Virus record (IMG/VR): IMGVR_UViG_3300044970_001522
Coordinates: 22,278 to 86,277 of that record
Reading direction: 5' to 3' (one strand)
Length of the DNA stretch: 64,000 nucleotides
Origin: a virus
Lineage: Duplodnaviria > Heunggongvirae > Uroviricota > Caudoviricetes
The notes below the pieces were generated by a model. That model was not told the origin of the DNA, made no database searches, and saw only the letters and a program-made list of their open reading frames with translations. This document shows positions 1 through 64,000 of the stretch, piece by piece (position 1 is the stretch's first letter; the number at the start of each line of letters is the position of its first letter). The translations under genes and the position numbers were made by a program.

Positions 1-2
1 AA

Positions 3-224
3 TTGTGCGAAGCACGGCTTTCTCAGGGATGGTCCAAGCAGGACATTGCGTTTGCCGCACAAATACCCGTAGAACTTCTTCGAAAAATTGAGCGTGGATC
101 CAAGGTAGACGTGGGATTTGTGGCAGATGTTGCAAGAGTGCTCGGGATTGTACTCACAATATTGCCTTTCCGTTCAACACCGTTTTTTACCGTCGAATGT
201 AATTCTCTTGAGGTTAATCCATGA
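3..224 (+). CDS. HTH (XRE-like) DNA-binding protein, 5'-truncated at window edge
   Basis: ORF runs off the window start; helix-turn-helix-like stretch QDIAFAAQIPVELLRKIERG. Confidence 0.35.
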   Translation: MCEARLSQGWSKQDIAFAAQIPVELLRKIERGSKVDVGFVADVARVLGIVLTILPFRSTPFFTVECNSLEVNP

Positions 225-466
225 AAATGTTACAGCTTAAGCAGAAAGAACCCAACGGCTTCACCCTCTTGGAACTCGTAATTTGCGTGACCATCACTCT
301 CATACTCCTTTCTGTCTCATCGAGTTTACTATTCGGTAAAAGTCCGTACAGAATGAGTGACTGTGTTCGATCCGGGGGAAACTGGACCCAAGGTACGGAG
401 AACGGCAGCCCTGTCGCTCTTTGCACTTATGGCCCTGGCCATGGCTCCACAAGTCCTGAGAACTAA
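221..466 (+). CDS. prepilin-like protein (type IV pilin/pseudopilin N-terminal motif)
   Basis: N-terminus KQKEPNGFTLLELVICVTITLILL matches the G-F-T-L-[LI]-E prepilin cleavage/methylation motif followed by a hydrophobic helix. Confidence 0.45.
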   Translation: MKMLQLKQKEPNGFTLLELVICVTITLILLSVSSSLLFGKSPYRMSDCVRSGGNWTQGTENGSPVALCTYGPGHGSTSPEN

Positions 467-588
467 CACAACCACCGTAGTTGTAGCTCTAAGAGGGTTA
501 GCAAAGTTTTGCAAAGGTTCGCACCCTTACAACTACTTTCCGGGAATTGTAACCCGGTTCTGTACAGAAAACACACACAAAAACAAAC

Positions 589-1155
589 ATGACTTTTAAA
601 CTTATTGCCGCATTGGCAGTTGTCTCCTCCCTGTCAACCCCTGTATTGGCGTCCGAGGTTGGAAACTACGTCGGAGTTGGAGTGAATCTTAACCGCCAAG
701 GAGTTGACGGTACCGAGTACACTTCGAACCGCACCGTCGCTGGAGTTGCGGTTCAGTCGCGGTTCCGTCTGAGCGAGCCATCCAATGTATCCGCCTCTGT
801 TCGACCTTTCTTTAACTTTGCGGCTGGCCCCGACAGCCAAATTGGTACTGCCGCTGGTGTCCTTGGCACCGTTGATTTCTCCCTAACCGGACGCGAAGTT
901 GCTGATTCGTATATGAGTGACACGAACCTTTACGTTGGTGTGGGGGGTCAATGGGCGTTGACGAACAACGGACAAGCCAACTACCAGACAAGTGTAGGAC
1001 AAGGATCCCAGTTCCTCTTCGTTGCAGGTGTTGAGCGTTCCTTCTCGCCGTCTCTCGTCGGGTTCGCTGACGTGAAGTTCCCCACTCAAACGAATGGTGT
1101 TTCGGGGACGGCCTACGCACCTGTCGGCACCGTTGGCCTGGGATTCAAGTTCTGA
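589..1155 (+). CDS. secreted outer-membrane beta-barrel-like protein
   Basis: N-terminal signal peptide (MTFKLIAALAVVSSLSTPVLASE); alternating Gly/aromatic beta-strand pattern; C-terminal ...GLGFKF terminal Phe typical of OM beta-barrels; followed by a hairpin terminator. Confidence 0.4.
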   Translation: MTFKLIAALAVVSSLSTPVLASEVGNYVGVGVNLNRQGVDGTEYTSNRTVAGVAVQSRFRLSEPSNVSASVRPFFNFAAGPDSQIGTAAGVLGTVDFSLTGREVADSYMSDTNLYVGVGGQWALTNNGQANYQTSVGQGSQFLFVAGVERSFSPSLVGFADVKFPTQTNGVSGTAYAPVGTVGLGFKF

Positions 1156-1169
1156 TCCCCGTCTAATAA

Positions 1170-1196
1170 AAGGGAGGGTTACCCTCCCTCTTTCCT
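1170..1196 (+). terminator. hairpin (GGGAGGG-TTA-CCCTCCC) followed by a T-rich tail
   Basis: perfect 7-bp GC stem directly after the stop codon, then TCTTTCC. Confidence 0.45.
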
Positions 1197-1209
1197 TCAA
1201 AACCACAAA

Positions 1210-1578
1210 ATGACCAACTTTCGACAGGACATAAAAGAACGACTTGAGCGGTCTAAGTTGACAGAACTAGACCTTGAAGAAGCTTGTTGCAACTATGTTT
1301 ATTTGCAGCTGGGTGTAAACCCTTGCATGTCACTTAAGCAGTACTACGAGATGAAGGGAGTGTATGTAAACGACTACAGCGAGGATAGCGATGTCAATAA
1401 ACCTCTTTGGGTGGAACAGATTTACCACGTAATGTCATTTATAGAAATGACGCAGGCTGTTTCTGGTATGAAGAGCACCAAGACTGCCCGACAAATAGAC
1501 GAGATTTTGGCGCACAGGAAAATAGACGAGATTTTTAGGGCGGCAGCAGAGGAACCCTCACGGGTTGCCCCCGATTAA
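1210..1578 (+). CDS. hypothetical protein
   Basis: ORF between terminator and next promoter cassette. Confidence 0.3.
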   Translation: MTNFRQDIKERLERSKLTELDLEEACCNYVYLQLGVNPCMSLKQYYEMKGVYVNDYSEDSDVNKPLWVEQIYHVMSFIEMTQAVSGMKSTKTARQIDEILAHRKIDEIFRAAAEEPSRVAPD

Positions 1579-1596
1579 ACATACGGTGGGTCAAGG

Positions 1597-1642
1597 GGGG
1601 CGGTTTCCCGCCCTTGTTTCTGCATCGCAGAAACGCTATACT
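1597..1642 (+). promoter_or_regulatory. cassette promoter: GC palindrome + TTGTTT-N17-TATACT
   Basis: GGGGCGGTTTCCCGCCC, spacer palindrome TTTCTGCatcGCAGAAAC. Confidence 0.6.
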
Positions 1643-1665
1643 AAATCAGTTGAAGGACACCCGCA

Positions 1666-2034
1666 ATGACAAACCCGCAGTGGGACGACAAAGAGTACCG
1701 AGAAGCTTACATGGAAGCCTCCATTGAGCAAGCGATTTCCTGGCAAGTAAAAATAAACAGGCAAAAGCGAGGTCTGACAAAACAACAACTTGCAGATAAG
1801 GCTGGAGTTATAGTGGGAGTTATAGAGAGGTTAGAAGACCCCGAGATAAACGACCACAGCATAGATCTCCTGGTGAAAGTGGCCAAAGCTTTTGACTGTG
1901 CTCTCTCAATTAAGCTGCTCTCATACGAGCAACTCGCGCAAGAAAGTCTCGATTTGTCCGAAGAGACTCAGTATGTCCTGCCCTTTCGCACTCGCACCTC
2001 CCCGTTAACCCACTCGCCGGAGCAAACCCAATGA
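1666..2034 (+). CDS. HTH (XRE-family) transcriptional regulator
   Basis: QKRGLTKQQLADKAGVIVGVIERLE HTH motif; ATG 24 nt after the -10 of a cassette promoter. Confidence 0.5.
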   Translation: MTNPQWDDKEYREAYMEASIEQAISWQVKINRQKRGLTKQQLADKAGVIVGVIERLEDPEINDHSIDLLVKVAKAFDCALSIKLLSYEQLAQESLDLSEETQYVLPFRTRTSPLTHSPEQTQ

Positions 2035-2297
2035 AAACCCTCAGAGACAGAATCCAAGCACTTACCAAGCAAAACCTCCAACAACTAACCGAAGACTACG
2101 AACAGTTTGAGAGAGACGGGGCGATTGGTGACTGCTACCTTCGTTCAACTGCGAAAGAATTTGCAGAGTCTCTCGGGATACAGGTATCCGGCGTGTTGTG
2201 GATGGACAGGGTCGCCTTCGAGGCATACCGTGAGCTTTACTACCGAGTACTGCAGGACTTACCGTACGAGTGCAGCGGAAGTGGGTACACGGTCTAG
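2031..2297 (+). CDS. hypothetical protein
   Basis: ATGA-overlapped with upstream gene. Confidence 0.3.
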   Translation: MKTLRDRIQALTKQNLQQLTEDYEQFERDGAIGDCYLRSTAKEFAESLGIQVSGVLWMDRVAFEAYRELYYRVLQDLPYECSGSGYTV

Positions 2298-2311
2298 TTT
2301 CACCCCCGTAC

Positions 2312-2357
2312 GCGGCGGGAAACCGCCCTTTACCCCCACCCCTAAACAAGCTATAGT
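2312..2357 (+). promoter_or_regulatory. cassette promoter variant (TTTACC-N17-TATAGT)
   Basis: GGCGGGAAACCGCCC palindrome. Confidence 0.5.
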
Positions 2358-2379
2358 AAGCTCACACCGTAAAACAACA

Positions 2380-3321
2380 ATGCACGTGACCGAAACTGAA
2401 GAGTATCAGAAAACAGAGCCGATTGAGGTTTACTCGAATCGCGACGGACAAAACCTGTACAAGATTTCAAAGACCTCCTTTACGTTCAGTGCCGGTGAAA
2501 GGCAGGTTCGATTGCACGACACTCCCACGAGTTCGACTGACATTATCGTAGACGCAGACATACACAGCGGAGAAAGTTTCGCAGAACTTCTTCTGACTCT
2601 GTCGGCAATCAAAGACCTTCCTGTGCTGCGAAGTCTACAATTGGATATCCCGTACTTCCCTTATAGCCGCCAAGACCGCCAGTGCGCCGAAGGGGAAGCG
2701 TTTTCGCTAAGAACTTTTGTAAAAGCTCTCGCTCCCTACCTTGACGGGGTAGGCGATAGGGTGTACACATGGGACGTGCACAGCCACGTTGCAAATGAGC
2801 TCATTCGAACCGAAATCGGCTGCGAGTTCAACAACCTACAACCCCAACTGTTTCTCCAGAAGTTCAAAGACCGGGGGCAAGAGTTTAGTGCTAAGACAAT
2901 TGTGATTGCTCCGGATAAAGGTGCAGTCGAAAGAGCAACCCTCGTTCAACAAGCACTGGGACTCCACTCTGTAGTGTACGCTACGAAAGTTCGCAACCCC
3001 AAAGACGGGCAAATCCTAAGGACGGAAGTTCCAGAAGACGTCAGTTACAAGGGCAAAAACCTTCTGATTGTAGACGACATCTGCGACGGTGGTCGCACCT
3101 TTATCGAACTCGCCAAGGTGCTACGTCAGTTCGACCCGTCTCGAATTGACCTTTATGTCACCCATGGAATTTTCTCTAAGGGTTTTGAGGTGTTTGGGGA
3201 CTTGATTGACAACTTTTATGTTGCGAACTTACTACCAAACAGATCCTTCTACAAAGAGCTTCCCTCGAACTTGACCCACCTTCGCACCGAAAACTACCCC
3301 ACCCCACGCAACCAACCATGA
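2380..3321 (+). CDS. ribose-phosphate pyrophosphokinase (Prs) homolog; candidate ADPR-PP/PRPP synthetase
   Basis: Prs motifs DIPYFPYSRQDRQ (cf. PYFGYARQDR) and PRPP-binding loop NLLIVDDICDGGRTF; ATG 2380 follows promoter cassette (the track ORF starting at 2107 overlaps upstream gene and promoter). Confidence 0.6.
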   Translation: MHVTETEEYQKTEPIEVYSNRDGQNLYKISKTSFTFSAGERQVRLHDTPTSSTDIIVDADIHSGESFAELLLTLSAIKDLPVLRSLQLDIPYFPYSRQDRQCAEGEAFSLRTFVKALAPYLDGVGDRVYTWDVHSHVANELIRTEIGCEFNNLQPQLFLQKFKDRGQEFSAKTIVIAPDKGAVERATLVQQALGLHSVVYATKVRNPKDGQILRTEVPEDVSYKGKNLLIVDDICDGGRTFIELAKVLRQFDPSRIDLYVTHGIFSKGFEVFGDLIDNFYVANLLPNRSFYKELPSNLTHLRTENYPTPRNQP

Positions 3322-4832
3322 AAATTTTTGCGCCCCACGCAACCGACTTTTACAAGACGGGACACCCTTCGCAAAACCCTGAAGGCACCGAAGTAATCTA
3401 CGCCAACATGACGGCAAGGTCCGACCGTCTGGCGAACATGCCTGCTGATTTCGATCACAAGATCGTCGTGGCGAATGTCCAAGGGACAATGAAGTGGATG
3501 CTGAGGGATCTTTGGAATGAGACCTTTTTTCAGCAACCCAAGGCCAAGGTGTTGGATAAGTACAAACGGCGAATGGATTCATCCCTCGGCGAAGGTGTCG
3601 TAGGAACGGACCACATTGCTGAGCTTCACGACATGGGTTACATGCCGCTGCATGTGAAGGCACTACCCGAGGGCAGCCGTGTTAACATCGGAGTGCCGTT
3701 TCTGACGGCGCAAAACACACACAATGAGTTTAAGTGGCTGGCCCCGTGGTTAACCAACTATGTCGAAACCGCCAAGTCGTCTGAGCTGTGGAAGGCCATC
3801 AACGTGGCAACCATCGCCTACGAGTTTCGCCGTCTTCTCGACCACTACGCTGAAACCACAGGGAGTAATCCGCAGTTTGTTGACTTTCAGGGGCACGACT
3901 TCTCCGCTCGCGGAGTCGGAGGCATTCACGATGCCGCTGCGCACCAAATCGGCCACCTTTTTTCCTTCAAGGGCACGGACACAATCCTTTCCATTGATTA
4001 TTTGGAGGATTACTACGATTGCGGTTCCAATTTCATTGGGGGTAGTATTCCCGCTACGGAACACAGTGTGACCTGCCTTGGCGGTCAAAGAAACGAATTA
4101 GAGACAATTCGTCGAATTATTACAAAAGTATACCCAACTGGGCCGGTCAGTGTAGTTTTTGACACTTGGAACTACTGGGATGCACTGACTGTTATTGCAC
4201 CCGCACTTAAGGAAGACATCTTAAATCGTCGTCCGAATTCTCAGGGCATCGCTAAGGTCGTATTCCGTCCCGACAGTGGTGACCCTGAGAAAATCATCTG
4301 CGGTGACGCTGACGCTGAGCCAGGTAGCCGAGAGTACAAAGGTTCGCTTGAGCTTTTATGGGAGGTCTTCGGAGGAACGGTAAACGAGAAGGGTTTCAAG
4401 GTACTGAACCCTCGAGTTGGCTTAATTTACGGCGACTCAATCACTCTTCCACGGGCCAGGGCCATCCTGGAGCACATGAGGCAGCTTGGGTGGGCGTCCG
4501 AAAACATCGTGTTCGGTATCGGTTCCTACACCTATCAATACCATACACGGGACACGTTCGGTATCGCATACAAAACGACCTGGGGGCAAATTAACGGTGT
4601 CGCCGTTGAAACTATGAAGGACCCCATTACGGATCGCGGCACGAAAAAGTCGGCGTTGGGTCTACTGCGAGTTGAAAAGGATGGGGAGAACTTTGTTCTT
4701 CATCAACAGCAGACTCGTGAGCAAGAGCAGCGAGGCGAGCTTCGCACCGTGTTCTTAAACAGCGTGGTTTACGGGGAGGATGTAAACTCACTGCCTAACA
4801 TTCGTACTCGACTTCTCAACCCCGCAGCTTAG
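3318..4832 (+). CDS. nicotinamide phosphoribosyltransferase (NAMPT/NadV-like)
   Basis: 504 aa; NAMPT-like stretches (GTDTILSIDY, FGIGSYTYQYHTRDT, MKDPITDRGTKKSALGLLRV); ATGA-coupled to the Prs-like gene. Confidence 0.7.
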   Translation: MKIFAPHATDFYKTGHPSQNPEGTEVIYANMTARSDRLANMPADFDHKIVVANVQGTMKWMLRDLWNETFFQQPKAKVLDKYKRRMDSSLGEGVVGTDHIAELHDMGYMPLHVKALPEGSRVNIGVPFLTAQNTHNEFKWLAPWLTNYVETAKSSELWKAINVATIAYEFRRLLDHYAETTGSNPQFVDFQGHDFSARGVGGIHDAAAHQIGHLFSFKGTDTILSIDYLEDYYDCGSNFIGGSIPATEHSVTCLGGQRNELETIRRIITKVYPTGPVSVVFDTWNYWDALTVIAPALKEDILNRRPNSQGIAKVVFRPDSGDPEKIICGDADAEPGSREYKGSLELLWEVFGGTVNEKGFKVLNPRVGLIYGDSITLPRARAILEHMRQLGWASENIVFGIGSYTYQYHTRDTFGIAYKTTWGQINGVAVETMKDPITDRGTKKSALGLLRVEKDGENFVLHQQQTREQEQRGELRTVFLNSVVYGEDVNSLPNIRTRLLNPAA

Positions 4833-4842
4833 GCTTGGTACA

Positions 4843-4875
4843 AGGGGGTTTACACCCCCTGTTCCGGGGTATAAT
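4843..4875 (+). promoter_or_regulatory. variant promoter (GGGGGTTTACACCCCC palindrome + TATAAT)
   Basis: palindrome overlapping TTTACA -35; TATAAT 16 nt downstream. Confidence 0.4.
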
Positions 4876-4931
4876 TCTGAAAGAACTGACGTTCCCTCGT
4901 GCGATGGGGAAACACTTAAATCACCAAGGTC

Positions 4932-5522
4932 ATGGACTACAAGACAATCGCATACAAGAAAACCATTCTGGTTTTAAATGCCACGTACGAACCCTTGAAC
5001 CAGACCTCGTGGCGAAGGGCTAGAGTGCTTGTATTGAAGGACAAGGCCCATGTCGTGTCCAGCCGCACCATTCGCCTAAAGACATACGTTAAGGTTCCCC
5101 AAGCCAAGATGGCAGCGGCGAAGCCCTCTCGCACCTTGATTCTAAAACGGGACAATCACACCTGCCAGTATTGCGAGTACTCCGGTCCTAAACTAACACT
5201 GGATCACGTTTTACCAAAGTCAAGAGGTGGCCAAGACACGTGGCAAAACCTTGTCACCAGCTGCCTTGAGTGCAACAATTGCAAGGACAATCGCACCCCG
5301 GAAGAGTGGGCGGTTGCCCTGAAGAAGGTGTTTTCGAAGGAAACCACGAATGTTTCTTCACTGCCTTTTAGCTGGGATAGCTTTCAGATTGGGATGATGG
5401 AAACCCGCGTCACTCGACGTGGCACCACTCTCGCCTCAAAACCGAAGGCACCTTACAGCAAAATGTCCGTTACAATCAGCACGGCAGAAGTAGAAGAGTG
5501 GCGTGAGTACGTCTATGTCTGA
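4932..5522 (+). CDS. HNH endonuclease
   Basis: CQYCEYSGPKLTLDHVLPKSRGG...NLVTSCLECNNCK HNH/zinc-finger motif. Confidence 0.65.
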   Translation: MDYKTIAYKKTILVLNATYEPLNQTSWRRARVLVLKDKAHVVSSRTIRLKTYVKVPQAKMAAAKPSRTLILKRDNHTCQYCEYSGPKLTLDHVLPKSRGGQDTWQNLVTSCLECNNCKDNRTPEEWAVALKKVFSKETTNVSSLPFSWDSFQIGMMETRVTRRGTTLASKPKAPYSKMSVTISTAEVEEWREYVYV

Positions 5523-5899
5523 CTCTGGGCAGTGTATACGACACACCCACGAGGACCTAAAGGGGACATCCTGGTGCGGGAGAATCCTTTGTAGCTCCGA
5601 CTGGGTGTTTCAGAGTTTAGACCATGCTGCGTGCGCTCAAATGGGCGAGAGTTGCCAAGTTCCTTGCAAAAGGTGCCTAGAGACGGCTACGGAAGCATTG
5701 AGTGGGAGCTATACGCTACCCGCCCAGCAAAACAGCAACCCTGAGCAAACCACACCGGACGACTCCGTTCATGGGCATAAGATACTTGGAGAACTACAGA
5801 GAATTGTAGACCTTATTGGGGAAGGGCAGGTTAGACTGGATTCCACAACACAAGATATCACCTATAGTAATCTTTGGGACCTTTACGACTGAGTTCACC

Positions 5900-6178
5900 A
5901 TGTTAAATAAACGCCTACAAGAAATCCTAAGCCAGCACCCTGACGACTTCGAAGTTATCCTGGCTACTCGCAGAAAACACGGCTATTGCTTTGAGAACGA
6001 GTTTACTATAGACAACATGGAAGTAAATCATTGTAGCTATACCACAAAGTGGCAGAGTAACATCGATCACTATTCCTTCGTATACACTATATGTCAGTAT
6101 CGAGACGAAGTTGACGGTGAACTTGTTGACCTTGAAATTCCCATGGTAACAAAGAGAGTCATAGTTTTAGAGGCTTAG
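5900..6178 (+). CDS. hypothetical protein
   Basis: ATG in a ttcaccATG context just after the stop of the upstream ORF. Confidence 0.3.
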   Translation: MLNKRLQEILSQHPDDFEVILATRRKHGYCFENEFTIDNMEVNHCSYTTKWQSNIDHYSFVYTICQYRDEVDGELVDLEIPMVTKRVIVLEA

Positions 6179-6393
6179 TCTGTGCGAAAGGTTAAAGGAA
6201 TAGTAAAGGGAGCGAAGTTGCTGGCTGAACTCACCCTGTACTTTGCCGTGGCGTGCGGATCAGCTTATGGTGCCTTGAGACAGGGTTGGCCACCCGAGAT
6301 TCTGGCGGTGTCAGTAATTGCCGGCGGGTGGACTTACTTATTCTTGGACTCAGATGGCTACTAGCCCACATACTCGATTAACCGTTTGCTTTA

Positions 6394-6437
6394 GGGCGGT
6401 TCTCCGCCTTGTTTATGCTCCGAAAAAGCGGTAAAAT
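6394..6437 (+). promoter_or_regulatory. cassette promoter TTGTTT-N17-TAAAAT
   Basis: GGGCGGTTCTCCGCC. Confidence 0.5.
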
Positions 6438-6464
6438 AACCAAGTATCCAAGACCCATACAAAA

Positions 6465-6944
6465 ATGACACCTTCCCCTCTGTATAAATCCAGTGGTAGC
6501 TACTTTATTGACTTTCCACCCCTACCTGGAGAGGAGGAGGGATGCAATCACGTAGAAATATACGAGTACGACCACTGTGAGTGGTTCTGGTTGAACGAGG
6601 AAGAACACTCGGGTCCTTGGGGTAGCCTCAAAGAAGCTGAAGGGTCAGCACGTGGAATTTACGCAAGCAAGTGTTTGGAGAGAGTTCGCAACGATCTAAA
6701 AGACGCTTTTGAGCCCTTTAATGGCGAATGCTTAGATGCGTCTAACGTGGAAACCCTCAAGGACTCTCTACGAGACGTGATTGTAAAGTACATCCCACTA
6801 CCGTCTGTGCCAGTACTAAACTGGAAAGTTTTTTGCGACGATTCAAACAACTCTCCGCAAGATATCGGCAATGGCGTGATAAACGTTACAATCATCTGCT
6901 CAACCTCAAGAACCAGTAAACACGAGACCCCAAATGACCAGTAA
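6465..6944 (+). CDS. hypothetical acidic protein
   Basis: ATG downstream of cassette promoter at 6394-6437. Confidence 0.35.
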   Translation: MTPSPLYKSSGSYFIDFPPLPGEEEGCNHVEIYEYDHCEWFWLNEEEHSGPWGSLKEAEGSARGIYASKCLERVRNDLKDAFEPFNGECLDASNVETLKDSLRDVIVKYIPLPSVPVLNWKVFCDDSNNSPQDIGNGVINVTIICSTSRTSKHETPNDQ

Positions 6945-7326
6945 CAACGGAAATCAATCACCGTACACTCCACGAAAACCAGTTTTACCGACACCGCCAG
7001 TAGTGCGGTCAAATAAGTCTAGCCCTTACGACGCAAGCGGGAGACCTAAAGCAGAATGACACCAAATTCTCTTCAACTCACAATAAAAACATTTAACTAC
7101 TGGAAGAATTGGATTTCGGTACCACAGGAAACTACCCTTTGGGCCCTCAATTGTGACACTGAAGGTCTTTTCTGGCACGACGGCCACCACGCAACTTTCT
7201 GGTACCTGCTGAGTGTTTCGTGGTATGCCATGAACGATAAGCTTTACGCTTACACCGGCTGCAAAGAACCTTTTGACGGGTTGCTTCAGGACTTTGATCT
7301 TGACGAATACTACTCCTGACTTCACC

Positions 7327-7653
7327 ATGAACTTTCGAACCGCATGGCTTCGCTTTTACTACTCGGTAAAAGACTCTTTCGATGTGTTGGAGTGTCCTGA
7401 CGACTACGATCACAGTGAGTCAGCCTTACCTCCACATGTTGACTGCCGGTTTATCCACGTCAACTCGAGATCAGGTGCGCTAGGGAACTTTCGGTGGGTA
7501 AACTCAAACCCTTCCTCAGAGGGCTGTGTCAATACCTGGGGACGAATCATCTGGGCTGGACGATGGTCCCTGTTTGTTGTACCAGGTCGAATTCCCCGGT
7601 CCACGAGAAGCAAAAGACTCGAAGAGCTTCGGGCTCCGCGTTGGGGCGGTTAA
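7327..7653 (+). CDS. hypothetical protein
   Basis: ttcaccATG context after upstream stop. Confidence 0.3.
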   Translation: MNFRTAWLRFYYSVKDSFDVLECPDDYDHSESALPPHVDCRFIHVNSRSGALGNFRWVNSNPSSEGCVNTWGRIIWAGRWSLFVVPGRIPRSTRSKRLEELRAPRWGG

Positions 7654-7710
7654 CCGTTTGCTCCGGGGCGGTTTCCCCGCCTTGCCTTTCCGAGAGGAAA
7701 GCGGTATACT
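7643..7710 (+). promoter_or_regulatory. double cassette: GGTTAACC half-element + full promoter TTGCCT-N17-TATACT
   Basis: GGGGCGGTTAACCG then GGGGCGGTTTCCCCGCC; spacer CTTTCCgagaGGAAAG. Confidence 0.6.
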
Positions 7711-7738
7711 TAACTTGTGACCCCCAAAGACTCTTCAA

Positions 7739-8083
7739 ATGGCACAGAAACTTTTCAAAGTTGAGCGGTACGAATTTGACTTTGTGCTGGCCGAAGACGC
7801 AAAACAGGCCAGAGACTTTGAGATCGGGGACAGCGACCCGACAAAGACTGTGACTGAGATCACAGAGATGTCTCCCGAACAAGAGGGGTTTAAATGGAAC
7901 CCGTACGATGCTAGATCCCGCACTTGGGCTGACGAAACCTGCGGAGTATGGCTCAAGCGTACCGAAGGGGACCGTCTTCGTGAGAAAGAAGCAGAGCAAC
8001 TTGTAGGACTTGCCTTGTCTAAGCTTTCCTCAGTGGAGAAAGCCGCAGTTTTGGAATGGGCGTCGAAACAACCGAAGGTCTGA
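7739..8083 (+). CDS. hypothetical protein
   Basis: follows double promoter cassette 7643-7710. Confidence 0.35.
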   Translation: MAQKLFKVERYEFDFVLAEDAKQARDFEIGDSDPTKTVTEITEMSPEQEGFKWNPYDARSRTWADETCGVWLKRTEGDRLREKEAEQLVGLALSKLSSVEKAAVLEWASKQPKV

Positions 8084-8781
8084 CCTTTGCTCTGGTAACC
8101 TACTACAAGAAAGTGCCCAACCCAACTAGCGAAACCTTCGACAAGATCCTAAGCTTCGACCCTTTAGCCGCCGCCGAACGTTTAACCGAATCTTCCTACA
8201 AAGAGAGCCCAGGTACAGTGTCCCTTGGAATGGCAATGGCTCAGGAATACAATCGTCTAAAGTCCCGAGCTCTGTCTGAGACCAACGACACCTTCTTAGG
8301 CATTACTTTTGACGACTATCTTGGAGTCTTAGACAGCTTGGGGTTCAAAGAACTACTTTCCGGTGCTGTTCCTGGTACAGAGGACAAATGGGCAGTTTAC
8401 TGGAGGGATGGAGTTTTGGTTTTTTCCGACTCTTACGGTGGTGGAAAAAGTCTCAATAGTGGAAGGGCATATTTTAACTACTCACCCAAAAACAGCGAAA
8501 GTGCGTACTTGCCAGGGTTTAGCGGGTGTGCGGTTTTAGACGACAACGAAAGAGCGGTGTGGGCAGGGTACATTGACGTTGGAAAGGGCTTACGCCACCG
8601 CCTTACAACAATGGAACAGAACGGTCAGTTACTGAAAGGGTGGCTGAAGCAACCCTTTCTTTGGTTGTTGCACTACAATGACACAAAAGCTCCGGGATAC
8701 TCCTACGAGGATATAAACAAGCAAAGGTTGGAACAGCTCCCTGACGATGTGCAAAAAGCGATCCAAGGGCGGTTACCTTAA
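8056..8781 (+). CDS. hypothetical protein
   Basis: 241-aa ORF, + strand colinear. Confidence 0.3.
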   Translation: MGVETTEGLTFALVTYYKKVPNPTSETFDKILSFDPLAAAERLTESSYKESPGTVSLGMAMAQEYNRLKSRALSETNDTFLGITFDDYLGVLDSLGFKELLSGAVPGTEDKWAVYWRDGVLVFSDSYGGGKSLNSGRAYFNYSPKNSESAYLPGFSGCAVLDDNERAVWAGYIDVGKGLRHRLTTMEQNGQLLKGWLKQPFLWLLHYNDTKAPGYSYEDINKQRLEQLPDDVQKAIQGRLP

Positions 8782-8849
8782 ACCCGCACAAAAGTGTTCA
8801 GCATAGCTAGAGAAACCTTCAACGAGACTCCAAGGTACACAGCCACCGA

Positions 8850-9266
8850 ATGAAACTCCTAACCCACCAGAGAAACCACGACTCGAACTCACTAAGAGAC
8901 GACTTTCTCTTTGACGACGGAAACTTTTACCGCAGAGTAACTCCGAGAGGAGTGCGGGTCAGGACACCACCCGAATGGCTCAAGTCCACAGGTTATGTTA
9001 TCCACGGGTATTACCCTGTAGCCAACCCAAACAAAGTCAAAGATCTAGAAACAGCGTACCAACACTGGTTATCTCCCGCTAATTCAGAGAGACAAACTTA
9101 CAAGCCCATGGCAGCCCCGACGCTAGACCCGCAGCAGATTCAGCAACTTATTGAGGCAATTCAACAGCTTTCCGCAAAGCTCGACGCCCTTTCAGTCGTT
9201 GACCACACCGTGGACAAGATAACGGATAGCATTCTCACGTACAGTCTGCTTTTCCCGAAGATTTGA
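8850..9266 (+). CDS. hypothetical protein
   Basis: 138-aa ORF. Confidence 0.3.
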   Translation: MKLLTHQRNHDSNSLRDDFLFDDGNFYRRVTPRGVRVRTPPEWLKSTGYVIHGYYPVANPNKVKDLETAYQHWLSPANSERQTYKPMAAPTLDPQQIQQLIEAIQQLSAKLDALSVVDHTVDKITDSILTYSLLFPKI

Positions 9267-9282
9267 CACTATGGGCGCCGAG

Positions 9283-9325
9283 GACGGTTTCCACCCTTGT
9301 CTTTGCTCGGCAAAGACGGTATGAT
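9283..9325 (+). promoter_or_regulatory. cassette promoter TTGTCT-N16-TATGAT
   Basis: GGACGGTTTCCACCC; spacer TTTGCtcgGCAAAG. Confidence 0.5.
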
Positions 9326-9350
9326 TACTCTAGTAGAGATACTCGAACCA

Positions 9351-9662
9351 ATGACAAACCTCCCTGAGAACATCACAATTAAAGAGACCTGTATTCTCAA
9401 CAATGAAACCACTTTCTGTGGGAAGTTCAGCGACATTAAGAGAGCCCTTGACAAGCTCGAGAAAGAGGGTTGGGAGGGTATTGAGTATACTTGTTGGTTT
9501 GGGTCTGATGTGTTCGATCTCTATAGGCACCGCCCAGAAACAAACGAAGAGCGGGACAAAAGGCTAAGTGCCATTAGTAAAAAAGCGCAAAAGGAAGCAA
9601 TCGCAAAGGAAGTGCGGCGACAAAGGTATGAAACGCTGCGAAAGGAATTTGAGAATGATTAG
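9351..9662 (+). CDS. hypothetical protein
   Basis: first ATG downstream of the -10 at 9320-9325 (the track ORF begins inside the promoter). Confidence 0.35.
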   Translation: MTNLPENITIKETCILNNETTFCGKFSDIKRALDKLEKEGWEGIEYTCWFGSDVFDLYRHRPETNEERDKRLSAISKKAQKEAIAKEVRRQRYETLRKEFEND

Positions 9663-9963
9663 TCGCCCCGAACCCCTCTAACCCCTACCTAAGTCACTCG
9701 ACTATCTAATCTCGCATGGACCCGAATCGCAACTCACTCGAAACTCTCCTCAAACTGCCAATTCACAGGTTGTTAACCTATTATCGTGCAAATTTTTCTA
9801 GCTTCGCCTACGACGAAGACGAAGAGGGTTCCGCAACTAAGCGGTTTGAGCACCAAAAAGCCGCAATCAAGGAAGAGCTGGCACGTCGAGAGCATGTTTC
9901 TAGGGCTAAGACCCGCAACTGACCTGTTACCCCTAAACTTCACATTCATCCCACTAGTGTAAA

Positions 9964-10197
9964 ATGGCAAGAATCACCGAAGAACAAGGTTTAAGCTTAG
10001 CTCAAGATGTTTGGATTGTTGACTTGCATGAGTCTGAGCGAGAATGGGGAAGCGAGTCCTGGTCCGAATTCTTCACGACTTTTGTGGAGGCCAACGAGCG
10101 GTATACTACAGTGAACGCCGTAAACCCTGCGGATCATGTTCCCGACTACTACATCGTTGCATCGAAGCCTCGCAAGGCCATCCCGCGTCTTACTTGA
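9964..10197 (+). CDS. hypothetical protein
   Basis: gtaaaATGg context. Confidence 0.3.
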   Translation: MARITEEQGLSLAQDVWIVDLHESEREWGSESWSEFFTTFVEANERYTTVNAVNPADHVPDYYIVASKPRKAIPRLT

Positions 10198-10206
10198 CTA
10201 CCTTGA

Positions 10207-10274
10207 GGGGCGGTTAACCCCCTTGCCCTAGGGCGGTTTACACCCTTGTTTCTGCTCTGCAGAAACGGTATAAT
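10207..10274 (+). promoter_or_regulatory. double cassette, TTGTTT-N17-TATAAT
   Basis: GGGGCGGTTAACCCCC then GGGCGGTTTACACCC; spacer TTTCTGCtcTGCAGAAAC. Confidence 0.6.
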
Positions 10275-10301
10275 TGGTTCGTGACCAAAGCACCCCAACC
10301 C

Positions 10302-10898
10302 ATGAAGTCTCCCCCTGAATCAGTTACAGGAAAACTTTTGCTGAAGCCAGGGGACAGTGTGTTTGTTCCTGGAAAAATACTTAAAAATTCACCCGACGGT
10401 CGAACCTGGGGCACTGAAGTTCCTTACCTTCACTTTCGGAAGAGTCCAGTAAAAGACGGTCTCTACGTTGTGTCCGACATCTGGATGCACCCGAAAGCAA
10501 CGGACCCGAACGTTCCATCCTCATACTGCTACACTCTGGTAAGAGTCCGTGAGGATCGTACTTGGACAAAAGGGTGGAGAGTCCTCCAAACCTCCTTCGC
10601 ACCTGAAGACCTGACCTCAACAAAACTCCCGTACAACTGCGTCGACTGGGACAATCTCATTCGAGACGAAATAGTTAAGACCGCTGCGTACACGCCTGGC
10701 GAAAAGTTCGACATGGACGAGTTTAGAAAGGATCTCGGCCAAGTTCTTTACAAGCACAAGGTTACTCTGTCGATCGACGAGAAATTCTCCGATGACTGGG
10801 ACGAGCACGGCACTGGCCACCTTGTTGTACTCGTCAACGGAGAGATAAAAGGAGACCTCGGGACTAACTTCCCTATTCGAAGGTCCGAGCCGAAGTGA
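10302..10898 (+). CDS. hypothetical protein
   Basis: ATG after the -10 at 10269-10274. Confidence 0.35.
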   Translation: MKSPPESVTGKLLLKPGDSVFVPGKILKNSPDGRTWGTEVPYLHFRKSPVKDGLYVVSDIWMHPKATDPNVPSSYCYTLVRVREDRTWTKGWRVLQTSFAPEDLTSTKLPYNCVDWDNLIRDEIVKTAAYTPGEKFDMDEFRKDLGQVLYKHKVTLSIDEKFSDDWDEHGTGHLVVLVNGEIKGDLGTNFPIRRSEPK

Positions 10899-10922
10899 GA
10901 CAATGGGAAACAAAACCGCTAA

Positions 10923-10967
10923 GGGCGGTTTCCCGCCATTGTTTCTGCTCTGCAGAAACGGTATCAT
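10923..10967 (+). promoter_or_regulatory. cassette promoter TTGTTT-N16-TATCAT
   Basis: GGGCGGTTTCCCGCC; same spacer palindrome as 10252. Confidence 0.55.
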
Positions 10968-10973
10968 TGATTC

Positions 10974-11282
10974 ATGGACACACCCCCGGACAAACCAATG
11001 CAAATCTGGCAAACGTATCGCAACTCCGACGAAACCGAGGGCAGGGGGCCAATGGTCCCGGATCTCGCTTTCCTTCACCAGGCTCATGCTGAAAGATACA
11101 TTGATGAGCAACCTGGAGTTATGGGGTTACTGGGCCGGAGAGGAGACTGGGAGATTAAACCGGTTAACGTGATTGACTACGACATCGTTCAGGCGAAAGC
11201 CAGCAAGGAGAAAATTCGCCAGGAAGCCCTTAGGAAGCTCTCAAGAGAAGAGAAAGAAGCCCTTGGCCTGACTGACCCTTGA
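10974..11282 (+). CDS. hypothetical protein
   Basis: ATG after the -10 at 10962-10967. Confidence 0.35.
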   Translation: MDTPPDKPMQIWQTYRNSDETEGRGPMVPDLAFLHQAHAERYIDEQPGVMGLLGRRGDWEIKPVNVIDYDIVQAKASKEKIRQEALRKLSREEKEALGLTDP

Positions 11283-11284
11283 AA

Positions 11285-11327
11285 GGGCGGTTTGCCCCCT
11301 TTTTTCCTTATCGGCTGACCCCATACT
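11285..11327 (+). promoter_or_regulatory. degenerate cassette (GGGCGGTTTGCCCCC ... CATACT)
   Basis: palindrome present, hexamers weak. Confidence 0.3.
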
Positions 11328-11332
11328 AAAAA

Positions 11333-12442
11333 ATGGAACTAAACCTGCGCCACTTTCTAATCGACTGGTTAAACTACCGGGTCGAGACTGCTTTTGAAGC
11401 ACTTGCCGAGCACGACATTCGTGTCGCTCGCGACGAACGTTACCCTGCTCTTTTTAACTTGAAGTATGGCAGTGTAATGGCGGACAAGTCACTACCGATT
11501 GTTCGTGCCTGCCGTGGTGCCGTAGTCGAACTTGTTGACGATGGCACGGGCTCCCCGTACTTTCGGCTGGTTGCGTACGCCTTCGACCGCTTTTTCAACG
11601 TTGGCGAGGGGTATGCCGCTGAGATTGATTGGTCCACTGCCCGTGTAGCTGAGAAGTATGACGGGTCTCTGATCAAGTTGTTCAACTATAAAGGAGAGTG
11701 GTTGGTATCAACATCGGGTTCAGTCGCTGGTTCTTCGGAAGTCGGGACCACGGGTCGCTCCTTCTCCGAGTTGTTTTGGCACGTTTTTAATGAAGTTGAA
11801 TATGACCGGGCTGACCTCGACCCTTATTTTGTCTACGTCTACGAATTGTGCCACAAAGACAACAAAATTGTTGTAGACTACGAGACTCCCCTTTTACCTC
11901 TCTTAACTGTACGTAGCGTAATAGATGACCTGAACGAAAAGGATCTCAAGTACTTTGAGAACCGTTTCAATATCGCTCAGACCTACGACCTGCGCTCACA
12001 TGAAGCTGTAACCCAGTTTGTAAACGACTCTTCTCGTGGTACCGCTGAAGGCGTAATTATTGTCGACGGAAACGGAAACCGCCAGAAAGACAAGTCCAAC
12101 GTCTATTGTCAGTTGCACAGGGTTAAAGGAAACGGCGAACCGGATTTCTCCGAGCTTTTCCTGAACGACGACTTGGAAGAGTTTCTGCTTCACTTTCCCG
12201 AGTATCGTGGGGGTTTTGACGTTCACCTGCGTTCCATCGAAGTGATGGAGAGTGCGGTGAGCGAGAACATGAGGGCTCACAACCATCTTAACCAGAAGGA
12301 TTTCGCTCAAGCCGTACTTGCCGAGTCAAAAGAACTTTCTGGAGCATGCTTTGCGATTCGATCCGGCAAAGTCGGATCCTTTGCAGAGTGGCTCGAAGGT
12401 TTAACCCCAAAAAAGCTCGACGTTTTGCTTGGGATTGCCTGA
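11333..12442 (+). CDS. RNA ligase (Rnl1-like nucleotidyltransferase)
   Basis: motif I AEKYDGSLIKLF (KxDGS adenylyl-lysine motif as in T4 Rnl1 KEDGSL). Confidence 0.55.
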   Translation: MELNLRHFLIDWLNYRVETAFEALAEHDIRVARDERYPALFNLKYGSVMADKSLPIVRACRGAVVELVDDGTGSPYFRLVAYAFDRFFNVGEGYAAEIDWSTARVAEKYDGSLIKLFNYKGEWLVSTSGSVAGSSEVGTTGRSFSELFWHVFNEVEYDRADLDPYFVYVYELCHKDNKIVVDYETPLLPLLTVRSVIDDLNEKDLKYFENRFNIAQTYDLRSHEAVTQFVNDSSRGTAEGVIIVDGNGNRQKDKSNVYCQLHRVKGNGEPDFSELFLNDDLEEFLLHFPEYRGGFDVHLRSIEVMESAVSENMRAHNHLNQKDFAQAVLAESKELSGACFAIRSGKVGSFAEWLEGLTPKKLDVLLGIA

Positions 12443-12480
12443 CTATCCCACTTTTCACCTTGCGCACACATCTGAGACAA

Positions 12481-12717
12481 ATGTACAAAGTCACATTCAC
12501 AAACGCCCACCTTGAAAACCGCACCATCGAGTGCAGATTTTACGACTTGGAATTAAGTAGTATTCCGGCAAAGGGAAGCACGTTGACACTAGAGCAAGTA
12601 ACCTACCGTGTGGGTGACGCCCACTGGTTCATTAGCTATAACGACTCTCCAATGAACAGAGGAAGGAACGCCGACGTTTCCGTACAGATTGAGTTGTTTC
12701 CCGTTCCCTTCAACTAA
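12481..12717 (+). CDS. hypothetical protein
   Basis: caaATG start after the ligase stop. Confidence 0.3.
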   Translation: MYKVTFTNAHLENRTIECRFYDLELSSIPAKGSTLTLEQVTYRVGDAHWFISYNDSPMNRGRNADVSVQIELFPVPFN

Positions 12718-12728
12718 CCTGAGTCAAA

Positions 12729-13205
12729 ATGGCAAAGTCCCATAACTACGTCAATTCTAAAGGAGAGGAAATCGACTTCACTGTACAAGTCGCTACCCGA
12801 CCAAACCTTCGAGACGGCACTATGTTCGTCTACCGTGGAAAGTCCATTCTTGAGCAGATGTTTGACAAGTGCGAAGTTGACCCTTCCATAGAGGAATTTG
12901 ACCTTGAGTACCCTGAGCGATGGGCGAACTTGCTGGAGCTAAGAGCCCTTCCTGACCGTATGCTAGTGTGCTTTCCTAACCTTAAGAAGGTATTCGTTCA
13001 AACCCACTCTGTTTACCTTATTCAGAGCGTGCATAATGGCCACGTTTTTGTCGAACAACTAATAGATGATGACGGTAATAAAATAACTTACTACGATGAG
13101 GGAAACGCCACAGACTTGACAAAGCGATACTGCCCACCTAATCGAGAGTGTAAGGGACTCATGGTTATTTCTCCCGCTTCAGCTCAGTACATTCCAGGGG
13201 GTTGA
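12729..13205 (+). CDS. hypothetical protein
   Basis: gtcaaaATGgca context. Confidence 0.35.
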   Translation: MAKSHNYVNSKGEEIDFTVQVATRPNLRDGTMFVYRGKSILEQMFDKCEVDPSIEEFDLEYPERWANLLELRALPDRMLVCFPNLKKVFVQTHSVYLIQSVHNGHVFVEQLIDDDGNKITYYDEGNATDLTKRYCPPNRECKGLMVISPASAQYIPGG

Positions 13206-13270
13206 GGGGGAAACCGCCCCGGAAAACGGCGGTTTCCACCCTTGTTTTCTTCGGAAAACAACGCTATAGT
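13206..13270 (+). promoter_or_regulatory. double cassette, TTGTTT-N17-TATAGT
   Basis: GGGGGAAACCGCCCC then ACGGCGGTTTCCACCC; spacer TTTTCTTCGGAAAAC. Confidence 0.55.
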
Positions 13271-13316
13271 AGGTTCGTACAGGGACAAACCCTCTCCAAA
13301 CATTTCTCGATCCAAA

Positions 13317-13604
13317 ATGTCAATGCTAACCAGCGTCAAAGGTTACCGGAGTCCCGAAGACCCTGAGCACCAAAAGCACCTTAAAGTTTTGAGGGTCTGT
13401 CGCGAGGTCGGTGTTTCTCTACCAGAACAAACCGCTGAGTACTTTGGGCCATACAAACCAGAGTATATTGATCCTGACTGCACCTTAGAGATTGAAGTAC
13501 CCTTTCGCCAGGTTTATCCAACGGAGGGTGTGCAGGGATACGAGGTCATAGTGAGCGACATTCCAATGGGTGTGCACAAGATTCGATTCGAAAACCGCTA
13601 CTAG
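13317..13604 (+). CDS. hypothetical protein
   Basis: caaaATG after the -10 at 13265-13270. Confidence 0.3.
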   Translation: MSMLTSVKGYRSPEDPEHQKHLKVLRVCREVGVSLPEQTAEYFGPYKPEYIDPDCTLEIEVPFRQVYPTEGVQGYEVIVSDIPMGVHKIRFENRY

Positions 13605-13857
13605 GGTTCCCCTTTACTTGTCCACCCCCAATCCAATGGTCTTTCTGTCCTTTCTAGCCACTTACGCGAGTATTAACGTTGGAGCCTACTCTGCGCTTCT
13701 TGAAAGGAAGTACCTATCCGGCAGTTCAGCTTTGTTAGCCTCGGTGTGGCCGATAACCGCATTGGTCTTCGCTTCACGTCAGTTCTTCTTACTAACTACT
13801 GTCGATTAGTGCAATCCTTTTCCCACGAAGTTGTTGAGAGCATAGATCTTTCGCAGA

Positions 13858-14538
13858 TTGAAGCGATCACCTCCACCTAGCCATCCGAAAGCCCAAAGCG
13901 AGATGAACCCGCAACTTTCCAACAAAGTCAACAGCTTATGGGGTCTTGGCCTCTTTGCGGCTGCAAGAGACTACACGACTACTCTGGAAAGCCGCTGCGA
14001 CAAAAGAGTTGACGATGTCCCGTACTTCCTGTACGGGAGCTGGGCGCTGACGGAGGCGTTCGAGGCTGGCGCTGTTTTTGCTCTTTCACGTGGAAAGCTC
14101 TTGTCCCTAGCTCAGTTGGACCTTTACCTTGGGCTCAAGAACCAATTCGATGAGTTTTCTAGTAGCGACCATGATGATCTAGACTTGTACAACATTAGGG
14201 CAGAGTTAGGGAGACTCGATATGAAAACCGCAACGAAAGAACTTCTAAGAAGTTTAAAGCACCGCTGCGACGACTTCAGGCTTTTTCGATTCCTCCCCTT
14301 GTGGTACGGTTGGGCGTTAATGGATGCGTATAAAGACGGGGCAGTTTGTGCGGTAAGCGAGGGAAAGTTTGCTTCCTGGAATGACTTCCATGAGCAACAC
14401 AATCAGTACACAAGATACTTGCGACTCAGAGAAAAAGTCTCTGGAGAACCCTGTCCTGAAAACACCTTTTTCTACATAAACTCTCTTAAAACGGGAGGGT
14501 TTGAAGCTCGCTCCAAGTGCGAGTGGCCTCTCCTTTAA
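13858..14538 (+). CDS. hypothetical protein with two internal ~100-aa repeats
   Basis: RCDKRVDDVPYFLYGSWALTEAFEAGAVFALSRGK versus RCDDFRLFRFLPLWYGWALMDAYKDGAVCAVSEGK. Confidence 0.35.
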   Translation: MKRSPPPSHPKAQSEMNPQLSNKVNSLWGLGLFAAARDYTTTLESRCDKRVDDVPYFLYGSWALTEAFEAGAVFALSRGKLLSLAQLDLYLGLKNQFDEFSSSDHDDLDLYNIRAELGRLDMKTATKELLRSLKHRCDDFRLFRFLPLWYGWALMDAYKDGAVCAVSEGKFASWNDFHEQHNQYTRYLRLREKVSGEPCPENTFFYINSLKTGGFEARSKCEWPLL

Positions 14539-14557
14539 TAACCAACTCCCAAGAAAA

Positions 14558-14911
14558 GTGTCAAAAATCAAAGTTGTAAACAAGTACCACTTGGGGCGAG
14601 AGACGAAGCCCCCCGAGGGTGTTGTACGCCGAGCAATTCACCGTGGAACTGCCCTTGGTAATCCGCTGCCGATGAAGGACTCTAGCCAGGTCGAGAGAGA
14701 CCGCGTCTGCGATGGTTACGAAGAGTGGTTGCCTCCAAGGCTACTTCAGAAAGGTGCCGAACTTGCGCAGTTTCAAGAGTTGCTCGCGATTGTTCAAGAT
14801 CCGAGCGTGAAGTCCCTGGAGCTAATTTGCTTTTGTGCGCCAAAGCGTTGTCACGGAGACACTGTGAAGAGACTACTTGAGCTTTCCTCTGCCCCCTCTG
14901 CATGGTCCTGA
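14558..14911 (+). CDS. DUF4326-like protein (GNP...CxCxPxxCHGD motif)
   Basis: HRGTALGNPLPM and ELICFCAPKRCHGDTV match the DUF4326 signature; a GTG start is assumed just after the upstream stop, so the start is uncertain. Confidence 0.4.
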   Translation: MSKIKVVNKYHLGRETKPPEGVVRRAIHRGTALGNPLPMKDSSQVERDRVCDGYEEWLPPRLLQKGAELAQFQELLAIVQDPSVKSLELICFCAPKRCHGDTVKRLLELSSAPSAWS

Positions 14912-14920
14912 GGACCCATA

Positions 14921-14964
14921 GGGCGGTTTCCCCCCTTGCCTCCGTGGATCAAACGAGCTAAACT
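14921..14964 (+). promoter_or_regulatory. cassette promoter TTGCCT-N17-TAAACT, leaderless ATG at +7
   Basis: GGGCGGTTTCCCCCC. Confidence 0.5.
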
Positions 14965-14970
14965 TACCTC

Positions 14971-15318
14971 ATGAATAAGAAAGTTAAAAAGCGACTCCAA
15001 TCGCGCGTCCAACGTGAAGTTTTCGACTTCTCGCACCCTCTGGACCTGGGCAAAGTGGTACGCAAAATTAAGAAGAATAGGAGAGCCATTCAGGCGCTCC
15101 GGGCTTTTCACTTTGCTTACGACCCAGACAGAAGGAGCGGCGAGGAAACCTATGGCTACACGAGTCTAGAAAGCATCGAGTCAAGCCTTGAGTATATTTG
15201 TGATCGCTGGGGCTGCGCCTTTCGCTTAACTTGGCTCCTCGGAGTCCCGAACGCGGTAGCCAACCTAAAGAGTCCCCCAAGTTATCCAAATGACGCTTGC
15301 TCCAACAAAAGTTCTTGA
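14971..15318 (+). CDS. hypothetical protein (predicted leaderless)
   Basis: ATG 7 nt after the -10 at 14959-14964. Confidence 0.35.
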   Translation: MNKKVKKRLQSRVQREVFDFSHPLDLGKVVRKIKKNRRAIQALRAFHFAYDPDRRSGEETYGYTSLESIESSLEYICDRWGCAFRLTWLLGVPNAVANLKSPPSYPNDACSNKSS

Positions 15319-15638
15319 GAAAGAAGTCGAATCCCTATTGAAATCTCTGAAAAAAGACATTCAAAACGACTATCGTGCTTACGAAGAAGACAGCATTCCA
15401 GGGATTTTGGTAACGGTTGGCGCCGATTTGAACGATGACGGTTCCTTCTCTTGGGGTTTCCAAACCGGAGACAACAGCTATACTGGAGGAGCTTACGGCT
15501 TCCCCCACTGGGCAGTAGTCGGTCTCTATCGCCGAAGCAACTGCCGTGCTCTTGCGCAAGACGTCGTAGAGCAGATAACTGCGGAGTCAAACTTCAAGTA
15601 GCCCAACCTCTTACAACCCTAACCACACCCCGAGTAAA

Positions 15639-16037
15639 ATGCCCTGCCGTGACCCTTTTTATGATGTGCCTCACCACGACTTCCGCTCTCCTAAGAGCGA
15701 GAGTGCCGGGAATCCTGTGCTAGCTCCAGTTCGTTATCTTCTTCCGACCGAGCAAGCAAAGGACAACTTGCGCCTGTACGGTGTGTCCGTAAGCGACGCG
15801 GAACTTCCTGGAGCGCTCATGGAAATTGCGTGCTACGCCTTTACTGAGCTTGAAAAAACAAGGGATGTTTTTGATGTGCACGTCCTAGATTTGGAGCTAG
15901 ACCCGGTTCCCCCTGTTTATCGGGAATGGTGGGCCAACCACAAGTTACGCGATGCCGAACGAATGAAGGTAGTTAAGGAAAATGCCTTGGCCAAGTTGAC
16001 TGAGGAGGAGAAAAGAGCCTTGGGATTTGCCCGTTAA
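15639..16037 (+). CDS. hypothetical protein
   Basis: gtaaaATG context. Confidence 0.35.
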   Translation: MPCRDPFYDVPHHDFRSPKSESAGNPVLAPVRYLLPTEQAKDNLRLYGVSVSDAELPGALMEIACYAFTELEKTRDVFDVHVLDLELDPVPPVYREWWANHKLRDAERMKVVKENALAKLTEEEKRALGFAR

Positions 16038-16079
16038 GTAGTTACTTGATTGTTAACTGGCCCCGCACCCCTACACCCA

Positions 16080-16418
16080 ATGAACTCCGAAGAAACCTTA
16101 AATAAAATTGCAAGAGAGCAGCACATGCTTCTTCAAAAGTATGCGGGAGCTTACAAGGGCTCACCGTACCTAGGTGAAGCTGAGGCTATCTCTCAAAGGT
16201 ATGCAACAGAGGTAACGAAGCAAGATGAGCTTAATTCCCGAAAAGTGTCCAGCTGGGACGAACTCGAATCAGCCATCAAAGTGATTCTTTTCGATGACCG
16301 GTTTAGTTTATCTGAAGTTAACGACAAGGCTAGCGAGATTATTCAATTGGTACAACGATGTGGTATCAGCGCATTTGACAAACTAGATCGCATCAGAGCC
16401 CTCATTCCGCCTCCATAA
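16080..16418 (+). CDS. hypothetical protein
   Basis: ORF. Confidence 0.3.
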   Translation: MNSEETLNKIAREQHMLLQKYAGAYKGSPYLGEAEAISQRYATEVTKQDELNSRKVSSWDELESAIKVILFDDRFSLSEVNDKASEIIQLVQRCGISAFDKLDRIRALIPPP

Positions 16419-16424
16419 GACCAA

Positions 16425-16835
16425 ATGCAAACCGAAACCCAATTCCGTGAAAATATAGGTAAGCTTAGAGTGCTAGAAGACGGCTGGCTTGACGGCGAGT
16501 GCAAAGCCCCTTCGAAAGAGCTTTTGGATTGGTTCGAAAGCTGGGTGTTTGATTTTTTCGACAAGAACTTTCCTCCCGATTCGTACCCGAGTGCCTTCTC
16601 AAGCTTCGATGGCGGACTTGAACTTGAGTGGTTAACCTCTGGTCTGTGCCCGTCTCTCGATATCGAGCCTGACTTTGTAACTAAAAAACAGCAGGCATGG
16701 TTTCACATGATTGACCCGTCTTCTCCCGGAGGTTACTTTGAGCTTTACGTTGATTTGGATGACCCTGCGGACCGGGAATGGGTCGAGAAGCTACGAGAAG
16801 TTCTAGCACAACCTACTCAAAAAACAAGCAAATGA
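16425..16835 (+). CDS. hypothetical protein
   Basis: ORF. Confidence 0.3.
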   Translation: MQTETQFRENIGKLRVLEDGWLDGECKAPSKELLDWFESWVFDFFDKNFPPDSYPSAFSSFDGGLELEWLTSGLCPSLDIEPDFVTKKQQAWFHMIDPSSPGGYFELYVDLDDPADREWVEKLREVLAQPTQKTSK

Positions 16836-17212
16836 CAATCATTTACGCTGTTATAGACTTCTACGGGACAGAAGAAGCCGAAGTATTGGGCTTATTCTCG
16901 ACCATGAAACTCGCTGAGGACCTAAAAAAGAGTCGTCCATACTCGGAAATCAAAGAGTACTTCTTGGACCCTCTTACGGAAAATCCCCCTGGGCAAGAGT
17001 TCTGGTTCGTGGAAGTAGTGAATGGTGAGGTTAAAAAGTGTTACGTTGTGGGTGCTTGTCGCGCTATTCCACCCAGCCCCCAACTCCGTTTTAATCACCG
17101 GTCTAAAGGGGACATCGTAAGCACGACGCACTGTTGGGCGAACGACGAAGAACAAGCCAGGTCAATTGCTCTAATTGACTATTATGCACAGACTTGCACA
17201 ATAACGGACTAG
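16832..17212 (+). CDS. hypothetical protein
   Basis: caaATGA overlap with upstream stop. Confidence 0.3.
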   Translation: MTIIYAVIDFYGTEEAEVLGLFSTMKLAEDLKKSRPYSEIKEYFLDPLTENPPGQEFWFVEVVNGEVKKCYVVGACRAIPPSPQLRFNHRSKGDIVSTTHCWANDEEQARSIALIDYYAQTCTITD

Positions 17213-17234
17213 GCAATTACTTTGTTGAAAACAA

Positions 17235-17801
17235 ATGAACAAACTAAGATCAATTACTGACAAGGTCTTAAGAGTTGGCTGGGAGGACGAGGCCCGTGAA
17301 GGAAGGCGACCCTTTCGCTTATCCGTGTGGATTGAAGACACACTACATTGGTGGAAAACAGGAGAGTCAACGATTCACTGTGTGAATGGGCTTAAGCATC
17401 ACAGGGTTTATCTTAGTGCCACGGGGGCTCCGCACACGGCACCGCTTGATGCACCTTTCACTAGACGGGGAGAGGAAAGGCTACCCCTTAATACAAGTCT
17501 GAGCAGGGTGATGGAAGACAACATTTCGAGACTACAGCAAATGACGAGAGATACGAGAGAGAAAACGGCTCGAATTCGTGAGGAAACAGCAATAATTGAA
17601 AAGGAGACTGCCCAGTTTCGGGAGCAAACAGAACGGCTTAAGGAAGAAAATTCAAGACTGCGGGAGGAGATTCACCTTAAGCATGCTCAACGCCGTGAGC
17701 ACAGGATAAAAATGGAAAGGGAAGCGGAGGACAGGTTGCAAAGCATTGAGCTAAGACTGCAAAAATTGGAGGATGCCCTCGAAAAGCCATTCGCAGGGTA
17801 A
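17235..17801 (+). CDS. coiled-coil protein
   Basis: REKTARIREETAIIEKETAQFREQTERLKEENSRLREE heptad-like repeats. Confidence 0.35.
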   Translation: MNKLRSITDKVLRVGWEDEAREGRRPFRLSVWIEDTLHWWKTGESTIHCVNGLKHHRVYLSATGAPHTAPLDAPFTRRGEERLPLNTSLSRVMEDNISRLQQMTRDTREKTARIREETAIIEKETAQFREQTERLKEENSRLREEIHLKHAQRREHRIKMEREAEDRLQSIELRLQKLEDALEKPFAG

Positions 17802-17837
17802 GCGACCTTTCGAGTTGTTAGGGTCGTGCAAAGTTTT

Positions 17838-17902
17838 AGGGGGCAAACCGCCCTAAACGTTCTGTTTTCCGTCTTGTTTCTGCGGGGCAGAAACGGTATA
17901 CT
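17838..17902 (+). promoter_or_regulatory. cassette promoter TTGTTT-N17-TATACT
   Basis: GGGGGCAAACCGCCC upstream; spacer TTTCTGCggggCAGAAAC. Confidence 0.55.
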
Positions 17903-17928
17903 AAATGAGTTGAGTTCCCCCAAAAACA

Positions 17929-18168
17929 ATGGATTCCACTAACGCATCCGATTTGCTTACAACGCTTGAAAACCGTGTCTTGCACGAGAACGAGAAGCGA
18001 GGGGAAGCAGAGGCGAAAGCCGAACGTTTCGCTCACGCACTCGTAACCGTTTTGGATGGAGTGCAAGACCACGAACTGCAGATCATGACGGGTCTGTGTG
18101 AAGCCGACTGCAACGAGATAGCTCGCACTCGCTCTGAGGCTGCCACTCTTGTTCGTGTGCGTCTCTGA
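17929..18168 (+). CDS. hypothetical protein
   Basis: aacaATGg after promoter 17838-17902. Confidence 0.3.
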   Translation: MDSTNASDLLTTLENRVLHENEKRGEAEAKAERFAHALVTVLDGVQDHELQIMTGLCEADCNEIARTRSEAATLVRVRL

Positions 18169-18232
18169 GGGGGTAACCGGTTGCCCTGGGGCGGTTTACC
18201 CCCTTGCCCTTCCGAAGGGAAAACGGTATAGT
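18169..18232 (+). promoter_or_regulatory. double cassette TTGCCC-N17-TATAGT; conserved +1 region TTACTTCAGTCCA
   Basis: GGTAACCGGTTGCC then GGGGCGGTTTACCCCC; spacer CTTCCgaagGGAAA. Confidence 0.6.
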
Positions 18233-18398
18233 TACTTCAGTCCACTTGAGCAACCATGTTTCCCCTGAACGACCTTTCCGCACTTCACAGCATCTTCTTC
18301 ACGTTGCTTGGTCTGGTTTCATTGATTCTTGTCCTCAATCGGCCCCAAACCCGAGCTTGACTCCCTCCACAAATTCCCCCGTCTCATTACCAAACAAA

Positions 18399-18860
18399 AT
18401 GACTCTTACGGCACAAGCGGTCCGGCATGCCCAGGCAATCGCGTTAGACACCAACCCTGGCCTTCCCGCCTTACCTTTCATTCCTGCTACTTGGCTCCCG
18501 TCCGACGGCCTTTCTCCTGATCAGCAGGAGGCTAACCTGCTACATGTGGCCTTGTGGGTGGTCGAACGCGATTTGCACAACTTTGATATGGATCAGTGGC
18601 ACGCCGCCTGGGTTCACTTGTTTGGTGTAGCTCGCAGGGGCTCCCTGCACATGCTCAACGCATGTGGAACTATCCACTGCATCGCCGGTTTCAGCCAGTT
18701 GATGGCGGGTCAGATGGGGTTTGAGCTCACCCCCTGTCTCGCTGGGACTCGATTGCTTGGTGCAGAAGCCGCATGCCACTTTCGGGACAGCAACGAAGAT
18801 GGCCTTGCATTCCTTAAAGAGGTGATTGCTCGTAACTCCGCCACGTCATTTTCACTATGA
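18399..18860 (+). CDS. paralog family A member 1 (CGTxHC-motif protein)
   Basis: conserved LPxLPHIP...QQEANLLHVALWVVERD...CGTIHCIAGFSQLM...FLKEVIARN shared with 18857, 19664 and 40116. Confidence 0.5.
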   Translation: MTLTAQAVRHAQAIALDTNPGLPALPFIPATWLPSDGLSPDQQEANLLHVALWVVERDLHNFDMDQWHAAWVHLFGVARRGSLHMLNACGTIHCIAGFSQLMAGQMGFELTPCLAGTRLLGAEAACHFRDSNEDGLAFLKEVIARNSATSFSL

Positions 18861-19306
18861 ACACGATTCTCACCAGGCTTGCCGTTGATTCTATTCGTCA
18901 CGCCCTGGCCTTGAACACCGGCCCCGGCATTCCACGGCTACCACACATTCCAAACAACCTGCTGACGGACATTCTGTTCCCGAAACAGCGGGAGGAAAAT
19001 CTTTTATTCCTTTCCCTGTGGGTGATTGAGAGAGACTCACATAATCTTGAAATGAGTACTTGGCATGCGGATGCCAAGACAGGCTACACAGGAGTCGTAA
19101 CCCTTCAAAACTGTGGCGAGGTCCATTGCATTTCGGGATTCGCACAAGTTATGTGTGGTGAAAAGGGCTTCTTCATGTACCCTGGATTTGTTGGTCGCTT
19201 GCTACTTGGGGACGAAGCAGGCACGCACTTCACTGACAGCAACGCCGACGCACTTTGCTTCCTTCGCCGAGTTATTTCACGTAATTCCCCTGGTGCTAGT
19301 GCTTGA
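18857..19306 (+). CDS. paralog family A member 2
   Basis: ATGA-coupled; CGEVHCISGFAQVMCG...FLRRVISRN. Confidence 0.5.
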   Translation: MNTILTRLAVDSIRHALALNTGPGIPRLPHIPNNLLTDILFPKQREENLLFLSLWVIERDSHNLEMSTWHADAKTGYTGVVTLQNCGEVHCISGFAQVMCGEKGFFMYPGFVGRLLLGDEAGTHFTDSNADALCFLRRVISRNSPGASA

Positions 19307-19313
19307 AACAAGA

Positions 19314-19616
19314 ATGGAAACCGAAAACCTAAACCTGCGGTCTTTGTGCCGCAAGCAACAAATTGCACTTGCAGTGTTGCGGTCAATGTGCAATTCACAG
19401 ACGGGCCACCTAGTACTTGAGAATTGGGAGCCAACACTCGACGATCTCGACCGCCGTGTGGATGCAGCACTGGCTGAGGTCCCTGCCCCAGGAGACAACT
19501 TTCCTGAGAAAACCGGCTTCTTTCGCAAGGCGAAGAATGCAGTTTTCGACTTTCTGTGCGGCTTCAATCTCCATGACAATGGTGATTACGACCGGGCGAC
19601 AATCCCGCCACGTTAG
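19314..19616 (+). CDS. hypothetical protein
   Basis: ATG 8 nt after the upstream stop. Confidence 0.3.
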   Translation: METENLNLRSLCRKQQIALAVLRSMCNSQTGHLVLENWEPTLDDLDRRVDAALAEVPAPGDNFPEKTGFFRKAKNAVFDFLCGFNLHDNGDYDRATIPPR

Positions 19617-19663
19617 ACTGCGGCGTGTCTCCTGCCCACCACAAACCACAAACCTCAAACAAA

Positions 19664-20074
19664 ATGACTACCTCCACCGAAACACGTCCGAGCACTCAGG
19701 CAAGTTCACTAACCATCCCTAGTCTCCCGCACATTCCAGAAAGTTGGGACATTGTGCTTTCCCCTGAACAACAAGGAGAGAACTTACGGCACGTTGCACT
19801 CTGGATTGTGGAGCGTGACTTGGATAACTTCAATATGTTTGCGTACCACCTGAATGGGGACTACACCAATTACTGGGAGGGAATAAACACCAGTAACTGC
19901 GGTACGGTTCACTGCATCGGAGGTTTCTCACAAGTTATGTGTGGAGAACTGGGCTTCACTGTCCACCCTCGGATTGCAGGAAACAGGCTGTTAGGAGAAG
20001 AGGCCGAAAGCCACTTCTCGGACACCACTGAAGACGGTCTTGCTTTCCTTCGGGAAGTGATCGCTCGCGGTTAG
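19664..20074 (+). CDS. paralog family A member 3
   Basis: caaaATG; CGTVHCIGGFSQVMCG...FLREVIARG. Confidence 0.5.
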   Translation: MTTSTETRPSTQASSLTIPSLPHIPESWDIVLSPEQQGENLRHVALWIVERDLDNFNMFAYHLNGDYTNYWEGINTSNCGTVHCIGGFSQVMCGELGFTVHPRIAGNRLLGEEAESHFSDTTEDGLAFLREVIARG

Positions 20075-20075
20075 T

Positions 20076-20294
20076 ATGCAACGAAACTACCCCTTCAGTC
20101 GAAAACACCGTCACCCGAAGGGGTCTCGGTGGGTCGAGGTGAAAGATGGGCTGAGGCTAACCCCAAATGAGAAGCTCATTCGTAAGCTGGACAAAGAGCG
20201 GGGTTCCCCCGAAGAGGTTACGCCAATTGAAGTACAAATCTCATTGGGGTTTGTCCTCGTCGTGCTACTTTCGGTGCTTTATATATTTGGTTGA
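20076..20294 (+). CDS. small protein with C-terminal transmembrane segment
   Basis: ISLGFVLVVLLSVLYIFG C-terminus. Confidence 0.3.
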   Translation: MQRNYPFSRKHRHPKGSRWVEVKDGLRLTPNEKLIRKLDKERGSPEEVTPIEVQISLGFVLVVLLSVLYIFG

Positions 20295-20448
20295 TTTCCC
20301 CCGTTTGTCACATTAAATTCGACACAGTTTACCTCCCCATCGAAGACGCAATTTCTGCCGCCGCAGACTGGTGAGAGCTACCAGCCTGAACTCGACGGGC
20401 ACCCCCTTATCAAGGTTTTGTCGGTCGTTTCTCCGTAGCGTAGGGGCA

Positions 20449-20492
20449 GGGCGGTTTACCCCCTTGCCTTTCCGACAGGGAAGCGGTAAACT
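20449..20492 (+). promoter_or_regulatory. cassette promoter TTGCCT-N17-TAAACT
   Basis: GGGCGGTTTACCCCC; spacer TTTCCgacaGGGAAG. Confidence 0.6.
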
Positions 20493-20513
20493 AAGCTAGT
20501 TCAAAGCACTCAG

Positions 20514-20831
20514 ATGAATCTCGCTCAGCTCGAAAAGAGCATCCCCAACAGTTACTCTCTAACAATTTCAAAGTCCCTAAAGAGGGACCAGGGCGACTGG
20601 TGGGACCGCTGGACCTGGGCCTTAAACAGCAGCGACAAACGCTACGAGTCCACCTGGTTTGGCTTCTCAACTTTGCAAGAAGTTCTCGAGGATCTTTCCA
20701 CTCACCTTGAGCTTTACTCCGAGCTTTTTCAGAGCGACACGGCACACAAGGAAGAAACGGAAGAGGTGCTCACAGATGGCGAGCTCGATGAGCTTGTTAG
20801 GTGTTTGTCCTATCAGGACCCCAAACCCTGA
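20514..20831 (+). CDS. hypothetical protein
   Basis: after promoter 20449-20492. Confidence 0.3.
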   Translation: MNLAQLEKSIPNSYSLTISKSLKRDQGDWWDRWTWALNSSDKRYESTWFGFSTLQEVLEDLSTHLELYSELFQSDTAHKEETEEVLTDGELDELVRCLSYQDPKP

Positions 20832-20878
20832 ATATCTAACTAGCTTACCTGACACTGCACACCTGAAACCTGAGAAAA

Positions 20879-21769
20879 ATGTCAATCACTCTGAAAGCCA
20901 CTCATCTTGTAAACGAGGGAAGCTACCTTGTTCATAGGAGCCATCACAGTGGCCTTGAGGTAGATGGAATCCCTGTAACGGCAAACACTTTCGTTGTGTC
21001 GGACCCTACGACCATCCTTAGTGTTCGCGTGTTTCAACCCGCAGTTACGCATTATGAGAACGAGACTGGTAGCACTTTGTCAGTCGAGTCGTACATGGAA
21101 CAGAAAAGCGATCTCGCTTCAAAAGGCACCCCGGAAAAGGGGTACTCAAGCTGCTACATCTTTGAGAATCTAGACGACGAATTTGCCTACAAGCGTTTTC
21201 TCAAAACGTGGAAGCCGGTGTTCGGCGAGTCTCGCACGGAAAAGGATCCCGTCAAACTTGAGGTGGTGGAGGTTCGTACCAACTCCGGCGACCCAGACAT
21301 TCAGTCTATGTGGAACTCTCCGCAATGCGCAACCAAGGCACACCTATACACCTTAGACCGCAATGCGATTTCTCTCCGAGACTTCAAAGCTTGTTGCGAA
21401 GCTCATGGCTTAGACTACAATATCCCGTCCCACAGCGGTATTCGATTTGCAAAGATCGACGGGAAGTACGCCGGGTTTGACGACATGGACTTTTCCAAGT
21501 CTCCCCCTTTCATTGGTACTCTCGACCAGTGCAAAGCAGAAAAGTTGTCTCTTTACAAGAGGGTGACGAATACTATCAAACTATACATTGCGAAGTACAG
21601 GACGAAACCCGCACTGAAAAACGCTGCAGAGGTTCTATCCGATCTAGACGCCATTTGGGTCAGGGTACAGAAAGTCACACCCATGAAAGCCTCTCGCGAC
21701 AATCACACTGCCGCACTCGCCGCAATCAATAAGCTGCAGACCTCAGTTCGTAGGGAGATACTGGACTAA
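20879..21769 (+). CDS. hypothetical protein
   Basis: 296-aa ORF, aaaATG context. Confidence 0.4.
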   Translation: MSITLKATHLVNEGSYLVHRSHHSGLEVDGIPVTANTFVVSDPTTILSVRVFQPAVTHYENETGSTLSVESYMEQKSDLASKGTPEKGYSSCYIFENLDDEFAYKRFLKTWKPVFGESRTEKDPVKLEVVEVRTNSGDPDIQSMWNSPQCATKAHLYTLDRNAISLRDFKACCEAHGLDYNIPSHSGIRFAKIDGKYAGFDDMDFSKSPPFIGTLDQCKAEKLSLYKRVTNTIKLYIAKYRTKPALKNAAEVLSDLDAIWVRVQKVTPMKASRDNHTAALAAINKLQTSVRREILD

Positions 21770-21812
21770 GGCGGTTTCCCCCCTTGCCTTCCCGGCAGGA
21801 AAGCGGTATAGT
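21769..21812 (+). promoter_or_regulatory. cassette promoter TTGCCT-N17-TATAGT (tandem duplicate of 22081)
   Basis: spacer CTTCCCggcaGGAAAG; +1 TTACTTCAGTCCAC. Confidence 0.6.
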
Positions 21813-21835
21813 TACTTCAGTCCACGCACGCGACC

Positions 21836-22054
21836 ATGACCTTCGACCCTCAAGCAGAAGCACGCTCAATGCTGCTTTGTTGGGAAAAGTACTACGTTAT
21901 TCCACCTAACACTAAAACACTTCGAGATTGCGCTGAGCATGGCGCTACACACTGCGCCTACGGCTGGCCAAAGTTTCCGGACCCCAGATGGAACAGTGAG
22001 CAGATCGAAGCGTATCTTGCTGCCTCCTGCTCTGCCCCGCATAGTCCGTGCTGA
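21836..22054 (+). CDS. hypothetical protein (paralog of 22148 at the N-terminus)
   Basis: N-terminus MTFDPQAEA versus MAFHPQAEA; identical 5'UTR. Confidence 0.3.
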   Translation: MTFDPQAEARSMLLCWEKYYVIPPNTKTLRDCAEHGATHCAYGWPKFPDPRWNSEQIEAYLAASCSAPHSPC

Positions 22055-22080
22055 GGCACACCCACCGATCCCTTTCTTTG

Positions 22081-22124
22081 GGGCGGTTTACCCCCTTTCT
22101 TTCTCGAAGAGAAAGCGGTATACT
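22081..22124 (+). promoter_or_regulatory. cassette promoter TTTCTT-N17-TATACT
   Basis: GGGCGGTTTACCCCC; spacer TTTCTCgaaGAGAAAG. Confidence 0.6.
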
Positions 22125-22147
22125 TACTTCAGTCCACGCACGCAACC

Positions 22148-22423
22148 ATGGCATTCCACCCTCAAGCAGAAGCCGATCTCGAAGCACTTTGGCTGGGGCT
22201 TCCCGAAGAAACCCGAAGCAAGGTTGAGAAAATGCCCGCAGGTTTGCGGGACTCTTTTCTGCAGTTGGCCCACTCCTACGCACTTTCTGCTTACAAACTC
22301 GGGGCTCGGCGATCCAGGCAAGACTGCCACAGGGCTCTTTTACTTGTGGCTGAGAAGGTGCATCCCGACAGCAACTTGGAAAGCTTCCTTGAGCCTGGCT
22401 TCGGTATGATTGCTCGTGCGTAG
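22148..22423 (+). CDS. hypothetical protein (paralog of 21836)
   Basis: duplicated promoter, 5'UTR and N-terminal codons. Confidence 0.3.
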   Translation: MAFHPQAEADLEALWLGLPEETRSKVEKMPAGLRDSFLQLAHSYALSAYKLGARRSRQDCHRALLLVAEKVHPDSNLESFLEPGFGMIARA

Positions 22424-22966
22424 CACTCACACTCAACTTCAACGAGTCACCGACCCACGCCCTTAAACTGAAGGAAAGCCATGGCCAACCCCAAGCCACC
22501 GATCACAGATCTGCAAAGAAACATGTTACGGCTGCTTGAACGCAGCACGAACTCAGGGGACGGATGGCGCTCAGTGTCTAGCCTCCTTTGGAAGCTGGTG
22601 GTGGAGCAAAGCCACCCAGAACTAACTGAGTTGGATCAAGAAAACACGCGGGTCCGGTTTACACCGGAAGGACTCATTGTGATGAAGTATTTGCCATGAC
22701 TCTTGAGTCACCAATTCTTAATCTTGCAGAGTTTCTCGGCAAAGAAGTCACCGTTGTGCTACGCGATGGCTCAGTTCGTACCGGTGTTATCTCGCCTTCT
22801 TCAGGTAGTTTTATGCCCTGGCGTTGGATGGGCGAGTTATTTCCGTACTTCATGAACACAGGCTCATCTCCGGCTCTCACTTGGACCGGCACAGGTCGGT
22901 GGGATATTATTGATGAACACGAGTACGACATTATGAAAATTGATCTAAAAAGCTGAATGAGAAACA

Positions 22967-23524
22967 ATGACTGAGGCTAAAGGGGCAATGAAAGTGTACA
23001 CAGGAATTGGGAGTCGAGAGACACCTGGTCCGATCCTGGCACTTATGGGCCGAATTTCGGCAAGGATGGACCGTCTAGGACTCACACTGCGCTCTGGTGG
23101 TGCTGACGGGGCTGACTCAGCTTTTGAGGAATACTCTACGAGAAAGGAGATATTTCTCCCGTACAACGGCTTTAATGGAAGGCACCACGATGGCGTATCC
23201 TACTTTGATTACCTTTTGTGCCCAGGGCGAGAACTAGCTCAAGAAAGCGTGGAGCAGTTTCATCCCGCACCCTCTCGGCTCTTTGATAAGGGGCGAAAGT
23301 TAATGGCTAGGAACGCGATGCAAGTCCTAGGGAGAGACTGCAAGAGCCCAACGGACGTGGTAGTCTGCTGGACAAAAAACGGCAAGGACGTCGGTGGAAC
23401 CTCACAGGCGATTCGCATCGCCAGGTTTCACAACATTTCCGTCCTTAACCTGGGTAACCCGGCCACAGAGACCTATTTCACTGCTTTCACAGACGATCCC
23501 GATTCGCCTTTTGTACTTCCTTAG
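22967..23524 (+). CDS. DprA/SLOG-like Rossmann-fold protein
   Basis: YTGIGSRETP...GLTLRSGGADGADSAFEE (GGAxGxD motif of the DprA/LOG-like SLOG superfamily). Confidence 0.4.
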   Translation: MTEAKGAMKVYTGIGSRETPGPILALMGRISARMDRLGLTLRSGGADGADSAFEEYSTRKEIFLPYNGFNGRHHDGVSYFDYLLCPGRELAQESVEQFHPAPSRLFDKGRKLMARNAMQVLGRDCKSPTDVVVCWTKNGKDVGGTSQAIRIARFHNISVLNLGNPATETYFTAFTDDPDSPFVLP

Positions 23525-23586
23525 GGCGGTCCCCGGTTACCCTGGGGCGGTCCCCCCTTGCCTTTCCGACAGGAAAGCGGTATAGT
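23524..23586 (+). promoter_or_regulatory. double cassette TTGCCT-N17-TATAGT
   Basis: GGGCGGTCCCCGGTTACCC then GGGGCGGTCCCCCC; spacer TTTCCgacaGGAAAG. Confidence 0.6.
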
Positions 23587-23631
23587 AGGTTTATACGGGA
23601 CAAAAACCCGCAATCCACCTTGTCCCAGAAA

Positions 23632-24054
23632 ATGGCATTCACATCCGAAGGAACAATCGAGATCGACCTTCCCGAGTTATGGGAATGGGTTCACGACAAC
23701 TATCTCCCTGTCCCCAGGGGGTCTGAGGTACGTTATGGGGTGCCCCGCATCAACCGTGGGAACTCCGTCATGGAAATTGACTTTGCGGCTGCTACCGAGT
23801 GCGATCCGGCGGATTGGGCGGTGAAGCCGAAGGCGGTGACCCAGTGGGAATCTACTGGCGCTGCACAAACTGAAAGTCCTACCGAAGGGGGAGCTCAACA
23901 TACCATTGAGCTGCGTGTATCGCAAAACTTTTATGACGTGGTGACCCTTCTTGCAAAGGCTGACGGTATAAGTAAAGCCGACGTCATAAGAAGGGCTGTG
24001 GAGCTATTCGCCAGAGAGGCAGCCGAAGGCGGTGACCCAGTGGGAGGAGCTTAA
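23632..24054 (+). CDS. ribbon-helix-helix DNA-binding protein (C-terminal RHH)
   Basis: C-terminus FYDVVTLLAKADGISKADVIRRAVELFA resembles a CopG/Arc RHH. Confidence 0.35.
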   Translation: MAFTSEGTIEIDLPELWEWVHDNYLPVPRGSEVRYGVPRINRGNSVMEIDFAAATECDPADWAVKPKAVTQWESTGAAQTESPTEGGAQHTIELRVSQNFYDVVTLLAKADGISKADVIRRAVELFAREAAEGGDPVGGA

Positions 24055-24303
24055 GTGAAATTCAAAATTACTAGAAACCCTGTGAAGGAACCCAACCTAA
24101 ACTGTCGGGTAATGAGGATTTTAGTACCCTATGCTCTTTTAATCGACGCTGCAATTGAAATCTTCACGTTCTCGCAGTTCAGAGGTAACCTTCAAATGAC
24201 TTTGATCGTTAAGTTAGCTAAGGAGAGAGAAAAGCTAGCTAAGCAATCGCGTAAGCTTCACAACATTTGACTTCATGACTCCTTTCACTCTTCTCTTTTA
24301 GCC

Positions 24304-24420
24304 CTCAAACTCACCGGGTATATATCCTGGCCCTGGCTTCTGGTGCTCCTTCCCTCGTTCATCGACTCTTCGCTTGTATCTCTCTATGTAGGGTTTTGGT
24401 ACTACACCTTTGGAAAAACA
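24304..24420 (+). pseudogene. third, start-less copy of the WPWL-motif membrane protein
   Basis: LKLTGYISWPWLLVLLPSF encoded with no in-frame ATG/GTG after the upstream stop; a short out-of-frame ATG ORF lies just upstream. Confidence 0.3.
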
Positions 24421-24501
24421 CCTGGGTCTCTGGTTTCCGGACCAACGGAAGGTTCCGCCGCAAATAATTTATCACTTTCTCAACAACCAACCTAAACCAA
24501 A

Positions 24502-25554
24502 ATGGCAAACATCGAACGCAAACTCGCCTCCGTCCAGCGAATCGCTGAGGTTCGCTCTATCCCTGAAGCAGACAGAATCTGTGCCTACCGTGTTAATGGG
24601 TGGTGGGTTGTTGACTCTGTAGGTAAGTATGAGGTTGGGGACTTGGCAGTTTACCTGGAGCCAGACTCGTTTGTGCCCCATGTACTGGATCCTACTCTGT
24701 CTAAGGGGAAAGAACCGAAGGAGTATAAGGGGGTAAGGGGGGAGAAATTAAGAACAATTCGGCTGAAAAAGCAACTTTCTCAGGGGTTGTTGCTACCGTT
24801 CGTGGAGACATTGAACGGAGGATTCTTCCAAGTCAAAGGTGATGACGGCTTCTTACGCTTTGTAAGGGAAGGTGACGATGTTACCGAACTCCTCGGTATT
24901 CAAAAGTGGGAAGCTCCGGTCCCCGCATGCCTTGCCGGACAAGTTCGTGGAAACTTCCCGAGCTACATTACCAAAACGGATCAGCCGAGAGTTCAATCTC
25001 TATACGACAAACTGGGGGAATACAAGAATGTTGTATACGAAGTTACGGAGAAACTAGAGGGTACATCTTGTACGATGTACCTTAACAACGGAGAGTTCGG
25101 AGTTTGCTCCCGTAACTTAGACCTAAAAGAGGATAATAATAACACTTATTGGTCCGTCGCTAGAAAAGTCAATCTAGAAGAAAAACTGAAGACTGCAGGG
25201 TTTGACAATGTGGCTGTACAGGGAGAAGTTGTAGGCCCAAAAATCCAGCAAAACATCTACAAGCTAAATGACTTCAAGTTCTTTGTTTTTGATGTCTACC
25301 TTACGGATATGGGGAGGTACATGACCCCCCTGGAAAGGAAAAACTTTTGCGATCAATTTGGTTTGGGCCACGTCCCTGTGTTGGGAAGCTTCTCTATAAA
25401 GGATATGGGTGTGGAAGAGATCCTCGGTATGGCAGACGGTTTCTCTCAACTTAACAATAAGACTCTCCGGGAGGGGATTGTCTTCAAGAGTGAATGTGGT
25501 GCTTTTAGCTTCAAGAGCATCAGCAATCAGTACCTTCTTAAAAGCGGGCTTTGA
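24502..25554 (+). CDS. RNA-ligase-family nucleotidyltransferase (Rnl2-like) with duplicated C-terminus downstream
   Basis: motif I TEKLEGTS (KxxG lysine nucleotidyltransferase); the 3' end is antisense-overlapped by a homing endonuclease gene and duplicated at 26464-26691. Confidence 0.5.
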   Translation: MANIERKLASVQRIAEVRSIPEADRICAYRVNGWWVVDSVGKYEVGDLAVYLEPDSFVPHVLDPTLSKGKEPKEYKGVRGEKLRTIRLKKQLSQGLLLPFVETLNGGFFQVKGDDGFLRFVREGDDVTELLGIQKWEAPVPACLAGQVRGNFPSYITKTDQPRVQSLYDKLGEYKNVVYEVTEKLEGTSCTMYLNNGEFGVCSRNLDLKEDNNNTYWSVARKVNLEEKLKTAGFDNVAVQGEVVGPKIQQNIYKLNDFKFFVFDVYLTDMGRYMTPLERKNFCDQFGLGHVPVLGSFSIKDMGVEEILGMADGFSQLNNKTLREGIVFKSECGAFSFKSISNQYLLKSGL

Positions 25555-26397
25555 CGGTCCCGTTTTGGCCTTGTTTGGGGTTAAATCAACCCTGAGAAGA
25601 AGGTTCCCCACTCCGCATTCATTCACATCCAACTGACTACCAATTTGACTGGGAGTGTAGCCCTTGAGATGTAAAACCAAGATACTTATGCAGTAGTCGC
25701 TGTAACTAGAGAACCTGTTCCCGTACTTATTATACACTTTAGTTCTCTGCTGGTCGTTCAAAGAAGTCAGATTTAGGCGCTCTAGGGCTTTAGCAACGCC
25801 TCTGACGTTTACTCCCAGGGCTTTTGAAATGACCTCCGCGATACCCCAACAAGACTCGTATAGGTTTTCTATCTCAACTAAGAAATGTTTATAGGAGTGA
25901 AATCTGTTTCTAATTGCTGGACTTTTTAATAGCTGCTTCCAGGAATTTTCTTCGGCTCTTCCCTTTGCAGCCATAGACAGTTTCTTCTTAGTTTCTTCTG
26001 AGGCTTTAAAACCTTTTCTAGTCTTGCTAATCTTCTCCGCAGTTAAATGTGTCACGGGGCAATTCTCCTTGGTTCTACCCACATTCCATGGCGCCCCCTT
26101 GGCCCCGAAAGCGTTCTTTCGGCTTCTGTTTAAGTATAGTTCGTTGAACTCTATGTTTAGTCTTCGTAAAACAGTTTGTTCCCATTCGGCTGCCTTTTTA
26201 GGTTCGTCTCCAAAAGTTTTTCTCACTTCCAGGATATCTGGCTCCCCGTGAACTTTTCTAAATGCTTTTACATGCCGGGAGCTGGTGAAATAGGCAACCC
26301 AAAGGTCAGCAGGGTGACATCCTTTGGCGAATCTAACTCCGTAGTAGTACTTATTGAACCGGGACCAACCCACTCTGTATGTGTAGCAATTTCTCAT
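25264..26397 (-). CDS. GIY-YIG homing endonuclease (seg-like) with NUMOD3 motifs
   Basis: N-terminus CYTYRVGWSRFNKYYYGVRFA (GIY-YIG); HLTAEKISKTRKGFKASEETKKKLSMAAKGR (NUMOD3 repeats); the only minus-strand gene in the window. Confidence 0.7.
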   Translation of the reverse strand: MRNCYTYRVGWSRFNKYYYGVRFAKGCHPADLWVAYFTSSRHVKAFRKVHGEPDILEVRKTFGDEPKKAAEWEQTVLRRLNIEFNELYLNRSRKNAFGAKGAPWNVGRTKENCPVTHLTAEKISKTRKGFKASEETKKKLSMAAKGRAEENSWKQLLKSPAIRNRFHSYKHFLVEIENLYESCWGIAEVISKALGVNVRGVAKALERLNLTSLNDQQRTKVYNKYGNRFSSYSDYCISILVLHLKGYTPSQIGSQLDVNECGVGNLLLRVDLTPNKAKTGPSKPAFKKVLIADALEAKSTTFTLEDNPLPESLIVKLRETVCHTEDLFHTHILYREASQHRDVAQTKLIAKVFPFQGGHVPPHIRKVDIKNKELEVI

Positions 26398-26463
26398 TGG
26401 TTTCAGAACGACTTGTTAAGGTTTACCCTGAATGACTTCGCCTAGTTAAAAACTAGACGGCCC

Positions 26464-26691
26464 TTGGTGCCTGGGGACGCTAAAGCCCCCCTGGAGCACG
26501 CACCCGTCCTGGACCTTTCCCTGGTGCTGACCGACCGGTTCGGCTCCCTGGAGGAGCTGCTAGCTTACGCCGATGGCCCGTCTCTGAACCCCAAGGTTAA
26601 GCGAGAAGAGATTGTCCTCAAATCCAATGAGTATGGTTTCACTTTTAAGGCCATCAGTAATGAATGGTCGATGAAAAAGAAGGAGAAGTGA
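26464..26691 (+). pseudogene. divergent GC-rich duplicate of the RNA ligase C-terminal segment (relic or co-conversion fragment)
   Basis: HAPVLDLSLVLTDRFGSLEELLAYADG...EEIVLKSNEYGFTFKAISNEW aligns with the ligase C-terminus HVPVLGSFSIKDMGVEEILGMADG...EGIVFKSECGAFSFKSISNQY; local GC content far above the surrounding sequence. Confidence 0.45.
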
Positions 26692-26915
26692 TGGCTGAAG
26701 TGAATCTAGAAGTCCCTTGGACTTCACTAATTGAATCTGAGCAGAAAGCTGCTCAAGCTATCTTAGACGACGAAAATCTAGGGAGGTTACTGAGCGAGGT
26801 TAAAATAGACCAAGACGCCCCCAAGCGAAAGATTGACCAAATACTCAAGAGTCTATCCAATCTAAAAAATTCTCTCTTTAATTCGCTACGCAAATTGGCA
26901 CATTCACCGCTATAG
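26691..26915 (+). CDS. hypothetical acidic protein
   Basis: ORF. Confidence 0.3.
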   Translation: MAEVNLEVPWTSLIESEQKAAQAILDDENLGRLLSEVKIDQDAPKRKIDQILKSLSNLKNSLFNSLRKLAHSPL

Positions 26916-27365
26916 ACAAGGCACTTCTACCCTAACCCTAGCACTTATATTTACTTTTCATTGTTTGGTAGCCTGCTCCACCTTAAGCCTAGGGATCTTG
27001 GCAACTCCTGTGAACCACTTCCTGGTGTCTTATGGCATCTCACTCCTTGCCATTACATGATACATTCATCGTCCCAACATACACAATGATTCCTAATGCG
27101 TAAGTTCTTTCGTGACTGCAATCTAGTAATTCGAAACTACCGTGATAACACACCAACCGTAGCAATGGCGGCAGTCTTTGCTATACAATGCTTAATTTCG
27201 TCCTTGGCGATAGTTGTCGGAGTTCATGTCCCTGTAACTTTTCTGTCCGTTACGAGTGTGGTACTTGGACTCCTCGGTGTTGCATTCACGTTGTATGTTC
27301 ATCGTCCAAATTTCGGTAGGCCGGATATCCGGGGGTAGTGTTCCCTCGTGAAAGCCAAAGTGGTT

Positions 27366-27433
27366 GGGGGCGGTTTCCCTTTTGCTTCGGGACGGTTTCC
27401 CGGCTTGTTTTTGCTCGGCAGAAACGCTATACT
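27366..27433 (+). promoter_or_regulatory. double cassette TTGTTT-N16-TATACT
   Basis: GGGGGCGGTTTCCC then GGGACGGTTTCCCGGC. Confidence 0.55.
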
Positions 27434-27465
27434 AACTTAGTCAGTTCACCCCGCACTAAACCTAA

Positions 27466-27738
27466 ATGTCAGCCCCAACCCCGTACGAATACCCTACGGG
27501 CACAACTCCCGAAGCGATTGAAGCCTTTCGCACCATCTGGTGTAAAACACCTGAAGACGACATTCGCTTAGGATCCGTCTTTGAAATTTTCCTGAAGGGG
27601 TTTGTTGCCGGACGGATTTCCATATTTGAGCAACTTTCCCGCGATCTCTCCAACTTGGATGAAAGGGTTGGGGACCTGGAGCGATTCCGAAACGCAACCG
27701 CAAATTACGACTCGTTCGGCGACTACACACGTCCTTAA
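27466..27738 (+). CDS. hypothetical protein (paralog of 27819)
   Basis: shared FEIFLKGFVAGRI / FLIFLKGYVSGRI motif. Confidence 0.3.
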   Translation: MSAPTPYEYPTGTTPEAIEAFRTIWCKTPEDDIRLGSVFEIFLKGFVAGRISIFEQLSRDLSNLDERVGDLERFRNATANYDSFGDYTRP

Positions 27739-27818
27739 GATGGAACTCCCCCCCGTTAACGGCAACCGACAAGATATACTGGAATAGTGCCTTAACTGAT
27801 TTCCTGGCCGTTTGGCCA

Positions 27819-28007
27819 ATGACCAAAGATGACACCGCATTTTTCACCGCGTCTGTTGAAGGTGCTCGTTCTTCGTCAACGGAGCGTATTGCGGCAGTGG
27901 TCTTGAGCGACACTTCACTTCGTTCAACCTTTCTAATCTTTCTAAAGGGATATGTTTCAGGGCGCATCAAACAGATGTCCACAAATGGGGTAGATGGGGA
28001 CACCTGA
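27819..28007 (+). CDS. hypothetical protein (paralog of 27466)
   Basis: shared motif. Confidence 0.25.
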   Translation: MTKDDTAFFTASVEGARSSSTERIAAVVLSDTSLRSTFLIFLKGYVSGRIKQMSTNGVDGDT

Positions 28008-28350
28008 AGCAAATGTCCCAATGATTGAAACCAGGGACACACCCTTGGTGACATTCTCCAATTCAAACCGCAAAGCACAAAGCTTAAAATGGAACTACTT
28101 GCCATAGCCCTGTTCAGCGTAGCCGTCGGTGCCTTCGGCTATATAAGCGATCGAAGAGACTGGAACGGGGGCTTCTGCAGGGAGTCCGGTAAACCGTGGG
28201 TTCAGTTTGACCTCGCAAGCGACGGCTCCCGAGGGTATAAAGACGGGTCAGACAACTACATTTGGATTTCTTACCCCGTCGACCACTCGAAAGTTTCCTA
28301 GTGCCCTCAACCGTGCCATTTCAACTCCCCATATACGCAACCACCCCCAA

Positions 28351-28635
28351 ATGATAAATCCAGAAGACCAAATCTTGTTCGACCCTCTCACTGAAACTTT
28401 CACGTATCCTGACGGGATTCAAGAAACCCTGGCCCAATACAAACGACGAACTTACCAGTTCGAGTACATTCGCAATCTCCAGAGTGCACTCGAAGAACTT
28501 AAGGTTCTTTACCAAAACCCTGGCTGCATGACAGAACCTGAGTACTGTAGGGCTAAAAATAAAATCGAGGAAGAGTTTGACTTCTGGGAACTTAACCTTT
28601 TCGTCGAGTACGACGATGAGGACTTTGGTAGTTAA
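28351..28635 (+). CDS. hypothetical protein
   Basis: caaATG. Confidence 0.3.
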   Translation: MINPEDQILFDPLTETFTYPDGIQETLAQYKRRTYQFEYIRNLQSALEELKVLYQNPGCMTEPEYCRAKNKIEEEFDFWELNLFVEYDDEDFGS

Positions 28636-28871
28636 CCTAAGTATCCGCATTAACACAAAACTCTGCCCCAGCCTCTCTGGCTAACTCATCACTCGTCAAA
28701 ATGTCTCCACTACTCTCCGCGCTCATCTGGATGTTTATAATGTGGGTGTCCATATTTTGGGTCTCGTACGTTACAGGGAAAATAAACTAGGGTGGGCTTC
28801 CTTTAATTTTTCGACCACCTTAGTAGCACTTTTCAACCTTATATTTTTGGGTCTGAAACCCAATTAACCGT

Positions 28872-29381
28872 ATGAGTACACTTCATCGGGCCAACGGGGA
28901 CTTGTTGTCAATGGCTCGCAAGGGTCAGTTTGACATAATTGTCCACGGCGCCAATTGTTTTAATAAGATGGCTTCAGGCATCGCGGGGCAAATTAGCCGT
29001 GAGCACCCTGAAGCAGCGAACGTTGACCTTTCCACTCGGGCAGGGGACCGGGGCAAACTCGGTCGTTTTACCATGGCACAGGTTCAAGGGAGCGGTAACC
29101 ATACTTTTCACATTGTCAACGCATATACTCAGTACTCTTACGGAAGGGGCAAAGACATTTTCGAGTATGACTTTTTCCGAGACTTTCTCAAAAGTTTTCA
29201 AACTTTTTTGAGGAGCGGCGCCATGGCTGCGCCACTAGACAGGAAGTTTGCGGTAGGACTCCCATACATCGGGTGCGGTCTCGCTGGCGGTAACGAAGAC
29301 ACGATAGTAAAAATGCTTGAAAGTTTCTCCCTGTCCTGCCACGATATTGCGGACGTCACTCTCGTACGGTACGTGCGATGA
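28872..29381 (+). CDS. macro domain protein (ADP-ribose binding/hydrolase)
   Basis: IVHGANCFNKMASGIAGQI ... VGLPYIGCGLAGGN macro-domain signatures. Confidence 0.55.
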   Translation: MSTLHRANGDLLSMARKGQFDIIVHGANCFNKMASGIAGQISREHPEAANVDLSTRAGDRGKLGRFTMAQVQGSGNHTFHIVNAYTQYSYGRGKDIFEYDFFRDFLKSFQTFLRSGAMAAPLDRKFAVGLPYIGCGLAGGNEDTIVKMLESFSLSCHDIADVTLVRYVR

Positions 29382-29578
29382 CCTCGCTGCAGTGGTTAAA
29401 CATAGCCTCGTGTGCTGCTCGTCGCCTTTCCGCTCTACGGCTTCGAGGGTCGTCCACCACCGAAGCCAAGGTCGGAGAAAAGGCTACCTTGGACATGGCT
29501 CTGTCTAAGGCGAACATGGCCATTATGGCTCGCTTAAGGGCACATTTTACGTCGAACAGCCCAAGCCAGAGGTAAAGG

Positions 29579-29623
29579 AGACGGTTTCCCCCCTTTTGCT
29601 TTTTGGGATAAACGGGCTATACT
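29579..29623 (+). promoter_or_regulatory. cassette promoter TTTGCT-N17-TATACT
   Basis: GACGGTTTCCCCCC. Confidence 0.5.
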
Positions 29624-29678
29624 AGCTTTAGGGAGTTCACCCTCTACAACGAACCCCTAGAAACCTTTCTCAAAGACA

Positions 29679-29999
29679 ATGAAAAACCTTCTCGAACCCT
29701 TGCGCAGGGTCAACTACGTGGTTGTTGGTAACAGAGCCGTGGACGCGGCACTGACTACGATTGCGTGGTCCGTTCTCCTTTTTGGCCTTGCGGGCAAGGC
29801 TGCCAAGGCTCTAAGACCCCACCTTGTCGTTGCCCTGAAGGCACTGCTTAATGCCCTGGAGGAGCCACCGTCACCGGTCCAACCCCTTGCTCTTGCAGAG
29901 TCTCCTGCGCCATCCCCGGTTGTCTCAGCACCTGCTGTCGCCAGAAAAAGGCCCACCCGTCGCGAGCCTGCACAACACAAAGGATTTCTACGTGGCTAA
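29679..29999 (+). CDS. Pro/Ala-rich membrane protein
   Basis: TM helix plus PSPVQPLALAESPAPSPVV low-complexity tail. Confidence 0.3.
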   Translation: MKNLLEPLRRVNYVVVGNRAVDAALTTIAWSVLLFGLAGKAAKALRPHLVVALKALLNALEEPPSPVQPLALAESPAPSPVVSAPAVARKRPTRREPAQHKGFLRG

Positions 30000-30044
30000 G
30001 GGCGGTTTCCCGCCCTTGCCTTTCAGACGGAAAAACGCTATAGT
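30000..30044 (+). promoter_or_regulatory. cassette promoter TTGCCT-N17-TATAGT, leaderless ATG at +7
   Basis: GGGCGGTTTCCCGCCC consensus copy. Confidence 0.6.
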
Positions 30045-30050
30045 AATATC

Positions 30051-30788
30051 ATGAATAACGTTACTTCCAATTTTGCCTTCATCGGCGACCTACACTCTCA
30101 GAGAAAGCCCCTGCTCAAAGCGCTCGATTATTGCCGAGGAGCAAATTGCACACCAATTTTCCTCGGCGACCTTTTTGACTCTCGCATGGAAACAAGCGAC
30201 AGCGCAGGTGTGTACAAAGCCGTTCGGCAAGCCGTGGAAGAAGGGGCGATTGTGCTTCGAAGCAACCATCAAAACAAGCTGGAGCGTTACGCTCGCGGGA
30301 ACAACGTGGTTCTTAAAGAGGGCTTTGAGCGTACCGTACAAGACTTCTCAGACGCAGGTATCCCTATTGAGGAAGTCTCTGCCTGGCTGGAAACTTTTCC
30401 CTACGGGGTTGCCTTGCGAGATTCCAGAGGGACAGAGTACCGTTGTGCTCACGCGATGTTTCCGAAGTGGGTTCTTGTTCCACCGTCTTACACTGGAGTG
30501 TACCGTGTGAACGAGGTGACGAGAAAAGCCAAGGACTACATGCTGTTTGGCCCTCGCCGCCCCGGCGCGGTGTACCCTCAAGATGAGACTCGCGTCTATT
30601 GGTGGGAAGAGGAATGCGATCGGACCTGGGTTCGTGTCGCAGGGCACTACCACCACGTTCACACGAGCGAAAAAAGCCTGGTTCTTGATGGGCAGATGGG
30701 TGGAAGTACTCAGAAAAGTTTTGACCCGACGCATGCTCGCCTCTGTGTCTGGAACCTAGAAGAACAAACACTCGTTCAATTTGCTTAG
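30051..30788 (+). CDS. calcineurin-like metallophosphoesterase (predicted leaderless)
   Basis: GDLH...GDLFDSR...SNHQ metallophosphatase motifs; ATG 7 nt after the -10. Confidence 0.55.
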   Translation: MNNVTSNFAFIGDLHSQRKPLLKALDYCRGANCTPIFLGDLFDSRMETSDSAGVYKAVRQAVEEGAIVLRSNHQNKLERYARGNNVVLKEGFERTVQDFSDAGIPIEEVSAWLETFPYGVALRDSRGTEYRCAHAMFPKWVLVPPSYTGVYRVNEVTRKAKDYMLFGPRRPGAVYPQDETRVYWWEEECDRTWVRVAGHYHHVHTSEKSLVLDGQMGGSTQKSFDPTHARLCVWNLEEQTLVQFA

Positions 30789-31017
30789 TATCCCAACCCT
30801 AAACTCATGAACTCCAACCCCTACGATATTGCCTTACACGGTAAGTTCTCCCTTAGCGACGCGATCCAGATTCGACTATGGGACCTTTCAGTGCAATGTC
30901 ATCTTCTCCTTGATCGCGGACAGTTTGACCTTGTAAGGCTCCTTCAAGCTGAGGGCGAAGCTCTCGCTCAGGCCTACGAAAACCAAGAAACCTTCCTTGT
31001 AACACACTTTAACCGAA

Positions 31018-31362
31018 ATGAAAGCTGACAGAGTAGTTCGAGGCGGCAAAGTCGCCGTGTTATATAGCCCAGGCTTTGGCGCTGGTTGGAGCACATGGAA
31101 CTCCAGTGATGGTGAGGGTACCGACGGTCTCGAAAACTTTCTGTTGTTCGACCCCACCCTGGTGCACATGGTTGAAGACGACCGCCGAGACTCTATTCCA
31201 GAGTACGTTGAGTCCGTTTACCCCGAGTCCTACTTTTACGGTGGTGGCGCGAGACAACTTTCAATTTACTGGGTACCTGAAGGGGTTATGTTTAAGGTTA
31301 CGGAATACGACGGGTCTGAGTCCATCGAGTTTCGTGACGCTGAAGACTGGAAAATTGCTTAG
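31018..31362 (+). CDS. hypothetical protein
   Basis: ORF. Confidence 0.3.
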   Translation: MKADRVVRGGKVAVLYSPGFGAGWSTWNSSDGEGTDGLENFLLFDPTLVHMVEDDRRDSIPEYVESVYPESYFYGGGARQLSIYWVPEGVMFKVTEYDGSESIEFRDAEDWKIA

Positions 31363-31615
31363 TTGCCGTGCGACACAATTACAAAAGTTCTCCACCCTGT
31401 AACCCCACATGCTAATACGAGTTCTTGGTGTCGCTGCTGGAGTGTCTTTACTCCTGTTCATTCTCTTTTTGAGGGGGCTTCCAGTGGTGTTTTTCCTCAA
31501 AATTGTACCGCTAGCACTCCTCCTTTTTGTTGCATGTGCGTTTATTTACGCCGGTGTAACTAAAGACTAGCCCAGCCTTAATTCCAAACCACTCACATTC
31601 AAAATCACATTCAAA

Positions 31616-32434
31616 ATGTCACTCGCAAAAATTGGTATCGGCGTTGGTGCCGGTGCTCTCCTTCTCGCCCTCACAGCTGGTCAGTTCACTACGATCAACA
31701 CCGGTGAAAACGGGCTCTATGTCGGTTTCGACGGCCAAGTGAAAAACGAGGTTCTGACACCAGGCATTAAGTACGACGGGTTCGGATCCATTAAGGTGTT
31801 CAACACCCGAAAGATCACGGTAACTGCAAACGACCTTCGCCCGAAGACCAAGGACAACACCATCATGAAAGAGATGGATGTTACTGTAACATACAGCATC
31901 AACCCTAACTCCCTTTACGAGTTCTTCACCAACTACGATCTGACTAATCACGGGATTGCCGAAAATGGTCAGCTTCAACTAATGTCCAGCTACATTTCCA
32001 GGCTGATTACATCCGCCGTAAATCAATCTGTCGATGAGTTCCCCGCACTAGCCGTAAACAGCAGCCTGGAACAGATTCAAGACACAATCAAAACCAACCT
32101 GTCCGAAGCTCTCCGAAAGAACGGCCTTGATGGTAAAATAACCGTCGACTCCATCATCGTAGGCAAAGCTGACTTACCAGACGAATTGGTGGCGTCGGTG
32201 AATCGTGTAGTTGCCGCCCAATCTGGTCTAAAAGAGCAGCAAGTTAAGACTGAAACGGCTCAACTTAAGGCCGAGGAAAACAAGGCACTGGCGTCCACAG
32301 TGACTTCGCAGTCTCTTGAGTACCAACGTCTTGAGGTTCTCCGTGAAGCCATGAAAAACGGCAGTATTCAGAAGATTCTGATTAACGGTGCCAACGTGCT
32401 CTCCCTATCCGAGGGTGTTTTTAACACGAAGTGA
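31616..32434 (+). CDS. SPFH/band-7 (prohibitin-like) membrane protein
   Basis: N-terminal TM segment then band-7-like core; A/Q-rich coiled C-terminus. Confidence 0.45.
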   Translation: MSLAKIGIGVGAGALLLALTAGQFTTINTGENGLYVGFDGQVKNEVLTPGIKYDGFGSIKVFNTRKITVTANDLRPKTKDNTIMKEMDVTVTYSINPNSLYEFFTNYDLTNHGIAENGQLQLMSSYISRLITSAVNQSVDEFPALAVNSSLEQIQDTIKTNLSEALRKNGLDGKITVDSIIVGKADLPDELVASVNRVVAAQSGLKEQQVKTETAQLKAEENKALASTVTSQSLEYQRLEVLREAMKNGSIQKILINGANVLSLSEGVFNTK

Positions 32435-32451
32435 GTGTGGTCCGGGGGTAA

Positions 32452-32497
32452 GGGCGGGAAGCCGCCCCTTGCTTCCCCGTAGCAAACACGCTAGTAT
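32452..32497 (+). promoter_or_regulatory. cassette promoter TTGCTT-N17-TAGTAT
   Basis: GGGCGGGAAGCCGCCCC palindrome. Confidence 0.5.
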
Positions 32498-32553
32498 ACC
32501 CTTACAAAACCATCGCACTGGCACCATAACCCAAAGAAAACCGCAAAGAAAAC

Positions 32554-32943
32554 ATGGGAATGTATACAGAGATTTACGTCAACGTTGACCTTAAAGCATC
32601 GACACCCGACGACGTCATTACCGTTCTCAAGGCAATGTGCGGAAAGCTCGACGAAGACTCGGAAAGAGAGGCCCTGAAGGACCTTCCAGACCGATGGGGT
32701 TGCCTTTTCAGTGACTGCAGCTACTACACTCCTCGTACACACTGCAAATTCCTGGAACGAGACACGATCTCAAAGCAGTGGGCACTCCTAGGAAAAGGCG
32801 ACATTAAGAACTACCGGGGAGAAATTCAGGAGTTCTTTGAATGGATTTCACCGTGGGTAGACGGCTTTGAGGGTGACTTTATTGGCTACTCACGGTACGA
32901 GGAAAACCAACAACCGCAACTATACTTCTTGACAAAACAATGA
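32554..32943 (+). CDS. hypothetical protein
   Basis: after promoter 32452-32497. Confidence 0.3.
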   Translation: MGMYTEIYVNVDLKASTPDDVITVLKAMCGKLDEDSEREALKDLPDRWGCLFSDCSYYTPRTHCKFLERDTISKQWALLGKGDIKNYRGEIQEFFEWISPWVDGFEGDFIGYSRYEENQQPQLYFLTKQ

Positions 32944-33198
32944 ACTTCGACAACTTTGGCCAGATTTGGAACGAGTCCCGTGGCCGATTCACAAAGCCCG
33001 GACGCGACGCCATTCACGAAACGAAAATTGAGGAATGGGTAGATAGGGGCATTGACCTTGCCTTTGACCCTTCCTTCTGGGAAGGTATGGCTCGTGGAGC
33101 TATTGAACGTCTTCAAGAAGAGATCGCAGGTACGGACAACCTGCGCTGATTGCACCGCCGTCCGACCCAAACTCCTGATCAACCAACCTCGCAAAACC

Positions 33199-33702
33199 AT
33201 GGGACTTGACTCCTACCTTTACGCTGAGAAATACCTTGGCAACTACGACCATTCGTCCGACGAAGAAAAAGAAACGTATAACAAGATTGTAACAGCTTTG
33301 GGTATGACCGACTTTGCAGCCGTTAGGCGCAACAGTCTTTACACGCGAGTCGAAGTTGCTTACTGGCGTAAAGCCAACCACATTCACAAGTTTTTTGTGG
33401 ATCTATCTGAGGGAGAAGACAACTGCGAAGACATTGATGTTGGCCGAGACGACTTGGTAGAACTTCTCTCTCGGTGCAAAAAACTCCTCGAAAGTAGGGA
33501 CACCCCTGCGGAAACAAACACAGTAAACCCTGCGGAGATCCTACCCACCGAAGGGGGATTCTTCTTCGGCTCGACAGACTACGGTGAGAATTACTACGCC
33601 GACCTTGAACACACAGTCAAAGTCCTGGAGAAAGTCCTCAACCACCCTGCGATTCCTGAAGGGGACTACAGTTGGAGATTCGTGTACCGGGCCTCCTGGT
33701 AG
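33199..33702 (+). CDS. hypothetical protein
   Basis: aaccATGg. Confidence 0.3.
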   Translation: MGLDSYLYAEKYLGNYDHSSDEEKETYNKIVTALGMTDFAAVRRNSLYTRVEVAYWRKANHIHKFFVDLSEGEDNCEDIDVGRDDLVELLSRCKKLLESRDTPAETNTVNPAEILPTEGGFFFGSTDYGENYYADLEHTVKVLEKVLNHPAIPEGDYSWRFVYRASW

Positions 33703-33861
33703 TTCCCAGGATTTACTGCGTTAGGTTTTAACTATGCTTGGGTGTCGATGGCTCAGCAACCTTTGAGGATTTCCTCCACCATTTGACCATCGAGTCCTTA
33801 CCCATAGCGCAAAGTTGATACAGCTTTAATTTGTATCCAAACAAACAATCAACTTGAGAAA

Positions 33862-35346
33862 ATGACAACGCCATCCTTTTTAAACGCACTCGAAAACGAG
33901 TTTAACCAAACCATCACCGCTAACGGTGCAAAGGCATACAAGTCCACCGAGTCTAAGTGCCTGGACCTCTTTGGAAAGATTGCAGCTTGCCGTGACAACA
34001 TCAGCGAAGCAACTCGCCTATTCAATCTTGCTTATGCCGAAAACCCTGAGACCGCAACTCGAATCTTGTTTTGGGCACGCGACATTCGTGGGGGCCAGGG
34101 AGAGCGAAAGATCTTTCGAGAAGTTTTTAAGGAACTCGTCCGCAATGATGCTGCAATTGGTGCCAGGCTAGTTAGCCTGATTCCACAGTACGGTCGCTGG
34201 GATGATGTGGTAGCCCTCGACGGTACCTTAGTTTGGGGCATCGCACTCGAAGCAATTAAGGCACAACTGAACGCCGACCTAAATACGGAAGTTGGAAAGT
34301 CAGTGTCACTTCTGGCAAAGTGGCTGCCTTCCATTAACGCTTCCAGCCAGGACTCTAAGAGGATTGGCCGAAAAATTGCCGAAGCAATGGGTTGGACCGA
34401 GAGACAGTACCGCAAGGCACTGACTGCCCTCAGGACCCAAGTCAAAATTGTTGAGCAGCCAATGTGTGCCCGTGAGTGGGAAAGCATTGACTATAGCAAG
34501 TTGCCTTCTCGGGCCGGATTCATGTATCGTAAAGCCTTTGCAAAGCGCGACGGCAACCGTTACCAATCCTACCTTGACTCAGTAGAAAAAGGTGAGGCAA
34601 AAATCAATGCCGGTACGATCTACCCGTATGAGATTGTTCACAAGTACCTTTACGGGGGCGATAGGAGTGACCAAACCCTGAACCTAATGTGGGAGGCTCT
34701 ACCCAACTACATGGAGGGAGAGCAGCTAAACGGCCTGGTAATTGCCGACGTCTCAGGATCAATGGGAAATAACGGCGGCATGCCCATGGCGGTTTCAATC
34801 TCGCTGGCGATGTACATCGCTGAGCGTAACACCGGGGCATGGAAGGATAAGTTCCTAACCTTCTCCGGAAGTCCGCAGTTGCAGTCGGTTACAGGGAGAA
34901 ACGTTGCTGAGCGTGTTCGTAACCTTAGTCAGGCCGACTGGGGTGTGAATACAGACCTGCAAGCAGTCTTCAATCTTGTGTTGGCTACCGCAACGAGGAA
35001 CCATATTCCTGAGGGGGAAATGCCGCGCAAGCTCATCATTGTCTCAGACATGCAGTTTGATTCCTGCTGCAGAAACAACTCAGTGACAAACTTTGAGGCG
35101 GTGCGAATCAAGTATGCTCAAGCAGGGTATTCCTTGCCGGAACTTGTCTTCTGGAATGTTAGCTCTAGCGGCAACGTACCTGTGAAAATGCATGATACGG
35201 GGACTTGCCTGGTCTCCGGATGCAGCCCTTCAATCCTGAAAGCTGTGCTTACTGGCGGGGTAATTACGCCTGTAGGGGTTATGCGTGACGCTGTTTACAC
35301 TGAAAGGTACGACGCTGTCGGTGCCGTATTTGCTGAAGGAGCATGA
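33862..35346 (+). CDS. vWA-domain protein with N-terminal helical domain (possible Ro60/TROVE-like or DUF2828-like)
   Basis: MIDAS motif VIADVSGSMGNNGG (DxSxS) at about 60% of the length, preceded by ~290 aa of predicted helical sequence, which is Ro60-like domain order. Confidence 0.45.
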   Translation: MTTPSFLNALENEFNQTITANGAKAYKSTESKCLDLFGKIAACRDNISEATRLFNLAYAENPETATRILFWARDIRGGQGERKIFREVFKELVRNDAAIGARLVSLIPQYGRWDDVVALDGTLVWGIALEAIKAQLNADLNTEVGKSVSLLAKWLPSINASSQDSKRIGRKIAEAMGWTERQYRKALTALRTQVKIVEQPMCAREWESIDYSKLPSRAGFMYRKAFAKRDGNRYQSYLDSVEKGEAKINAGTIYPYEIVHKYLYGGDRSDQTLNLMWEALPNYMEGEQLNGLVIADVSGSMGNNGGMPMAVSISLAMYIAERNTGAWKDKFLTFSGSPQLQSVTGRNVAERVRNLSQADWGVNTDLQAVFNLVLATATRNHIPEGEMPRKLIIVSDMQFDSCCRNNSVTNFEAVRIKYAQAGYSLPELVFWNVSSSGNVPVKMHDTGTCLVSGCSPSILKAVLTGGVITPVGVMRDAVYTERYDAVGAVFAEGA

Positions 35347-35528
35347 TCTGGATCAAATTGCCGGGTGCCCTCTGCATCGTTCTGCAAACCGTTTTCATAA
35401 CTTTGAAGGTAGAGGGTCAGGTTTCCTGGCCCTGGCTCACAGTGCTTTCACCAACCCTTGTGCCAATCTTTCTACTTGGGTTGGGAGCCCTTTGGATGAT
35501 TCTTCAACTACTTTCGCATGAGAAATAA
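35343..35528 (+). CDS. small membrane protein, WPWL-motif paralog 1
   Basis: LKVEGQVSWPWLTVLSPTLVPIFLLGL. Confidence 0.4.
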   Translation: MIWIKLPGALCIVLQTVFITLKVEGQVSWPWLTVLSPTLVPIFLLGLGALWMILQLLSHEK

Positions 35529-35531
35529 CTA

Positions 35532-35720
35532 ATGTTTGAGAATCTCGCAGTTTCGTTAATGACAGCCCAGGGTCTCCTCCTCGGGTTGAAATTAACGGGG
35601 CAAATAACCTGGCCATGGCTCTCAGTGTTTAGCCCAATCGTAATCTTAGGCTCTGTGTCCATTTTGTCACTCATTCTGCTTCTGCTACTGTCGAATTTGT
35701 ATGCAAGGTCAACCAAGTGA
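35532..35720 (+). CDS. small membrane protein, WPWL-motif paralog 2
   Basis: LKLTGQITWPWLSVFSPIVILG. Confidence 0.4.
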   Translation: MFENLAVSLMTAQGLLLGLKLTGQITWPWLSVFSPIVILGSVSILSLILLLLLSNLYARSTK

Positions 35721-35963
35721 ATCGCATAGCGAGTGGGCTCCCTTTTCCTCTTCTTTGCGGGAGGAGTACGACAGTCTTGTAGAAAACTTACGAAGTCGTG
35801 GCCTAGACAATGTTATTTCTTGGGAGAACTTTCTAAGAGACTTCACACCCTTAGTTGGACACGAAATACCAACCGAGTACCGCCATTACGACGTAAGAGT
35901 GTCGGAAGATGGTGAAGTTATCGAGTTGTACAAGGGGACTCGACGAGTAACAAATTTGAGCCA

Positions 35964-36029
35964 GGGCGGTTAACCGCCCCTAGCGGTTCGGTTTTCACCC
36001 TTTCCTTCGCTCAGTAAAACCGCTATAGT
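35964..36029 (+). promoter_or_regulatory. cassette promoter TTTCCT-N17-TATAGT, ATG at +7
   Basis: GGGCGGTTAACCGCCC perfect palindrome upstream. Confidence 0.5.
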
Positions 36030-36073
36030 TCACGTATGGAAAACACCCCCCAGAACACAGCATCTTCTCGGGG

Positions 36074-36478
36074 ATGCCTCCTTTCTCCGTTAGCCCTAAA
36101 GCAATGTGGAAGTTTAACAAACCCCTGAGTCAATTGCGCTCTTTTCGTGACAGTTTACTGAGGGACGACCAACACACCTACGCCGCAAGGCTTGGAGAAA
36201 TTGTGGAGTCCCTCGAAGAGTGGTATGGAGGTGCCATGGAGTCGAACGAAGAAGCAGGGGGAGCAGGTGGCTTTGATGAGCTAAGCAGAGTGTACAGAGA
36301 GGCAAACTCAATCTACGAGTCTAAGCTCTCCGATGAAGCCAAGTATGACCTTATTTTCTCCAAGAAGATATCGCAAAAAGTCCCCTTCTCGTGGTACGAC
36401 CCTGACACATCTTACGAGGAGGACGTAAGGTGCTTTATGAACGCCTTTCGAGAGTATATGGGTGGTGCCCCGCGATAG
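36074..36478 (+). CDS. hypothetical protein (start uncertain: 36074 or 36104)
   Basis: a 30-codon leaderless ORF at 36036 in another frame precedes it. Confidence 0.3.
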   Translation: MPPFSVSPKAMWKFNKPLSQLRSFRDSLLRDDQHTYAARLGEIVESLEEWYGGAMESNEEAGGAGGFDELSRVYREANSIYESKLSDEAKYDLIFSKKISQKVPFSWYDPDTSYEEDVRCFMNAFREYMGGAPR

Positions 36479-37199
36479 GCCCCGAGTGAGGGTCTCTGCT
36501 TGAGTCCGTTTACCCTTAGCACTCTCAACCTATGATACGGATGTGGAGCTCAAGGTTCCACTCCTTGCCCCCCTTAACCTACACCCAGCAAAGCGGTGCG
36601 AAAAACCGAAGAGTAGCCAAGTGGTTAGGCAGCGGTAATGCAAAAAGATTACCTAGCTTAGGTAATTCAGCAACTACCCAATACGCAAAAGGAACCGCCA
36701 TACGCAAGTTCGAATCTTGCCTCTTCGACTTTGCCTTCGGCAAACATAGATAGTTCAGCGATTTACCCCAACTCTCTTGGGAAAAACAACTATCTAGCTA
36801 AACCCAAACTTTATCTCCATAATGATAGTAAAAGACCTTTATTCTCGATCCAAGTAATTTGCCAAGCAAACTTAGATAGAACAAAAAGATATGACACCCA
36901 CTGAAGCAGGTTTTGACGGTGACAAGGGGATACGGTTAGACGTGCCGAGTAAAGGGATAGGGCATGACTTATTGTATCGACTGAAGCGAGGTAAGACCCT
37001 ACCCAAAAACTCCCAAAACAAATCGTTAAAGAACATGCTGATCTGGCTTTACCCCGACGACAGCGACTCTAAGCTCTTGTTTTGTAACTCTGACGGGGAG
37101 TGGTTTAATTTAACCTTTGAACCCACTAACATTGGAGAGTAGCTCAAGGGCTAAGAAAAAACTTTCAATATCGCTCCAGGTAGTTTTCGGATCAAATAC

Positions 37200-37311
37200 G
37201 GGACCGTAGCTCAACTGGTAGAGCACGAAAAGTTATCTTGACAAAGATACATCAGCAATTAAATTACCTCTTTTAAAGGCGCGGTTGCAGGTTCGAGTCC
37301 TGCCGGTCCCA
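37200..37311 (+). ncRNA. tRNA-like RNA with ~40-nt irregular hairpin replacing the anticodon arm
   Basis: perfect 7-bp acceptor stem (GGGACCG/CGGTCCC), canonical D arm (TAGCTCAACTGGTAGAGCA), T arm (GCAGG-TTCGAGT-CCTGC) and discriminator A; 61 nt lie between the D and T arms instead of the usual ~22. Confidence 0.5.
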
Positions 37312-37325
37312 TTCCCATTTTTGTT

Positions 37326-37868
37326 ATGACTAACAGCAAGACCTTCTTTCTCCTAACTCAAAACCACCTGAAACTGCTGAGAAGAATGCACGTTGGGTGG
37401 AGCAACTGTGAATTCGGTGCTCCGGAAATAGACCCGAAAAGACCGTATGGCAACAGTTGGGTTATCGGGGACATACACGAAATTCTGACTGGAGAAGACC
37501 TAGAAGAATTGACCGAGTCACAGGAAGAGGAGTACAGGCAACTTCACGAACAAACTCAAACAGCCCTCCAAATCATTCTCTCTACAGGGAAGTTTGAGGA
37601 AGGTTTGTACATGCTTACTGAACCGTATTCTTCTACATGGGTGCGGAAAGCCATGATCAATTCCATGGCCTACAAAGACTACACAGCCAGTATGGTCTTC
37701 GATACTGAAGACAAGATTATTGTTGGTCGTGTCATAGACATCGACGACATTATCTCGTTTCACGGCGAAACGATACCCGAGTTTGAGTCCAACTTTCATG
37801 CAGCCATCGAAGACTATTTAGCCGCATCCCAGGTACTTGGTTCTTCGCCGGAAAAGCCCGCAAGTTAA
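37326..37868 (+). CDS. hypothetical acidic protein
   Basis: 180-aa ORF between the tRNA-like gene and a tRNA 3'-half-like remnant. Confidence 0.35.
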   Translation: MTNSKTFFLLTQNHLKLLRRMHVGWSNCEFGAPEIDPKRPYGNSWVIGDIHEILTGEDLEELTESQEEEYRQLHEQTQTALQIILSTGKFEEGLYMLTEPYSSTWVRKAMINSMAYKDYTASMVFDTEDKIIVGRVIDIDDIISFHGETIPEFESNFHAAIEDYLAASQVLGSSPEKPAS

Positions 37869-37870
37869 GG

Positions 37871-37920
37871 TACTTCGGGTGTCTAAGGCTCGGTTTCAGG
37901 TTCGAGTCCCACCGCTTCCA
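37871..37920 (+). ncRNA. tRNA 3'-half-like remnant (T-loop GGTTCGAGTCC + acceptor-like end)
   Basis: GGCTCGGTTTCAGGTTCGAGTCCCACCGCTTCCA resembles the 3' half of the 37200 element, but no matching 5' half forms a full cloverleaf. Confidence 0.25.
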
Positions 37921-38157
37921 CTTTCACACGAACAATGAACAGAGTTTCAATTGCGATCTTGGCGCTTTGCACCGCTTTATCTGGCAACGAGGCATTGTGC
38001 AAGACCCAAGTAGTGATTACAGGTAGGAACGCAGAAGAAGTACAAAGAAATGCGTTCAAAACCAAAATGAGCTACCCGCTCAGGCCGCTAAAGTGTAGTC
38101 AACGGTGCTCTCAATTGTGGGAAAGAGACTGAGGGTCGGGTCTTAGCTCCAGAGGAA

Positions 38158-38201
38158 GGGCGGTTTACCCCCTTGCCTGTCTGAAAGAAAGGCGGTATGA
38201 T
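38158..38201 (+). promoter_or_regulatory. cassette promoter TTGCCT-N17-TATGAT
   Basis: GGGCGGTTTACCCCC. Confidence 0.55.
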
Positions 38202-38224
38202 TATAGCGTAGCCGAGCAAGTCCA

Positions 38225-38503
38225 ATGGAGCAGCCCACAAATCTCTCCCCCAAAGCACAAGCAATTCGTGCTCAAGCCATCAATGTGTATCGGAGCAGAG
38301 CTACAACCGAAATTGACCTGATTGTAGCAGCCGCTCTTCGCGCTGCTGCTGACTCGATTGTTCCCGAGGACTACGCGTCTTTCACCGGGCACGTTGAGTG
38401 GGACAACGGTCTAGAAGCAAGGAACGACTCCGTCCGTGAGTCCCTCCTTGATATTGCCTCTGAGCTGGAGATTAGATTCACTAACTCGATCCAAGAGCGG
38501 TAA
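38225..38503 (+). CDS. hypothetical protein
   Basis: after promoter 38158-38201. Confidence 0.3.
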   Translation: MEQPTNLSPKAQAIRAQAINVYRSRATTEIDLIVAAALRAAADSIVPEDYASFTGHVEWDNGLEARNDSVRESLLDIASELEIRFTNSIQER

Positions 38504-38515
38504 ACCGTTTTCCTA

Positions 38516-38559
38516 GGGCGGTTTACCCCCTTTCCTTTCCGACAGGAAAGCGGTATAGT
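38516..38559 (+). promoter_or_regulatory. cassette promoter TTTCCT-N17-TATAGT; +1 TTATTTCAGTCCA
   Basis: spacer TTTCCgacaGGAAAG identical to 23564. Confidence 0.6.
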
Positions 38560-38589
38560 TATTTCAGTCCAAGCAACCCCTCACAAACC

Positions 38590-39417
38590 ATGCCCGCTTT
38601 CGCCATCACCAACGACCTTAACTGGACCGTCTCCCCAAGGCCCACGGCATCGCTTAACTCCCATGGAGTCTGGGTTGCGGATCCAGACCGCAAAGCGATA
38701 CACCGAGACGACACCGACGAACGCCTCGGATATGTTTCCACCGAGTACGAGGTGGTGCAAAATGCCCAGCTGCTCGGGATGATTAACCCTATGGTTGAAG
38801 AGGGGCTTCTGGTAGTGGAAAACATGGGATACTTGGCTCACGGAGCCAAGGTGTTCGCCCAGGCGAAAATTAACCAGGAGTTTCGTGTAATTGGCGAGGA
38901 TTACAACGCATACATCACACTTCTGAATGGGCACACAGGGAACGCATCCGTAGCCATCGGCCCGGTTGCCACTCGCGTAATTTGTGGAAACACCTTTTCG
39001 ATGGCTTACTCTAACATCGGAGAAAAATTCCGCCACTCTTCCGGAGTGAACGAGCGCATTCTTGAGAGCACCGCAGTGCTTGACTTTGTGAATAGCGCCA
39101 TGAAGATGTATTCTAAAAGAGTTGAAGTCATCGCCTCGGCAACTTGCACTTCCGCCCAATTCCGTGCCTTCCTTGAGGCGACTTACAAGAAAGAAGCGGA
39201 CAAAATGCGCAATGTCAACGTTCTCAACGACCTGTTTTACAACGGCGCTGGTAACGAAGGTCGCACCTTTTACGATGCCATGAATGCGGTTACGGACTTT
39301 AGTTCCAATCGTAGTCGAAAGAGCGAGACCGGACGCTTTGGCTACGCAAACTTCGGCCAAGGCGCAACCATCAACCAGCGGGCCATGGAAGTAGCCCTTG
39401 ATATGGCTACTGTCTAA
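38590..39417 (+). CDS. DUF932-like protein (phage/plasmid-related, TIGR03299-like)
   Basis: LLNGHTGNASVAIGPVATRVICGNT resembles the conserved ...S.DGS...P.RVVCxNT core of DUF932. Confidence 0.45.
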   Translation: MPAFAITNDLNWTVSPRPTASLNSHGVWVADPDRKAIHRDDTDERLGYVSTEYEVVQNAQLLGMINPMVEEGLLVVENMGYLAHGAKVFAQAKINQEFRVIGEDYNAYITLLNGHTGNASVAIGPVATRVICGNTFSMAYSNIGEKFRHSSGVNERILESTAVLDFVNSAMKMYSKRVEVIASATCTSAQFRAFLEATYKKEADKMRNVNVLNDLFYNGAGNEGRTFYDAMNAVTDFSSNRSRKSETGRFGYANFGQGATINQRAMEVALDMATV

Positions 39418-39442
39418 CTAGCGAGTGTCGGGCCCAGGGGGT

Positions 39443-39488
39443 GGGGCGGTTTTCCGCCTTAACTCCCTTGCCTCGCACACGCTAGAGT
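39443..39488 (+). promoter_or_regulatory. degenerate cassette (GGGGCGGTTTTCCGCC ... TAGAGT)
   Basis: the TTGCCT hexamer is only 9 nt from TAGAGT; alternative -35 TTAACT at 18 nt. Confidence 0.3.
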
Positions 39489-39526
39489 TAATCAGCTAAC
39501 CCTCAATCCCCCGACCATCAACCCCA

Positions 39527-39757
39527 ATGAAGTACCGCATTCGAGAAGAAATCCGTACCGAAAACGGTGAAAGGATTAGCCGGTTCTACTGCGAACACAA
39601 GTTCTTATGGTGGTGGTTACTTACCTTCTTTTATGAAGGCGTAGACGGTTGCCCAGGCCCGGACGTTTTCTTTAATACAAAGCAAGAAGCGCTAACGGCG
39701 CTGCGCGATCATTTTCAGTCCTTAGAGTTAACAGAAGTGGTATTTCACGAAGTATGA
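39527..39757 (+). CDS. hypothetical protein
   Basis: ORF. Confidence 0.3.
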   Translation: MKYRIREEIRTENGERISRFYCEHKFLWWWLLTFFYEGVDGCPGPDVFFNTKQEALTALRDHFQSLELTEVVFHEV

Positions 39758-40044
39758 AAACTGAGAACCCGTATGTTGGCGGTATCCTTGGCTTAGTGAC
39801 TATTGTCACTGCGCTAGGGCTAGCAGTTCTAGTGGTGGCGGTAATTAACTTGAGCTACCGAAGAGCGGAAGAGCACAACGCTGAGATTGAGAGGGAAGAA
39901 GCGAAGGTTTTAGCCGAAAAGTGCAAGCTGGTGAGTAACTCAGTTCGTGCAGACCCGTACATAACCGAGAGGACCCTAAGTCTCCACATTTGCAACGACC
40001 AAGGGGTCTCAACTTACTTTGTAACGCGTAAGCCTTTCCCCTAG
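39754..40044 (+). CDS. membrane protein (N-terminal TM)
   Basis: GILGLVTIVTALGLAVLVVAVI. Confidence 0.3.
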   Translation: MKTENPYVGGILGLVTIVTALGLAVLVVAVINLSYRRAEEHNAEIEREEAKVLAEKCKLVSNSVRADPYITERTLSLHICNDQGVSTYFVTRKPFP

Positions 40045-40115
40045 GTTTGCTGGGCGAGGAAAACCCCGCACCGTTCACCTTTTCCAAACAAACTACTGTA
40101 TTTTCGAACGAAACA

Positions 40116-40667
40116 ATGACCACAGCAACTTGCACCGAAGCACTGACGCCAGCTGAAGCCACTCGGGTTGCTCACCGGATGTGCACATCACAAGGGCTCC
40201 CTCCGCTCCCGCATATCCCGGCGAATTTCCTACTCGCCCTTGACGCCTTTGAGGAGTGCACGTACAGAAACGTAGAAGACTTGGGAGGGTTGACACCCGA
40301 ACAACAGGAAGCCAATCTCCTCCATGTCGCACTATGGATTGTTGAGCGCGACCGGAAAAACCTCCACATGGAGAGGTGGCACAAGCTCTGGTTTGACACT
40401 GACAGAACAACTTACGAAGATTGGTCCTTCTGGAAGGAACCATCGAACGAAGCAGGTTTTCACACGTGCGGGACCACTCACTGTCTGGCGGGCTTCGCGC
40501 AGGTTATGGGAGGGGTTGGTGCTTTTACTCTCACACCTAAAGAAGCGGGAGAGGTGCTTCTCGGATCGAATGCAGCAGGCCACTTCTTCGACACTGACGA
40601 ACAAGCACTTGTTTTCCTGGAACAAGTTATTGAACGTAATTCCCATTCAGTACACCCCACTGAGTAG
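40116..40667 (+). CDS. paralog family A member 4
   Basis: LPPLPHIP...QQEANLLHVALWIVERD...CGTTHCLAGFAQVMGG...FLEQVIERN. Confidence 0.5.
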   Translation: MTTATCTEALTPAEATRVAHRMCTSQGLPPLPHIPANFLLALDAFEECTYRNVEDLGGLTPEQQEANLLHVALWIVERDRKNLHMERWHKLWFDTDRTTYEDWSFWKEPSNEAGFHTCGTTHCLAGFAQVMGGVGAFTLTPKEAGEVLLGSNAAGHFFDTDEQALVFLEQVIERNSHSVHPTE

Positions 40668-40668
40668 T

Positions 40669-40962
40669 ATGAAAATCACGTATAACGCACCGTCGAAAGT
40701 TGAACGCACCGTCGAACTTAACGAGTCCGATTTCCCACCCCTTTATGGCGCAATCCGAGACTGTTTCCTGCAGAGACTTAAATCTTTCGGCTTGTCCAAC
40801 CCGTTCTTCCCCTTTGAGTACGAAGCGATCGAGTTCTGTCGCACGGCGGGAGTTGATACGACTAATCGCATAGACGTGGTCGAATTCTTTGAGACGCTTC
40901 TTTTGAGGGGAACCCCGGAAGTTTCAAACATTTCGGAGGAAGATGAAAACGGCAATCACTAG
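40669..40962 (+). CDS. hypothetical protein
   Basis: ATG 2 nt after the upstream stop. Confidence 0.3.
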   Translation: MKITYNAPSKVERTVELNESDFPPLYGAIRDCFLQRLKSFGLSNPFFPFEYEAIEFCRTAGVDTTNRIDVVEFFETLLLRGTPEVSNISEEDENGNH

Positions 40963-41386
40963 CTTAAGGGTGGCCGAGAAGGTTTCGGTGCAGTCAGGGG
41001 ACTTTCCCGACATCCCCTATCTTATTGTCAACCTAACATGGAAAGTATCCCCCAACAGCACGCACTTTCAGTGGTTTCTCGACGATACGAAAGATATCGT
41101 TCAGCAGTTAAGCGTCGTAAATCCTGAAGAATGGGACGACCCGTTCTCGCTATTCGAAATAGAATTTGAAAAAGTTTGGATTCCGCACGGAGATAGGTGG
41201 AAGTACATTCCAAAGTTCAACACTTTCTGGTACAAGGATTACGTTTCAGACTGCCCGGTCGTTAGGGCCACCTTAAAAGAGCTCGAACACTTTCAGCAGA
41301 GAGAAGAGTTTTCGTCGGAGTACCGGTTTTTCGATGAGAGTATTTTGTACAAGCATCTCTCGGTCTTGTGCACCTTTACGGACTGA
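40943..41386 (+). CDS. hypothetical protein
   Basis: ORF. Confidence 0.3.
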   Translation: MKTAITSLRVAEKVSVQSGDFPDIPYLIVNLTWKVSPNSTHFQWFLDDTKDIVQQLSVVNPEEWDDPFSLFEIEFEKVWIPHGDRWKYIPKFNTFWYKDYVSDCPVVRATLKELEHFQQREEFSSEYRFFDESILYKHLSVLCTFTD

Positions 41387-41724
41387 TCCGGGTAAATTAC
41401 ACTGTACAGACCTTTCGCAGAGCAACGTTGGAACAAACGAATAAAGAGCCAGAATGTTGCCGCAGAAGTTTCGGCGCATCATTGATTGACACAGCTAAAC
41501 GAATGCTGGAAGATCCGTCGTTTGCCCCTCGCCAAGTGGCAAAGGACCGACTCTCAATTTGTGAGAGCAATGTGTGCGGATCCTTTGAAGAAAAAAGTTC
41601 AACCTGTGACGAGTGCGGATGCTTTCTTCCCGCTAAGACAACCATGGCAAACATGCGGTGCCCGCGAGACTACTGGGTTGAGTGGGTGAGAGGGGAGTCC
41701 AATGACGCGGGAGAGGGGGCTTAA
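41368..41724 (+). CDS. Cys-rich (zinc-ribbon-like) protein; start uncertain
   Basis: CESNVCGS...CDECGC...CPRDYW. Confidence 0.3.
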   Translation: MHLYGLIRVNYTVQTFRRATLEQTNKEPECCRRSFGASLIDTAKRMLEDPSFAPRQVAKDRLSICESNVCGSFEEKSSTCDECGCFLPAKTTMANMRCPRDYWVEWVRGESNDAGEGA

Positions 41725-41746
41725 GTCAAGGGTGCCTTGCAGATAA

Positions 41747-41775
41747 GGTTTACTCCCCTTGTGAAACGCTATTCT
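41747..41775 (+). promoter_or_regulatory. cassette remnant upstream of tRNA cluster
   Basis: GGTTTACTCCCCTTGTGA retains the palindrome and TTG but no correctly spaced -10. Confidence 0.25.
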
Positions 41776-41785
41776 AAACGTGAAA

Positions 41786-41857
41786 GCCCTGGTAGCTCAG
41801 TGGAAGAGCACTGTCCTTCTAAGACACCGGTCGTGGGTTCGAATCCCTCTCAGGGCG
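41786..41857 (+). tRNA. tRNA-Arg (anticodon TCT), slightly irregular stems
   Basis: acceptor GCCCTGG/TCAGGGC, D arm GCTC-AGTGGAA-GAGC, anticodon loop CTTCTAA, T loop TTCGAAT; no encoded CCA. Confidence 0.55.
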
Positions 41858-41904
41858 TAGGTTGCCTTTGCAGCCACACTAAACAACAACAGCAACAATA
41901 CAAA

Positions 41905-42069
41905 ATGGCAAATCTTTCTCTAGTTGATCGTGCCGCACGAATTGGCGTCGAAAACCCCGACGGCGCAAAGCTCCTCCTAAGACTCAGCGAGGCAAGCACC
42001 AGCACTGAAGTTCAAAGTGCTCTAGACGAATTTGACTTGGCGGTCGGAGTTCAAACTCCCTCTGTCTGA
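41905..42069 (+). CDS. small protein sharing C-terminal motif with 42443
   Basis: TEVQSALDEFDLAVGV versus SEVQSALDELNLDVGL. Confidence 0.3.
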   Translation: MANLSLVDRAARIGVENPDGAKLLLRLSEASTSTEVQSALDEFDLAVGVQTPSV

Positions 42070-42111
42070 GCTTTACCTTGGGTTCCACCTCACACGGTGG
42101 TTCCCTATCCT

Positions 42112-42200
42112 GGGCGTGTGGTGTACGGTGCACAGGGACCATTATAAAGTCCTCTCCGGCAGATTACCGGCTAGTTAGGGTTCGACTCCCTACACGCCTA
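42112..42200 (+). tRNA. type II (long variable arm) tRNA-like gene with 9-nt anticodon loop; isotype ambiguous
   Basis: acceptor GGGCGTG/CACGCCT, T arm TAGGG-TTCGACT-CCCTA, variable stem-loop CCGG-CAGATTA-CCGG, anticodon stem GGGAC/GTCCT enclosing CATTATAAA. Confidence 0.4.
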
Positions 42201-42290
42201 CTTAGTTTCAAGTCCTCGAAAACTCGTTAAAGAACACACCCACAGGCCATATCCGGTGAACGACACAGGAGTGGCCCACCACGGTGACAA

Positions 42291-42375
42291 GGAAGAGTGG
42301 CTGAGCGGCCGAAAGCAGCAGCTTCGAACACTGTAGAGGGTTAAACCTCCGGGGGTTCAAATCCCCCCTCTTCCG
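42291..42375 (+). tRNA. tRNA-Ser (anticodon CGA), type II
   Basis: acceptor GGAAGAG/CTCTTCC; D arm GCT-GAGCGGCCGAA-AGC nearly identical to bacterial tRNA-Ser; loop TTCGAAC; variable arm GAGG-GTTAAA-CCTC; T arm GGGGG-TTCAAAT-CCCCC. Confidence 0.55.
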
Positions 42376-42442
42376 TTTACGGTTTCCCCTTTGAACACAT
42401 AGAAGTTCAACGGCGCTAAAGAAACCGTTATACACATGCAAA

Positions 42443-42784
42443 ATGACAATTAAAGACAAACCAGAATTCGTGAATGAAGTGATTTCACGAGTGATTAACA
42501 ACGCACCAATAAGCGAAGTTCTCCGCGTATACTCCCTCTCCGTAAAAGCGGCAATTGATGAACTTGACGACGACGGCTTCTTTCAGTCCGTGCTTAACGC
42601 AGGGTACACTGACCTAATTGAAAAGTACGCTGACTTAGACGACCTTGACGAATTTGTTGAGGGTTTCTCGGGTAGTGAGGGAAGTGTGGTCTACGAGAAC
42701 ACAGGAAGGTCGGAAGTTCAAAGTGCTCTTGACGAGCTTAACCTTGACGTTGGTCTGTGCCTGGACGAATGTTCCCCTTCCTAG
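42443..42784 (+). CDS. hypothetical acidic protein
   Basis: caaaATGaca. Confidence 0.3.
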   Translation: MTIKDKPEFVNEVISRVINNAPISEVLRVYSLSVKAAIDELDDDGFFQSVLNAGYTDLIEKYADLDDLDEFVEGFSGSEGSVVYENTGRSEVQSALDELNLDVGLCLDECSPS

Positions 42785-42966
42785 GCGAGACTGACTGGCT
42801 TTTGCCTCTGAGGCAAGCATCCTCTTTAGCGGAGGTGCGTGCACTTTCCTTGGAAAGTCGAGTTAGGGAGATGAGGCGAACTAAGCTAAAACTGAGGCGG
42901 AGGAGATTAGAGCTACAGAAAGAAGAGTCTCAGATTCTGCGGGCTATACTTAAAACCCTGTGAAAA

Positions 42967-43010
42967 GGGCGGTTTCCACCCTTGCCTTCCCCAATCAAAA
43001 GAGCTATAAT
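42967..43010 (+). promoter_or_regulatory. cassette promoter TTGCCT-N17-TATAAT
   Basis: GGGCGGTTTCCACCC. Confidence 0.55.
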
Positions 43011-43040
43011 GGGGGTGTAAGCGAGCTTAGTTCTCCGAGT

Positions 43041-43565
43041 ATGAAGCGTGCCATCAAAATTGACGGCAAGGTTACCGTCCCTAACTTCACTATTGAAAAA
43101 CTCCTGCGGTCGGTGTCAGAAGACGCAGCGGGTACCCGAAGGTCTGACCCACGGTTGTGGACTCTGGGGGATGTTGGATCTAGGTCAGTTCCAGACTGGC
43201 TTCGCTCCACTTTGCAAGAGGCACTTTTGCTTCTAAATCGTGCAGAACAGCAATACAGGTTTCCATCCCCGACTGACAATATGCGCCGCGAGGGCGCCAC
43301 GGTTGTGTACGGGAAAGGGTCCGTAGGTTCGCACGAAGACTACCAGATGTCAGGTTTGTCTCTCCTGGTTTTTCTCGGGGGGCACACCCCTGACGACGAA
43401 GCTCCCTACTGCAGCCAGCTCATATCTGAAGGCGAATTTTACGCTGGCGGAAAAATGACATTGATGAGGCCAGGGGACGCGCTAGTTTTTGACGATAGGG
43501 AAACGCACTCTTGGATGGCCAACGGCTGCTGGTTCTTTCTCGTTAGCCCCCTCAACAAAGTTTAG
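43041..43565 (+). CDS. 2OG-Fe(II) oxygenase superfamily protein (P4H-like)
   Basis: GSHEDY (HxD) ... ~60 aa ... DDRETHSW (distal His), with GGKMTLMRPGDALVF typical of the jelly-roll core. Confidence 0.4.
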   Translation: MKRAIKIDGKVTVPNFTIEKLLRSVSEDAAGTRRSDPRLWTLGDVGSRSVPDWLRSTLQEALLLLNRAEQQYRFPSPTDNMRREGATVVYGKGSVGSHEDYQMSGLSLLVFLGGHTPDDEAPYCSQLISEGEFYAGGKMTLMRPGDALVFDDRETHSWMANGCWFFLVSPLNKV

Positions 43566-43795
43566 TATGCCAAAACTTCTCCCACTTAATTCTTTCGTCG
43601 AACAAGTTGCACAACATTCCTTTAACAACTGGGATGGTGGCGGAGACGGCAGAATTGCGGACTTATTTTGGCCTGCAATTATCTACGGAGTGCCGGAAGT
43701 TGATTTAGAAAGGAAGGTTAGGGCAAAGTTTCAGGACATAAAAGCTGAGTATAACGAAAGATTCATCTTCAACTGACTAACTTCACGAGCTAAAG

Positions 43796-44392
43796 GTGCC
43801 GAAAAGTATTCTCTGCCAAATTGACCCCCGAGGGCGCCTACAAAAACCTGAAACAATTCAGGAGTACGGAAAGCTTCGGGACTACATGATTCAAAGGCCC
43901 TGGGAGTCGCTCAGTGACGGGGTCTTCCTTGAGCTAGTTACCGAGAAAGGATGTACCTTTTACGGTTGTCTGTTCAAAGGACTCGACCTTATGGAGCTTC
44001 AGTATCAGCGTTTGTGCTGGCATACGCAAACTCTCATTGGAGTGGATTTTGACAAGTGTGAGGTTAACCCTGGGAGAATGGTCAAGCTTTACACTGAGCT
44101 AGGCTACAAGCCTTGGCTCGCTTACCGAACGTTTTCTGACGGCCAACACCCCGGAAAAAGCTCATACCGACTCCTGTGGAAAGTTGACGTGAATCTAAAT
44201 GTTTCCTACGAAGAAACTCATGGCTTTATCAAAGCACTTGCCGCGTTAGCTGGAAAGGGGTTGGCGGACAAGCATAGCATGGACCCTAGCAGAATGTGGC
44301 AAGGTTCTCGAAAGGGGTACGTGCACTACGACCCTGAAGCCCCTTTGCTCGACCTGACTGGACAACCGGACCCTAAAACACCTGACACTTAG
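43796..44392 (+). CDS. archaeo-eukaryotic primase (AEP/PrimPol)-like protein
   Basis: TLIGVDFDKCE (motif I DxD), SDGQHPGKSSYRLLW (motif II-like), SMDPSRMWQGSRKG (motif III-like). Confidence 0.3.
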   Translation: MPKSILCQIDPRGRLQKPETIQEYGKLRDYMIQRPWESLSDGVFLELVTEKGCTFYGCLFKGLDLMELQYQRLCWHTQTLIGVDFDKCEVNPGRMVKLYTELGYKPWLAYRTFSDGQHPGKSSYRLLWKVDVNLNVSYEETHGFIKALAALAGKGLADKHSMDPSRMWQGSRKGYVHYDPEAPLLDLTGQPDPKTPDT

Positions 44393-44401
44393 AAAACATC
44401 T

Positions 44402-44905
44402 GTGAAAACCGCTGTAACGTTCGGGAGGTTTAACATAGGCCACCCCGGCCATGTTGAGCTAGTTAAAAAGTTGCTCACCCTTGGTTCGACCGCTAAAGTG
44501 TATGTGTCCTTAGGGAGACAGAATAACGACTGGGACCTTCGAGTTTTACTTCTGCGGACGCTGTGCCGCCAAGCGAGCATTGACCTGAGTAGGGTATCAT
44601 TTCTAAAGGCCATCGATCCCTATGCGGGGTTGTCAGATGTTCTAAAAAGCAGGAAGCCAAGCGAGGTGGTTCTCGTTCTGGGGTCTGACCAAGCTTCACT
44701 CGGATTGCAGCTTTCGCACACCTTCGGAGTCTCTTTTCATGAGAACGAACGAAGTGGTTCGAGCACGGCGCTGAGAAAGGTTTTAGACCAAGGCAAAAAC
44801 CCTGCACCTTTTCAGGGGAACAGGTACGCTTTAAAACTTGCAACACTCTTGAGAAACAATGAAAAGTTCCGAAAAGCTCAAAGAAAAGCTAAGGTGTCTG
44901 CTTAG
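44402..44905 (+). CDS. class I nucleotidyltransferase (HxGH), candidate NMN/NaMN adenylyltransferase
   Basis: FGRFNIGHPGHVELV HIGH motif; GTG start. Confidence 0.35.
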   Translation: MKTAVTFGRFNIGHPGHVELVKKLLTLGSTAKVYVSLGRQNNDWDLRVLLLRTLCRQASIDLSRVSFLKAIDPYAGLSDVLKSRKPSEVVLVLGSDQASLGLQLSHTFGVSFHENERSGSSTALRKVLDQGKNPAPFQGNRYALKLATLLRNNEKFRKAQRKAKVSA

Positions 44906-45106
44906 GAGCTACCCTGGCGTCAAAGTGGGTGCGTCATGGCCCTGGAACGACCTGGAGTTTAGAGAGATTGCCTGGGTGGTTCAAGACTATGTAAACAACA
45001 GCGGAGACGTTGTAAATGAGGACCCCCTCCACGAGTGGATTGAAGAGTATAACTTTTTTCGCACTGAGACCTTAAGTTAAGGCTGGCTGGGAAACCGTTC
45101 GCCCTG

Positions 45107-45151
45107 AGGCGGTTTCCCCTCCTTTCCCTTGCGAAGAGACAACGCTATAAT
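45107..45151 (+). promoter_or_regulatory. cassette promoter with TATAAT, leaderless ATG at +7
   Basis: GAGGCGGTTTCCCCTCC. Confidence 0.5.
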
Positions 45152-45157
45152 ATAAGT

Positions 45158-45631
45158 ATGGAAAACATACCCGAAGCACCCGAAGCATACGTGATGGTCG
45201 GAGCCCCTGGGTCCGGAAAGTCGACTCATGTATCAAAGCTGCTAAGTCTTCACCCAGATGCCGTTGTAATTTCCGGCGATGAAATCCGCGCTGAGCTCTA
45301 CGGAAACGCGGACATTCTAGGAAATTACGTAGAAATCCACGACCGCATGCTTGAGATTCTGGAGGAGAGTGTAGGTCGGACTATAGTTATGGATGGTACC
45401 CACTACAAGGCAGCTTACCGCAAGGAAGCAATTGCTACGCTGAACTCGTACGGTTACGATAAGGTTACTGCAGTAGTCATTGAAAAGCCCCTCACCGTTT
45501 GCCTACACCAGAATGCTTCTCGCGAGCGCAGGGTTCCGGAAGAAGTGATTGAGCGCATGCACGCCTCCTTACAAGCTTCCCTCAAGAATATCACCAACGA
45601 ACCCTTCCACCGTATTGACTTTGTATACTGA
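45158..45631 (+). CDS. P-loop polynucleotide-kinase-like protein (predicted leaderless)
   Basis: YVMVGAPGSGKST Walker A at the N-terminus as in Pnk kinase domains; ATG 7 nt after -10 TATAAT. Confidence 0.5.
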   Translation: MENIPEAPEAYVMVGAPGSGKSTHVSKLLSLHPDAVVISGDEIRAELYGNADILGNYVEIHDRMLEILEESVGRTIVMDGTHYKAAYRKEAIATLNSYGYDKVTAVVIEKPLTVCLHQNASRERRVPEEVIERMHASLQASLKNITNEPFHRIDFVY

Positions 45632-45635
45632 CGCA

Positions 45636-46364
45636 ATGATAACTTACAGCAACAAATTACATCAAGGTGACGTAGTTGCCCTGGGGGACATTCACGCGAC
45701 ATGGACTCTTTTCGAACAATTTCTGAATTGGGTGAAAGGGTCTCAAGCCACTGTCGTACTTTTAGGTGACATGGTTGATCGTGGTGGGGGTGACCTGAAA
45801 GTTTTGGAGCATACGAAAAATCTCCTCGACGATCCGGAAAGTTGGGGGCTTCAAGCCTTTTATGCCCTGATGGGGAACCACGAGAGGATGTTTCTTGATG
45901 CTTTGGAAGACCCATTCGGCAGTAGCTACGTGCTGTGGGTTCAAAACGGCGGAAACTATGACCAAGTGGGTGAAATGGAGAGGGAACATAAGGAGTGGGT
46001 TCGAAATCTACCCTTGTATATGACAATTGCGGACACTCTCTTCATTCACGCGGGGATCTACCCCGGTCACGACCCTGCAAAGCTCATTGCCGATGGAAGA
46101 GGCGAGGCACTCCTGTGGATTCGACAACCTTTCTTGACCTATGGGCCGGAGTTCGAAGGGTGGAACCCACGACTTAAGAAAGTCGTTCATGGTCACACAC
46201 CAACCAACTTCGAGGAACCACCTCAGGACCACCTCCCCGTTGTGAAGGGACAACGCGTAAATATAGATACGGGTGCGTTTATTAAGACGAAGGGTCGCCT
46301 AACCGCTTACAACGTCACTCAAAATACTTTTCACCAATTTTCACGGCAACCTCGCAAGGACTAG
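45636..46364 (+). CDS. calcineurin-like metallophosphoesterase (Pnkp-type phosphatase module candidate)
   Basis: GDIHA...GDMVDRGG...GNHE metallophosphatase motifs; immediately follows the kinase gene. Confidence 0.55.
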   Translation: MITYSNKLHQGDVVALGDIHATWTLFEQFLNWVKGSQATVVLLGDMVDRGGGDLKVLEHTKNLLDDPESWGLQAFYALMGNHERMFLDALEDPFGSSYVLWVQNGGNYDQVGEMEREHKEWVRNLPLYMTIADTLFIHAGIYPGHDPAKLIADGRGEALLWIRQPFLTYGPEFEGWNPRLKKVVHGHTPTNFEEPPQDHLPVVKGQRVNIDTGAFIKTKGRLTAYNVTQNTFHQFSRQPRKD

Positions 46365-46409
46365 TCTGGAGCTAAGTTCCGACACCAAAACCACACCAGA
46401 ACCTAAACA

Positions 46410-47294
46410 ATGAAACTGCTTCTCGTAGACACATCCGCGCTATTTTTTCGCTCTCGCTCAGCTCTCTGTCGAGCTATGGGTGAAATGGTTACGAGCTATG
46501 GAGCACCGGTAACTGGGACTTATGGGTTTTGCAACGCCTTATTCGCCGTAATGGCTCAGTACGAGTACGATTGCGTAGTTCCTTGTACCGATAAGGGTGG
46601 GAACTTTCGCAAGAAAGAATCTGGTACTTATAAGGCGAATCGAGAAAAAGCCAGCGTTGAGCACTACTCCGACCTTTCCCTCCTGGTTGAAGACGTCCTT
46701 CCAGCTCTTGGTTTTTCGCCAGTGGGTGCCCAGGGTTTTGAGGCGGACGATGTTGTAGCTCATATTTCTCGTAACTCTCCTGGGTACAGTGAAGTACACA
46801 TTTTGACTTGCGACAAGGACTTGCTTCAGCTTGTCAACGACAGAGTAAAGGTGCTGCTTTTCAACTCAGCTAAGAAAATGGAGCTGGTTGACATTGAGGG
46901 TGTTAAAGGACACTTCGGTGTTCCCCCATCAGACGTCAAGTTCTTCAAGGCTTTGTCTGGGGACTCCTCAGATAACATATCAGGTGTATCCGGCGTTGGC
47001 CCTAAGACCGCTGTGAAGATAATCCAAGAGTGCCACACCAGCGGTACAAACTCAGAGTTGTCCCTTGCTGATCGTATAGCATTTCATCCTAAGGTTATTC
47101 CCACTGCGTCCACATTCTTTGGAAACCTTCGCCTGGTCACTCTTGAGGACGATGTTCCCGATTTGTCGTGGTACGCGTCTTCACCGCCGTCTGAACAGAG
47201 TGTAGAAGCACTCTTTGAGGGTTTAGAGTTCAAGTCGTACTTGAAGCCAGCACGGTTGAGCAAGATTCTGAAAACACTCAAGGTTGTTTCGTAG
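46410..47294 (+). CDS. 5'-3' exonuclease / flap endonuclease (T4 RNase H / PolI 5'-exo family)
   Basis: LLLVDTSALFFRS N-terminal motif and GVSGVGPKTAVKIIQE helix-3-turn-helix. Confidence 0.65.
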   Translation: MKLLLVDTSALFFRSRSALCRAMGEMVTSYGAPVTGTYGFCNALFAVMAQYEYDCVVPCTDKGGNFRKKESGTYKANREKASVEHYSDLSLLVEDVLPALGFSPVGAQGFEADDVVAHISRNSPGYSEVHILTCDKDLLQLVNDRVKVLLFNSAKKMELVDIEGVKGHFGVPPSDVKFFKALSGDSSDNISGVSGVGPKTAVKIIQECHTSGTNSELSLADRIAFHPKVIPTASTFFGNLRLVTLEDDVPDLSWYASSPPSEQSVEALFEGLEFKSYLKPARLSKILKTLKVVS

Positions 47295-47571
47295 GACGAA
47301 TAACTACCGATCACACCTTCGGACCATGAAATACCCACGTGTCCGCCCCAGACTCACTTACCTCCGCATCCTTGGAAATATTGCGTTGGTAGTTGGACAA
47401 TTTGTTTTGCTTTTCTTGGACCGCAAGGTGGGCCTATTAATTCTGATTACAGGGAGCACTCTGAGCCTTCCATTCTTTGTAAAGAAAAAGCAGTGGGATG
47501 TGGTAGCTGTCATCGTAGTTGGAATAACCCTGAACGTCTTTGGGCTAATACACAATCCAGTCCCTAACTAG
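47284..47571 (+). CDS. membrane protein
   Basis: multiple hydrophobic segments. Confidence 0.3.
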   Translation: MFRRTNNYRSHLRTMKYPRVRPRLTYLRILGNIALVVGQFVLLFLDRKVGLLILITGSTLSLPFFVKKKQWDVVAVIVVGITLNVFGLIHNPVPN

Positions 47572-47586
47572 TCCTTGTGGGAGAGT

Positions 47587-47653
47587 GGGCGGTTAACCCT
47601 CCTTCATGGGGCGGTTTCCACCCTTTGTTTCTGCCTCGCAGAAACGGTATAGT
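47587..47653 (+). promoter_or_regulatory. double cassette TTGTTT-N17-TATAGT, leaderless ATG at +7
   Basis: GGGCGGTTAACCC then GGGGCGGTTTCCACCC; spacer TTTCTGCctcGCAGAAAC. Confidence 0.6.
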
Positions 47654-47659
47654 AAATGT

Positions 47660-47818
47660 ATGGAAAACGACTCAGTCCGCTCCAAACTTGGACCCCGCCA
47701 AAAGGGTCGGAAACGAAAGGGCAAGACCAAGCCCCAAGCTCTTCGCCAAGCGAGAGCTCGCCGCGCCAGCCTCCTTCAAAAGTTGACCCCTCAGTCCCAC
47801 CCGCAAGCAAAGCAATGA
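47660..47818 (+). CDS. small highly basic protein (predicted leaderless)
   Basis: ATG 7 nt after the -10; KLGPRQKGRKRKGKTKPQALRQARARR; stop overlaps the next ATG (ATGA). Confidence 0.35.
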   Translation: MENDSVRSKLGPRQKGRKRKGKTKPQALRQARARRASLLQKLTPQSHPQAKQ

Positions 47819-48093
47819 CCTGCACCCCTGCCACTGAGAAGAGTGAAACTAATGCTTCTGCCCTTGCGTCTGAGTACAACGGGGTTTGGGCGTCTGTTCA
47901 CGATGCCCGAAAGAAGCTTATCCAAGCGAACTGCCCCTCTCGCGGTACTAGGGATGAGGAAGCATGGGAGTTATTCTGCGAGGAACGGGAAGCGGCTCTT
48001 GAAAAGCTCAGGCAAGTAGAGGACTACCTCATGGACTTGGCTTTCCAATACTCATGCGAAGCTTCTCGCGATCTTTCTGTGGAGCATGTGTAG
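47815..48093 (+). CDS. hypothetical protein
   Basis: ATGA-coupled to 47660 gene; the longer track ORF from 47656 in this frame overlaps the promoter. Confidence 0.35.
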   Translation: MTCTPATEKSETNASALASEYNGVWASVHDARKKLIQANCPSRGTRDEEAWELFCEEREAALEKLRQVEDYLMDLAFQYSCEASRDLSVEHV

Positions 48094-48096
48094 GAC

Positions 48097-48426
48097 ATGG
48101 AAAACAGCAACTTAAGCAAAATTAAGCCGAAACTTCGAACGAACGGCAGAGTCTCGGGGAACTTCGGAAGGAACAAAATTCAAGGTAAACTAGGAACCCT
48201 GGACCTCAGCTCTGAGGTACTGAACAAGGAAAACCTGCAGATCCCGAACCGGGCCGCAGTTTACGAGCGACTCGAACAAGCCTATAATACCACCACGGAC
48301 CCTAAACTCAGGGCCACCTTGGCTGAAATGCTTAGAAAGCGAAAAGCTACGGTCCGAGTCAGAGTTGTGACGAAAAACAGCAAACCACGATCAGACTACT
48401 GGGAGGAGGTCAACCGTGTACGATAA
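48097..48426 (+). CDS. hypothetical basic protein
   Basis: ORF. Confidence 0.3.
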   Translation: MENSNLSKIKPKLRTNGRVSGNFGRNKIQGKLGTLDLSSEVLNKENLQIPNRAAVYERLEQAYNTTTDPKLRATLAEMLRKRKATVRVRVVTKNSKPRSDYWEEVNRVR

Positions 48427-49040
48427 ACCTGCCCCGTACAAGTCACCCCTTCGAGTTGGGTTTAACTTCCCATCGTTCGTAACCTACAAGTGCCCCACTA
48501 CGGATGTACTCGTGGGGAAAGTTTACAAAAATGCCGAAGGAAAGTGGTATCTTACCTCTTCGTACCTAAGGTGGCAACCAATCGAGGTTTTCACTAAGAT
48601 AGGGGGCTTTCTCTTCCTAAACCAACTTCACAAGAGGCGACACCATACCTAATGAAACCAACAAACCCCACTCGAACACTCAACCATCTGAACCTCGTTA
48701 AGACGGGTACCCAGAAGAGGGTGGCACTCTACAAGGCTCAGCTTGAAATGGCCAAAAAACCCCAATCCTAACCCATGAGCCATACTTCCGCGATTACACA
48801 GGTCTTCACACAAGGTGAAGGTGAAGGTGAAGAAATTCACCGTTCGGTGAGTCTCCCCAACTCAGACTGGCTAGTTTTAGCTCAGTGTGCCGAAGCCTTT
48901 TCCTCCACCTTCAGGGCACAAGCGAGTCAGGTAATTGCCACTTATGTGACACGTGGACAGCTTGATTTGGCTGTGAGCGAGGCAGCGAAAATGAACATAT
49001 TGCTTCAAAAACTAGACAGTATTTATATTGCCCTTGTGTC

Positions 49041-49442
49041 GTGACACCTAAAAATAACCCCTTAGTAGTGTTTGACATTGACATGACACTCACGAGTGAG
49101 TGGTATTACGAAGATAATGTTGCAACGCTTCGAGCCAATTTGCCACTCGTTCAACTTGCGACATTGCTGGCTGACTCCGGGGTTTCAATCGTGATATCCA
49201 CTGCTCGCCCAAATCGTCTTCGAGCCAACTCAGAAAACTGGCTACAAAGTGTGGGTGTTAAGTTCGACGCCTTATACATGAGAGAGGACGGGGACGATCG
49301 CCCCGACCACTACGTTAAGACCGAGCAAGCTCTCGCAATTATTGAAGATTTCGGACGTCCTTCGCTTTGGTACGACGACAACCAAGACAACTGTAAAGTT
49401 GTGAGAGAACTTGGGATTCCTTGTGTTCAGGTTATGCAATGA
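49041..49442 (+). CDS. HAD-superfamily phosphatase
   Basis: VVFDIDMTLT (DxDxT motif I). Confidence 0.5.
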   Translation: MTPKNNPLVVFDIDMTLTSEWYYEDNVATLRANLPLVQLATLLADSGVSIVISTARPNRLRANSENWLQSVGVKFDALYMREDGDDRPDHYVKTEQALAIIEDFGRPSLWYDDNQDNCKVVRELGIPCVQVMQ

Positions 49443-49486
49443 TTCATACACACTCGCACCACCCCCCTAGGAAAAGAAGAGACATA

Positions 49487-49852
49487 ATGGCTACCATGGC
49501 CGAAATGAGCTTCCACCTACCTAATGTCGTGCCAGAGAGACAGGAGCTTGTTGAAAAGTTCAGGGTAGAGCAACTTCGTGGTGCTTCCCACCTGCCAAAA
49601 CAACACCCTCAACGCCAAACAACAACCATGAAAATTGATTCCGTTATTTCTGTTTCACTTCCTCGCGAGACATGGTCGCTCATAAACGACCTGCTTAAGG
49701 AGAAGCAAGCGTCTTTCGAACGTGACATTGACAGAGTGGACGACATCGGTAGGGCTGACTACGCTCAAGTTCTAGTTGATTGCGCCGAACAATGCAAGCA
49801 AGCATTAGACGAAATCTGTTTAGCACATTCCCTGGCGTCTTTCGACCTTTGA
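49487..49852 (+). CDS. hypothetical protein
   Basis: ORF. Confidence 0.3.
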   Translation: MATMAEMSFHLPNVVPERQELVEKFRVEQLRGASHLPKQHPQRQTTTMKIDSVISVSLPRETWSLINDLLKEKQASFERDIDRVDDIGRADYAQVLVDCAEQCKQALDEICLAHSLASFDL

Positions 49853-49908
49853 GCACAGACGCTGAGCGGAGCTCAACTTCCAGGTTAGTACCCCAACCCT
49901 TCAGTCAA

Positions 49909-50217
49909 ATGTTGTCCACTGACACACGACTCCAGCTACAAGATATTGCCGACCGTATCTCAAGACACGAGGAGATTTCCCTTAAGGAGATTTCCCTTAT
50001 TCAGAAATGGTCAGACCACAATCGCCACGCCTACGAGATCCTTCAGAAAGCACGTCGGAGGGCAATCTCGGGGGAGCCTGAGCCGGGGTCTCTCGACGAA
50101 CTTATCGACGGGATGAACCTCGGCTTTGCGGATCCTTCCTCTCATTTAGTTGGACCCCAATCCCCAGACGATCTTGCAAACTTTTTCAGGGCGCCTCCGT
50201 GGCTGAGACATGACTAA
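49909..50217 (+). CDS. hypothetical protein
   Basis: caaATG. Confidence 0.3.
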   Translation: MLSTDTRLQLQDIADRISRHEEISLKEISLIQKWSDHNRHAYEILQKARRRAISGEPEPGSLDELIDGMNLGFADPSSHLVGPQSPDDLANFFRAPPWLRHD

Positions 50218-50385
50218 AGCCCCTGACGCTTCTGTCACAGGGGCAGAGGCCAAGCTCGAGACTTTAGACCCCACGACCCCGTGGTACGAGTTTCTCTCCT
50301 ACTGTGAAGCTTGTCGGAGCTTAAACGTGAAAGCGTCTGTTGGTCGCTTCACCCGTTACCAAAACTATATTCGAACTATTTCGCT

Positions 50386-51165
50386 ATGAGTTACACAGGA
50401 CAGTTAATAACCTTTGAAGGTCTTGACGGCTGCGGAAAAACAACTCAGCTTAAGGCTGTTTTCGAGTGGCTTGTTACCAGCGGTCGACTACCATGGGGAG
50501 TTAAGGTGGTTACAACTCGAGAGCCAGGATGTTTACCCGGTGTGCGAGACTTGCTTAAGAACCCTAAGGCTGCGATCACACCGAAAGCCGAACTTTTACT
50601 GCTCATGGCCGACCGGGCTCAGCACGTTGCAACAGTAATAATGCCGGAGCTAGAAAAGGGCAACTGGGTGTTATGCGACCGATTTTACGCAAGCACCTTA
50701 GCCTATCAAGGGTGGGGACGAGGTTTGGGATCTGAAGCGGTAGAGAAAGCCCACGAACTTGCCTGCGGAGTCTTGTACCCTGACTTAGAACTGTTTTTCG
50801 ACGTTCCCGTTGATGAGTCTATGAGACGGCTCTCAAGGCGAGAAAACGACGGGCTGACTGTCCGAGACAGATTTGAGCGGTCAGAACGACCTTTTTTCGA
50901 CCGTTTGCTTACAGGGTTTCAAACCCCTAACGAACAACTGGGACTGAAATGTTACCCCGTGGTTACAATCGACGGGTGTCAAACGGTTGACGAGGTTACT
51001 CAGGAATGCATACGACAAGTGTCCAAGCTTTTACCACGTGAGGAGAACTTCACGAATGTGCCACCGTGCCGAGCAAAAGATCCTGAGTTTTGGTACGACA
51101 CTTCTAAAGAAACTTACAAAGTTCGGCTTGAGCGGGAGACCTCATGGAGTCAGCCACGATCTTGA
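50386..51165 (+). CDS. tmk: thymidylate kinase
   Basis: GQLITFEGLDGCGKTTQ P-loop and Tmk-like downstream sequence; start could also be 50311. Confidence 0.65.
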   Translation: MSYTGQLITFEGLDGCGKTTQLKAVFEWLVTSGRLPWGVKVVTTREPGCLPGVRDLLKNPKAAITPKAELLLLMADRAQHVATVIMPELEKGNWVLCDRFYASTLAYQGWGRGLGSEAVEKAHELACGVLYPDLELFFDVPVDESMRRLSRRENDGLTVRDRFERSERPFFDRLLTGFQTPNEQLGLKCYPVVTIDGCQTVDEVTQECIRQVSKLLPREENFTNVPPCRAKDPEFWYDTSKETYKVRLERETSWSQPRS

Positions 51166-51571
51166 AAGACTGACGAAAAACTTTGTTAAAACTTCCACAT
51201 TTGATATGAAACCTTTTCTACACGGGAGGATACATGCCAGAAAGTACGGAGGCTCCCCAGACGACTACGCCGATATCGACGACTTTATTGACAGTAGCAA
51301 GATTGCCTTTCCAGACATTCGTCACCGGGCATTGCTTCACTCGTCGTTCGGGTGTTTTGTCGTTGAGCAGATGTTCGGTCGCACACGCACAAACTCTGCT
51401 GGAATAACTTACTCTCCCCGAGACATCGCCGAAGATCACATTATTCAAGACCTCGGGTTCATTCCCACGGTCGAAAAGTACCTAAACAACATGGTTGCAC
51501 AACCGTGGATGTCTGGCACTAACAAGTCACCCAACAAACAAACCAAATTCATTCCAATCGGAGACTAAACC

Positions 51572-52021
51572 ATGTCACAATCCCTCGACTTACTTATTCA
51601 AGAGTTTACAGAGCAACAAGAGAGATTCCAAAAGGTCGCTCAGGAGAGGCTAAAAGAGTACTTTGCTGAGTTCTGGGAAAAGAACCCTGCGATTAAGGCC
51701 GTAACGTGGTCTCAATACGCCCCGTACTTCAACGATGGGGATCCGTGTACGTTTAGCGTGCATGACCCGTACTTCACGAACGCCGAAGGAGACGATCTTG
51801 ACGACCTGACGAGCTGGGGTGAGTACGACGGTGAGAAGGATGAGGTATGGTCGGACCAGGACCCTAAGTTTGATGGCGTGAACGTTGAGTCCACACACTC
51901 CCTGGCGAAGCTACTCACATCAAGTGTTATGGAGCCGATCATGAAGATCATGTTTGGTTCGGACAACGTCATAGTTGCGACTCGTGCCGGATTTAGTGTA
52001 GACCAAGCTGACCACGACTGA
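51572..52021 (+). CDS. hypothetical acidic protein
   Basis: ORF. Confidence 0.3.
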   Translation: MSQSLDLLIQEFTEQQERFQKVAQERLKEYFAEFWEKNPAIKAVTWSQYAPYFNDGDPCTFSVHDPYFTNAEGDDLDDLTSWGEYDGEKDEVWSDQDPKFDGVNVESTHSLAKLLTSSVMEPIMKIMFGSDNVIVATRAGFSVDQADHD

Positions 52022-52036
52022 CTTGGTGAAGGGGTT

Positions 52037-52101
52037 GAACGGTTAACCCTTACCTTAGGGCGGTTAACCCCCTTTATTCTGCCCTATAGAAACGGTATAG
52101 T
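52037..52101 (+). promoter_or_regulatory. double cassette TTTATT-N17-TATAGT
   Basis: GAACGGTTAACCC then GGGCGGTTAACCCCC. Confidence 0.5.
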
Positions 52102-52125
52102 TAAAGAGTCAATCCGACAACCAAA

Positions 52126-52656
52126 ATGCTTACCCAAACTGCTCAGCCCCTCGATAAGCAGCACGCTGGACAAATTCTCCTTCGTGCTACGCGATTCCTT
52201 ACTGCACCCACCCTAAGCCCCCGACCCGACGGGTCTGTGAGGGATGTAGCACTCGACACCCGCTGGCTGGGGCGAGACCTCGTGCGTGAAGTCTTTCGGG
52301 GCCGAACTGCTGACGAAACGGATGGAAAGTACGTGGACGTTGTTACGGACAACGGTAAAAGACTGCGAGTGTTCACTCGCGTCATTTCACGTAGAGCCGA
52401 TAACGCACTGGTCGCTTGTGCGAACTCTGCTGAGATAAGCCCTATCAACTTCGCATCTGAAGCAGATAAGCCAGACTCAGTCTTGCTCGTTGCTGTCAAT
52501 CCTCAGCGAAACACTGTTGACGTCTTTGACTTCCCCCTTGAAGACCGAGAAGGTAAGAAAGTGACCAGGGAGAACTTAGCCGTGTCCTGGTCTGTGAAAA
52601 AACAGAATTACGGTAAGCACCAAGCAAAGCTCACGTACAGCTACAAAGCTAACTGA
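52126..52656 (+). CDS. hypothetical protein
   Basis: caaaATG after promoter 52058-52101. Confidence 0.35.
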   Translation: MLTQTAQPLDKQHAGQILLRATRFLTAPTLSPRPDGSVRDVALDTRWLGRDLVREVFRGRTADETDGKYVDVVTDNGKRLRVFTRVISRRADNALVACANSAEISPINFASEADKPDSVLLVAVNPQRNTVDVFDFPLEDREGKKVTRENLAVSWSVKKQNYGKHQAKLTYSYKAN

Positions 52657-52693
52657 GATCTGCTAGTCCCTAGCAGCACTTTCACCGGGCAAG

Positions 52694-52760
52694 CGACGGT
52701 TAACCGAACCTTTCGAGGACGGTTTCCCCGCTTGCCTTTTCAATCGTAAGACGCTATAGT
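52694..52760 (+). promoter_or_regulatory. double cassette TTGCCT-N17-TATAGT, leaderless ATG at +7
   Basis: CGACGGTTAACCG then GGACGGTTTCCCCGC. Confidence 0.55.
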
Positions 52761-52766
52761 AGGTGT

Positions 52767-53372
52767 ATGGAACTAAAATCGACCCTTTCTGAGTCGTTCT
52801 TTCACCGGTTCTGCCCGGATCCCACGGTGATGTACGATCTTGGAGAGATTTACGCAGAATTTAACGCCCGCTACTTCAACGGGGACTTACCAGTTCTTCC
52901 CTGTAAGACTCGGACAGACGAAAACGGAGAAACTTGGTCGCGATACGACACCCTAAAGTGGGATGGTCGCATGGGTCGCAGAATTCTTGGCACATACAAA
53001 ACGTCTGCACGACGTGGGTTCGGAACAATTCGCCTCTCTCGCGTAATTGCAGGTGACCCTGTAAAAACAAGAAGCATTCTCTTGCACGAGATGCTTCACA
53101 AGTACCTTGATCTTGAGTGTCGAGACGACGGCATTAAGGGCCACGGTGAAAACTTCGTGAAGGAGGCAAAGAGAATCAACGAACTTTGTGAAAGAACTGG
53201 TGTTAAGCACCGCATTTACTTCTACAAAGACGAGATTACACAGAGTCAACCATTCGTCATACCTGAGCTTTTGGACGACAAAATCCACTGCAGCACAGAT
53301 CTAGACATTGCCCTAAACATGCAGTCTGTGATGAGGGCCGCGTTCTCACAAAAATTCGAGTACTTTCAGTGA
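52767..53372 (+). CDS. SprT-like zinc metalloprotease-domain protein (predicted leaderless)
   Basis: ILLHEMLHKY HExxH motif; ATG 7 nt after -10. Confidence 0.4.
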   Translation: MELKSTLSESFFHRFCPDPTVMYDLGEIYAEFNARYFNGDLPVLPCKTRTDENGETWSRYDTLKWDGRMGRRILGTYKTSARRGFGTIRLSRVIAGDPVKTRSILLHEMLHKYLDLECRDDGIKGHGENFVKEAKRINELCERTGVKHRIYFYKDEITQSQPFVIPELLDDKIHCSTDLDIALNMQSVMRAAFSQKFEYFQ

Positions 53373-53396
53373 GACCTTCGGGTCTCTTTTTATTTA
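53371..53396 (+). terminator. rho-independent terminator
   Basis: AGACC-TTCG-GGTCT hairpin followed by CTTTTTATTT. Confidence 0.55.
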
Positions 53397-53412
53397 AACC
53401 AAAACATGTACT

Positions 53413-53754
53413 ATGAGACCTAAACAAGAACAATTGAACGAATGGGGAGAACGTTACTTTTGTGAAGACCGATCTAAAACCGAACTTTTTGTGCAAGAGG
53501 TGGCAGAGTGGGTAGTCAAGGAAATTGCACAGGAGTTTGACAGGAAAGAACAAGCAGGTGCAAAAGGTTACGGGCCGAGTCTTCCCGCTAAGCTAGTACG
53601 ACAGTTTGGTTCGCCATCTGGCCCAACACTCAAGCAGCTTTCCTTGCTTGCTCTAAACGAACTTGTGCCCCTCGAGGACAGGGAGAAAAGTTCATACAAG
53701 CTGCTGTTAACCGTTATTTCAACCTTGCCCGAGACACCAACCAATACTCTTTAA
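53413..53754 (+). CDS. hypothetical protein
   Basis: ORF. Confidence 0.3.
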   Translation: MRPKQEQLNEWGERYFCEDRSKTELFVQEVAEWVVKEIAQEFDRKEQAGAKGYGPSLPAKLVRQFGSPSGPTLKQLSLLALNELVPLEDREKSSYKLLLTVISTLPETPTNTL

Positions 53755-53872
53755 GAGTGTGTGATTGATGTTAATTAGTGACACCTTTTACTAGGGTCAA
53801 CTCTTTTGTTTAGTCGCAAGAAAAAGAGCCAGTTAACATCGTTGGGTAATAATTCCTCCCGATCAACCAAAG

Positions 53873-55360
53873 ATGACATTTGTGACAGAAAACTTAACGA
53901 AGAGTTCTAAAGCCGCTTCAACCGGAAATGAAAAATGCAACGATAACTGTTCTGTAAGTGAAGCCGTTGTCTGTGATTTAAGCTCTCGCCAAGAGCCCCG
54001 CCGAATCGACCTCGACAAGCTATACGAGTGTGACCCGAAAGACTACATTGGCTATTTCGCCGACGAAACCTCTTACGACAACCTTATTCAAGAAGACTGC
54101 GACGTTTATGTGGGCGGAGTGAAAGTTGTTGCCTTTCGTAAGGCACTTTTTCCGAAGCTGCGCGATGGTTCGAAAGGTAGCCCGGAAACTTGGAAATACT
54201 TCCGCTGGGCAGCAAGAGACTTGTACTCAGACCAACGAGGCCTAGTTGCTGGTAGAGAACTAACTACCCAACTCGAGATAAGGGTAACCAACGGTATTCT
54301 AAACTTCTTCAAGAAGGCGATGGCCGGTCAAGTCACTGACTTGGAAGAGGCACTGAAAATTGCTTCTCTCTCCCCCGACATGTCAAAGCTCACTGTCCGA
54401 GTGAATGATGTTAAAAAGGACTTCCCAGAAATTGAGAAAGCTTTAGAATCTATCGAGAAGGAACTTCGCAAGAAAACGCTGAGCGAAGAAAGAAAGGTAG
54501 AGCTGAAGGAAGCGAAGGGTAGAGAACTTGCGAAGTGGTTCCCGACGTGGCTATCCAAGACTTGGAGTGTATCTAAGGACAAGGTTTCTGAGGCGAAACG
54601 TGCCGACGACAGGTATGTGGGAAAACAATACCGTTCAAACAAGTGCTATTCCAACGTGATTGGTGCTTTTGATAGGGGTGCACGTAACCCTTACGGTCGT
54701 TTGACCGCAACAACTGTAAAAGACTATGAGGGGTTCGTAAGCCACACGGATATTTATCAGACAGCTTGTTCCGCACTCAAAGAGACCCTAAACACTCCGG
54801 AAAACCCTCGGTGGGACCGCCTTCACGAACGGTTCAGTAACGTGAAAGACCCGCACTATAACCTCTTCGGTACGGTGTTCACTGCCCTTACGTTAAACTG
54901 GAACTTCCGTTGTGCGATGCACTACGACGGTAATAACTGCGAAGGTGGTATTGCCGTTCTTACTGCAATTACTCAAGGGGAATATGACGGCCATTACCTT
55001 GTGTTCCCTGAAATTCGTTGCGCTTTCGACCTTCGTGATGGGGACTTTATTGCCGGTGACAATCAGGGACTGATTCACGGTAACACTGCAATGATTCCGA
55101 AGACGCCTGACGCTGAACGAGTTTCGTTCGTTTTCTATTCACGAGAGCGCATGACCGCTCTTGACGATATGGAGTGTGAGGAGTGCCGCCGAGATTTCAT
55201 GCGATACGCAGCAGACAATCACAAGGAGTATGGAAAGGGTCACAAGACCTGGAATGGTGTTTGGAGCGGAATGTGGAAATCACCGGAATGGATGACGTAT
55301 AAAGCCGAACACGGCTTAGAACGTTGCTCAAATACTAACTATTGGGGCACCGAGAATTAA
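53873..55360 (+). CDS. TET/JBP-family 2OG-Fe(II) dioxygenase-like protein
   Basis: AMHYDG (HxD) ... 52 aa ... LIHGNT (distal His) ... RVSF 14 aa later (2OG Arg), spacing as in JBP/TET catalytic cores; ~300-aa N-terminal extension. Confidence 0.4.
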   Translation: MTFVTENLTKSSKAASTGNEKCNDNCSVSEAVVCDLSSRQEPRRIDLDKLYECDPKDYIGYFADETSYDNLIQEDCDVYVGGVKVVAFRKALFPKLRDGSKGSPETWKYFRWAARDLYSDQRGLVAGRELTTQLEIRVTNGILNFFKKAMAGQVTDLEEALKIASLSPDMSKLTVRVNDVKKDFPEIEKALESIEKELRKKTLSEERKVELKEAKGRELAKWFPTWLSKTWSVSKDKVSEAKRADDRYVGKQYRSNKCYSNVIGAFDRGARNPYGRLTATTVKDYEGFVSHTDIYQTACSALKETLNTPENPRWDRLHERFSNVKDPHYNLFGTVFTALTLNWNFRCAMHYDGNNCEGGIAVLTAITQGEYDGHYLVFPEIRCAFDLRDGDFIAGDNQGLIHGNTAMIPKTPDAERVSFVFYSRERMTALDDMECEECRRDFMRYAADNHKEYGKGHKTWNGVWSGMWKSPEWMTYKAEHGLERCSNTNYWGTEN

Positions 55361-55744
55361 CCCTGAAGCCGCCGAAGCGGCAGTTAACGAACAAAACACA
55401 GCATTACTAACAATGGACACAAACAAACAGCTTAACGGTGGCGATGCGGAGCGGCAAGTTGCCTCGGAGAGTATTGAACCCATTGAAGCAACAACAACCA
55501 TTACGGTGGAACTCCCGGTAAGCTTCGCTGAGGCTTTCCGGGCACTTGCTCAACGAGAGGGCTTGTCGGAGGGTGACCTTATTGTACGATCGCTGGGGCT
55601 CTACTCCGTTGCATCTCAAGCCGAGAGTGAAGGGTACGGACTAACGTTTACTCGCATCGAAGGAACCAACGACCTGACCGCCAAGGAAGCAATTCGCATT
55701 GAAGACGAACCTGCCTCAAATTTGTTCATTCCGGGTAAGAGGTG

Positions 55745-55789
55745 AGACGGTTTCCCGCCCTTGCTTCTACAGCGTAGACACGGTAAAAT
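55745..55789 (+). promoter_or_regulatory. cassette promoter TTGCTT-N17-TAAAAT
   Basis: GACGGTTTCCCGCCC; spacer TCTACagcGTAGA. Confidence 0.55.
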
Positions 55790-55812
55790 AACCAAAGACA
55801 AACGAGCCACAG

Positions 55813-56406
55813 ATGGAAATCTACTTCAGCACAGACGTTGAGACCGACGGACCGATCCCCGGACCTAACAGCATGCTTTCGCTTGGGTCGGCTGCGTTTT
55901 CCCCTGACGGAAAACTCCTGGGCACCTTCTCTGTGAACCTAGAGACCCTCCCCGGAGCCGACCCGGACCCCACTACCCAAGCGTGGTGGGAGTCTCACCC
56001 GGAGGCCTACAGAGCAACCAGAGAGAAGGTTTTACCTGCCGACCGAGCCATGCTCGCCTTTTCTCAATGGGTCAGTGCTACAGCAAGCTCGTTCTCTCAA
56101 GCGAATGTTCGAAAAGTTTCTCCAGTGTTCGTGGGTTTTCCTGCAGGGTTTGACTTTCTTTTCGTGTATTGGTACCTTATTCGGTTCACTGGACAGTCCC
56201 CATTTAGCTTCTCGGCGCTTGACGGTAAGACCTATGCTATGGCCTTGCTCAAAAGAGGATACCGGGAGTCCACCAAACGGAACTACCCGAAAGAGTGGTT
56301 TCCCCTCGAAAACAAGCATACTCACATCGCTGTAGAGGATGCTATTGAACAAGGTCGTATTTTCTGCAATATGCTTCGATCCAATCTTGACTCTACGTGT
56401 CAATGA
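55813..56406 (+). CDS. DnaQ-like 3'-5' exonuclease (DEDDh)
   Basis: FSTDVETDG (Exo I), C-terminal HIAVEDAIE (Exo III H-x4-D). Confidence 0.55.
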
Positions 56407-56591
56407 CTAACAAAGTTAAAGATTACTGCGAAAAACTTAGCTTGTCCCTGAAGTTAAGGGGAGAGGGAAACGAGGACGCGGAGGAGGCCTTGCTCGACGA
56501 GCTTGACCTTCTGTGGCTGAAGTTGTCGAGAGAAGAGGCCCAGTGGGTTAATGCCAATATACTGTCGTTGTTTCCTAACTAATTACCCACC

Positions 56592-57356
56592 GTGATGAAA
56601 AATCCTACTTTCCTACTCCAGTCCGGAGGACCACTACAAATCGAAAAGGTTGCGTGTAGTTTCTCCTGTTACCCTGTCCAATATTGCTCGTTTTATGATC
56701 TGTCGAAGTTAGACCCTAAAGGTTTCATGGCTACATTGATTCCTGTGGGATCGGTGGAATTTGTTCAAGCTTACAGTGAACACGTAGGTATTGTGCTACC
56801 TGAGGACTTTTCCTACGGGTGTAATGCAGAACTGAAAAAGTACCTTATGAGGTCCGTTCGACAAGGAGTGTACGGTGAAGCAACCTTGGAAGACTTTGTG
56901 AAGCCAACCGCAATAAAGTTGTTTACCGGGGACATCAAGAGAGAGCTCGAACTGAAGATACCTGGACTAATTTCTGATAACACTTCAGTGTGGATCTCTC
57001 AGGCTGTGCCCTTTGAGTCGGAATTTCGGTTCTACATTCACGACTTCATTGGGGGTGGTAAAATTCAGGGGTGGTCGCGGTATGACGACAAGCCCGTAAG
57101 AAACCCCGAACCCGACTTCGGCCTGATTGAAGAGATTATGGGTGTGCTAGAGGCAAATATTGCGCCTGGTGCTTACACGATTGACATCGGCTGGAGGCCT
57201 GACCTGAATCGGTACTGCCTAGTTGAACTTAACGATGCGTGGTCGCTTGGGTTCTACGAAAATAGCGACCCGCAATCGAACCCACCAACTCGACAGCAGT
57301 ACGCTGACATGCTGGTGTCTCGCTGGAGACAAATTATCTTTTGCAACCTAGTGTAA
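56592..57356 (+). CDS. ATP-grasp family enzyme
   Basis: C-terminal YTIDIGWRPDLNRYCLVELNDAWS (ATP-grasp E-x-N Mg site) and upstream FVKP lysine region. Confidence 0.4.
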   Translation: MMKNPTFLLQSGGPLQIEKVACSFSCYPVQYCSFYDLSKLDPKGFMATLIPVGSVEFVQAYSEHVGIVLPEDFSYGCNAELKKYLMRSVRQGVYGEATLEDFVKPTAIKLFTGDIKRELELKIPGLISDNTSVWISQAVPFESEFRFYIHDFIGGGKIQGWSRYDDKPVRNPEPDFGLIEEIMGVLEANIAPGAYTIDIGWRPDLNRYCLVELNDAWSLGFYENSDPQSNPPTRQQYADMLVSRWRQIIFCNLV

Positions 57357-57405
57357 CCACTGGATAACACAGTCGGAGATAAGAGGACGCGGCAAACGTC
57401 TACTC

Positions 57406-58272
57406 TTGACGCTCCGACAACAGTCACATCAACTGCACTCAAATATGGACTATCAGATTGCCATCCCAACTTACGGAAGGCCCGATGGAGTGAAGAAACT
57501 CACTCTGAATTACCTTGAAAAAACAGACATTAATTGTTCCCACGTGACTTTATTCGTGGCAAACGATGAAGAGAAGGAAATTTACCAGAGTTCAAACCCT
57601 ACATACAATATCGTTGTTGGTGAAAAGGGTTTGACAAAACAACGTCACTTCATCTCTAACTTTTACGACAAAGGGACTCCTGTTTTTTCGTTCGACGACG
57701 ACGTTAGCGCCGTTGAGGAACTTGAGCTCTTAAAAGACCTTGAGGGGACTCAGAAGCCACTTGACCACCCGTGTCGCCTGAAAACCGTGGTGGAACTCTC
57801 GGATCTTATCGATCGCGGCTTCCGAATGTCCAAGCGGCGCAATATTGGCCTGTTCGGTTTCTATGCCGTTCGCAACAAGGGTTTTCTTCACCCAAAGGTG
57901 ACTGTGGGGCTCAAGTTCATTATGGGCCACGCATTTGGTTTCTACGCAGGCGACCCAGCCTTTGATCTAATCGCTGAGTACAGTATGAAGGACGACTACT
58001 TCTTGTCTCTGTACCACACTGTTAATGGAAACGGGACACTGCGATTCGACAACATCTGTGTGAAAGCTAAACAGCACACAGGCGGTGGCGGAACCTGCGA
58101 AGACATGGAGCGAAAGCTTCAGATTAATAACCAAACCGTAGAGAAACTTTGTGCTGAGTTTCCGGACCTCGCGAGTCCAAAGAGCCGTCGAACAAAGGAT
58201 GAGTGGCTTTCCCGGTACTCTGAAATCCGCCTCAAAACAATCACAAACGAGACAATCTCAGTGCTTAACTGA
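57406..58272 (+). CDS. GT-A fold (family 2-like) glycosyltransferase
   Basis: IAIPTYGRPD (cf. GT2 IPTYNR) and FSFDDDV DxD motif. Confidence 0.4.
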   Translation: MTLRQQSHQLHSNMDYQIAIPTYGRPDGVKKLTLNYLEKTDINCSHVTLFVANDEEKEIYQSSNPTYNIVVGEKGLTKQRHFISNFYDKGTPVFSFDDDVSAVEELELLKDLEGTQKPLDHPCRLKTVVELSDLIDRGFRMSKRRNIGLFGFYAVRNKGFLHPKVTVGLKFIMGHAFGFYAGDPAFDLIAEYSMKDDYFLSLYHTVNGNGTLRFDNICVKAKQHTGGGGTCEDMERKLQINNQTVEKLCAEFPDLASPKSRRTKDEWLSRYSEIRLKTITNETISVLN

Positions 58273-58278
58273 GCACCA

Positions 58279-58322
58279 AGGCGGTTTTCCGCCCTTTACT
58301 GTAAGCTCCTCTCCCCTATGTT
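58279..58322 (+). promoter_or_regulatory. cassette promoter variant (TTTACT ... TATGTT)
   Basis: GGCGGTTTTCCGCCC. Confidence 0.35.
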
Positions 58323-58343
58323 TAGAACAGCTTCCGGCTACCA

Positions 58344-58700
58344 ATGATTCCCGACCCAAAGAAAACCATCGTTTTCGATGTTGACGACACCATCCTCACA
58401 ACAGAAAACCGCGATTACGAAAACTCTCTACCGAAGATGGAAGTAATTGTGGGTATGCGAGCAATGAAGGACGCAGGGTGGACGATCATCTTGAATACAG
58501 CGAGGGGAATGGGTCGTTCAGACGGTGACATCGAAAGTGTGAGGCAAGAAGTTATCGAGGAAATCGAAAAGTTCTGCACTAAATACGGTGTACCCTACGA
58601 TACCATCTTGGTTGGAAAACCTTGGGCGGCATACTATGTAGACGACAAAGCAATGACTCCCGCTCAGTTCTCCGCAAAATACAAGGAAATCGAACAATGA
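58344..58700 (+). CDS. HAD-superfamily phosphatase
   Basis: IVFDVDDTILT motif I. Confidence 0.5.
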   Translation: MIPDPKKTIVFDVDDTILTTENRDYENSLPKMEVIVGMRAMKDAGWTIILNTARGMGRSDGDIESVRQEVIEEIEKFCTKYGVPYDTILVGKPWAAYYVDDKAMTPAQFSAKYKEIEQ

Positions 58701-59410
58701 AGAACGCACTCATTCTTGCTGCCGGTCGTAGTACTCGGTTTGGCCGAAACAAACTTGAGGAAAAGTTTGACGGGGTGTCACTTCCTCTCCTGGCTGCCAA
58801 GTTCGCTCTTGAAAACGGTGCGGAAAACATCTATCTGACGCTCTCGCGCTCGGCGATTAAGACCGACGGGACTCGCATTTACCACCCTGTTCTAGATGAA
58901 GTTTCCAAGATTTGCGACCCGATTGTTCGTTTTCAGAGTGAGGAAACTTACGGACCAGGCGCTGCGATTACCACGTGGGCAGGCGTGATCAATGGTCCGT
59001 TCACTGTTCTGTTTGGGGATAATTACTACCATGGAACGATCCCCCCTGCCGAACGAGTTTTACTTGGCTCTGACCTTGAGAACTCAGTGTGGTTTTCATA
59101 TCTTCGTAAGTCACTCAATCCACGAAATCTTCAACTCGCCACAGTAATCGACAACTATGTGATTGAAAAACCACACGGACAACTCGAAGGCCGTTACTTC
59201 TGTGGTTTTGCCCGTTTCCCTGCGGGATACCTTGACACCATTGGTGACCTTCGCAAGAGCGACCGTGGCGAGGTTGAAATTACGGATATGATAAACATGG
59301 CGGAGCATCGTCAAGCAGTATCACTTTCTTCCATGGGTGTGATATGGGGAGACTTAACTTACGAGGCGGATTGCGCTCGCATTCGGGAGCTTGTTAGTGA
59401 AGGGAAGTAG
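58697..59410 (+). CDS. sugar-phosphate/alcohol-phosphate nucleotidyltransferase (NTP_transferase fold)
   Basis: LILAAGRSTRFG signature (cf. GlmU/IspD/LicC G-x-G-T-R); ATGA-coupled to HAD gene. Confidence 0.5.
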   Translation: MKNALILAAGRSTRFGRNKLEEKFDGVSLPLLAAKFALENGAENIYLTLSRSAIKTDGTRIYHPVLDEVSKICDPIVRFQSEETYGPGAAITTWAGVINGPFTVLFGDNYYHGTIPPAERVLLGSDLENSVWFSYLRKSLNPRNLQLATVIDNYVIEKPHGQLEGRYFCGFARFPAGYLDTIGDLRKSDRGEVEITDMINMAEHRQAVSLSSMGVIWGDLTYEADCARIRELVSEGK

Positions 59411-60143
59411 TGGGGCCACCCTGGATTTCTCTGGGGATTTCATACGGAAAAAGTGTAAGGATGCCGGTGAGCAGTGCGAGTGGTTTCGCATTGCTTCTCG
59501 GTATACCTTGGCACCAAGTGTTCGCCTCCCGCAAACAATCTGTGTGTCGGACTCAGACTACGACATTGAGTTTATTGAAGGTGTTTGTGGAACACAAATT
59601 GAATCTACACGTTTGATTGACACTTTGGTAGACCAGGTCTTCCTTTGGTCTAAGCTCCCTGCGTCAAGACACACGGACTGGGGGTCTTACAAAGAGCGTC
59701 TTCACTTAGAGCACGTTTCTCTGACAGACAGCGAGATAGTTCGTCGAACTTTCGATTTCCTCGACGAAATAGTTCCACTACCTTCCTCCTTCTCGCATGG
59801 TGACCTAACTCTTGAAAACATCATTGTAGAAAATAACGGGGGAATAGTTCTGATCGACCCGAATTTCAAGACGAATTTGTTTCAGTCTTACGTTCTCGAC
59901 TTGGGTAAATTGCTACAGTCTGTCCACAGCGATTACCACCGGTTGTTCAACTCACACCCAGGATGTGACCCTGCGCCTCTGTGCGCCCACTTGAGACAAC
60001 GGCTAGGCAAACCCTTATGGACTCAGGCGCTGGCCGCTGAGATATCGCACGTGATCCGCCTGCGCAAGTACCGCCCTTCCGCCCAGTGGCCGACGGTTGA
60101 CCGGCTGTTGGGGCAGCTGCTGGCTGAAGCCCATGGGTGTTAA
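59391..60143 (+). CDS. APH/choline-kinase-family small-molecule kinase
   Basis: HGDLTLENIIVENNGGIVLIDPNFKT (Brenner HGDxxxxN + DxN/D); non-ATG start overlapping upstream stop. Confidence 0.45.
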   Translation: MLVKGSSGATLDFSGDFIRKKCKDAGEQCEWFRIASRYTLAPSVRLPQTICVSDSDYDIEFIEGVCGTQIESTRLIDTLVDQVFLWSKLPASRHTDWGSYKERLHLEHVSLTDSEIVRRTFDFLDEIVPLPSSFSHGDLTLENIIVENNGGIVLIDPNFKTNLFQSYVLDLGKLLQSVHSDYHRLFNSHPGCDPAPLCAHLRQRLGKPLWTQALAAEISHVIRLRKYRPSAQWPTVDRLLGQLLAEAHGC

Positions 60144-60245
60144 TCCCACCTTCGCGGTGCGGTCCACCCACTTTCGACAACTTAATGGCATTATTGTTAC
60201 GACCCCAAGCTTGAATACCGTACTCCGCAACGACTAAACTAAGCA

Positions 60246-60764
60246 ATGTCAAACTCCCAAGACCTAATTGAGAAGCTTAAAGACCAGATAGCATTCCTGA
60301 CTGCCGAGCTCGACCGAGCCCAGCGAAAGTCAAACTCCCTTTGGAGTCAAATTCAAGGAGCGTTTCTCCAGGAGGGCAACGACGAAGAGAACGCAGAGTT
60401 CTGGGCCGACAAAATTTCGCAGATTTTATCTGAGTGGGTTCACACTCAGCGGACGAGCCTCTCCCAGAAGATAGTAGAAACGGGTGCAATGCCCCCTTAT
60501 ACCGACTGTCTCAATCACCTTGTGGTTAGTCTCTCGCCCCCTGGCTCAGCTCCCCCGAGCCTTCCCCCTGAGTTCACAGAGCTTTCCAACACTCCCTCAC
60601 CTGGACCAACTTTCAGTCCAACAGGTTTGGAAGCACCGGCTTACGGGGGCCTGTCCGCAGACGCGCAAGTGGGACCGCCGAAAGAGCGCAAGATCGGGGT
60701 GCCTAAGGCTATTCCCGGTGCGGTACCATTGCCGTTGCCCCCACTTTCAGAGGGTTCCCCTTAA
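60246..60764 (+). CDS. coiled-coil/Pro-rich protein
   Basis: PPGSAPPSLPPEFTELSNTPSPGP. Confidence 0.3.
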   Translation: MSNSQDLIEKLKDQIAFLTAELDRAQRKSNSLWSQIQGAFLQEGNDEENAEFWADKISQILSEWVHTQRTSLSQKIVETGAMPPYTDCLNHLVVSLSPPGSAPPSLPPEFTELSNTPSPGPTFSPTGLEAPAYGGLSADAQVGPPKERKIGVPKAIPGAVPLPLPPLSEGSP

Positions 60765-60779
60765 GCGAGTCATTTGCTT

Positions 60780-60845
60780 AGGCGGTTTCCCGTTCACCCT
60801 GGGGCGGTTTCCCGGCTTGTCTCTGCGGAGCAGAAACGGTATACT
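60780..60845 (+). promoter_or_regulatory. double cassette TTGTCT-N17-TATACT
   Basis: AGGCGGTTTCCCG then GGGGCGGTTTCCCGGC; spacer TCTGCggaGCAGA. Confidence 0.55.
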
Positions 60846-61195
60846 TAGTGTAACTCCCGAGTCAAGTACCCAACAACAATGCTAAACCTTGAAGTTTCAA
60901 ACCGAATCACAGCTGCTGAAGCTTCACAGAGGTTTGTAACTCCCCCGGACCCACAAGCTAACCCTGAAACCGTGAGGAGATTTTTGGAGCACTGCTACAA
61001 AGCCATACGTGAGGATATTAATAGGGGTTACGGTGTCAAGTATACGAACGTTTACCTTGGAGACTGCGATTACTCCACTAAAGGGGAAGTTGCTAGAGTT
61101 CTAGAAGAAGAAGACGGGTACAAGGTTAGACTAGTTGGGACCCTTCACATTTTAATTTCCTGGTAATTTAATCACAACTACTTAACCTTGAAACC

Positions 61196-61741
61196 ATGGC
61201 AACTATTTACAAACCACCGGCACAGCTACCCCCTTTCTCGTCGAGGCTCAGTGTATTTCTTGCAGGTTCAATAGAAATGGGCTCTGCACCCGACTGGCAA
61301 GCTGACCTCGAACGTAGTCTTGCTGACCTTGACATTGACATTTACAATCCGCGACGCGACGATTGGGACCCAACTTGGGTTCAAAGCGCCGATAACCCGG
61401 TGTTTCGAGAGCAGGTTGAGTGGGAGCTTGATGCCCTAGAGATGGCTGGCATGGTTGTCATGTATCTGGCACCGGGTACCATTAGTCCTGTTTCTTTGCT
61501 CGAACTCGGCTTCGTCACCGGACTCGCTCTCTTTCTCAATGTCAGAAACACGGTTGTGTGTTGCCCAGAGGGGTTCCACCGTAAGGGCAACGTTGACATT
61601 GTCTGTAACCGATATGGGATTCCACAGGTTTCAAGTCTAGAGGGACTTGAACTGGCCATACGAAAAGAAAGTGCAAGGGTACAGAAACTGAAGTCTTGGG
61701 GGAATCGTGGGAGCATTGAGACGAGAAACCCTGGAGAGTAA
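61196..61741 (+). CDS. nucleoside 2-deoxyribosyltransferase-like protein
   Basis: VFLAGSI...W...VMYLAPGTISPVSLLELGFVTG resembles the NDT/DNPH1 fold signature (xAGxx...GTxxExG). Confidence 0.45.
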   Translation: MATIYKPPAQLPPFSSRLSVFLAGSIEMGSAPDWQADLERSLADLDIDIYNPRRDDWDPTWVQSADNPVFREQVEWELDALEMAGMVVMYLAPGTISPVSLLELGFVTGLALFLNVRNTVVCCPEGFHRKGNVDIVCNRYGIPQVSSLEGLELAIRKESARVQKLKSWGNRGSIETRNPGE

Positions 61742-62100
61742 GCATGACCGGCACCACCTTTAACTACCCACCCCATTTACCCGACTTCGAAGACATGGAC
61801 TCGGACGGTGCCATTGAAATTTTGATGGGAGAAGAAGAGGACGGGTACCAACATACTCGTTTCGAGAATGTGGCGCACTATAGAAACCAGGGGTTAACGC
61901 ACCCTTGGCGTCACACCAAAGACTGGGTCCCAACTTACGATCCCTCAGAGGGAGACTTTGCATGGGCTTTGTCAAGAGTTTTGGACAAAATTACCTGTGC
62001 TAGTCACCTTCATTCCATGGCCCTTGGGCTCACCGACGAGGAATGCCGACGCATATACTCAATGCGAGACCGGGCTAGGGAGGTAGCGAAGCACGAGGGG

Positions 62101-62160
62101 TAACCGGTTGCTCTGGGGCGGTTTCCCGCCTTGTTTTCTCGAAGAGAAAACGCTATAGTA
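62101..62160 (+). promoter_or_regulatory. double cassette TTGTTT-N18-TATAGT
   Basis: TAACCGGTTGC then GGGGCGGTTTCCCGCC; spacer TTCTCgaaGAGAA. Confidence 0.55.
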
Positions 62161-62189
62161 GTTACAAGACAAACGCTCCCGAGAAAGAC

Positions 62190-62651
62190 ATGAAAGGACA
62201 ACTCCTCAATAAAATGCTGGTACTGGCGACCAACGCCCACGCCGATCAGTACGACAAGGGTGGCAACCCTTACATTTTGCATCCGCTCAAGGTGATGCAT
62301 TACCTGAAAACAAACGACGTTGAACTTCAGTGCATTGCGCTCGGCCACGACATCATTGAAGACACCAAGGTCACCTACGCAGATTTACGTGATCAGGGAT
62401 TCACTGCCCGAATTATCGAAGGCATTCGATGCCTAACGAAAGCACCAGGGGAGACCTACGAAGAGTATAAGTTCCGTGTCTTCTCAAACGAAGACGCCAT
62501 GAGAGTGAAACTCTGTGACTTAAGGCACAATACTGACGTTCGGCGTCTGAAAGGTGTCACCGAGAACGACCTTAAGCGAATGGCTAAATACCACATGTTT
62601 TACATGGAAATTCAAGCCCGGTTGCAAAATTCCGACGAAGGTGATTCTTGA
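62190..62651 (+). CDS. HD-domain (p)ppGpp hydrolase-like small alarmone hydrolase
   Basis: GGNPYILHPLKVMHYL...ALGHDIIEDT matches the RelA/SpoT/Mesh1 HD hydrolase motifs. Confidence 0.6.
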   Translation: MKGQLLNKMLVLATNAHADQYDKGGNPYILHPLKVMHYLKTNDVELQCIALGHDIIEDTKVTYADLRDQGFTARIIEGIRCLTKAPGETYEEYKFRVFSNEDAMRVKLCDLRHNTDVRRLKGVTENDLKRMAKYHMFYMEIQARLQNSDEGDS

Positions 62652-62998
62652 GGAGACTTAATCGAGTTCGCAAAAAGCCAGAATGCTACAGCCCCGGCAG
62701 GGCCAAGTCCTACACCGAAATTGCAGAGAACGACTGCTTTACGTGCCCTGAAAGAGTAACTTGCCTTGAATTTGTTGCTGAAGTTAAGGAAATGGTTGCT
62801 GCCGGTGCGTCAACCAGTCACCGTCCCCCACCACTCCCTACCCCTGAGCAAATCATTGCACTGGCTGAGTCTACGGACCTAGTCTACGTGAATAACTACG
62901 GATGCGTCTATTCACCCTACGTTGAAGATACAGATATTCGCGACATCGTGGTGAATTTTGCCATCAAGCTCCTATACACTTACGATAACTTGCCATGA
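62648..62998 (+). CDS. hypothetical protein
   Basis: ORF. Confidence 0.3.
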   Translation: MRRLNRVRKKPECYSPGRAKSYTEIAENDCFTCPERVTCLEFVAEVKEMVAAGASTSHRPPPLPTPEQIIALAESTDLVYVNNYGCVYSPYVEDTDIRDIVVNFAIKLLYTYDNLP

Positions 62999-63188
62999 CT
63001 GACCCCCTCAAAGCCCAAACTAACATTGCCAACCGTAGATGAAATTATGCTTTTGGCGTGTCCAACTGAGTTGGTGTTCCCAACCCTCCTTGGGCCGCAC
63101 TTTACAAATATTCCAGATGGAGTAGATATTACACCTGCGCTAGTTAACTTTGCCACTGAACTCTTGAACAAATTTGGTACAGGGGGCG

Positions 63189-63254
63189 GGGCGGTTAACC
63201 CTTTTCCCTAGGGCGGTTTCCCGGCTAGGTTTATCGGGGGGGAACCGGTATAGT
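63189..63254 (+). promoter_or_regulatory. double cassette ending in TATAGT
   Basis: GGGGCGGTTAACCC then GGGCGGTTTCCCGGC; spacer GGTTtatcgggggggGAACC. Confidence 0.45.
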
Positions 63255-63472
63255 TAAGGAGTCAACCCGAAACGGTGTCACAAAATGACAAAAGCAGAAT
63301 TGATTGAAGCCTTGAGTGAGTTTCCCGACGAGACTATAGTAGTTGTAAGAGGCTGGAGAGGTGGTTGCACTACTAATTTGGATGTTGAAGTAGTGAAGTT
63401 AGGACTCGAGACATATGAAGTAGACGATAATGGTGATACCGATGCAATTTACATTCACGCTGGACTCGATTA

Positions 63473-63982
63473 TTGAATATGACCCCAACAAGATTTGACG
63501 TTATCATGCCACCCGACATGGCCCAAGACATGCAAGACCTTGAACAAACGACCGGCCCCTCAAAGCCCAAACTAACTTACCTCAAGCCTGTCAAGGAGTA
63601 CAAGAAACTCGATTGCGTACTCCCTTTTCGTTATTTGTATTGGAATACTCTAGAGGAACTGAATACACAGCTTGAAGATTTCAGAGAAAAACTTAATCAG
63701 TTTAAGGAAGAGGGTTGGGAGGGCATTATGGATAACTACGCTGAAGGCCACCCTGTGGTCAATCTCTATAAAACTCACTTCGTAGAAGACGAGGAGTACG
63801 ACAGGGCAATTACTGCTGCCTTGCAAAATAAGCCTAGTTGGGATGATTTAGAAGAAGAGGTGATGGCCATCGGACTTCCCCTTTGGGAGTGTGACTATCA
63901 ATATGAATGGACGTTTTTCTACCACACTGACCCCTCTAATTGCAGTTTTGTCGAAAACAGACCCAAAACTAATGACAACTGA
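63473..63982 (+). CDS. hypothetical acidic protein
   Basis: ORF. Confidence 0.3.
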   Translation: MNMTPTRFDVIMPPDMAQDMQDLEQTTGPSKPKLTYLKPVKEYKKLDCVLPFRYLYWNTLEELNTQLEDFREKLNQFKEEGWEGIMDNYAEGHPVVNLYKTHFVEDEEYDRAITAALQNKPSWDDLEEEVMAIGLPLWECDYQYEWTFFYHTDPSNCSFVENRPKTNDN

Positions 63983-64000
63983 ACAAAACCTAAAGGAACC

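Follow-up and report, generated by a model that had tools for sequence, protein, structure and literature searches.

A pair of tRNA-shaped phage RNAs with a conserved anticodon-arm module, probable Y-RNA-like partners of a Ro60-like ring protein

The window analysed here (64,000 nucleotides, positions 22,278 to 86,277 of the Caudoviricetes record IMGVR_UViG_3300044970_001522) encodes at 33862-35346 (+ strand) a 494-aa protein with a helical N-terminal part followed by a vWA domain, whose DVSGSM MIDAS motif, reported in the first-pass annotation, is present. Downstream on the same strand are two interrupted tRNA-like genes: one of 122 nt at 36607-36728 (e2), absent from that annotation, which starts 1.26 kb past the protein gene, and one of 112 nt at 37200-37311 (e1), which starts 1.85 kb past it. 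A third gene of the e1 type is present as a decayed 3′ fragment (37871-37920, +), its 5′ part replaced by an ORF at 37326-37868. The fragment had been described as a remnant resembling the 3′ half of a tRNA, and alignment to the 3′ half of e1 identifies it as a diverged copy of the e1-type 3′ part; the family model R1 scores its T loop alone (8.5 bits, E 0.42).

The acceptor, D and T arms and discriminator attributed to e1 from the letters alone are borne out by the Rfam tRNA model (48.5 bits, against a gathering score of 29): e1 has an open 7-bp acceptor stem, a D arm, a T arm and discriminator A, and scores 98.1 bits with R1. ARAGORN, one of the programs suggested for checking it, makes no call in default mode. 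The intron-mode solutions of ARAGORN (Gly-ACC for e1, Leu-CAG for e2) are forced, with poor stems, and were set aside. Copies of e1, identical or nearly so, occur in 9 related contigs.

What distinguishes e1 from an ordinary tRNA is a 39-nt module (37228-37266, +) between tRNA positions 28 and 29, delimited by a deletion scan, by the anatomy of the family and by covariation of its hairpin. Its deletion leaves a CGCCT/AGGCG stem without mismatches, closed by the loop CTTTTAA, and only then does e1 have a contiguous 5-bp anticodon stem, a 7-nt loop, U33 and a purine at 37. The extra nucleotides had earlier been placed between positions 26 and 27, with a TACCT/AGGCG stem; that stem contains an A-C mismatch, and the deletion scan moves the site. 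The module reads, in order, AAAAGT linker, hairpin TATCTT-GACA-AAGATA (37234-37249), CAT, CAGCAA (37253-37258) and TTAAATTA. The minimum-energy fold and family covariation agree on the 6-bp hairpin followed by CAT-CAGCAA (37250-37258), and disagree with the proposed helix of CG plus AAAAG/CTTTT around a 37-nt loop, which is not a conserved fold. The TTGACA hexamer pointed out at the start is there (37238-37243), as the apex of the hairpin, where relatives have CTT-GNNA-AAG. The rest of the anticodon arm (37267-37281, +) reads CCT-CTTTTAA-AGG-CG, Lys-UUU if the module is removed. Anticodon loops of e1 orthologues are CGTTTAA, ACGTTAA or AGGTTAA, so U33 is not kept in the e1 family.

The second RNA, e2 (Rfam tRNA 44.7 bits; R1 66.4 bits), also has an open 7-bp acceptor stem and discriminator A. 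Its 5-bp anticodon stem, GCGGT/ACCGC, is intact, and a 57-nt module (36637-36693, +; read from the sequence and from the R1 alignment) replaces the anticodon loop, leaving no anticodon. This module consists of the A-rich linker AATGCAAAAAG, a capped hairpin ATTACC-TAGCTTA-GGTAAT (36648-36666), a T, CAGCAA (36668-36673) and a 20-nt linker with an AAAAGGA end. The e2 type is kept in distant phages, with the pattern GCGGY...RCCGC CAT.C.

Both inserts belong to a large covarying RNA family, of which blind pattern scans gave 46 distinct examples and a covariance-model search 126 distinct module-bearing elements. In the consensus, an A-rich linker leads into a hairpin of 6-8 bp, which has a loop of the GNNA type and is followed by C[A/U]GCAA, more fully (U/A)AC[A/U]GCAA(UUA). 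The hairpin has two-sided changes at all 7 pairs, with 94.9% of cells paired and a covariation score of 0.85 (shuffles, 0.21; slid controls, 0.09-0.17), and is recovered independently by RNAalifold. The tRNA body is intact too: across more than 100 distinct copies the acceptor, D and T stems are paired in 99.5%, 97.9% and 99.7% of cells, with compensatory changes. The insert site varies between tRNA positions 27 and 32, with no conserved bases at the junctions. A further helix between the A-rich 5′ and U-rich 3′ linkers was considered and rejected, since single-sequence folds were inconsistent and RNAalifold predicts none. Neither e1 nor e2 has a Y RNA match in Rfam, and literature searches on DUF2828, on Lak introns and on small introns in phage tRNAs turned up no description of the module.

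The protein was suspected at the outset of being Ro60- or TROVE-like, a suggestion that holds for the predicted fold but not for the Pfam TROVE sequence profile. A Pfam search allowing E values up to 10 matches it only to DUF2828, DUF7788 and, weakly, VWA_2, with no match to TROVE (PF05731), so that the proposed comparison of TROVE with DUF2828 comes out for DUF2828; the PHROG assignment is 850. When the structural model is searched with Foldseek, only TROVE/Ro60 entries of phage phiLo fall below E 1e-3 (E 2.7e-7). The model is of moderate quality (pLDDT 67.7; TM about 0.47), and in it an alpha-helical repeat ring is predicted to precede the vWA domain with its MIDAS; at that moderate confidence the fold is Ro60-like. 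Against PDB sequences, the family profile reaches phiLo TROVE only at E 0.006, in the MIDAS segment alone, and phmmer with the 494-aa protein finds nothing meaningful. Cultured phages account for 695 records with DUF2828 proteins, among them Felix O1-like coliphages, Listeria phage P100, mycobacteriophages, and phages of Campylobacter and Vibrio; metagenomes contribute more than 7,700 clusters.

Module and DUF2828 protein family co-occur across unrelated phages. A homologue of the protein lies near 58 of 81 independently found module-bearing tRNA loci, as against 2 of 162 loci with other inserts or tandem tRNAs (Fisher p 2e-34); in most cases it is on the same strand, at a distance of 170-930 bp. 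In the other direction, when loci were picked by the protein alone (at least 60% identity), every one of the 47 that could be tested had one to five long module-bearing tRNAs next to the protein gene. The fixed place of the insert and the protein neighbour persist even between phages whose proteins share only 36-45% identity. A clade at 40-43% protein identity has no partner RNA of the tRNA type; there, 18 of 32 loci have AARG-N5-11-C[AT]GCAA at 30-365 nt past the stop codon, and 55 of 66 matches fall within 3% of the sequence (p 1e-73).

Cultured phages have further layouts. In Listeria phage P100 the same motif occurs in three simple stem RNAs adjoining the homologous protein. In mycobacteriophage Crossroads and Felixounavirus wV8, beside the same protein, the order is T arm, stem-loop, D arm, as in YrlA; circular permutation of the wV8 RNA by hand gives an end-to-end alignment with un-permuted members, the form, with free acceptor ends, to which e1 and e2 belong. 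Synechococcus phage B3 likewise has an un-permuted homologue (MN695334, 221705-221814). DUF2828 homologues of Felixounavirus phages lie just upstream of tRNA genes. No synteny with Crossroads is claimed, as the Band_7 protein of the window has no similarity to the “lipoprotein” upstream of the Crossroads homologue.

Y RNAs adjoin Ro60 genes and mimic tRNA (Chen et al. 2014, PMC4201824), and the Ro60 of Thermus phage phiLo binds adjacent Y-like RNAs (PMC12135203). As in bacterial YrlA/Ro60 (Rsr) systems, the RNA genes here, often in several copies, are directly beside the gene of a Ro60-fold ring protein; the RNA is bipartite, combining a helix that bears a conserved single-stranded motif with a tRNA D/T-arm domain; and RNA ligase genes are often close by, as in Salmonella rsr-yrlBA-rtcBA. 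Unlike those systems, the protein is of the DUF2828/DUF7788 rather than the TROVE type, the motif is C[A/U]GCAA(UUA) where YrlA has GNCGAAN0-1G, a tetraloop closes the module helix, and in many copies a 7-nt loop like that of an anticodon arm is retained. The permuted layout is also lacking in e1 and e2, which end at the 7-bp acceptor stem, whereas in YrlA an acceptor-like stem is closed and the RNA ends in the Ro-binding helix.

In phage Bas63 the Ro60-like gp130, encoded immediately upstream of tRNA genes, counters the ppl defence system, and the authors guess that some of the “tRNA genes” are Y RNAs (PhageMaP preprint, PMC11482910). Compared by description, gp130 is similar to the present case in its high structural similarity to Ro60 and its place directly upstream of a tRNA cluster; it differs in that no partner RNA was identified there, whereas the present analysis defines an RNA module together with its layouts and distribution. 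The “enigmatic introns” in tRNAs of Lak megaphages and other huge phages (Devoto et al., 10.1101/356790), also compared by description only, similarly lie in over-long phage tRNA genes called pseudo-tRNAs by bacterial finders and have conserved sequence, but are treated as introns and linked to no protein.

Taken with the Ro60-like predicted fold, the conserved module, the linkage and the permuted YrlA-type homologues, the likenesses to the YrlA/Ro60 systems and to gp130 lend computational support to the Y-RNA-like hypothesis of the first-pass annotation. We estimate a probability of about 0.7 that e1 and e2 are Y-RNA-like partner RNAs of the protein at 33862-35346. Because its docking module is conserved and a Ro60-like protein is linked to it, e1 is most likely a Y RNA of a bacterial virus and not a broken tRNA, and e1/e2 with the DUF2828 protein would be a variant Ro60/Y RNA system, in a previously undescribed form. 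Against this reading stand the moderate protein model, the unmatched TROVE profile and a motif unlike that of YrlA.

In architecture, e1 and e2 would each be a complete tRNA body with a module grafted into the anticodon arm, the module being a short capped helix whose base may open into an internal loop of (U/A)AC[A/U]GCAAUUA facing an A-rich run. The RNAs are presumably transcribed within the phage tRNA island and trimmed as tRNAs are, after which the ring protein would bind the helix and CAGCAA loop. The tRNA body could then serve as a second, effector-facing module, as in bacterial YrlA, tethering the protein to tRNA-recognising factors or mimicking a tRNA substrate. The resulting ribonucleoprotein might serve RNA quality control or RNA repair during infection, or else help to counter host defence.

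Known classes of RNA with similar features were also considered. Like archaeal/eukaryal tRNA introns and bacterial group I tRNA introns, the e1 insert is extra anticodon-arm sequence in an otherwise normal tRNA gene. A bulge-helix-bulge intron has two 3-nt bulges on opposite strands with a 4-bp helix between them, whereas both e1 junctions (28/29) are on the 5′ strand of the anticodon stem, so that this structure cannot be drawn; on inspection, the bases past CTTTT do not extend the outer helix. Group I tRNA introns have at least about 200 nt, helices P1-P9 and a terminal G; the e1 insert is, as had been remarked, too short, at 39 nt, and its last base is A. A search of Rfam with E values up to 10 gives no match to group I/II introns or to pistol, hatchet, twister or HDV ribozymes, and by-eye inspection found no hammerhead-like core. 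A tmRNA-like fragment, another early suggestion, is not borne out: ARAGORN finds no tmRNA, and Rfam none in 35300-43500.

The alternative with most in its favour, though we consider it unlikely, is that the 39 nt are a protein-dependent tRNA intron, with the vWA protein as maturase or chaperone and a phage ligase joining the halves into tRNA-Lys(UUU). In e1, as in 70 of the 126 elements, an anticodon stem that would otherwise be perfect is interrupted by the insert and restored on its removal, after which U33 is present in 83% and a purine at 37 in 91%; in the ACGGC/GCCGT paralogue family, G37 is found with anticodons whose last base is G. The window codes for an RNA ligase, a kinase and a phosphoesterase, ligase genes lie near several other members (L006, L136, L026, L067 and P100), and phage tRNA “enigmatic introns” are on record (10.1101/356790). 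Yet e2 and 20 other members lack any anticodon loop, position 33 is G or C in e1 orthologues, and anticodons of module-bearing RNAs often duplicate those of normal tRNAs of the same phage. The motif is also present in RNAs that are not tRNAs and in permuted tRNA domains, from which excision would yield no tRNA; the junction bases are unconserved, the insert wanders between positions 27 and 32, and Rfam has no matching intron or ribozyme family. We know of no bacterial enzyme for such a junction. The U33/purine 37 pattern nevertheless resembles that of decoding tRNAs, and therefore leaves room for an excised insert or a decoding role: there is a slim chance that the split-stem members, e1 among them, are real decoders checked by a protein-binding arm, either excised or still attached during decoding.

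Other explanations fare worse. That e1 and e2 are dead tRNA genes broken by a small mobile or repetitive element might be suggested by the silence of default ARAGORN on both, by the decayed fragment near by and by the “tRNA-Pseudo” label of a homologue in Synechococcus phage B3, but it is very improbable for a family with intact stems bearing compensatory changes in over a hundred distinct copies, a covarying insert, and the fixed tRNA place and protein neighbour across divergent phages; the same observations tell against the disrupted tRNA-Lys pseudogene initially considered. A small self-cleaving or self-splicing ribozyme would suit a short structured phage RNA with a conserved single-stranded hexamer and RNA ligases close by, and is just as hard to sustain for an insert with one helix, about 9 conserved bases and unconserved junction nucleotides, whose motif recurs in RNAs of other layouts with nothing to splice and which no Rfam ribozyme or intron family matches (E up to 10). 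Least credible is that the conserved sequence acts as DNA, as a promoter or as a recombination site in a tRNA gene. The promoter-like TTGACA-16-TAAATT (37238-37265) matches at 10 of 12 positions, but 4 such sites compare with 2.5 ± 1.4 expected by chance, relatives carry CTTGTCAAAG, CTTGTTAAG or CTAGTTTTAG in place of TTGACA, and the conserved feature is base pairing with compensatory changes.

Three genes on the + strand are mentioned as genomic context only. An ATP-dependent RNA ligase of the DRB0094/Rnl type (24502-25554; Pfam RNA_ligase and PHA02142; NCBIfam TIGR02306 at 176.6 bits, cutoff 151) is a possible RNA-repair partner, a metallophosphoesterase (30051-30788; Pfam Metallophos, E 4.6e-6) a possible RNA end-healing enzyme, and a P-loop kinase (45158-45631; AAA_33/Zeta_toxin, with a weak tRNA_lig_kinase match) a possible polynucleotide kinase. 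Separately, other anticodon-arm inserts in bacteria adjoin RtcB ligase genes, which suggests a broader rule; a 584-aa protein linked to another insert class is unrelated to the vWA family.

If the decoder reading were true, its excision variant would be a protein-guided tRNA splicing route new to bacteria, its arm-attached variant would have a 55-kDa protein delivered to, or kept from, specific codons, and the rapidly changing anticodons would reflect an arms race with host anticodon nucleases. Under the preferred reading, that of Y-RNA-like partner RNAs which the Ro60-like protein would bind, the module provides a testable ligand for the DUF2828 family, hitherto without assigned partner or mechanism, and accounts for one class of the “pseudo-tRNAs” and “intron-containing tRNAs” seen in the tRNA islands of phages. 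Y-RNA-like RNAs would then occur in both permuted and normal-order tRNA form. Together with the anti-defence phenotype of Bas63 gp130, this points to a widespread phage particle of the Ro60/Y-RNA type, for counter-defence or RNA repair.

The over-long tRNA-like element of the first-pass annotation (37200-37311, plus strand, 112 nt; here e1) is real, with a corrected anatomy and a second copy. Rfam matches e1 to tRNA at 48.5 bits (gathering score 29), passing over the anticodon region as a 52-nt insertion, and ARAGORN in default mode makes no call there. Inspection of the sequence gives an acceptor stem GGGACCG/CGGTCCC with discriminator A, a D arm GCTC-AACTGGTA-GAGC and a T arm GCAGG-TTCGAGT-CCTGC. 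Among all single deletions there is one canonical solution, removal of 37228-37266 (39 nt, between tRNA positions 28 and 29), after which CGCCT/AGGCG forms a perfect stem around the loop CTTTTAA; the break at 26/27 proposed earlier yields an A-C mismatch. The second copy, e2 (36607-36728, plus strand), had been overlooked and is a tRNA at 44.7 bits in a more permissive Rfam search. At 37871-37920 lies a decayed third copy, its 5' part replaced by ORF 37326-37868. This 180-aa ORF, HicB-like in its C-terminal part (PHROG 9151), ends inside the decayed e1-type gene and seems to have taken the place of its 5' half. Y RNA and tmRNA models, suggested earlier as a check, found nothing: across 35300-43500, at E up to 10, Rfam returned no non-tRNA family, whether Y RNA, tmRNA, ribozyme or intron. 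The same region holds a 90-nt tRNA with a long extra arm and an unusual D region (42112-42201; Ile-UAU by ARAGORN), whose best Rfam match is a sub-threshold tRNA-Sec (25.9 bits); a 91-nt gene resembling it occurs in related phage contigs (e.g., L266 1909-1999).

The insert is no accident but a family. A D arm/T arm over-spacing pattern (TGGTAGAGCA-N45-75-GGTTCGAGTCC), scanned across public viral contigs and, for prokaryotes, one genome of each species, gave hundreds of over-long tRNA genes, many sharing the e1 design. After 2-5 nt of the anticodon stem's 5' strand come an A-rich linker and a hairpin of 6-8 bp capped by a 4-nt loop G-N-N-A/U; C[A/U]GCAA follows 0-4 nt later, and a U-rich linker leads into the remaining anticodon arm. 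R1, a covariance model derived from 38 such genes, scores e1 at 98.1 bits and e2 at 66.4 bits. In 150 aligned R1 matches, an alignment fitted to R1 and thus biased towards its structure, each of the seven pairs in the insert hairpin varies on both sides, the share of paired cells is 94.9% (97.9-99.7% in the acceptor, D and T stems), and the covariation score is 0.85, where shuffles give 0.21 and slid controls 0.09-0.17. RNAalifold, on its own, predicts the identical hairpin and no further helix in the insert, so the AAAAG/CTTTT helix drawn in the first-pass annotation is not the conserved fold. The TTGACA of e1 forms the hairpin apex, where relatives have CTT-GNNA-AAG; as a promoter-like match it is no more than chance.

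Is the insert tied to the neighboring vWA protein? Starting from the RNA, all window ORFs were compared by tblastn with the pattern loci, and the sole recurring protein was the vWA protein (58 loci, 36-45% identity). Its homologue is present at 58 of 81 insert-bearing loci, usually 170-930 bp downstream on the same strand, versus just 2 of the 162 loci that carry other inserts, archaeal introns or tandem tRNAs (Fisher p 2e-34, which overstates the evidence, as the loci are not all independent lineages); most of the 23 insert loci lacking a homologue have flanks under 1.5 kb. Starting from the protein, 80 viral loci were picked by the vWA protein alone. All 47 testable loci with at least 60% protein identity have 1-5 tandem R1 matches of 105-140 nt beside the vWA gene, within arrays of about 20 ordinary tRNAs; gut-phage loci of the pattern scan likewise have arrays of 2-5 R1-type elements. 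Loci of a 40-43%-identity clade yielded no tRNA-type partner RNA. At 18 of 32 of them AARG-N5-11-C[AT]GCAA lies 30-365 nt past the stop codon, and 55 of 66 matches to this motif fall within 3% of the sequence (p 1e-73). There it stands 3' of the 5' strand of a long-range helix, as in a classical Y RNA.

The protein itself (33862-35346, plus strand, 494 aa) had been proposed as Ro60/TROVE-like. Pfam finds DUF2828 and DUF7788 and no TROVE match, so of the two domains put forward DUF2828 stands. In an AlphaFold model of moderate confidence (29 sequences, pLDDT 67.7), Foldseek gives just three matches below E 1e-3, all phiLo TROVE/Ro60 entries (E 2.7e-7, TM 0.45-0.49), and phiLo TROVE ranks joint second for the family profile against PDB sequences (E 0.006); the modeled fold is therefore Ro60-like, barely visible to sequence methods. 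The protein belongs to PHROG 850 (“RNA-binding protein”), has more than 7,700 relatives in a large protein collection, and its mycobacteriophage homologues are already annotated “Ro-like RNA binding protein.” Two homologues in viral contigs (L316:3501-4925 and L318:3501-4904) each contain one in-frame stop in the standard bacterial code, which may reflect stop-codon recoding or a pseudogene.

The protein family is present in 695 cultured phage records, of which four were examined. Listeria phage P100 has three tandem RNA units upstream of gp165, the vWA gene, each consisting of a 5' helix strand, UAACAGCAAUUACUA, a variable part, an A-rich run and a 3' helix strand. About 600 nt upstream of these Y-like RNAs is a ROOL RNA-like match (L336, 1459-2010; 86 bits, under the gathering score of 99.1), and the RtcB-like gene gp160 is located 1.3 kb downstream of gp165. 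Mycobacteriophage Crossroads has three units after gp55, the middle one enclosing a T arm, stem-loop and D arm; such a permuted tRNA domain is the defining trait of YrlA (Chen et al., 2014, PMC4201824). In Felixounavirus wV8, the tRNA cluster that follows the protein gene includes a unit bounded by AGACCGUU/AACGGUCU; within these flanks are UACAGCAA, an anticodon-like hairpin, a T arm, an acceptor-like stem that is closed, and a D arm. After manual circular permutation this unit can be aligned from end to end with un-permuted members of a single paralogue family, with which it has in common the D arm GTGTAAYGGTAGCAC, the motif ACAGCAA and the hairpin TTTCT...AGAAA. The wV8 permuted RNAs (L334, 6265-6490, plus strand) lie under hypothetical CDS 48 (6329-6586, minus strand), which may be spurious because they occupy the opposite strand; L334 also has an unannotated tRNA at 6719-6792 (Rfam, 55.6 bits). 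Synechococcus phage B3 has the un-permuted form (R1, 95 bits), annotated “tRNA-Pseudo-GCA.” On both sides of it (L335, about 5750-5860 and 5980-6040) is a repeat, AGATGATTCAGCCATTAAACTTTTTTT…CATCATCTAGATTT, containing a CAGCCA variant of the motif, and another GGTGGTTCAGCAAC…CCACC unit lies ahead of it. In all layouts, the A-rich run precedes the strand that pairs with the strand immediately 5' of CAGCAA; what the layouts share is therefore a helix that opens at its base into an internal loop with CAGCAAUUA as one strand and an A-rich opposite strand, and e1 and e2 are the normal-order version of this unit with a capped helix. Rfam gave no family besides tRNA for the partner RNAs of any layout.

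Other anticodon-arm inserts were also encountered. A different one, …UCGC…GCAA…GUUCCUAU (35-45 nt, at positions 29-32), is present in isolates of Chryseobacterium and Cloacibacterium, where the tRNA-like gene stands alone; an example is Chryseobacterium sp. JK1 (L172, 3757-3841, with L172:4015-5442:- and L172:1749-3503:-), and further loci are L132, L155, L160, L162, L167, L177, L200, L218, L220, L224, L249, L054 and L183. Wherever flanks suffice, the tRNA-like gene lies between those for an RtcB-family RNA ligase and a conserved protein of 584 aa that matches nothing in Pfam or NCBIfam; this protein and the insert also occur together in a viral contig and a Spirochaetota MAG. This appears to be a second module of protein and tRNA-like RNA, independent of the first and associated with RNA repair. 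At least three further conserved insert types occur in the anticodon arm of tRNA-like genes from bacteria and phages: …GGGCCGAAGG…GGUUAU (L137, L178, L194, L225, L173), …GGUCAA…ACUUACUUC (L139, L140, L168, L226) and CCUC.CAUGG.GAAGG.CCAAA (L009, L056, L064, L070, L074, L084, L180). RtcB homologues adjoin L137, L180 and L133, and two distant cases (L056, L059) are the only links of these types to the vWA protein.

One possibility is that the module-bearing RNAs are spliced decoders. The anticodon stem is split in 70 of 126 distinct elements and perfect upon removal of the insert (after position 27, 28 or 29), with U33 in 83% of these 70 and a purine at 37 in 91%; 21 elements, of the e2 type, have an intact stem and no anticodon loop, a form kept in distant clades as GCGGY...RCCGC CAT.C; and the other 35 give no solution of 5 bp. 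In related phages, the e1 orthologues have the loops CGTTTAA, ACGTTAA or AGGTTAA, so U33 is not conserved. In another paralogue family (loop AU-NNN-RA) the anticodons differ between related phages, G37 accompanying those that end in G. Anticodons of the module-bearing RNAs often duplicate those of ordinary tRNAs in their own array (Pro-UGG in L280, Asn-GUU in L277). Our reading is that these RNAs are tRNA-derived and keep a tRNA-like anticodon hairpin under a relaxed decoding constraint; the permuted homologues could never be charged in their present form. Splicing into decoders is therefore less favored than a role as protein partner, tether or decoy.

The window belongs to a large phage that is a distant relative of Synechococcus phages B3 and B23; a close relative lies on a 277-kb contig. 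It encodes a DRB0094-type RNA ligase (24502-25554; TIGR02306, 176.6 bits), a metallophosphoesterase (30051-30788) and a P-loop kinase with a weak tRNA-ligase-kinase match (45158-45631). Ligase genes lie within a few kb of the module elsewhere (Rnl type in L006 and L136; RtcB type in L026, L067 and Listeria P100), reminiscent of the Salmonella operon rsr-yrlBA-rtcBA. In a 2024 preprint (PMC11482910), Bas63 gp130 is reported to be Ro60-like, to be encoded directly upstream of tRNA genes and to counter the ppl defence system, and its authors speculated that Y RNAs are among those tRNA genes; a jumbo-phage survey places TROVE proteins and a tRNA-like partner within phage RNA repair.

The Y-RNA-like reading of e1 and e2 first raised in the first-pass annotation is supported by the predicted fold and by linkage whether one starts from the RNA or from the protein, as well as by covariation and by homology to the permuted, YrlA-like RNAs. 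The vWA protein would bind the module; the mechanism past that binding is one that we infer. Because the motif is unlike that of YrlA, the layout is un-permuted and the protein fails the TROVE sequence test, we file e1, e2 and the vWA protein as a new variant within the Ro60/Y RNA kind.

Follow-up and report, generated by a model that had tools for sequence, protein, structure and literature searches.

Background

What is the role of a small P-loop kinase gene and the metallophosphoesterase gene that directly follows it in a tailed phage genome? We address this question for positions 45158-46364 of a stretch of 64,000 nucleotides from a virus of the class Caudoviricetes (hereafter the window; all coordinates refer to it). 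An initial annotation treated the two genes as a split version of bacterial Pnkp and combined them with two RNA ligases, two HAD phosphatases, and a tRNA cluster into an RNA repair module.

T4 Pnk/Rnl tRNA repair counters the PrrC anticodon nuclease. According to the catalogue by Iyer et al. 2021, large and jumbo phages carry tRNAs, Rnl ligases, Pnk, HAD phosphatases, whether stand-alone or in fusions, and now and then a calcineurin-like phosphatase; an RNA-binding protein of TROVE-like type is described there together with a tRNA-like partner (PMC7824862).

The reading that we prefer, with slightly better than even confidence, is that a large uncultivated phage has a break-repair toolkit with scattered genes, which most likely acts on RNA, and that the kinase and the phosphoesterase (MPE1) are the core of it that heals 5'-ends and 2',3'-ends. 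This reading is based on domain identities, conservation of catalytic residues, signals of co-transcription, and recurrent linkage of the genes among phages.

Organization of the locus

The initial description of the locus is borne out for most of its parts by ORF, Pfam, and tRNA checks. The kinase gene (45158-45631, plus strand) encodes 157 amino acids and ends with TGA at 45629-45631. The listed open reading frame of MPE1 starts with TTG at 45549. The ATG at 45636 gives a product of 242 amino acids, which is the choice of the gene caller on six public contigs. The true start of MPE1 is this ATG, not the TTG, and it is separated from the kinase stop codon by 4 nt. Chance reading frames are excluded and both genes are real, because the identical kinase is present on 16 contigs, the two proteins have hundreds of homologues with invariant catalytic residues, and their AlphaFold models have pLDDT of 92.7 (kinase) and 96.3 (MPE1).

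A predicted promoter module precedes the kinase (45089-45151, plus strand). It includes a hairpin, in which GGGAAACCG (45089-45097) pairs with CGGTTTCCC (45110-45118), and a TATAAT box at 45146-45151. The kinase ATG is 6 nt further on, and this short distance predicts a leaderless mRNA. About 30 copies of the module (hairpin, TTGCCT, 17 nt, TATAGT) are found on the plus strand of the window. The module was detected by comparing relatives and searching the window for the hairpin motif; a generic sigma-70 scan called no promoter upstream of the kinase because the -35 element is weak. In diverged relatives the -10 box is kept 6-7 nt upstream of the kinase ATG, in many of them as TATAAT or TATAGT, and comparison thus backs the proposal that the kinase is leaderless.

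The next promoter module downstream occupies 47590-47653. Modules at 45110 and 47612 flank, on both sides, the kinase, MPE1, and a gene for a FEN-type 5'-3' exonuclease (46410-47294, plus strand; 5_3_exonuc_N 114 bits, 5_3_exonuc 48.5 bits), and these three genes are predicted to form one transcription unit. Whether FEN takes part in the repair function is uncertain.

Positions 44000-48000 gave zero blastn matches against 50,697 phage records. Relatives are seen at the protein level only, which means that cultured phages include no close relative of this one. When the kinase alignment was used to scan 185,579 genomes of bacteria and archaea, the kinase had no close relative there, and neither a host nor a prophage emerged. 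The matches obtained are distant and partial, with identity of at most 41%, and belong mostly to Saccharibacteria; the best one is partial (41% over 58 residues), and the top-ranked locus shows 36% over 83 residues.

The kinase

Pfam, NCBIfam, PHROG, PDB, and Foldseek comparisons place the stand-alone kinase in the polynucleotide-kinase clade, and 5'-OH activity is predicted for it. Its P-loop, GAPGSGKST, occupies residues 15-23. The Pfam match is AAA_33 (72.7 bits), whose kinases form a functionally diverse family. The top NCBIfam match is the kinase segment of Pnkp (11-152 of 851, 50 bits), the PHROG match is the kinase half of a polynucleotide-kinase family, and the best match among PDB sequences is the kinase of C. 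thermocellum Pnkp (CthPnkp; E 2e-8), although the similarity to Pnkp is only about 28% identity and 37-50 bits. The CthPnkp kinase domain is also the nearest solved structure (4gp6, TM 0.82, rmsd 2.4 A). Ranks 1-30 of the Foldseek list are occupied by CthPnk, Pnkp1, PSTK, T4 Pnk, fungal Trl1 kinase, and mammalian PNKP, and nucleotide or nucleoside kinases enter it only at rank 31 (UMP/CMP kinase). The initial annotation had named affinity to nucleoside or dNMP kinases as evidence against its reading; the kinase instead groups with polynucleotide kinases in NCBIfam, PDB, and Foldseek.

The catalytic residues match those of CthPnk. Residues G15, P17, G18, G20, K21, and T23 of the P-loop are invariant in homologues, with Ser or Thr at position 22; D41, R44, T81, R122, and R124 are invariant, too. 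D41, R44, and T81 align to D38, R41, and T80 of CthPnk, R122 aligns to R120, and both R124 and R125 are at the position of R123. In CthPnk, Lys21, Ser22, Asp38, and Arg41 are essential, and Thr80, Arg120, and Arg123 play supporting roles; the acceptor-site Asp is the general base, the Thr anchors the first phosphodiester, and the lid arginines touch the gamma phosphate (PMC3902929). By homology, the 157-aa protein would be a free-standing polynucleotide 5'-OH kinase in which Lys21 and Ser22 bind NTP-Mg, Asp41 deprotonates the 5'-OH, Arg44 and Thr81 grip the first phosphodiester, and lid residues Arg122 and Arg124 grip the gamma phosphate.

Two other substrates were considered. A zeta-toxin-like UNAG kinase was rejected: Zeta_toxin scores 36 bits, yet no such fold is among the top 50, and the protein comprises the kinase core alone. 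The second candidate is suggested by the neighbourhood. An NMNAT-like gene (CTP_transf_like, 44402-44905) precedes the kinase by 250 nt and is kept in that place in most close relatives; the phage has NAD+-related genes, and a PRPP-synthetase-like and NAMPT-like pair is encoded at 2107-4832. The kinase could accordingly phosphorylate nicotinamide riboside or another small molecule and form, with the NMNAT-like protein, a split NadR-like module of NAD+ salvage alongside this pair. Phage fusions of NMNAT and a P-loop NR kinase are known from the jumbo-phage catalogue (PMC7824862), and in Synechococcus phage S-CBWM1 the orthologue of a second phosphoesterase of the window, MPE2 (see below), adjoins NMNAT. 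However, similarity to AAA_28/NadR-type proteins is limited to the P-loop (17 bits), the top 50 Foldseek matches include no NadR or NRK structure, D41, R44, and T81 correspond to residues that hold the polynucleotide in CthPnk, and an NMNAT-like gene is found within 10 kb in none of 42 dereplicated clusters of distant kinase homologues. As the main reading, a split NadR or nicotinamide-riboside kinase was ruled out by sequence, fold, and context, and we regard it as scarcely probable at all.

We also looked for kinase-MPE fusions in the multi-domain neighbours scanned among the 150 nearest kinase representatives and found none; these neighbours are kinase+HD and kinase+unknown+WCX proteins.

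Phosphoesterases of the window

MPE1 (45636-46364, plus strand) is a binuclear metallophosphoesterase of lambda-phosphatase/NinI type according to Pfam (Metallophos, 46.4 bits), PHROG (NinI-like phrog_246, 135 bits), Foldseek, and comparison of its profile with PDB. It shares its fold and motifs (GDxH, GDxxDR, GNHE, H, GH) with lambda NinI and ApaH-type enzymes. In homologues, the motifs GDxH, GDxxDR, GNHE, H138, and HGH are invariant; so are D18, H20, D45, R49, N81, H82, H138, and H187, and H185 is nearly so. R49 and H82 correspond to Arg237 and His264 of CthPnkp, which that enzyme requires for its monoesterase and 2',3'-cyclic diesterase activity. In sum, the kinase is followed, in the same predicted transcription unit, by an active-looking binuclear phosphoesterase.

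The initial annotation saw in this neighbour the counterpart of the Pnkp phosphatase, a view that the comparisons do not support. Lambda phosphatase (1g5b) is first in Foldseek and scores 58.5 bits in the profile search against PDB, in spite of an identity of about 22%, whereas the CthPnkp phosphatase (4j6o) has rank 15 in Foldseek (TM 0.66) and is fifth by profile score (40 bits). The other leading matches are a Shewanella tyrosine phosphatase, ApaH, and PPP phosphatases. By these comparisons, MPE1 appears closest to lambda phosphatase/NinI and shows no specific likeness to Pnkp. Its substrate is unreadable from sequence because the Pnkp phosphatase is no nearer to it than lambda phosphatase, ApaH, and PPP are.

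The Pnkp phosphatase is instead the top match of MPE2 (30051-30788, plus strand), a Pnkp/PrpE-like binuclear metallophosphoesterase of 245 amino acids located 15 kb from the kinase and likewise preceded by a promoter module (TATAGT-N6-ATG). It was absent from the initial annotation. Its best NCBIfam match is the phosphatase segment of bacterial Pnkp (221-290 of 851, 33.6 bits), with PrpE second; its best PDB match is 4j6o both by single sequence and by profile, the latter match being weak (E 4e-7). Residues D13, H15, D40, N72, H73, H134, H199, and H201 are invariant. In Pnkp, the Arg237 position is required for monoesterase activity and the His sets cyclic-diesterase activity. MPE2 retains this His and has Ser at the Arg position, features with which it might conceivably serve solely as a 2',3'-cyclic phosphodiesterase.

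The two HAD proteins of the window, both assigned to RNA repair in the initial annotation, fared differently. The gene at 49041-49442 (plus strand) encodes a stand-alone protein of 133 amino acids with the DxDxT motif (DIDMT), which is predicted to be a polynucleotide 3'-phosphatase of T4-Pnk type. It matches PF25109 HAD_PNKP (63 bits, cutoff 27.6), positions 158-291 of 295 in phrog_505, i.e., the phosphatase half of phage Pnk, and the phosphatase domains of Pnkp1 (4xrp) and T4 Pnk in PDB, and its assignment is confident. In most of the close lineage it is kept 0.7-5 kb from the kinase-MPE1 pair.

The HAD protein at 58344-58700 has DVDDT and matches the EcbF/BcbF capsule-phosphatase family. 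It is assigned to a sugar pathway of DNA hypermodification because its gene is surrounded by those for a TET-associated glycosyltransferase, an NTP-transferase, and an APH-type kinase, with a TET/JBP gene near; S-CBWM1 has a sugar cluster of the same type. Its role in RNA repair was dropped on these grounds.

RNA ligases

Both RNA ligases named in the initial annotation belong to bona fide RNA-ligase families by Pfam, NCBIfam, and PDB. They are located 20-34 kb from the kinase, with ORFans around. The first (11333-12442, plus strand, 369 amino acids, motif I KYDGS) is Rnl1-like: it matches PF09511 (RNA_lig_T4_1, 51.7 bits, cutoff 28.3), phrog_562 (133 bits), and T4 Rnl1 (2c5u, E 3e-7). In the alignment with T4 Rnl1, KYDGS is paired with KEDGS, and EG...K.K corresponds to motifs IV and V. 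Its TIGR02308 score of 44.9 is below the equivalog cutoff of 242, hence it is a divergent member of Rnl1.

The second (24502-25554, plus strand, 350 amino acids, motif I KLEGT) has an N-terminal OB domain and belongs to the Rnl5 family, known from Naegleria and Deinococcus (TIGR02306 176.6 bits, cutoff 151.15). Its Pfam matches are PF09414 RNA_ligase (112 bits) and PF21189 PHA02142 OB (77.6 bits). The N-terminal OB is shared with Naegleria gruberi NgrRnl and Deinococcus radiodurans DraRnl, and the alignment with NgrRnl (5cot) covers the full length (254 bits, E 2e-74). Unlike these two enzymes, the ligase of the window is encoded by a phage.

tRNAs and tRNA-like RNAs

The tRNA cluster of the initial annotation stands in part. 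ARAGORN and Rfam agree on tRNA Arg-TCT (41786-41857, plus strand) and tRNA Ser-CGA (42291-42375, plus strand), with Rfam scores of 59.5 and 50.7 bits. The type-II-like element of 90 nt between them (42112-42201, plus strand) is called by ARAGORN only; its Rfam score of 25.9 bits for tRNA-Sec is below threshold, and shuffled sequences fold just as well (z -0.9). The cluster is possibly tied to the toolkit as a source of substrates or replacements.

A second RNA-related region extends from 33862 to 37311 and is a possible accessory of the toolkit. It contains a gene for a DUF2828+DUF7788 protein (33862-35346, plus strand; 126 and 174 bits in Pfam; "RNA-binding protein" phrog_850) and two tRNA-like RNAs of 112-122 nt without an anticodon loop (36607-36728 and 37200-37311, plus strand; Rfam tRNA 44.7 and 48.5 bits). 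The same elongated elements, with covarying arms, follow the DUF2828 gene in two further loci (L020 and L029). Comparison of the protein with PDB by sequence gave zero matches, so a relationship to TROVE/Ro is not confirmed.

One could combine this region with the properties of MPE2. In such a scheme, MPE2 would be the dedicated 2',3'-cyclic phosphodiesterase, MPE1 and the HAD protein would take 2'/3'-phosphates, and the repair enzymes would work with an RNP of the DUF2828/DUF7788 protein and the tRNA-like RNAs, analogous to Ro/Rsr-Y. We consider the scheme as a whole unlikely. The parts of the proposed RNP are linked to the kinase family in several phage lineages.

Gene neighbourhoods in other phages

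The kinase is directly upstream of MPE1 in every one of the 39 viral loci where MPE1 identity reaches 42% or more. The NMNAT-like, FEN, and HAD neighbours vary among these loci, and kinase-MPE1 is the most persistent pair in an otherwise rearranging neighbourhood. Since the loci of the close lineage come from related genomes, part of this adjacency is inherited synteny. In a sister lineage (L040, L041, L043, and L044) the order is MPE1-kinase-MPE2, and an Rnl1-like gene lies 3 kb upstream in three of the four loci (L040, L043, and L044). MPE2 homologues, which are directly downstream of the kinase in this lineage, are 4-9 kb away in other relatives. A rough NJ tree divides the kinase-linked MPEs into two clades, the second one deep.

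Within 10 kb of the kinase, the 42 dereplicated distant clusters have an RNA ligase in 13 cases, an MPE in nine, a DUF2828 homologue in five, and FEN in none. In one locus (L064) the order is Rnl5-kinase-cREC, with Rnl1 and a methyltransferase upstream; cREC is a cyclic-phosphate-processing domain.

These data bear on the possibility that kinase, MPE1, and FEN handle DNA ends, i.e., 5'-OH/3'-phosphate nicks and flaps that arise from replication or host DNase and are then passed to a DNA ligase. FEN shares the predicted unit and comes after MPE1 in the majority of close relatives, both DNA and RNA serve as substrates of CthPnk and T4 Pnk (PMC3902929), and thymidylate kinase, TET/JBP, and SprT-like genes nearby indicate heavy DNA metabolism and modification. 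Yet FEN accompanies none of the 42 distant kinase clusters, compared with 13 for RNA ligases, and close relatives L007/L038, L034/L121, and L124 retain kinase-MPE1 without FEN. In addition, two RNA ligases are present in the window and no DNA ligase was seen there with Pfam and NCBIfam. We infer that the substrate is RNA rather than DNA, and a function in DNA-end processing seems quite improbable to us.

A stronger alternative concerns MPE1 itself. The kinase may work in the kit with the HAD protein at 49041, as a split T4 Pnk, and/or with MPE2, while MPE1 is an independent NinI-type enzyme that inherited gene order keeps beside the kinase. Its substrates could be proteins, which it would dephosphorylate at Ser/Thr/Tyr, or else Np4N alarmones or Np4N/NAD RNA caps, if it is an ApaH-like hydrolase. 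The top matches of MPE1 agree with this, and the genome already has, in MPE2, a candidate that resembles Pnkp more, as well as a HAD protein of Pnk type. Phage homologues with identity of 35% or less mostly have no kinase nearby (a kinase is found at only 6 of 40 distant MPE-seeded loci), and S-CBWM1, the nearest isolate, and locus L136 have an MPE1 orthologue (41% identity) and no kinase. On the other hand, the pair outlasts other neighbours in a rearranging region, survives inverted in the sister lineage, and has a parallel in the second, deep MPE clade, which is kinase-linked as well. A spacing of 4 nt or an overlap between the two genes points to coupled expression. Moreover, lambda phosphatase acts in vitro as a 2',3'-cyclic phosphodiesterase that cleaves 2',3'-cyclic nucleotides (PMC2190708). 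The independence of MPE1 is, in our estimation, appreciably probable while well short of even.

A proposed dispersed toolkit and its relation to known systems

Under the preferred reading, which includes MPE1 in the toolkit, the kinase would restore 5'-phosphates, and the co-transcribed MPE1 would be a Mn/Ni-dependent diesterase-monoesterase of lambda-phosphatase type that probably opens 2',3'-cyclic phosphates and/or strips 2'/3'-phosphates. MPE2 and the HAD 3'-phosphatase likely share the work on 2',3'-ends, although this reading gives no explanation for the redundancy of three different 2',3'-phosphoesterases. Healed ends (5'-phosphate and 3'-OH) would then be sealed by the Rnl1-like ligase in single-stranded loops, such as tRNA anticodon loops, or alternatively by the Rnl5 ligase at duplex nicks. 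The purpose would be to undo the cuts that host ribotoxins or abortive-infection nucleases make in tRNA or other RNA.

An RNA repair module, as initially proposed, is retained as regards the kinase, both ligases, the HAD protein at 49041, and linkage in other phages; the HAD protein at 58344 is not part of it, and the phosphoesterase next to the kinase shows no specific likeness to Pnkp. The toolkit is a variant of the T4 Pnk/Rnl and bacterial Pnkp systems, and every part of it is of a known kind.

With T4 Pnk and Rnl1 (and Rnl2) the toolkit shares its logic, i.e., a phage kinase, a 3'-phosphatase, and an Rnl1-type ligase. Both domains of T4 Pnk are matched here, by the kinase and the HAD protein at 49041, and motifs I, IV, and V of T4 Rnl1 have aligned counterparts in the ligase at 11333. 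However, the kinase and HAD domains are fused in T4 Pnk, and here each has a gene of its own, with 3.4 kb between the two and a separate transcription unit predicted for each. Two metallophosphoesterases are additional compared with T4, Rnl5 with its N-terminal OB takes the place of Rnl2 as the second ligase, and the genes are spread over 38 kb. The same kinase and HAD proteins match the halves of Capnocytophaga gingivalis Pnkp1, which has the T4-like kinase-HAD architecture. Pnkp1, Rnl, and Hen1 form a stoichiometric three-protein complex encoded by one operon; no such operon or methyltransferase was seen here.

Bacterial Pnkp, which forms an RNA repair system with Hen1, also pairs a kinase with a following metallophosphoesterase of lambda-phosphatase type, and its phosphatase is the best match of MPE2. 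It is a fusion of about 850 amino acids (TIGR04075), whereas the genes are separate here, and the kinase (50 bits) and MPE2 (33.6 bits) are far below the cutoff of 750. The adjoining MPE1 is nearer to lambda phosphatase, and the Pnkp-like MPE2 is 15 kb off. The ligases are of Rnl1 and Rnl5 types and not the Pnkp ligase domain, the gene order is inverted in the sister lineage, and no Hen1 or methyltransferase domain was found in the gene tables for positions 1-55 kb of the window or in the ORFs scanned at 55-60 kb. A literal split Pnkp, also as an evolutionary statement, is not supported by these observations. The kinase and the HAD protein at 49041 equally resemble a split T4 Pnk. As to lambda NinI, it has no link to a polynucleotide kinase, unlike MPE1.

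The components and their overall logic are already established, and no new principle is involved. A similar repertoire is present in the jumbo-phage catalogue, in its accessible portion; the present lineage is outside the isolates analysed there, and that portion contains no description of the set of a kinase with lambda-like, Pnkp-like, and HAD phosphoesterases or of the conserved kinase-MPE1 pair (PMC7824862).

If the preferred reading is correct, a modular kit for RNA repair is present in a widespread freshwater/environmental phage lineage, whose contigs reach about 280 kb and occur in many metagenomes. Its parts would be of mixed types: T4 (Pnk kinase, HAD, Rnl1), bacterial Pnkp (kinase and metallophosphoesterase), and Deinococcus/Naegleria (Rnl5). 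This would be further evidence for RNA-cleaving host defences as a general selective pressure on large phages. It would also provide small free-standing end-healing enzymes (157-245 amino acids) for characterization or use as reagents. The kinase-MPE1 pair is, in addition, a concrete setting in which to address a long-standing question, the natural substrate of lambda-NinI-type phosphatases.

Genome setting and reality of the genes

The window is gene-dense and belongs to a large phage-like genome, with a GC content of about 0.50 and nearly all genes on the plus strand. None of 50,697 phage records matched its segment 44000-48000 at the DNA level, and neither this search nor a scan of bacterial and archaeal genomes with the kinase allowed a host to be inferred. 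Judged by single proteins, the nearest isolates are cyanophages and a Limnohabitans phage. An identical kinase is encoded on 16 public contigs from metagenomes, which reach 133 kb; the contigs that carry its relatives reach 280 kb.

The kinase gene (45158-45631, plus strand) encodes 157 aa with GAPGSGKST at residues 15-23. It is followed by the metallophosphoesterase gene MPE1 (45636-46364, plus strand). The MPE1 ORF was listed from TTG 45549; gene callers report a 242-aa product from ATG 45636, which lies 4 nt past the kinase stop codon. Both are real genes, since each has a large family of homologues with invariant catalytic residues and a predicted model of high pLDDT (92.7 for the kinase, 96.3 for MPE1).

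The kinase belongs to the polynucleotide kinase clade

The best Pfam match of the kinase is AAA_33 (72.7 bits). Among NCBIfam models the kinase segment of bacterial Pnkp comes first (positions 11-152 of 851), followed by PSTK. The PHROGs search ranks the ATPase family phrog_2071 first (73.6 bits) and phrog_505, the kinase half of phage polynucleotide kinase, second (64.8 bits); a 737-aa phage kinase-phosphoesterase-ligase family is matched as well. The closest solved relative by sequence is the kinase domain of Clostridium thermocellum Pnkp (CthPnk; E 2e-8), then PSTK, Pnkp1 and T4 Pnk. CthPnk is also the top Foldseek match of the kinase model (TM 0.82, rmsd 2.4 Å), ahead of Pnkp1, PSTK, T4 Pnk, the fungal Trl1 kinase and mammalian PNKP, and no nucleotide or nucleoside kinase stands above rank 31 in this ranking.

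CthPnk cannot do without Lys21, Ser22, Arg41 and Asp38, which acts as general base; its Thr80 holds the first phosphodiester in place, and the gamma phosphate is contacted by Arg120 and Arg123 of the lid (PMC3902929). These residues align to K21, S22, D41, R44, T81, R122 and R124/R125 of the window kinase. Across 18 family members, with identities as low as 51%, they do not vary, except that position 22 is Ser or Thr and that only R124 of the R124/R125 pair is invariant. The initial annotation had taken the kinase for a polynucleotide-type enzyme rather than a nucleoside or dNMP kinase, and sequence, fold and catalytic residues agree with this. The enzyme belongs to the polynucleotide kinase clade, and we regard its predicted polynucleotide kinase activity as highly probable.

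An exhaustive search (E up to 0.001) collected 4662 relatives of the kinase. Most of the best 150 consist of the kinase alone, with a length of about 150 aa. Those multi-domain relatives that were scanned were kinase+HD proteins and kinase+unknown+WCX proteins of about 700 aa, and no kinase-metallophosphoesterase fusion was among them.

Two metallophosphoesterases

The motifs of the binuclear metal site are invariant in MPE1: G17-D18-x-H20, G44-D45-x-x-D48-R49, G80-N81-H82-E83, H138 and (H185)-G186-H187. Its best matches are lambda phosphatase and NinI (phrog_246, 135 bits). Lambda phosphatase ranks first in the Foldseek search (1g5b) and in the profile search against PDB (58.5 bits, full length), where the Shewanella tyrosine phosphatase, ApaH and PPP phosphatases follow. 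The phosphatase domain of CthPnkp, the full C. thermocellum enzyme, takes fifth place in the profile search (40 bits) and 15th in Foldseek, yet its TM of 0.66 is among the highest. Thus the proposed pair of a kinase and a binuclear metallophosphoesterase holds, but the Pnkp-like identity given to MPE1 is not borne out: as far as sequence tells, MPE1 belongs to the lambda-phosphatase/ApaH/Pnkp-phosphatase group, is not specifically Pnkp-like, and has a substrate that the sequence does not specify.

Arg237 and His264 of CthPnkp are required for its monoesterase and 2',3'-cyclic diesterase activity, and their equivalents are kept in MPE1. Lambda phosphatase itself hydrolyses 2',3'-cyclic nucleotides (PMC2190708). 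We put the chances that MPE1 acts on nucleic-acid ends at about even.

A second metallophosphoesterase gene, MPE2 (30051-30788, plus strand), had been overlooked and was flagged through the corresponding weak Metallophos gene in the gene table of a relative. MPE2 is Pnkp/PrpE-like. Among NCBIfam models it matches bacterial Pnkp best, in the phosphatase segment (positions 221-290 of 851, E 1e-8), and PrpE next; its best PDB match is the CthPnkp phosphatase domain 4j6o, both for the single sequence and for a nine-sequence profile, to which 4j6o is almost the sole match (E 4e-7). In these nine sequences the metal ligands D13, H15, D40, N72, H134, H199 and H201 are invariant, and so is H73, the His264 equivalent. 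The Arg237 position holds an invariant Ser, followed by Arg in eight of the nine, and MPE2 carries SNHQ where GNHD/E is expected.

RNA ligases and HAD phosphatases

Family profiles and alignments bear out the annotation of two RNA ligases. The gene at 11333-12442 encodes a divergent Rnl1-like ligase, whose KYDGS aligns to KEDGS of T4 Rnl1 and which keeps motifs IV and V. The one at 24502-25554 is a clear Rnl5 ligase that scores above the TIGR02306 cutoff, has an N-terminal OB domain and matches the Naegleria gruberi RNA ligase over its full length (254 bits). The 3' end of the Rnl5 gene is overlapped by about 290 nt by ORF 25264-26397 (377 aa), one of the few on the minus strand, which has a weak homing-endonuclease PHROG match. 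In the gene table of a relative (locus L178), the 0.9 kb directly after the ligase are without a gene, and a shorter minus-strand gene (186 aa) lies about 2 kb downstream of the ligase. The ORF may be a mobile endonuclease insertion.

Two HAD proteins had been assigned to the same repair module. The one at 49041-49442 (motif DIDMT) is indeed a phosphatase of T4 Pnk type: it matches PF25109 (63 bits), the phosphatase half of the PHROG polynucleotide kinase, and the phosphatase domains of Pnkp1 and T4 Pnk in PDB. The other (58344-58700, motif DVDDT) is of the EcbF/BcbF capsule-phosphatase type and is flanked by a TET-associated glycosyltransferase gene and by NTP-transferase and APH-type kinase genes, with a TET/JBP dioxygenase gene upstream. 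Its type and neighbours therefore place it in a DNA-hypermodification sugar pathway and rule it out as an RNA-repair phosphatase. The hypermodification cluster spans 53873-60143 and comprises the TET/JBP dioxygenase (53873-55360), an R2K ATP-grasp protein (56592), the glycosyltransferase (57406), the EcbF-type HAD (58344), the NTP-transferase (58622) and the APH-type kinase (59391); Synechococcus phage S-CBWM1 has a similar sugar-activation trio.

Promoter-like modules

A perfect TATAAT box, preceded by a hairpin, lies 6 nt upstream of the kinase ATG. Many relatives keep a -10 box 6-7 nt before this ATG despite differing spacers, whose place is taken in a few others by a longer leader and a Shine-Dalgarno-like sequence. 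The plus strand of the window carries about 30 copies of the module: a hairpin with 3' arm GGCGGTTTcCCcCC, TTGCCT/TTGTTT, 17 nt that are often palindromic themselves, and TATAGT/TATAAT. Examples are found at 10234, 13230, 18192, 21772, 30003, 38519, 42970, 45110, 47612, 52720 and 62119. The kinase promoter was not among the calls of a generic sigma-70 scan. Since several copies stand 5-6 nt before start codons (the Rnl1-like gene, MPE2 and kinase genes included), many leaderless mRNAs are predicted. The modules at 45110 and 47612 bracket the kinase, MPE1 and a 5'-3' exonuclease gene (FEN, 46410-47294), a predicted transcription unit, and the HAD gene at 49041 would belong to the next one.

Linkage across phages

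We searched viral contigs using alignments of the kinase and of MPE1 as seeds and located homologues of the window proteins in 176 loci. These loci were not sampled at random, the close relatives among them have a common ancestry, and the counts have no random-locus background; with this reservation, the kinase is directly upstream of MPE1 in all 39 loci with MPE1 identity of at least 42%, the two genes overlapping in some. In S-CBWM1 and in locus L136 an MPE1 orthologue (41% identity) is present and the kinase is lacking. In the nearest outgroup lineage (loci L040, L041, L043 and L044; kinase 38-43% identical) the order is inverted, MPE1-kinase, with the MPE2 homologue directly downstream of the kinase; in three of these loci (L040, L043, L044) an Rnl1-like ligase gene lies 3 kb upstream. 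The MPE2 homologue is 4-9 kb from the kinase in other relatives and adjoins the NMNAT gene in S-CBWM1.

On a rough NJ tree the kinase-linked metallophosphoesterases form two groups, the window clade with its L043/L044 sister and a separate deep clade (L046, L056, L062, L063, L098). Lambda-like metallophosphoesterases of phages elsewhere are mostly unlinked, with a kinase nearby in 6 of 40 loci. That MPE1 is an independent NinI/ApaH-type phosphatase, as its best matches would allow and its 39 linked loci would not lead one to expect, seems unlikely to us.

Each of the NMNAT-like, FEN and HAD neighbours is absent from some relatives (e.g. loci L007/L038, L034/L121 and L124). Among 42 dereplicated distant kinase clusters, an RNA-ligase homologue is present within 10 kb in 13, a metallophosphoesterase in 9 and a DUF2828 gene in 5, while a FEN or NMNAT-like gene is present in none. 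Locus L064 has the order Rnl1 - methyltransferase - ... - Rnl5 - kinase - cREC (a "cyclic-phosphate processing" domain). Judged by these counts and orders, RNA ligases and 2',3'-end phosphoesterases are recurrent companions of the kinase family across phages, a pattern that marks RNA end healing and sealing. DNA-end processing jointly with FEN, suggested by the shared predicted transcription unit, is improbable given this pattern of neighbours. Still further down we place a split NadR-like NAD salvage kinase: the NMNAT-like neighbour would suit it, the fold ranking and the distant clusters would not, and we consider it very improbable.

Proposed repair route and comparison with known systems

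In the RNA end-healing and sealing reading, which we consider somewhat more likely than not, the kinase would phosphorylate 5'-OH ends, and MPE1, probably with MPE2 and the HAD phosphatase at 49041, would convert ends with a 2',3'-cyclic phosphate or a 2'/3'-phosphate to 3'-OH. The two ligases, one Rnl1-like and one Rnl5, would then seal the healed ends. The same repair logic is found in T4 Pnk/Rnl1 and in bacterial Pnkp. The description of the system as a split Pnkp is not supported: bacterial Pnkp is one polypeptide, and the window parts are separate genes whose scores lie far below the Pnkp family cutoff; the ligases belong to other families, Hen1 was not seen among the window genes up to 60 kb, and the gene order varies. 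The system thus falls outside the Pnkp family. It can equally be described as a split T4 Pnk (kinase and HAD) with two extra metallophosphoesterases.

The window toolkit fits the repertoire known from comparative genomics of large phages (PMC7824862), which comprises tRNAs, Rnl ligases, Pnk, phosphatases of HAD or, now and then, calcineurin-like type, and a TROVE-like protein that is paired with a tRNA-like RNA. Its function is predicted, and it does not overturn current understanding. What deserves attention is the persistence of a free-standing kinase-MPE1 pair across relatives, the presence of three kinds of phosphoesterase (lambda-like, Pnkp-like and HAD) in one phage, and a possible link to DUF2828 and tRNA-like RNAs.

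tRNA-like RNAs and other observations

Two tRNA-like RNAs of 112-122 nt (36607-36728 and 37200-37311) match the Rfam tRNA family with 44.7 and 48.5 bits; ARAGORN calls neither. A DUF2828+DUF7788 gene (33862-35346; "RNA-binding protein" in PHROGs) precedes them by 1.3-1.9 kb, and in a 64%-identity relative three copies immediately follow the DUF2828 gene. Such RNAs occur in relatives at 1095-1840 of locus L029 and 3270-3381 of locus L020. Acceptor, D and T arms are retained and covary among five copies, and the position of the anticodon arm is taken by a hairpin, which covaries too and has an invariant CAGCA after it. They are therefore not tRNAs that decode. Together with the DUF2828 protein, which has no PDB match by sequence, they may form a phage particle resembling that of Ro and Y RNA.

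Between MPE2 and the DUF2828 gene stands a gene of Band_7/SPFH type (31616-32434, 272 aa), whose L178 orthologue matches Pfam Band_7. The viral contig L048 (167 kb; positions 2236-2810 and 590-9620) has a distant kinase homologue at the end of an array of about 20 tRNAs that includes a ROOL RNA (323 bits), and a DUF2828 gene 6 kb downstream.

The tRNA cluster of the initial annotation (Arg-TCT, Ser-CGA, a type II tRNA-like and a tRNA-like element) was confirmed. The type II tRNA-like, a 90-nt element at 42112-42201, is called tRNA-Ile(TAT) by ARAGORN; its acceptor stem has 8 bp, its anticodon loop 9 nt, and its variable arm is long. Its only Rfam match is a sub-threshold one to tRNA-Sec (25.9 bits), and its fold does not surpass that of shuffled sequence (z -0.9). 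Possibly it is a tRNA that is unusual or degenerate.

The overlapping genes 2107-3321 (PRPP-synthetase-like, 404 aa, with an N-terminal extension) and 3318-4832 (NAMPT-like, 504 aa), together with the NMNAT-like gene 44402-44905 just upstream of the kinase, look like a phage set for NAD+ salvage or reconstitution, which possibly counters NAD+-depleting defences.

Follow-up and report, generated by a model that had tools for sequence, protein, structure and literature searches.

The window analysed here, 64 kb and roughly one third of what may be a genome of some 190 kb, comes from a freshwater phage that is uncultured and has a cyanophage among its relatives. It carries a DNA hypermodification gene cluster (53873-60143, + strand) organised around a true TET/JBP-fold dioxygenase. 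In the best reading of this cluster, thymine is probably converted to 5-hydroxymethyluracil (5hmU) after replication and then glycosylated from an NDP-sugar made by the phage itself. The combination of genes is new and each component part is already known. The cluster fits a class of phage pathways already described, those combining 5mYOX with a glycosyltransferase (GT; Burke 2021; Pyle 2024; O'Toole 2026), and represents a rare variant of it, not a new type of system. It is plausible that its final product is a base modification so far undescribed.

The arrangement of these genes is not random. The order dioxygenase (TET), glycosyltransferase (TAGT), phosphatase (HAD), nucleotidyltransferase (NT), kinase (APH) is retained in Synechococcus phage S-CBWM1, whose proteins are only 43-62% identical, and is also found in several near-identical metagenomic phage contigs; because of this conservation, chance does not account for it. 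A preliminary description had proposed a DNA hypermodification cluster around a TET/JBP-type enzyme, and both the domain matches and the conserved order bear this out; each of the cluster genes that it named lies on the + strand, exactly or nearly where it was placed, and the motifs can be read in the translations. Its view that the cluster does not exactly match the phage Tet plus GT pathway is overstated at the least, since the cluster belongs to the described 5mYOX (TET) plus GT class and its GT matches Pfam TAGT. In a published survey, GT, NTP-transferase, HAD and APH are each listed as co-occurring with phage 5mYOX (O'Toole preprint table).

The TET/JBP Dioxygenase

The 495-aa protein encoded at 53873-55360 (+) is a 5-methylpyrimidine dioxygenase of the TET/JBP family, matching Pfam Tet_JBP (PF12851) with an E-value of 1.6e-13 and 50.7 bits, above the cutoff of 34.9. 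The HxD...H...R spacing for which it had been singled out is present in the translation: HYD (H350-D352) is followed 52 residues on by H402, and R416 lies 14 residues past H402. In an alignment of 70 homologs H350, D352, H402 and R424 are invariant; conservation of R416, which lies within AERVSFVFY (the RVSFVFY motif), is not universal among family members. The fold comparison with the TET/JBP clade that had been suggested was run, and the AF2 model (pLDDT 93.4) matches TET structures first and does not fall outside that clade, the top Foldseek matches being CcTet, CMD1, NgTET1 and TET2. Orthologs of the dioxygenase adjoin 5hmU-processing genes, and from gene context the enzyme is most likely a thymine hydroxylase acting on DNA (T to 5hmU).

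The Glycosyltransferase

The gene at 57406-58272 (+) encodes a protein that matches Pfam TAGT (PF20691; 4e-10, above cutoff) as well as phrog_842, and the IPTYGR and DDD motifs in its translation are both invariant in four homologs. It had been labelled a GT2-like glycosyltransferase; the glycosyltransferase assignment and its motifs stand, and the GT2 label does not, since the Pfam search returned the TAGT match and no GT2 match. The enzyme is a TET-associated glycosyltransferase (TAGT) of the GT-A fold, related to JGT. It adjoins TET in S-CBWM1 and in the distant loci L082 and L085, where the adjacency recurs at 30% TET identity. It is a predicted DNA 5-hydroxymethylpyrimidine glycosyltransferase; the phage GT-A/TAGT-like enzymes characterised to date act on 5hmC.

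A Portable HAD-NT-APH Cassette

The three genes that follow (58344-60143) form a conserved portable cassette. The first (58344-58700, +) encodes a small HAD phosphatase of the 1xpj, "capsule biosynthesis phosphatase" or AfhF type, with a DVDDT motif in its translation, a match to PDB 1xpj (4e-21) and a TIGR01689 match of 5.6e-25 that is nonetheless under the curated cutoff (87.7 vs 162 bits). Homologs are found in 395 phage records. The likeness to the phage UDP-arabinose pathway concerns the RB69-type phosphatase: its Mosigvirus version is 40% identical to the HAD (1e-20), and its HY126 counterpart, AfhF, dephosphorylates Araf-1,5-P2 (PMC13326640). The HAD is predicted to strip a non-anomeric phosphate from a sugar bisphosphate or sugar phosphate.

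The second gene (58694-59410, +) encodes a putative sugar-1-phosphate nucleotidyltransferase with a GxGTR-type motif (ILAAGRSTRFG). Its NTP_transf_3 match (1.6e-5) is slightly under the cutoff, those to Arch_glmU (4e-10; 39 vs 292 bits) and rmlA_long (1.4e-7) are far under the curated ones, and RmlA structures are weak matches. In the loci compared it lies invariably between HAD and kinase, and it is the predicted maker of the NDP-sugar donor. The third gene (59391-60143, +) encodes an APH/ELK-fold small-molecule kinase with HGDLTLEN...IDPN in its translation and a Pfam APH match above cutoff (1.4e-5); K20, H136, D138, N143 and D156 are invariant in 45 homologs, and the AF2 model (pLDDT 94.6) matches fructosamine-3-kinase, APH and maltokinase in Foldseek. 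With hhalign, the RB69-type bifunctional enzyme aligns to it through its kinase domain (79.5% probability), although the relatedness of kinase and nucleotidyltransferase to AfhE is only distant, or a matter of mere analogy. Conserved residues and model are in keeping with a predicted sugar (anomeric) kinase. The pair had been proposed as a source of activated donor, and together with the HAD it indeed resembles a set of enzymes supplying the glycosyltransferase with donor sugar.

The trio is intact (E 1e-36 to 1e-76) in three further contexts, each adjoining pyrimidine-C5 enzymes, namely a ThyA-like protein and a C5-methyltransferase (C5 DNA_methylase) in L101 and L102, and ParB and a short Tet_JBP protein in L103; such enzymes adjoin the cassette in 4/4 independent contexts examined. 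The TET and TAGT pair of L082 and L085 stands without the cassette, which fits a role of the cassette in supplying a donor that those phages need not make. In Mosigvirus, the HAD homolog adjoins an arabinose-5-phosphate isomerase, a bifunctional nucleotidyltransferase-kinase and a thyA homolog, and the RB69/DLP3 region has been described as a DNA arabinosylation pathway (PMC13326640). Sugar isomerases are absent from the window, so arabinose is not specifically supported, and that the transferred sugar is a pentose is a low-confidence guess.

Thymine or Cytosine

The choice between 5hmU and 5hmC had been left undecided; the hydroxylase class stands, and gene content favours thymine over 5-methylcytosine (5mC) as the probable substrate. 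Phage 5mYOX without an adjacent C5-methyltransferase oxidise thymine (O'Toole et al. 2026). Among ORFs of at least about 90 aa in the 64-kb window, there are no members of the DNA_methylase, N6_N4_Mtase or Thymidylat_synt families, and the window contains no homolog of C5-methyltransferase, ParB or thymidylate synthase. C5-methyltransferase homologs are absent across all fetched TET-family loci, and no methyltransferase is annotated within 1-117 kb of S-CBWM1, whose annotation includes thyX, dUTPase and dCMP deaminase. Of some 65 distant TET-family loci, the majority encode GATase_6, ADDT and/or Ploopntkinase3, families tallied in the O'Toole preprint table as GATase, amino-acid:DNA transferase and P-loop kinase, classes which that paper treats as known T-hypermodification machinery. 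In L010, whose TET is 82% identical, an amino-acid module with a glutamine amidotransferase, an amino-acid:DNA transferase and a P-loop 5hmU kinase (GATase6-hyp318-hyp318-ADDT-PLK3) lies between R2K and "hyp172" and fills the exact slot of the window's TAGT-HAD-NT-APH; therefore, both modules should consume the same TET product.

Proposed Pathway and Alternatives

In the thymine route, phage DNA would be replicated with ordinary dTTP, the phage having its own dTMP kinase and the isolated relative S-CBWM1 having ThyX, dUTPase and dCMP deaminase. The Fe(II)/2-oxoglutarate dioxygenase (53873-55360) would then hydroxylate thymine in DNA at its C5-methyl group, yielding 5hmU; the class of this enzyme is demonstrated, and we infer its substrate base and all remaining steps. 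TAGT (57406-58272) would transfer a sugar from an NDP-sugar to the new hydroxyl, and the resulting glycosyl-oxymethyl-uracil would resemble base J of trypanosomes. The APH-fold kinase and small HAD may turn a non-anomerically phosphorylated sugar into a sugar-1-phosphate, which the nucleotidyltransferase would activate to the NDP-sugar. This donor route is proposed from the parallel with phage AfhE/AfhF (UDP-arabinofuranose) and with bacterial MupP/AmgK/MurU. If the pathway operates in this way, phage DNA would likely be shielded from host nucleases.

It is unlikely that the dioxygenase instead acts on 5mC, methylated by a host methylase or by a C5-methyltransferase beyond the window, to give glycosyl-5hmC much as in the phage pathways of Burke 2021 and Pyle 2024. 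Neither the 64-kb window, the fetched TET-family loci nor the annotated 1-117 kb of S-CBWM1 contains a C5-methyltransferase, although the window covers only some third of the probable genome and one could be encoded elsewhere in it. Characterised phage 5mYOX plus GT pathways yield sugar-modified cytosines, the cassette adjoins a C5 DNA_methylase in L101 and L102, and certain phage T-dioxygenases oxidise 5mC too; the presence of a P-loop kinase and amino-acid:DNA transferase module in the exact slot of an 82% identical relative, and the family-wide association of TET with that module, nevertheless argue against cytosine.

A longer pathway is also conceivable and quite unlikely, one to which the R2K ATP-grasp ligase, and perhaps also the DEDD exonuclease, would be integral; the ligase might for example attach an amino acid to the sugar or to a carboxylated base, and the modification would then be composite. 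R2K does follow TET and precede the downstream module, often together with the exonuclease, in sugar-type and amino-acid-type relatives, other 5mYOX clusters include ATP-dependent amidoligases (such as Amidoligase_2 in L103), and phage T-dioxygenases can oxidise iteratively to the carboxyl state. However, S-CBWM1 retains TET-TAGT-HAD-NT-APH without R2K or exonuclease, R2K occurs in 0 of the more distant TET loci, and its clade is predicted to be protein-modifying. Homologs of R2K are also found without a nearby TET, in jumbo phages and, next to psbA, in S-CRM01, and the phages reviewed in the R2K-clade paper are reported without TET/JBP. Very unlikely is a division of labour in which the dioxygenase alone produces 5hmU or oxidised derivatives and the GT and cassette serve virion-protein glycosylation or remodelling of host surface polysaccharide. 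The capsule-related name of the HAD family and a cyanomyovirus HAD homolog beside heptose-type sugar genes and tail-fibre genes would suit such a role; yet the above-cutoff TAGT match, TET-TAGT adjacency persisting at 30% TET identity, the pyrimidine-C5 neighbours of the cassette in all four contexts and the DNA arabinosylation region around the Mosigvirus HAD homolog all speak for DNA.

Neighbouring Genes

The R2K-clade ATP-grasp ligase (56592-57356, +; Pfam R2K_3 3.9e-20, R2K_2 6.4e-19) and the Rv2179c-like DEDD 3'-5' exonuclease (55813-56406, +; Pfam 1.5e-6, phrog_255) had been listed with the cluster; both are absent from the S-CBWM1 cluster and are lineage-syntenic neighbours, at most candidate members of the pathway. 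R2K is retained beside TET in sugar-type and amino-acid-type relatives alike, and the exonuclease is present in L005-L010, L016, L020 and L021. A small lineage-specific protein of 110 aa (55413-55745, +), with a weak ribbon-helix-helix signal (RHH_1, E 0.05 only), is conserved in close relatives, including the amino-acid-type loci L010 and L020.

Of the surrounding genes pointed out previously, the supposed second 2OG oxygenase at 43041 is unconfirmed: ORF 42960-43565 (HED...H) has zero Pfam, PHROG or PDB matches. The other three are confirmed. The SprT-like metalloprotease (52767-53372, +; Pfam 1.4e-9), directly upstream of the dioxygenase, holds this position in S-CBWM1, L002-L021 and L018, where TET identity goes as low as 41%, and is a conserved neighbour of the cluster, at most a candidate link to the pathway. 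Thymidylate kinase (50311-51165, +; Pfam Thymidylate_kin 8.5e-32) is peripheral and syntenic in relatives, and is consistent with canonical dTTP supply ahead of polymer-level modification. Also peripheral, the nucleoside 2-deoxyribosyltransferase-like gene (61196-61741, +; Pfam PF15891, Nuc_deoxyri_tr2, 9e-32; phrog_30579) lies downstream of the cluster in the near-identical relatives L007, L009 and L021 as well.

Organization of the cluster

Between 52.7 and 61.8 kb the window is occupied by tightly packed genes on the + strand. A SprT-like protease (52767-53372, +; Pfam 1.4e-9) precedes a 495-aa Tet_JBP protein, hereafter TET (53873-55360, +; PF12851, E 1.6e-13), which is followed by a 110-aa protein with only a weak ribbon-helix-helix signal (55413-55745, +), a DEDD exonuclease of the Rv2179c-like type (55813-56406, +; 1.5e-6) and an ATP-grasp protein of the R2K clade (56592-57356, +; 4e-20). 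Next come a TET-Associated GlycosylTransferase, or TAGT (57406-58272, +; PF20691), a 118-aa HAD phosphatase (58344-58700, +), a sugar-1-phosphate nucleotidyltransferase (NT; 58694-59410, +) and an APH-fold kinase (59391-60143, +; 1.4e-5, above cutoff). All motifs quoted in the preliminary description are present in the translations, including the H350-x-D352 ... H402 ... R416 spacing of the dioxygenase. That description had proposed a DNA hypermodification cluster lying outside the known combinations of a Tet dioxygenase with a glycosyltransferase. It was right in substance about hypermodification, whereas the cluster in fact falls within an already published group of phage pathways in which a 5-methylpyrimidine dioxygenase (5mYOX) and a glycosyltransferase act after replication (Burke et al., 2021; Pyle et al., 2024; O'Toole et al., 2026).

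Just downstream of the cluster lie a nucleoside 2-deoxyribosyltransferase-like protein (PF15891, 9e-32; 61196-61741) and an HD-domain phosphohydrolase (phrog_990, 7e-60; 62190-62651), which might act on modified nucleotide pools. The other 2OG oxygenase that had been suggested near 43041 (ORF 42960-43565) has an HED...H motif, yet its sequence matches nothing in Pfam, PHROG or the PDB, and the suggestion is not upheld. A promoter and terminator scan did not resolve operon boundaries.

The dioxygenase and its probable substrate

The PF12851 match of TET covers residues 325-425 at 50.7 bits, above the cutoff of 34.9, and the same domain is found in 70 of 70 homologs. H350, D352, H402 and R424, comprising the Fe(II) triad HxD...H plus an Arg, are invariant across all of them. 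R416, which is replaced in a few of the homologs, sits in an RVSFVFY motif that we aligned by eye with 'TRLSLVFY' of TET2, which we take to be the 2-oxoglutarate Arg motif. An AlphaFold (AF2) model built on the homolog alignment has a pLDDT of 93.4, and its top 26 Foldseek matches in the PDB are CcTet, CMD1, NgTET1 and human TET2 (E 3e-10 to 1e-5), with FTO and AlkB ranking only below the TET-family structures. Since the best matches of the model are TET-family enzymes, a fold outside the TET/JBP clade can be set aside and the earlier assignment of this protein stands. GenBank labels TET homologs 'SNF2 DNA repair protein', an annotation artefact, as no SNF2 domain was detected. From its sequence and modeled fold, TET is predicted to oxidise a 5-methylpyrimidine in DNA.

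Four lines point to thymine rather than 5-methylcytosine as that base, and they are to be read with the window being only part of a genome and with some phage enzymes oxidising both T and 5mC. In a Pfam scan of essentially all ORFs of at least ~90 aa in the 64 kb, no cytosine-C5 or N6/N4 DNA methyltransferase was found, nor any thymidylate-synthase homolog (Thymidylat_synt). A search with a cytosine-C5 methyltransferase (C5-MT) from the comparison locus L101 gave no homolog, either in the window or among the fetched TET-family loci. The Synechococcus phage S-CBWM1, the only isolate with a similar locus (TET 58% identical), shows no methyltransferase among the annotations of 1-117 kb; its thyX, dUTPase and dCMP deaminase jointly provide ordinary dTTP, and the window itself encodes a dTMP kinase. 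The fourth line is the neighborhood of the closest orthologs. TET orthologs of 68-83% identity, within a shared syntenic neighborhood, are followed by GATase_6, a 318-aa hypothetical protein, ADDT (PF18724) and Ploopntkinase3 (loci L002-L006, L010, L012, L015 and L020), and the majority of ~65 more distant TET-family loci also carry genes of these types, while all three are absent from the window itself. These families, counted as GATase, amino-acid:DNA transferase (AADT) and P-loop kinase, are known thymine-hypermodification machinery; phage 5mYOX enzymes without a neighboring C5-MT have been shown to be thymine dioxygenases, and 5hmU is by estimate the probable product of most mined phage 5mYOX (O'Toole et al., 2026, PMC13229309).

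The most telling of the observations that favor thymine is a replacement of one gene module by another. In L010, whose TET is 82% identical, a GATase6-hyp318-hyp318-ADDT-PLK3 module occupies the stretch between R2K and 'hyp172' (L010 15506-20618), and TAGT-HAD-NT-APH (window 57406-60143) sits in the exact slot of this amino-acid module. The P-loop 5hmU DNA kinase (PF18751) and the amino-acid:DNA transferase (PF18724) are thus found in relatives in the same slot, and neither is found in the window. Two interchangeable modules in one slot, below the same dioxygenase, should therefore consume the same product, 5hmU. If TET is a thymine dioxygenase, its lack of a ParB partner would place it among the ParB-less kind: there is no ParBc/ParB_N match in the Pfam scan of the window, and a search seeded with the ParB of locus L103 found no ParB-like activator in the window or the TET-family loci.

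In several of the amino-acid-type relatives (L002-L006, L010 and L020; e.g., L003 10001-12924) TET/JBP is duplicated in tandem, the two paralogs sharing ~50% identity. Only the first copy has a counterpart in the window and in S-CBWM1, and the second is broken into two ORFs in L010 and L020.

The glycosyltransferase

TAGT matches PF20691 at 4.3e-10 (40.3 bits, cutoff 27.5), and its GT-A DxD motif, D97-D98-D99, is invariant in four homologs. The gene directly adjoins TET in S-CBWM1 and in the loci L082 and L085, and lies in the same cluster in the window. In L082 and L085 this adjacency is seen at just 30% TET identity and in the absence of the HAD-NT-APH cassette. The Pfam family also includes JGT, the trypanosome base J glucosyltransferase. 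Phage GT-A DNA glycosyltransferases match a T. cruzi JGT homolog structurally (Pyle et al., 2024, bioRxiv 10.1101/2023.12.21.572611). By family membership and motif, TAGT is predicted to transfer a sugar onto 5hmU or 5hmC in DNA. In the T4-like Caulobacter phage Cr30 (L105, record 54208-60681), no more than ~3 kb separates a TET/JBP homolog from a partly TAGT-like gene, and an inositol-1-phosphate synthase gene lies ~5 kb from TET, which hints at yet another donor.

A probable portable donor-sugar cassette

The three genes downstream of TAGT appear to form a unit, as homologs of HAD, NT and the kinase (E 1e-36 to 1e-76) remain adjacent to one another in three further contexts: within the TET-TAGT cluster of S-CBWM1, next to a ThyA-like protein plus a C5-MT in L101 and L102, and next to ParB_N and a short Tet_JBP in L103. 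Because every one of these contexts has enzymes acting on pyrimidine C5, the cassette is best read, from its gene neighborhoods, as a portable supply of donor sugar for DNA glycosylation. In L101 (3618-10439) and L102 (4079-10386) the cluster is a different one, consisting of the ThyA-like protein (207 aa), the C5 DNA methylase, the cassette, a 398-aa protein with no family match, a GNAT and a dCMP deaminase. In L103, a contig of ~33 kb, positions 2688-9547 carry Amidoligase_2, GATase_6, ParB_N, the 278-aa Tet_JBP, the cassette and a 270-aa protein, and from this content the locus may combine sugar and amino-acid chemistry. The 270-aa protein, which lies downstream of the cassette, is only weakly TAGT-like (hhalign 9.7% probability, E 0.003) and was not counted as a glycosyltransferase.

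A close parallel to the cassette is the arabinose module of the phages RB69, DLP3 and HY126, which comprises a bifunctional kinase/nucleotidyltransferase (AfhE), a phosphatase (AfhF) and an arabinose-5-P isomerase. There, arabinofuranose-5-P first receives a phosphate at C1 from the APH-like kinase domain and then loses its 5-phosphate to the phosphatase, after which the nucleotidyltransferase domain makes UDP-arabinofuranose for DNA arabinosylation (PMC13326640). The HAD of the window shares 40% identity (E 1e-20) with the phosphatase of RB69-like Mosigvirus phages and falls in the same 1xpj family (PDB 1xpj, 4.1e-21) as DLP3 gp81 and RB69 gp51, which correspond to HY126 AfhF, so that a clear homolog of this phosphatase, common to the arabinosyl-5-hydroxycytosine phages, is present. 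It also matches TIGR01689, 'capsule biosynthesis phosphatase' (5.6e-25), at 87.7 bits, which is below the curated cutoff of 162. The PHROG label 'phosphoheptose isomerase' (phrog_1238) was rejected in favor of a HAD phosphatase on the grounds of these two matches; the same label stands on AfhF-type HAD proteins in many of the listed phage records (e.g., L087 4974-5360 and L088 4992-5315).

The other two members resemble the arabinose module more distantly. The kinase is confidently an APH/ELK-fold small-molecule kinase with distant similarity to the AfhE kinase domain (BLASTP 4e-5; hhalign 79.5% probability), and a search with its fold turned up APH, fructosamine-kinase and maltokinase matches of a generic kind that are not specific to a sugar. 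NT, identified by NTP_transf_3 (1.6e-5) and by Arch_glmU (4e-10, far below the curated cutoff), shares only an N-terminal motif with the AfhE nucleotidyltransferase. Thus the logic of the two modules is the same, an APH-fold kinase, a phosphatase and a nucleotidyltransferase feeding a DNA glycosyltransferase, although in the window kinase and nucleotidyltransferase are on separate genes whereas AfhE is bifunctional. The arabinose phages further differ in having the isomerase, in having a ThyA homolog supply the acceptor base, 5-hydroxycytosine, ahead of replication, and in using GT-B transferases where TAGT is GT-A. The Pfam scan found no SIS family member in the window, no homolog of the Mosigvirus arabinose-5-phosphate isomerase was found in any fetched locus, and no sugar isomerase adjoins the cassette in L101-L103. 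We propose that kinase, HAD and NT would together convert a sugar phosphate to a sugar-1-phosphate and then to an NDP-sugar. Bacterial MupP/AmgK/MurU follow the same logic. By analogy with the arabinose phages, our guess is that the donor sugar may be arabinose or another pentose.

Conserved neighbors of the proposed pathway

The S-CBWM1 locus has the order SprT-like protease, small ORF, TET, TAGT, HAD, nucleotidyltransferase and kinase, with neither the exonuclease nor the ATP-grasp in between. In a nucleotide comparison with known phages it was the sole match, at 66% over 21% of the region. Several phage contigs from freshwater metagenomes, up to 190-277 kb long, carry the whole cluster of the window in near-identical form. 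As gene order is kept at 43-62% protein identity, the arrangement has been selected and is no accident.

The preliminary description had also included the ATP-grasp and the exonuclease in the pathway, and these are probably bystanders. The ATP-grasp itself is well assigned (R2K_3 73.1 bits, R2K_2 68.7 bits, cutoffs ~26), and R2K, usually with the DEDD exonuclease, lies between TET and the downstream module in sugar-type and amino-acid-type relatives alike. Such a position is what ancestral synteny plus a swap of the downstream cassette would produce. Both genes are absent from the sugar cluster of S-CBWM1 and from all distant TET loci, and R2K homologs occur elsewhere, beside psbA in S-CRM01 and in jumbo phages, for which reasons they are not counted as pathway members. 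A single-sequence search of viral contigs for distant R2K loci returned close relatives only. A review of jumbo phages predicts protein modification for the R2K clade and reports the phages it covers as having no TET/JBP. The SprT-like protease lies directly upstream of TET throughout the lineage, down to 41% TET identity (L018), and is absent from distant loci; a connection with DNA-protein crosslinks arising at over-oxidised bases is no more than speculation.

Relation to known modification pathways

By analogy, the cluster would work like the synthesis of base J in kinetoplastids, where a TET/JBP dioxygenase (JBP1/JBP2) converts T to 5hmU and a GT-A enzyme of the JGT kind then glycosylates it. 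The two systems differ in that one is eukaryotic and the other encoded by a phage, in that the window protein has neither a J-DNA-binding nor a SNF2 domain, and in that the base J donor is host UDP-glucose whereas that of the window apparently comes from a dedicated phage cassette. Among phages, related pathways lead to glycosylated 5hmC (Burke et al., 2021, PMC8256090; Pyle et al., 2024). In these a post-replicative 5mYOX is likewise followed by a GT-A, JGT-like DNA glycosyltransferase, and some of the clusters contain further genes for modifying sugars, APH phosphotransferases among them. These pathways use a C5-MT, while the window has none and its dioxygenase lineage is tied to thymine machinery; set against the characterised phage members of the class, the window also lacks a ParB and adds a full HAD-NT-kinase donor cassette.

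The thymine dioxygenases of clades C1 and C2 (O'Toole et al., 2026, PMC13229309) belong to the same superfamily as TET, have no neighboring C5-MT, and are accompanied by GATase, P-loop kinase and amino-acid:DNA transferase genes, as in the close relatives of the window. TET differs from them in having no ParB partner and in being a 495-aa protein with a long conserved N-terminal region, and its downstream module is TAGT plus sugar activation and not an amino-acid module. In the same study, ~23,000 5mYOX contigs were surveyed and APH was found on 0.3%, HAD on 0.6%, NTP-transferases on 4% and GTs on 31%, with accessory domains counted singly and the co-occurrence of all three not reported. The full TET-TAGT-HAD-NT-APH combination is not among the studied systems.

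The thymidine hypermodification pathway of 5-HMUDK and AADT probably has its 5hmU intermediate in common with the window, and in relatives with an 82% identical TET its module fills the slot of the sugar module. The APH-fold kinase of the window differs in fold from the P-loop kinase of that pathway, and its constant pairing with a nucleotidyltransferase speaks for sugar activation and not for DNA phosphorylation. The glucosyl-hmC pathway of T4 relies on a pre-replicative dCMP hydroxymethylase of the thymidylate synthase family, of which there is no match in the window.

Sugar-modified cytosines have been demonstrated in phages, and glycosyl-5hmU has not, in the published work compared here (Pyle et al., 2024 and others). 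A new nucleobase as the product of the cluster is plausible but unproven. In its most specific form, the proposal is that virion DNA of the freshwater lineage and of S-CBWM1 contains an undescribed 5-(glycosyl-oxymethyl)uracil bearing a sugar other than glucose, for example a pentofuranose made by the cassette, that this is the first viral counterpart of base J, formed after replication, and that near-identical phages switch between a sugar and an amino acid on the same 5hmU by swapping one cassette. We advance this whole only tentatively and regard it as somewhat doubtful. If true, what trypanosomes do in making base J would be matched by a virus that makes its own donor sugar, and one more hypermodified thymine would join the natural DNA bases. 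The exchange of a sugar for an amino-acid module in one slot below the same dioxygenase, between near-identical phages, is a clear natural example of modular hypermodification evolving under the pressure of host defence. The cultured relative S-CBWM1 makes the chemistry directly testable, and the dioxygenase, TAGT and the donor cassette are candidate tools for labelling DNA enzymatically at T or 5hmU.

Other genes of the window

A PRPP-synthetase-like protein of 404 aa and, after it, a NAPRTase/NAMPT-like protein of 504 aa are encoded at 2107-4832; with a cytidylyltransferase-like ORF that is also present in the window, they look like a phage NAD+ salvage set. A set resembling RNA repair (11333-12442 and 33862-35346) consists of a T4 Rnl1-type RNA ligase and a TROVE-like DUF2828/DUF7788 protein, together with AAA_33 kinase and HAD_PNKP phosphatase ORFs, probably at 45158-45631 and 47656-48093, coordinates that derive solely from synteny with L002 and L003. 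The window also has three tRNA genes at 41786-42375 (Arg-TCT, Ile-TAT and Ser-CGA); in S-CBWM1 the corresponding cluster is closely followed, on its downstream side, by a large tRNA array.
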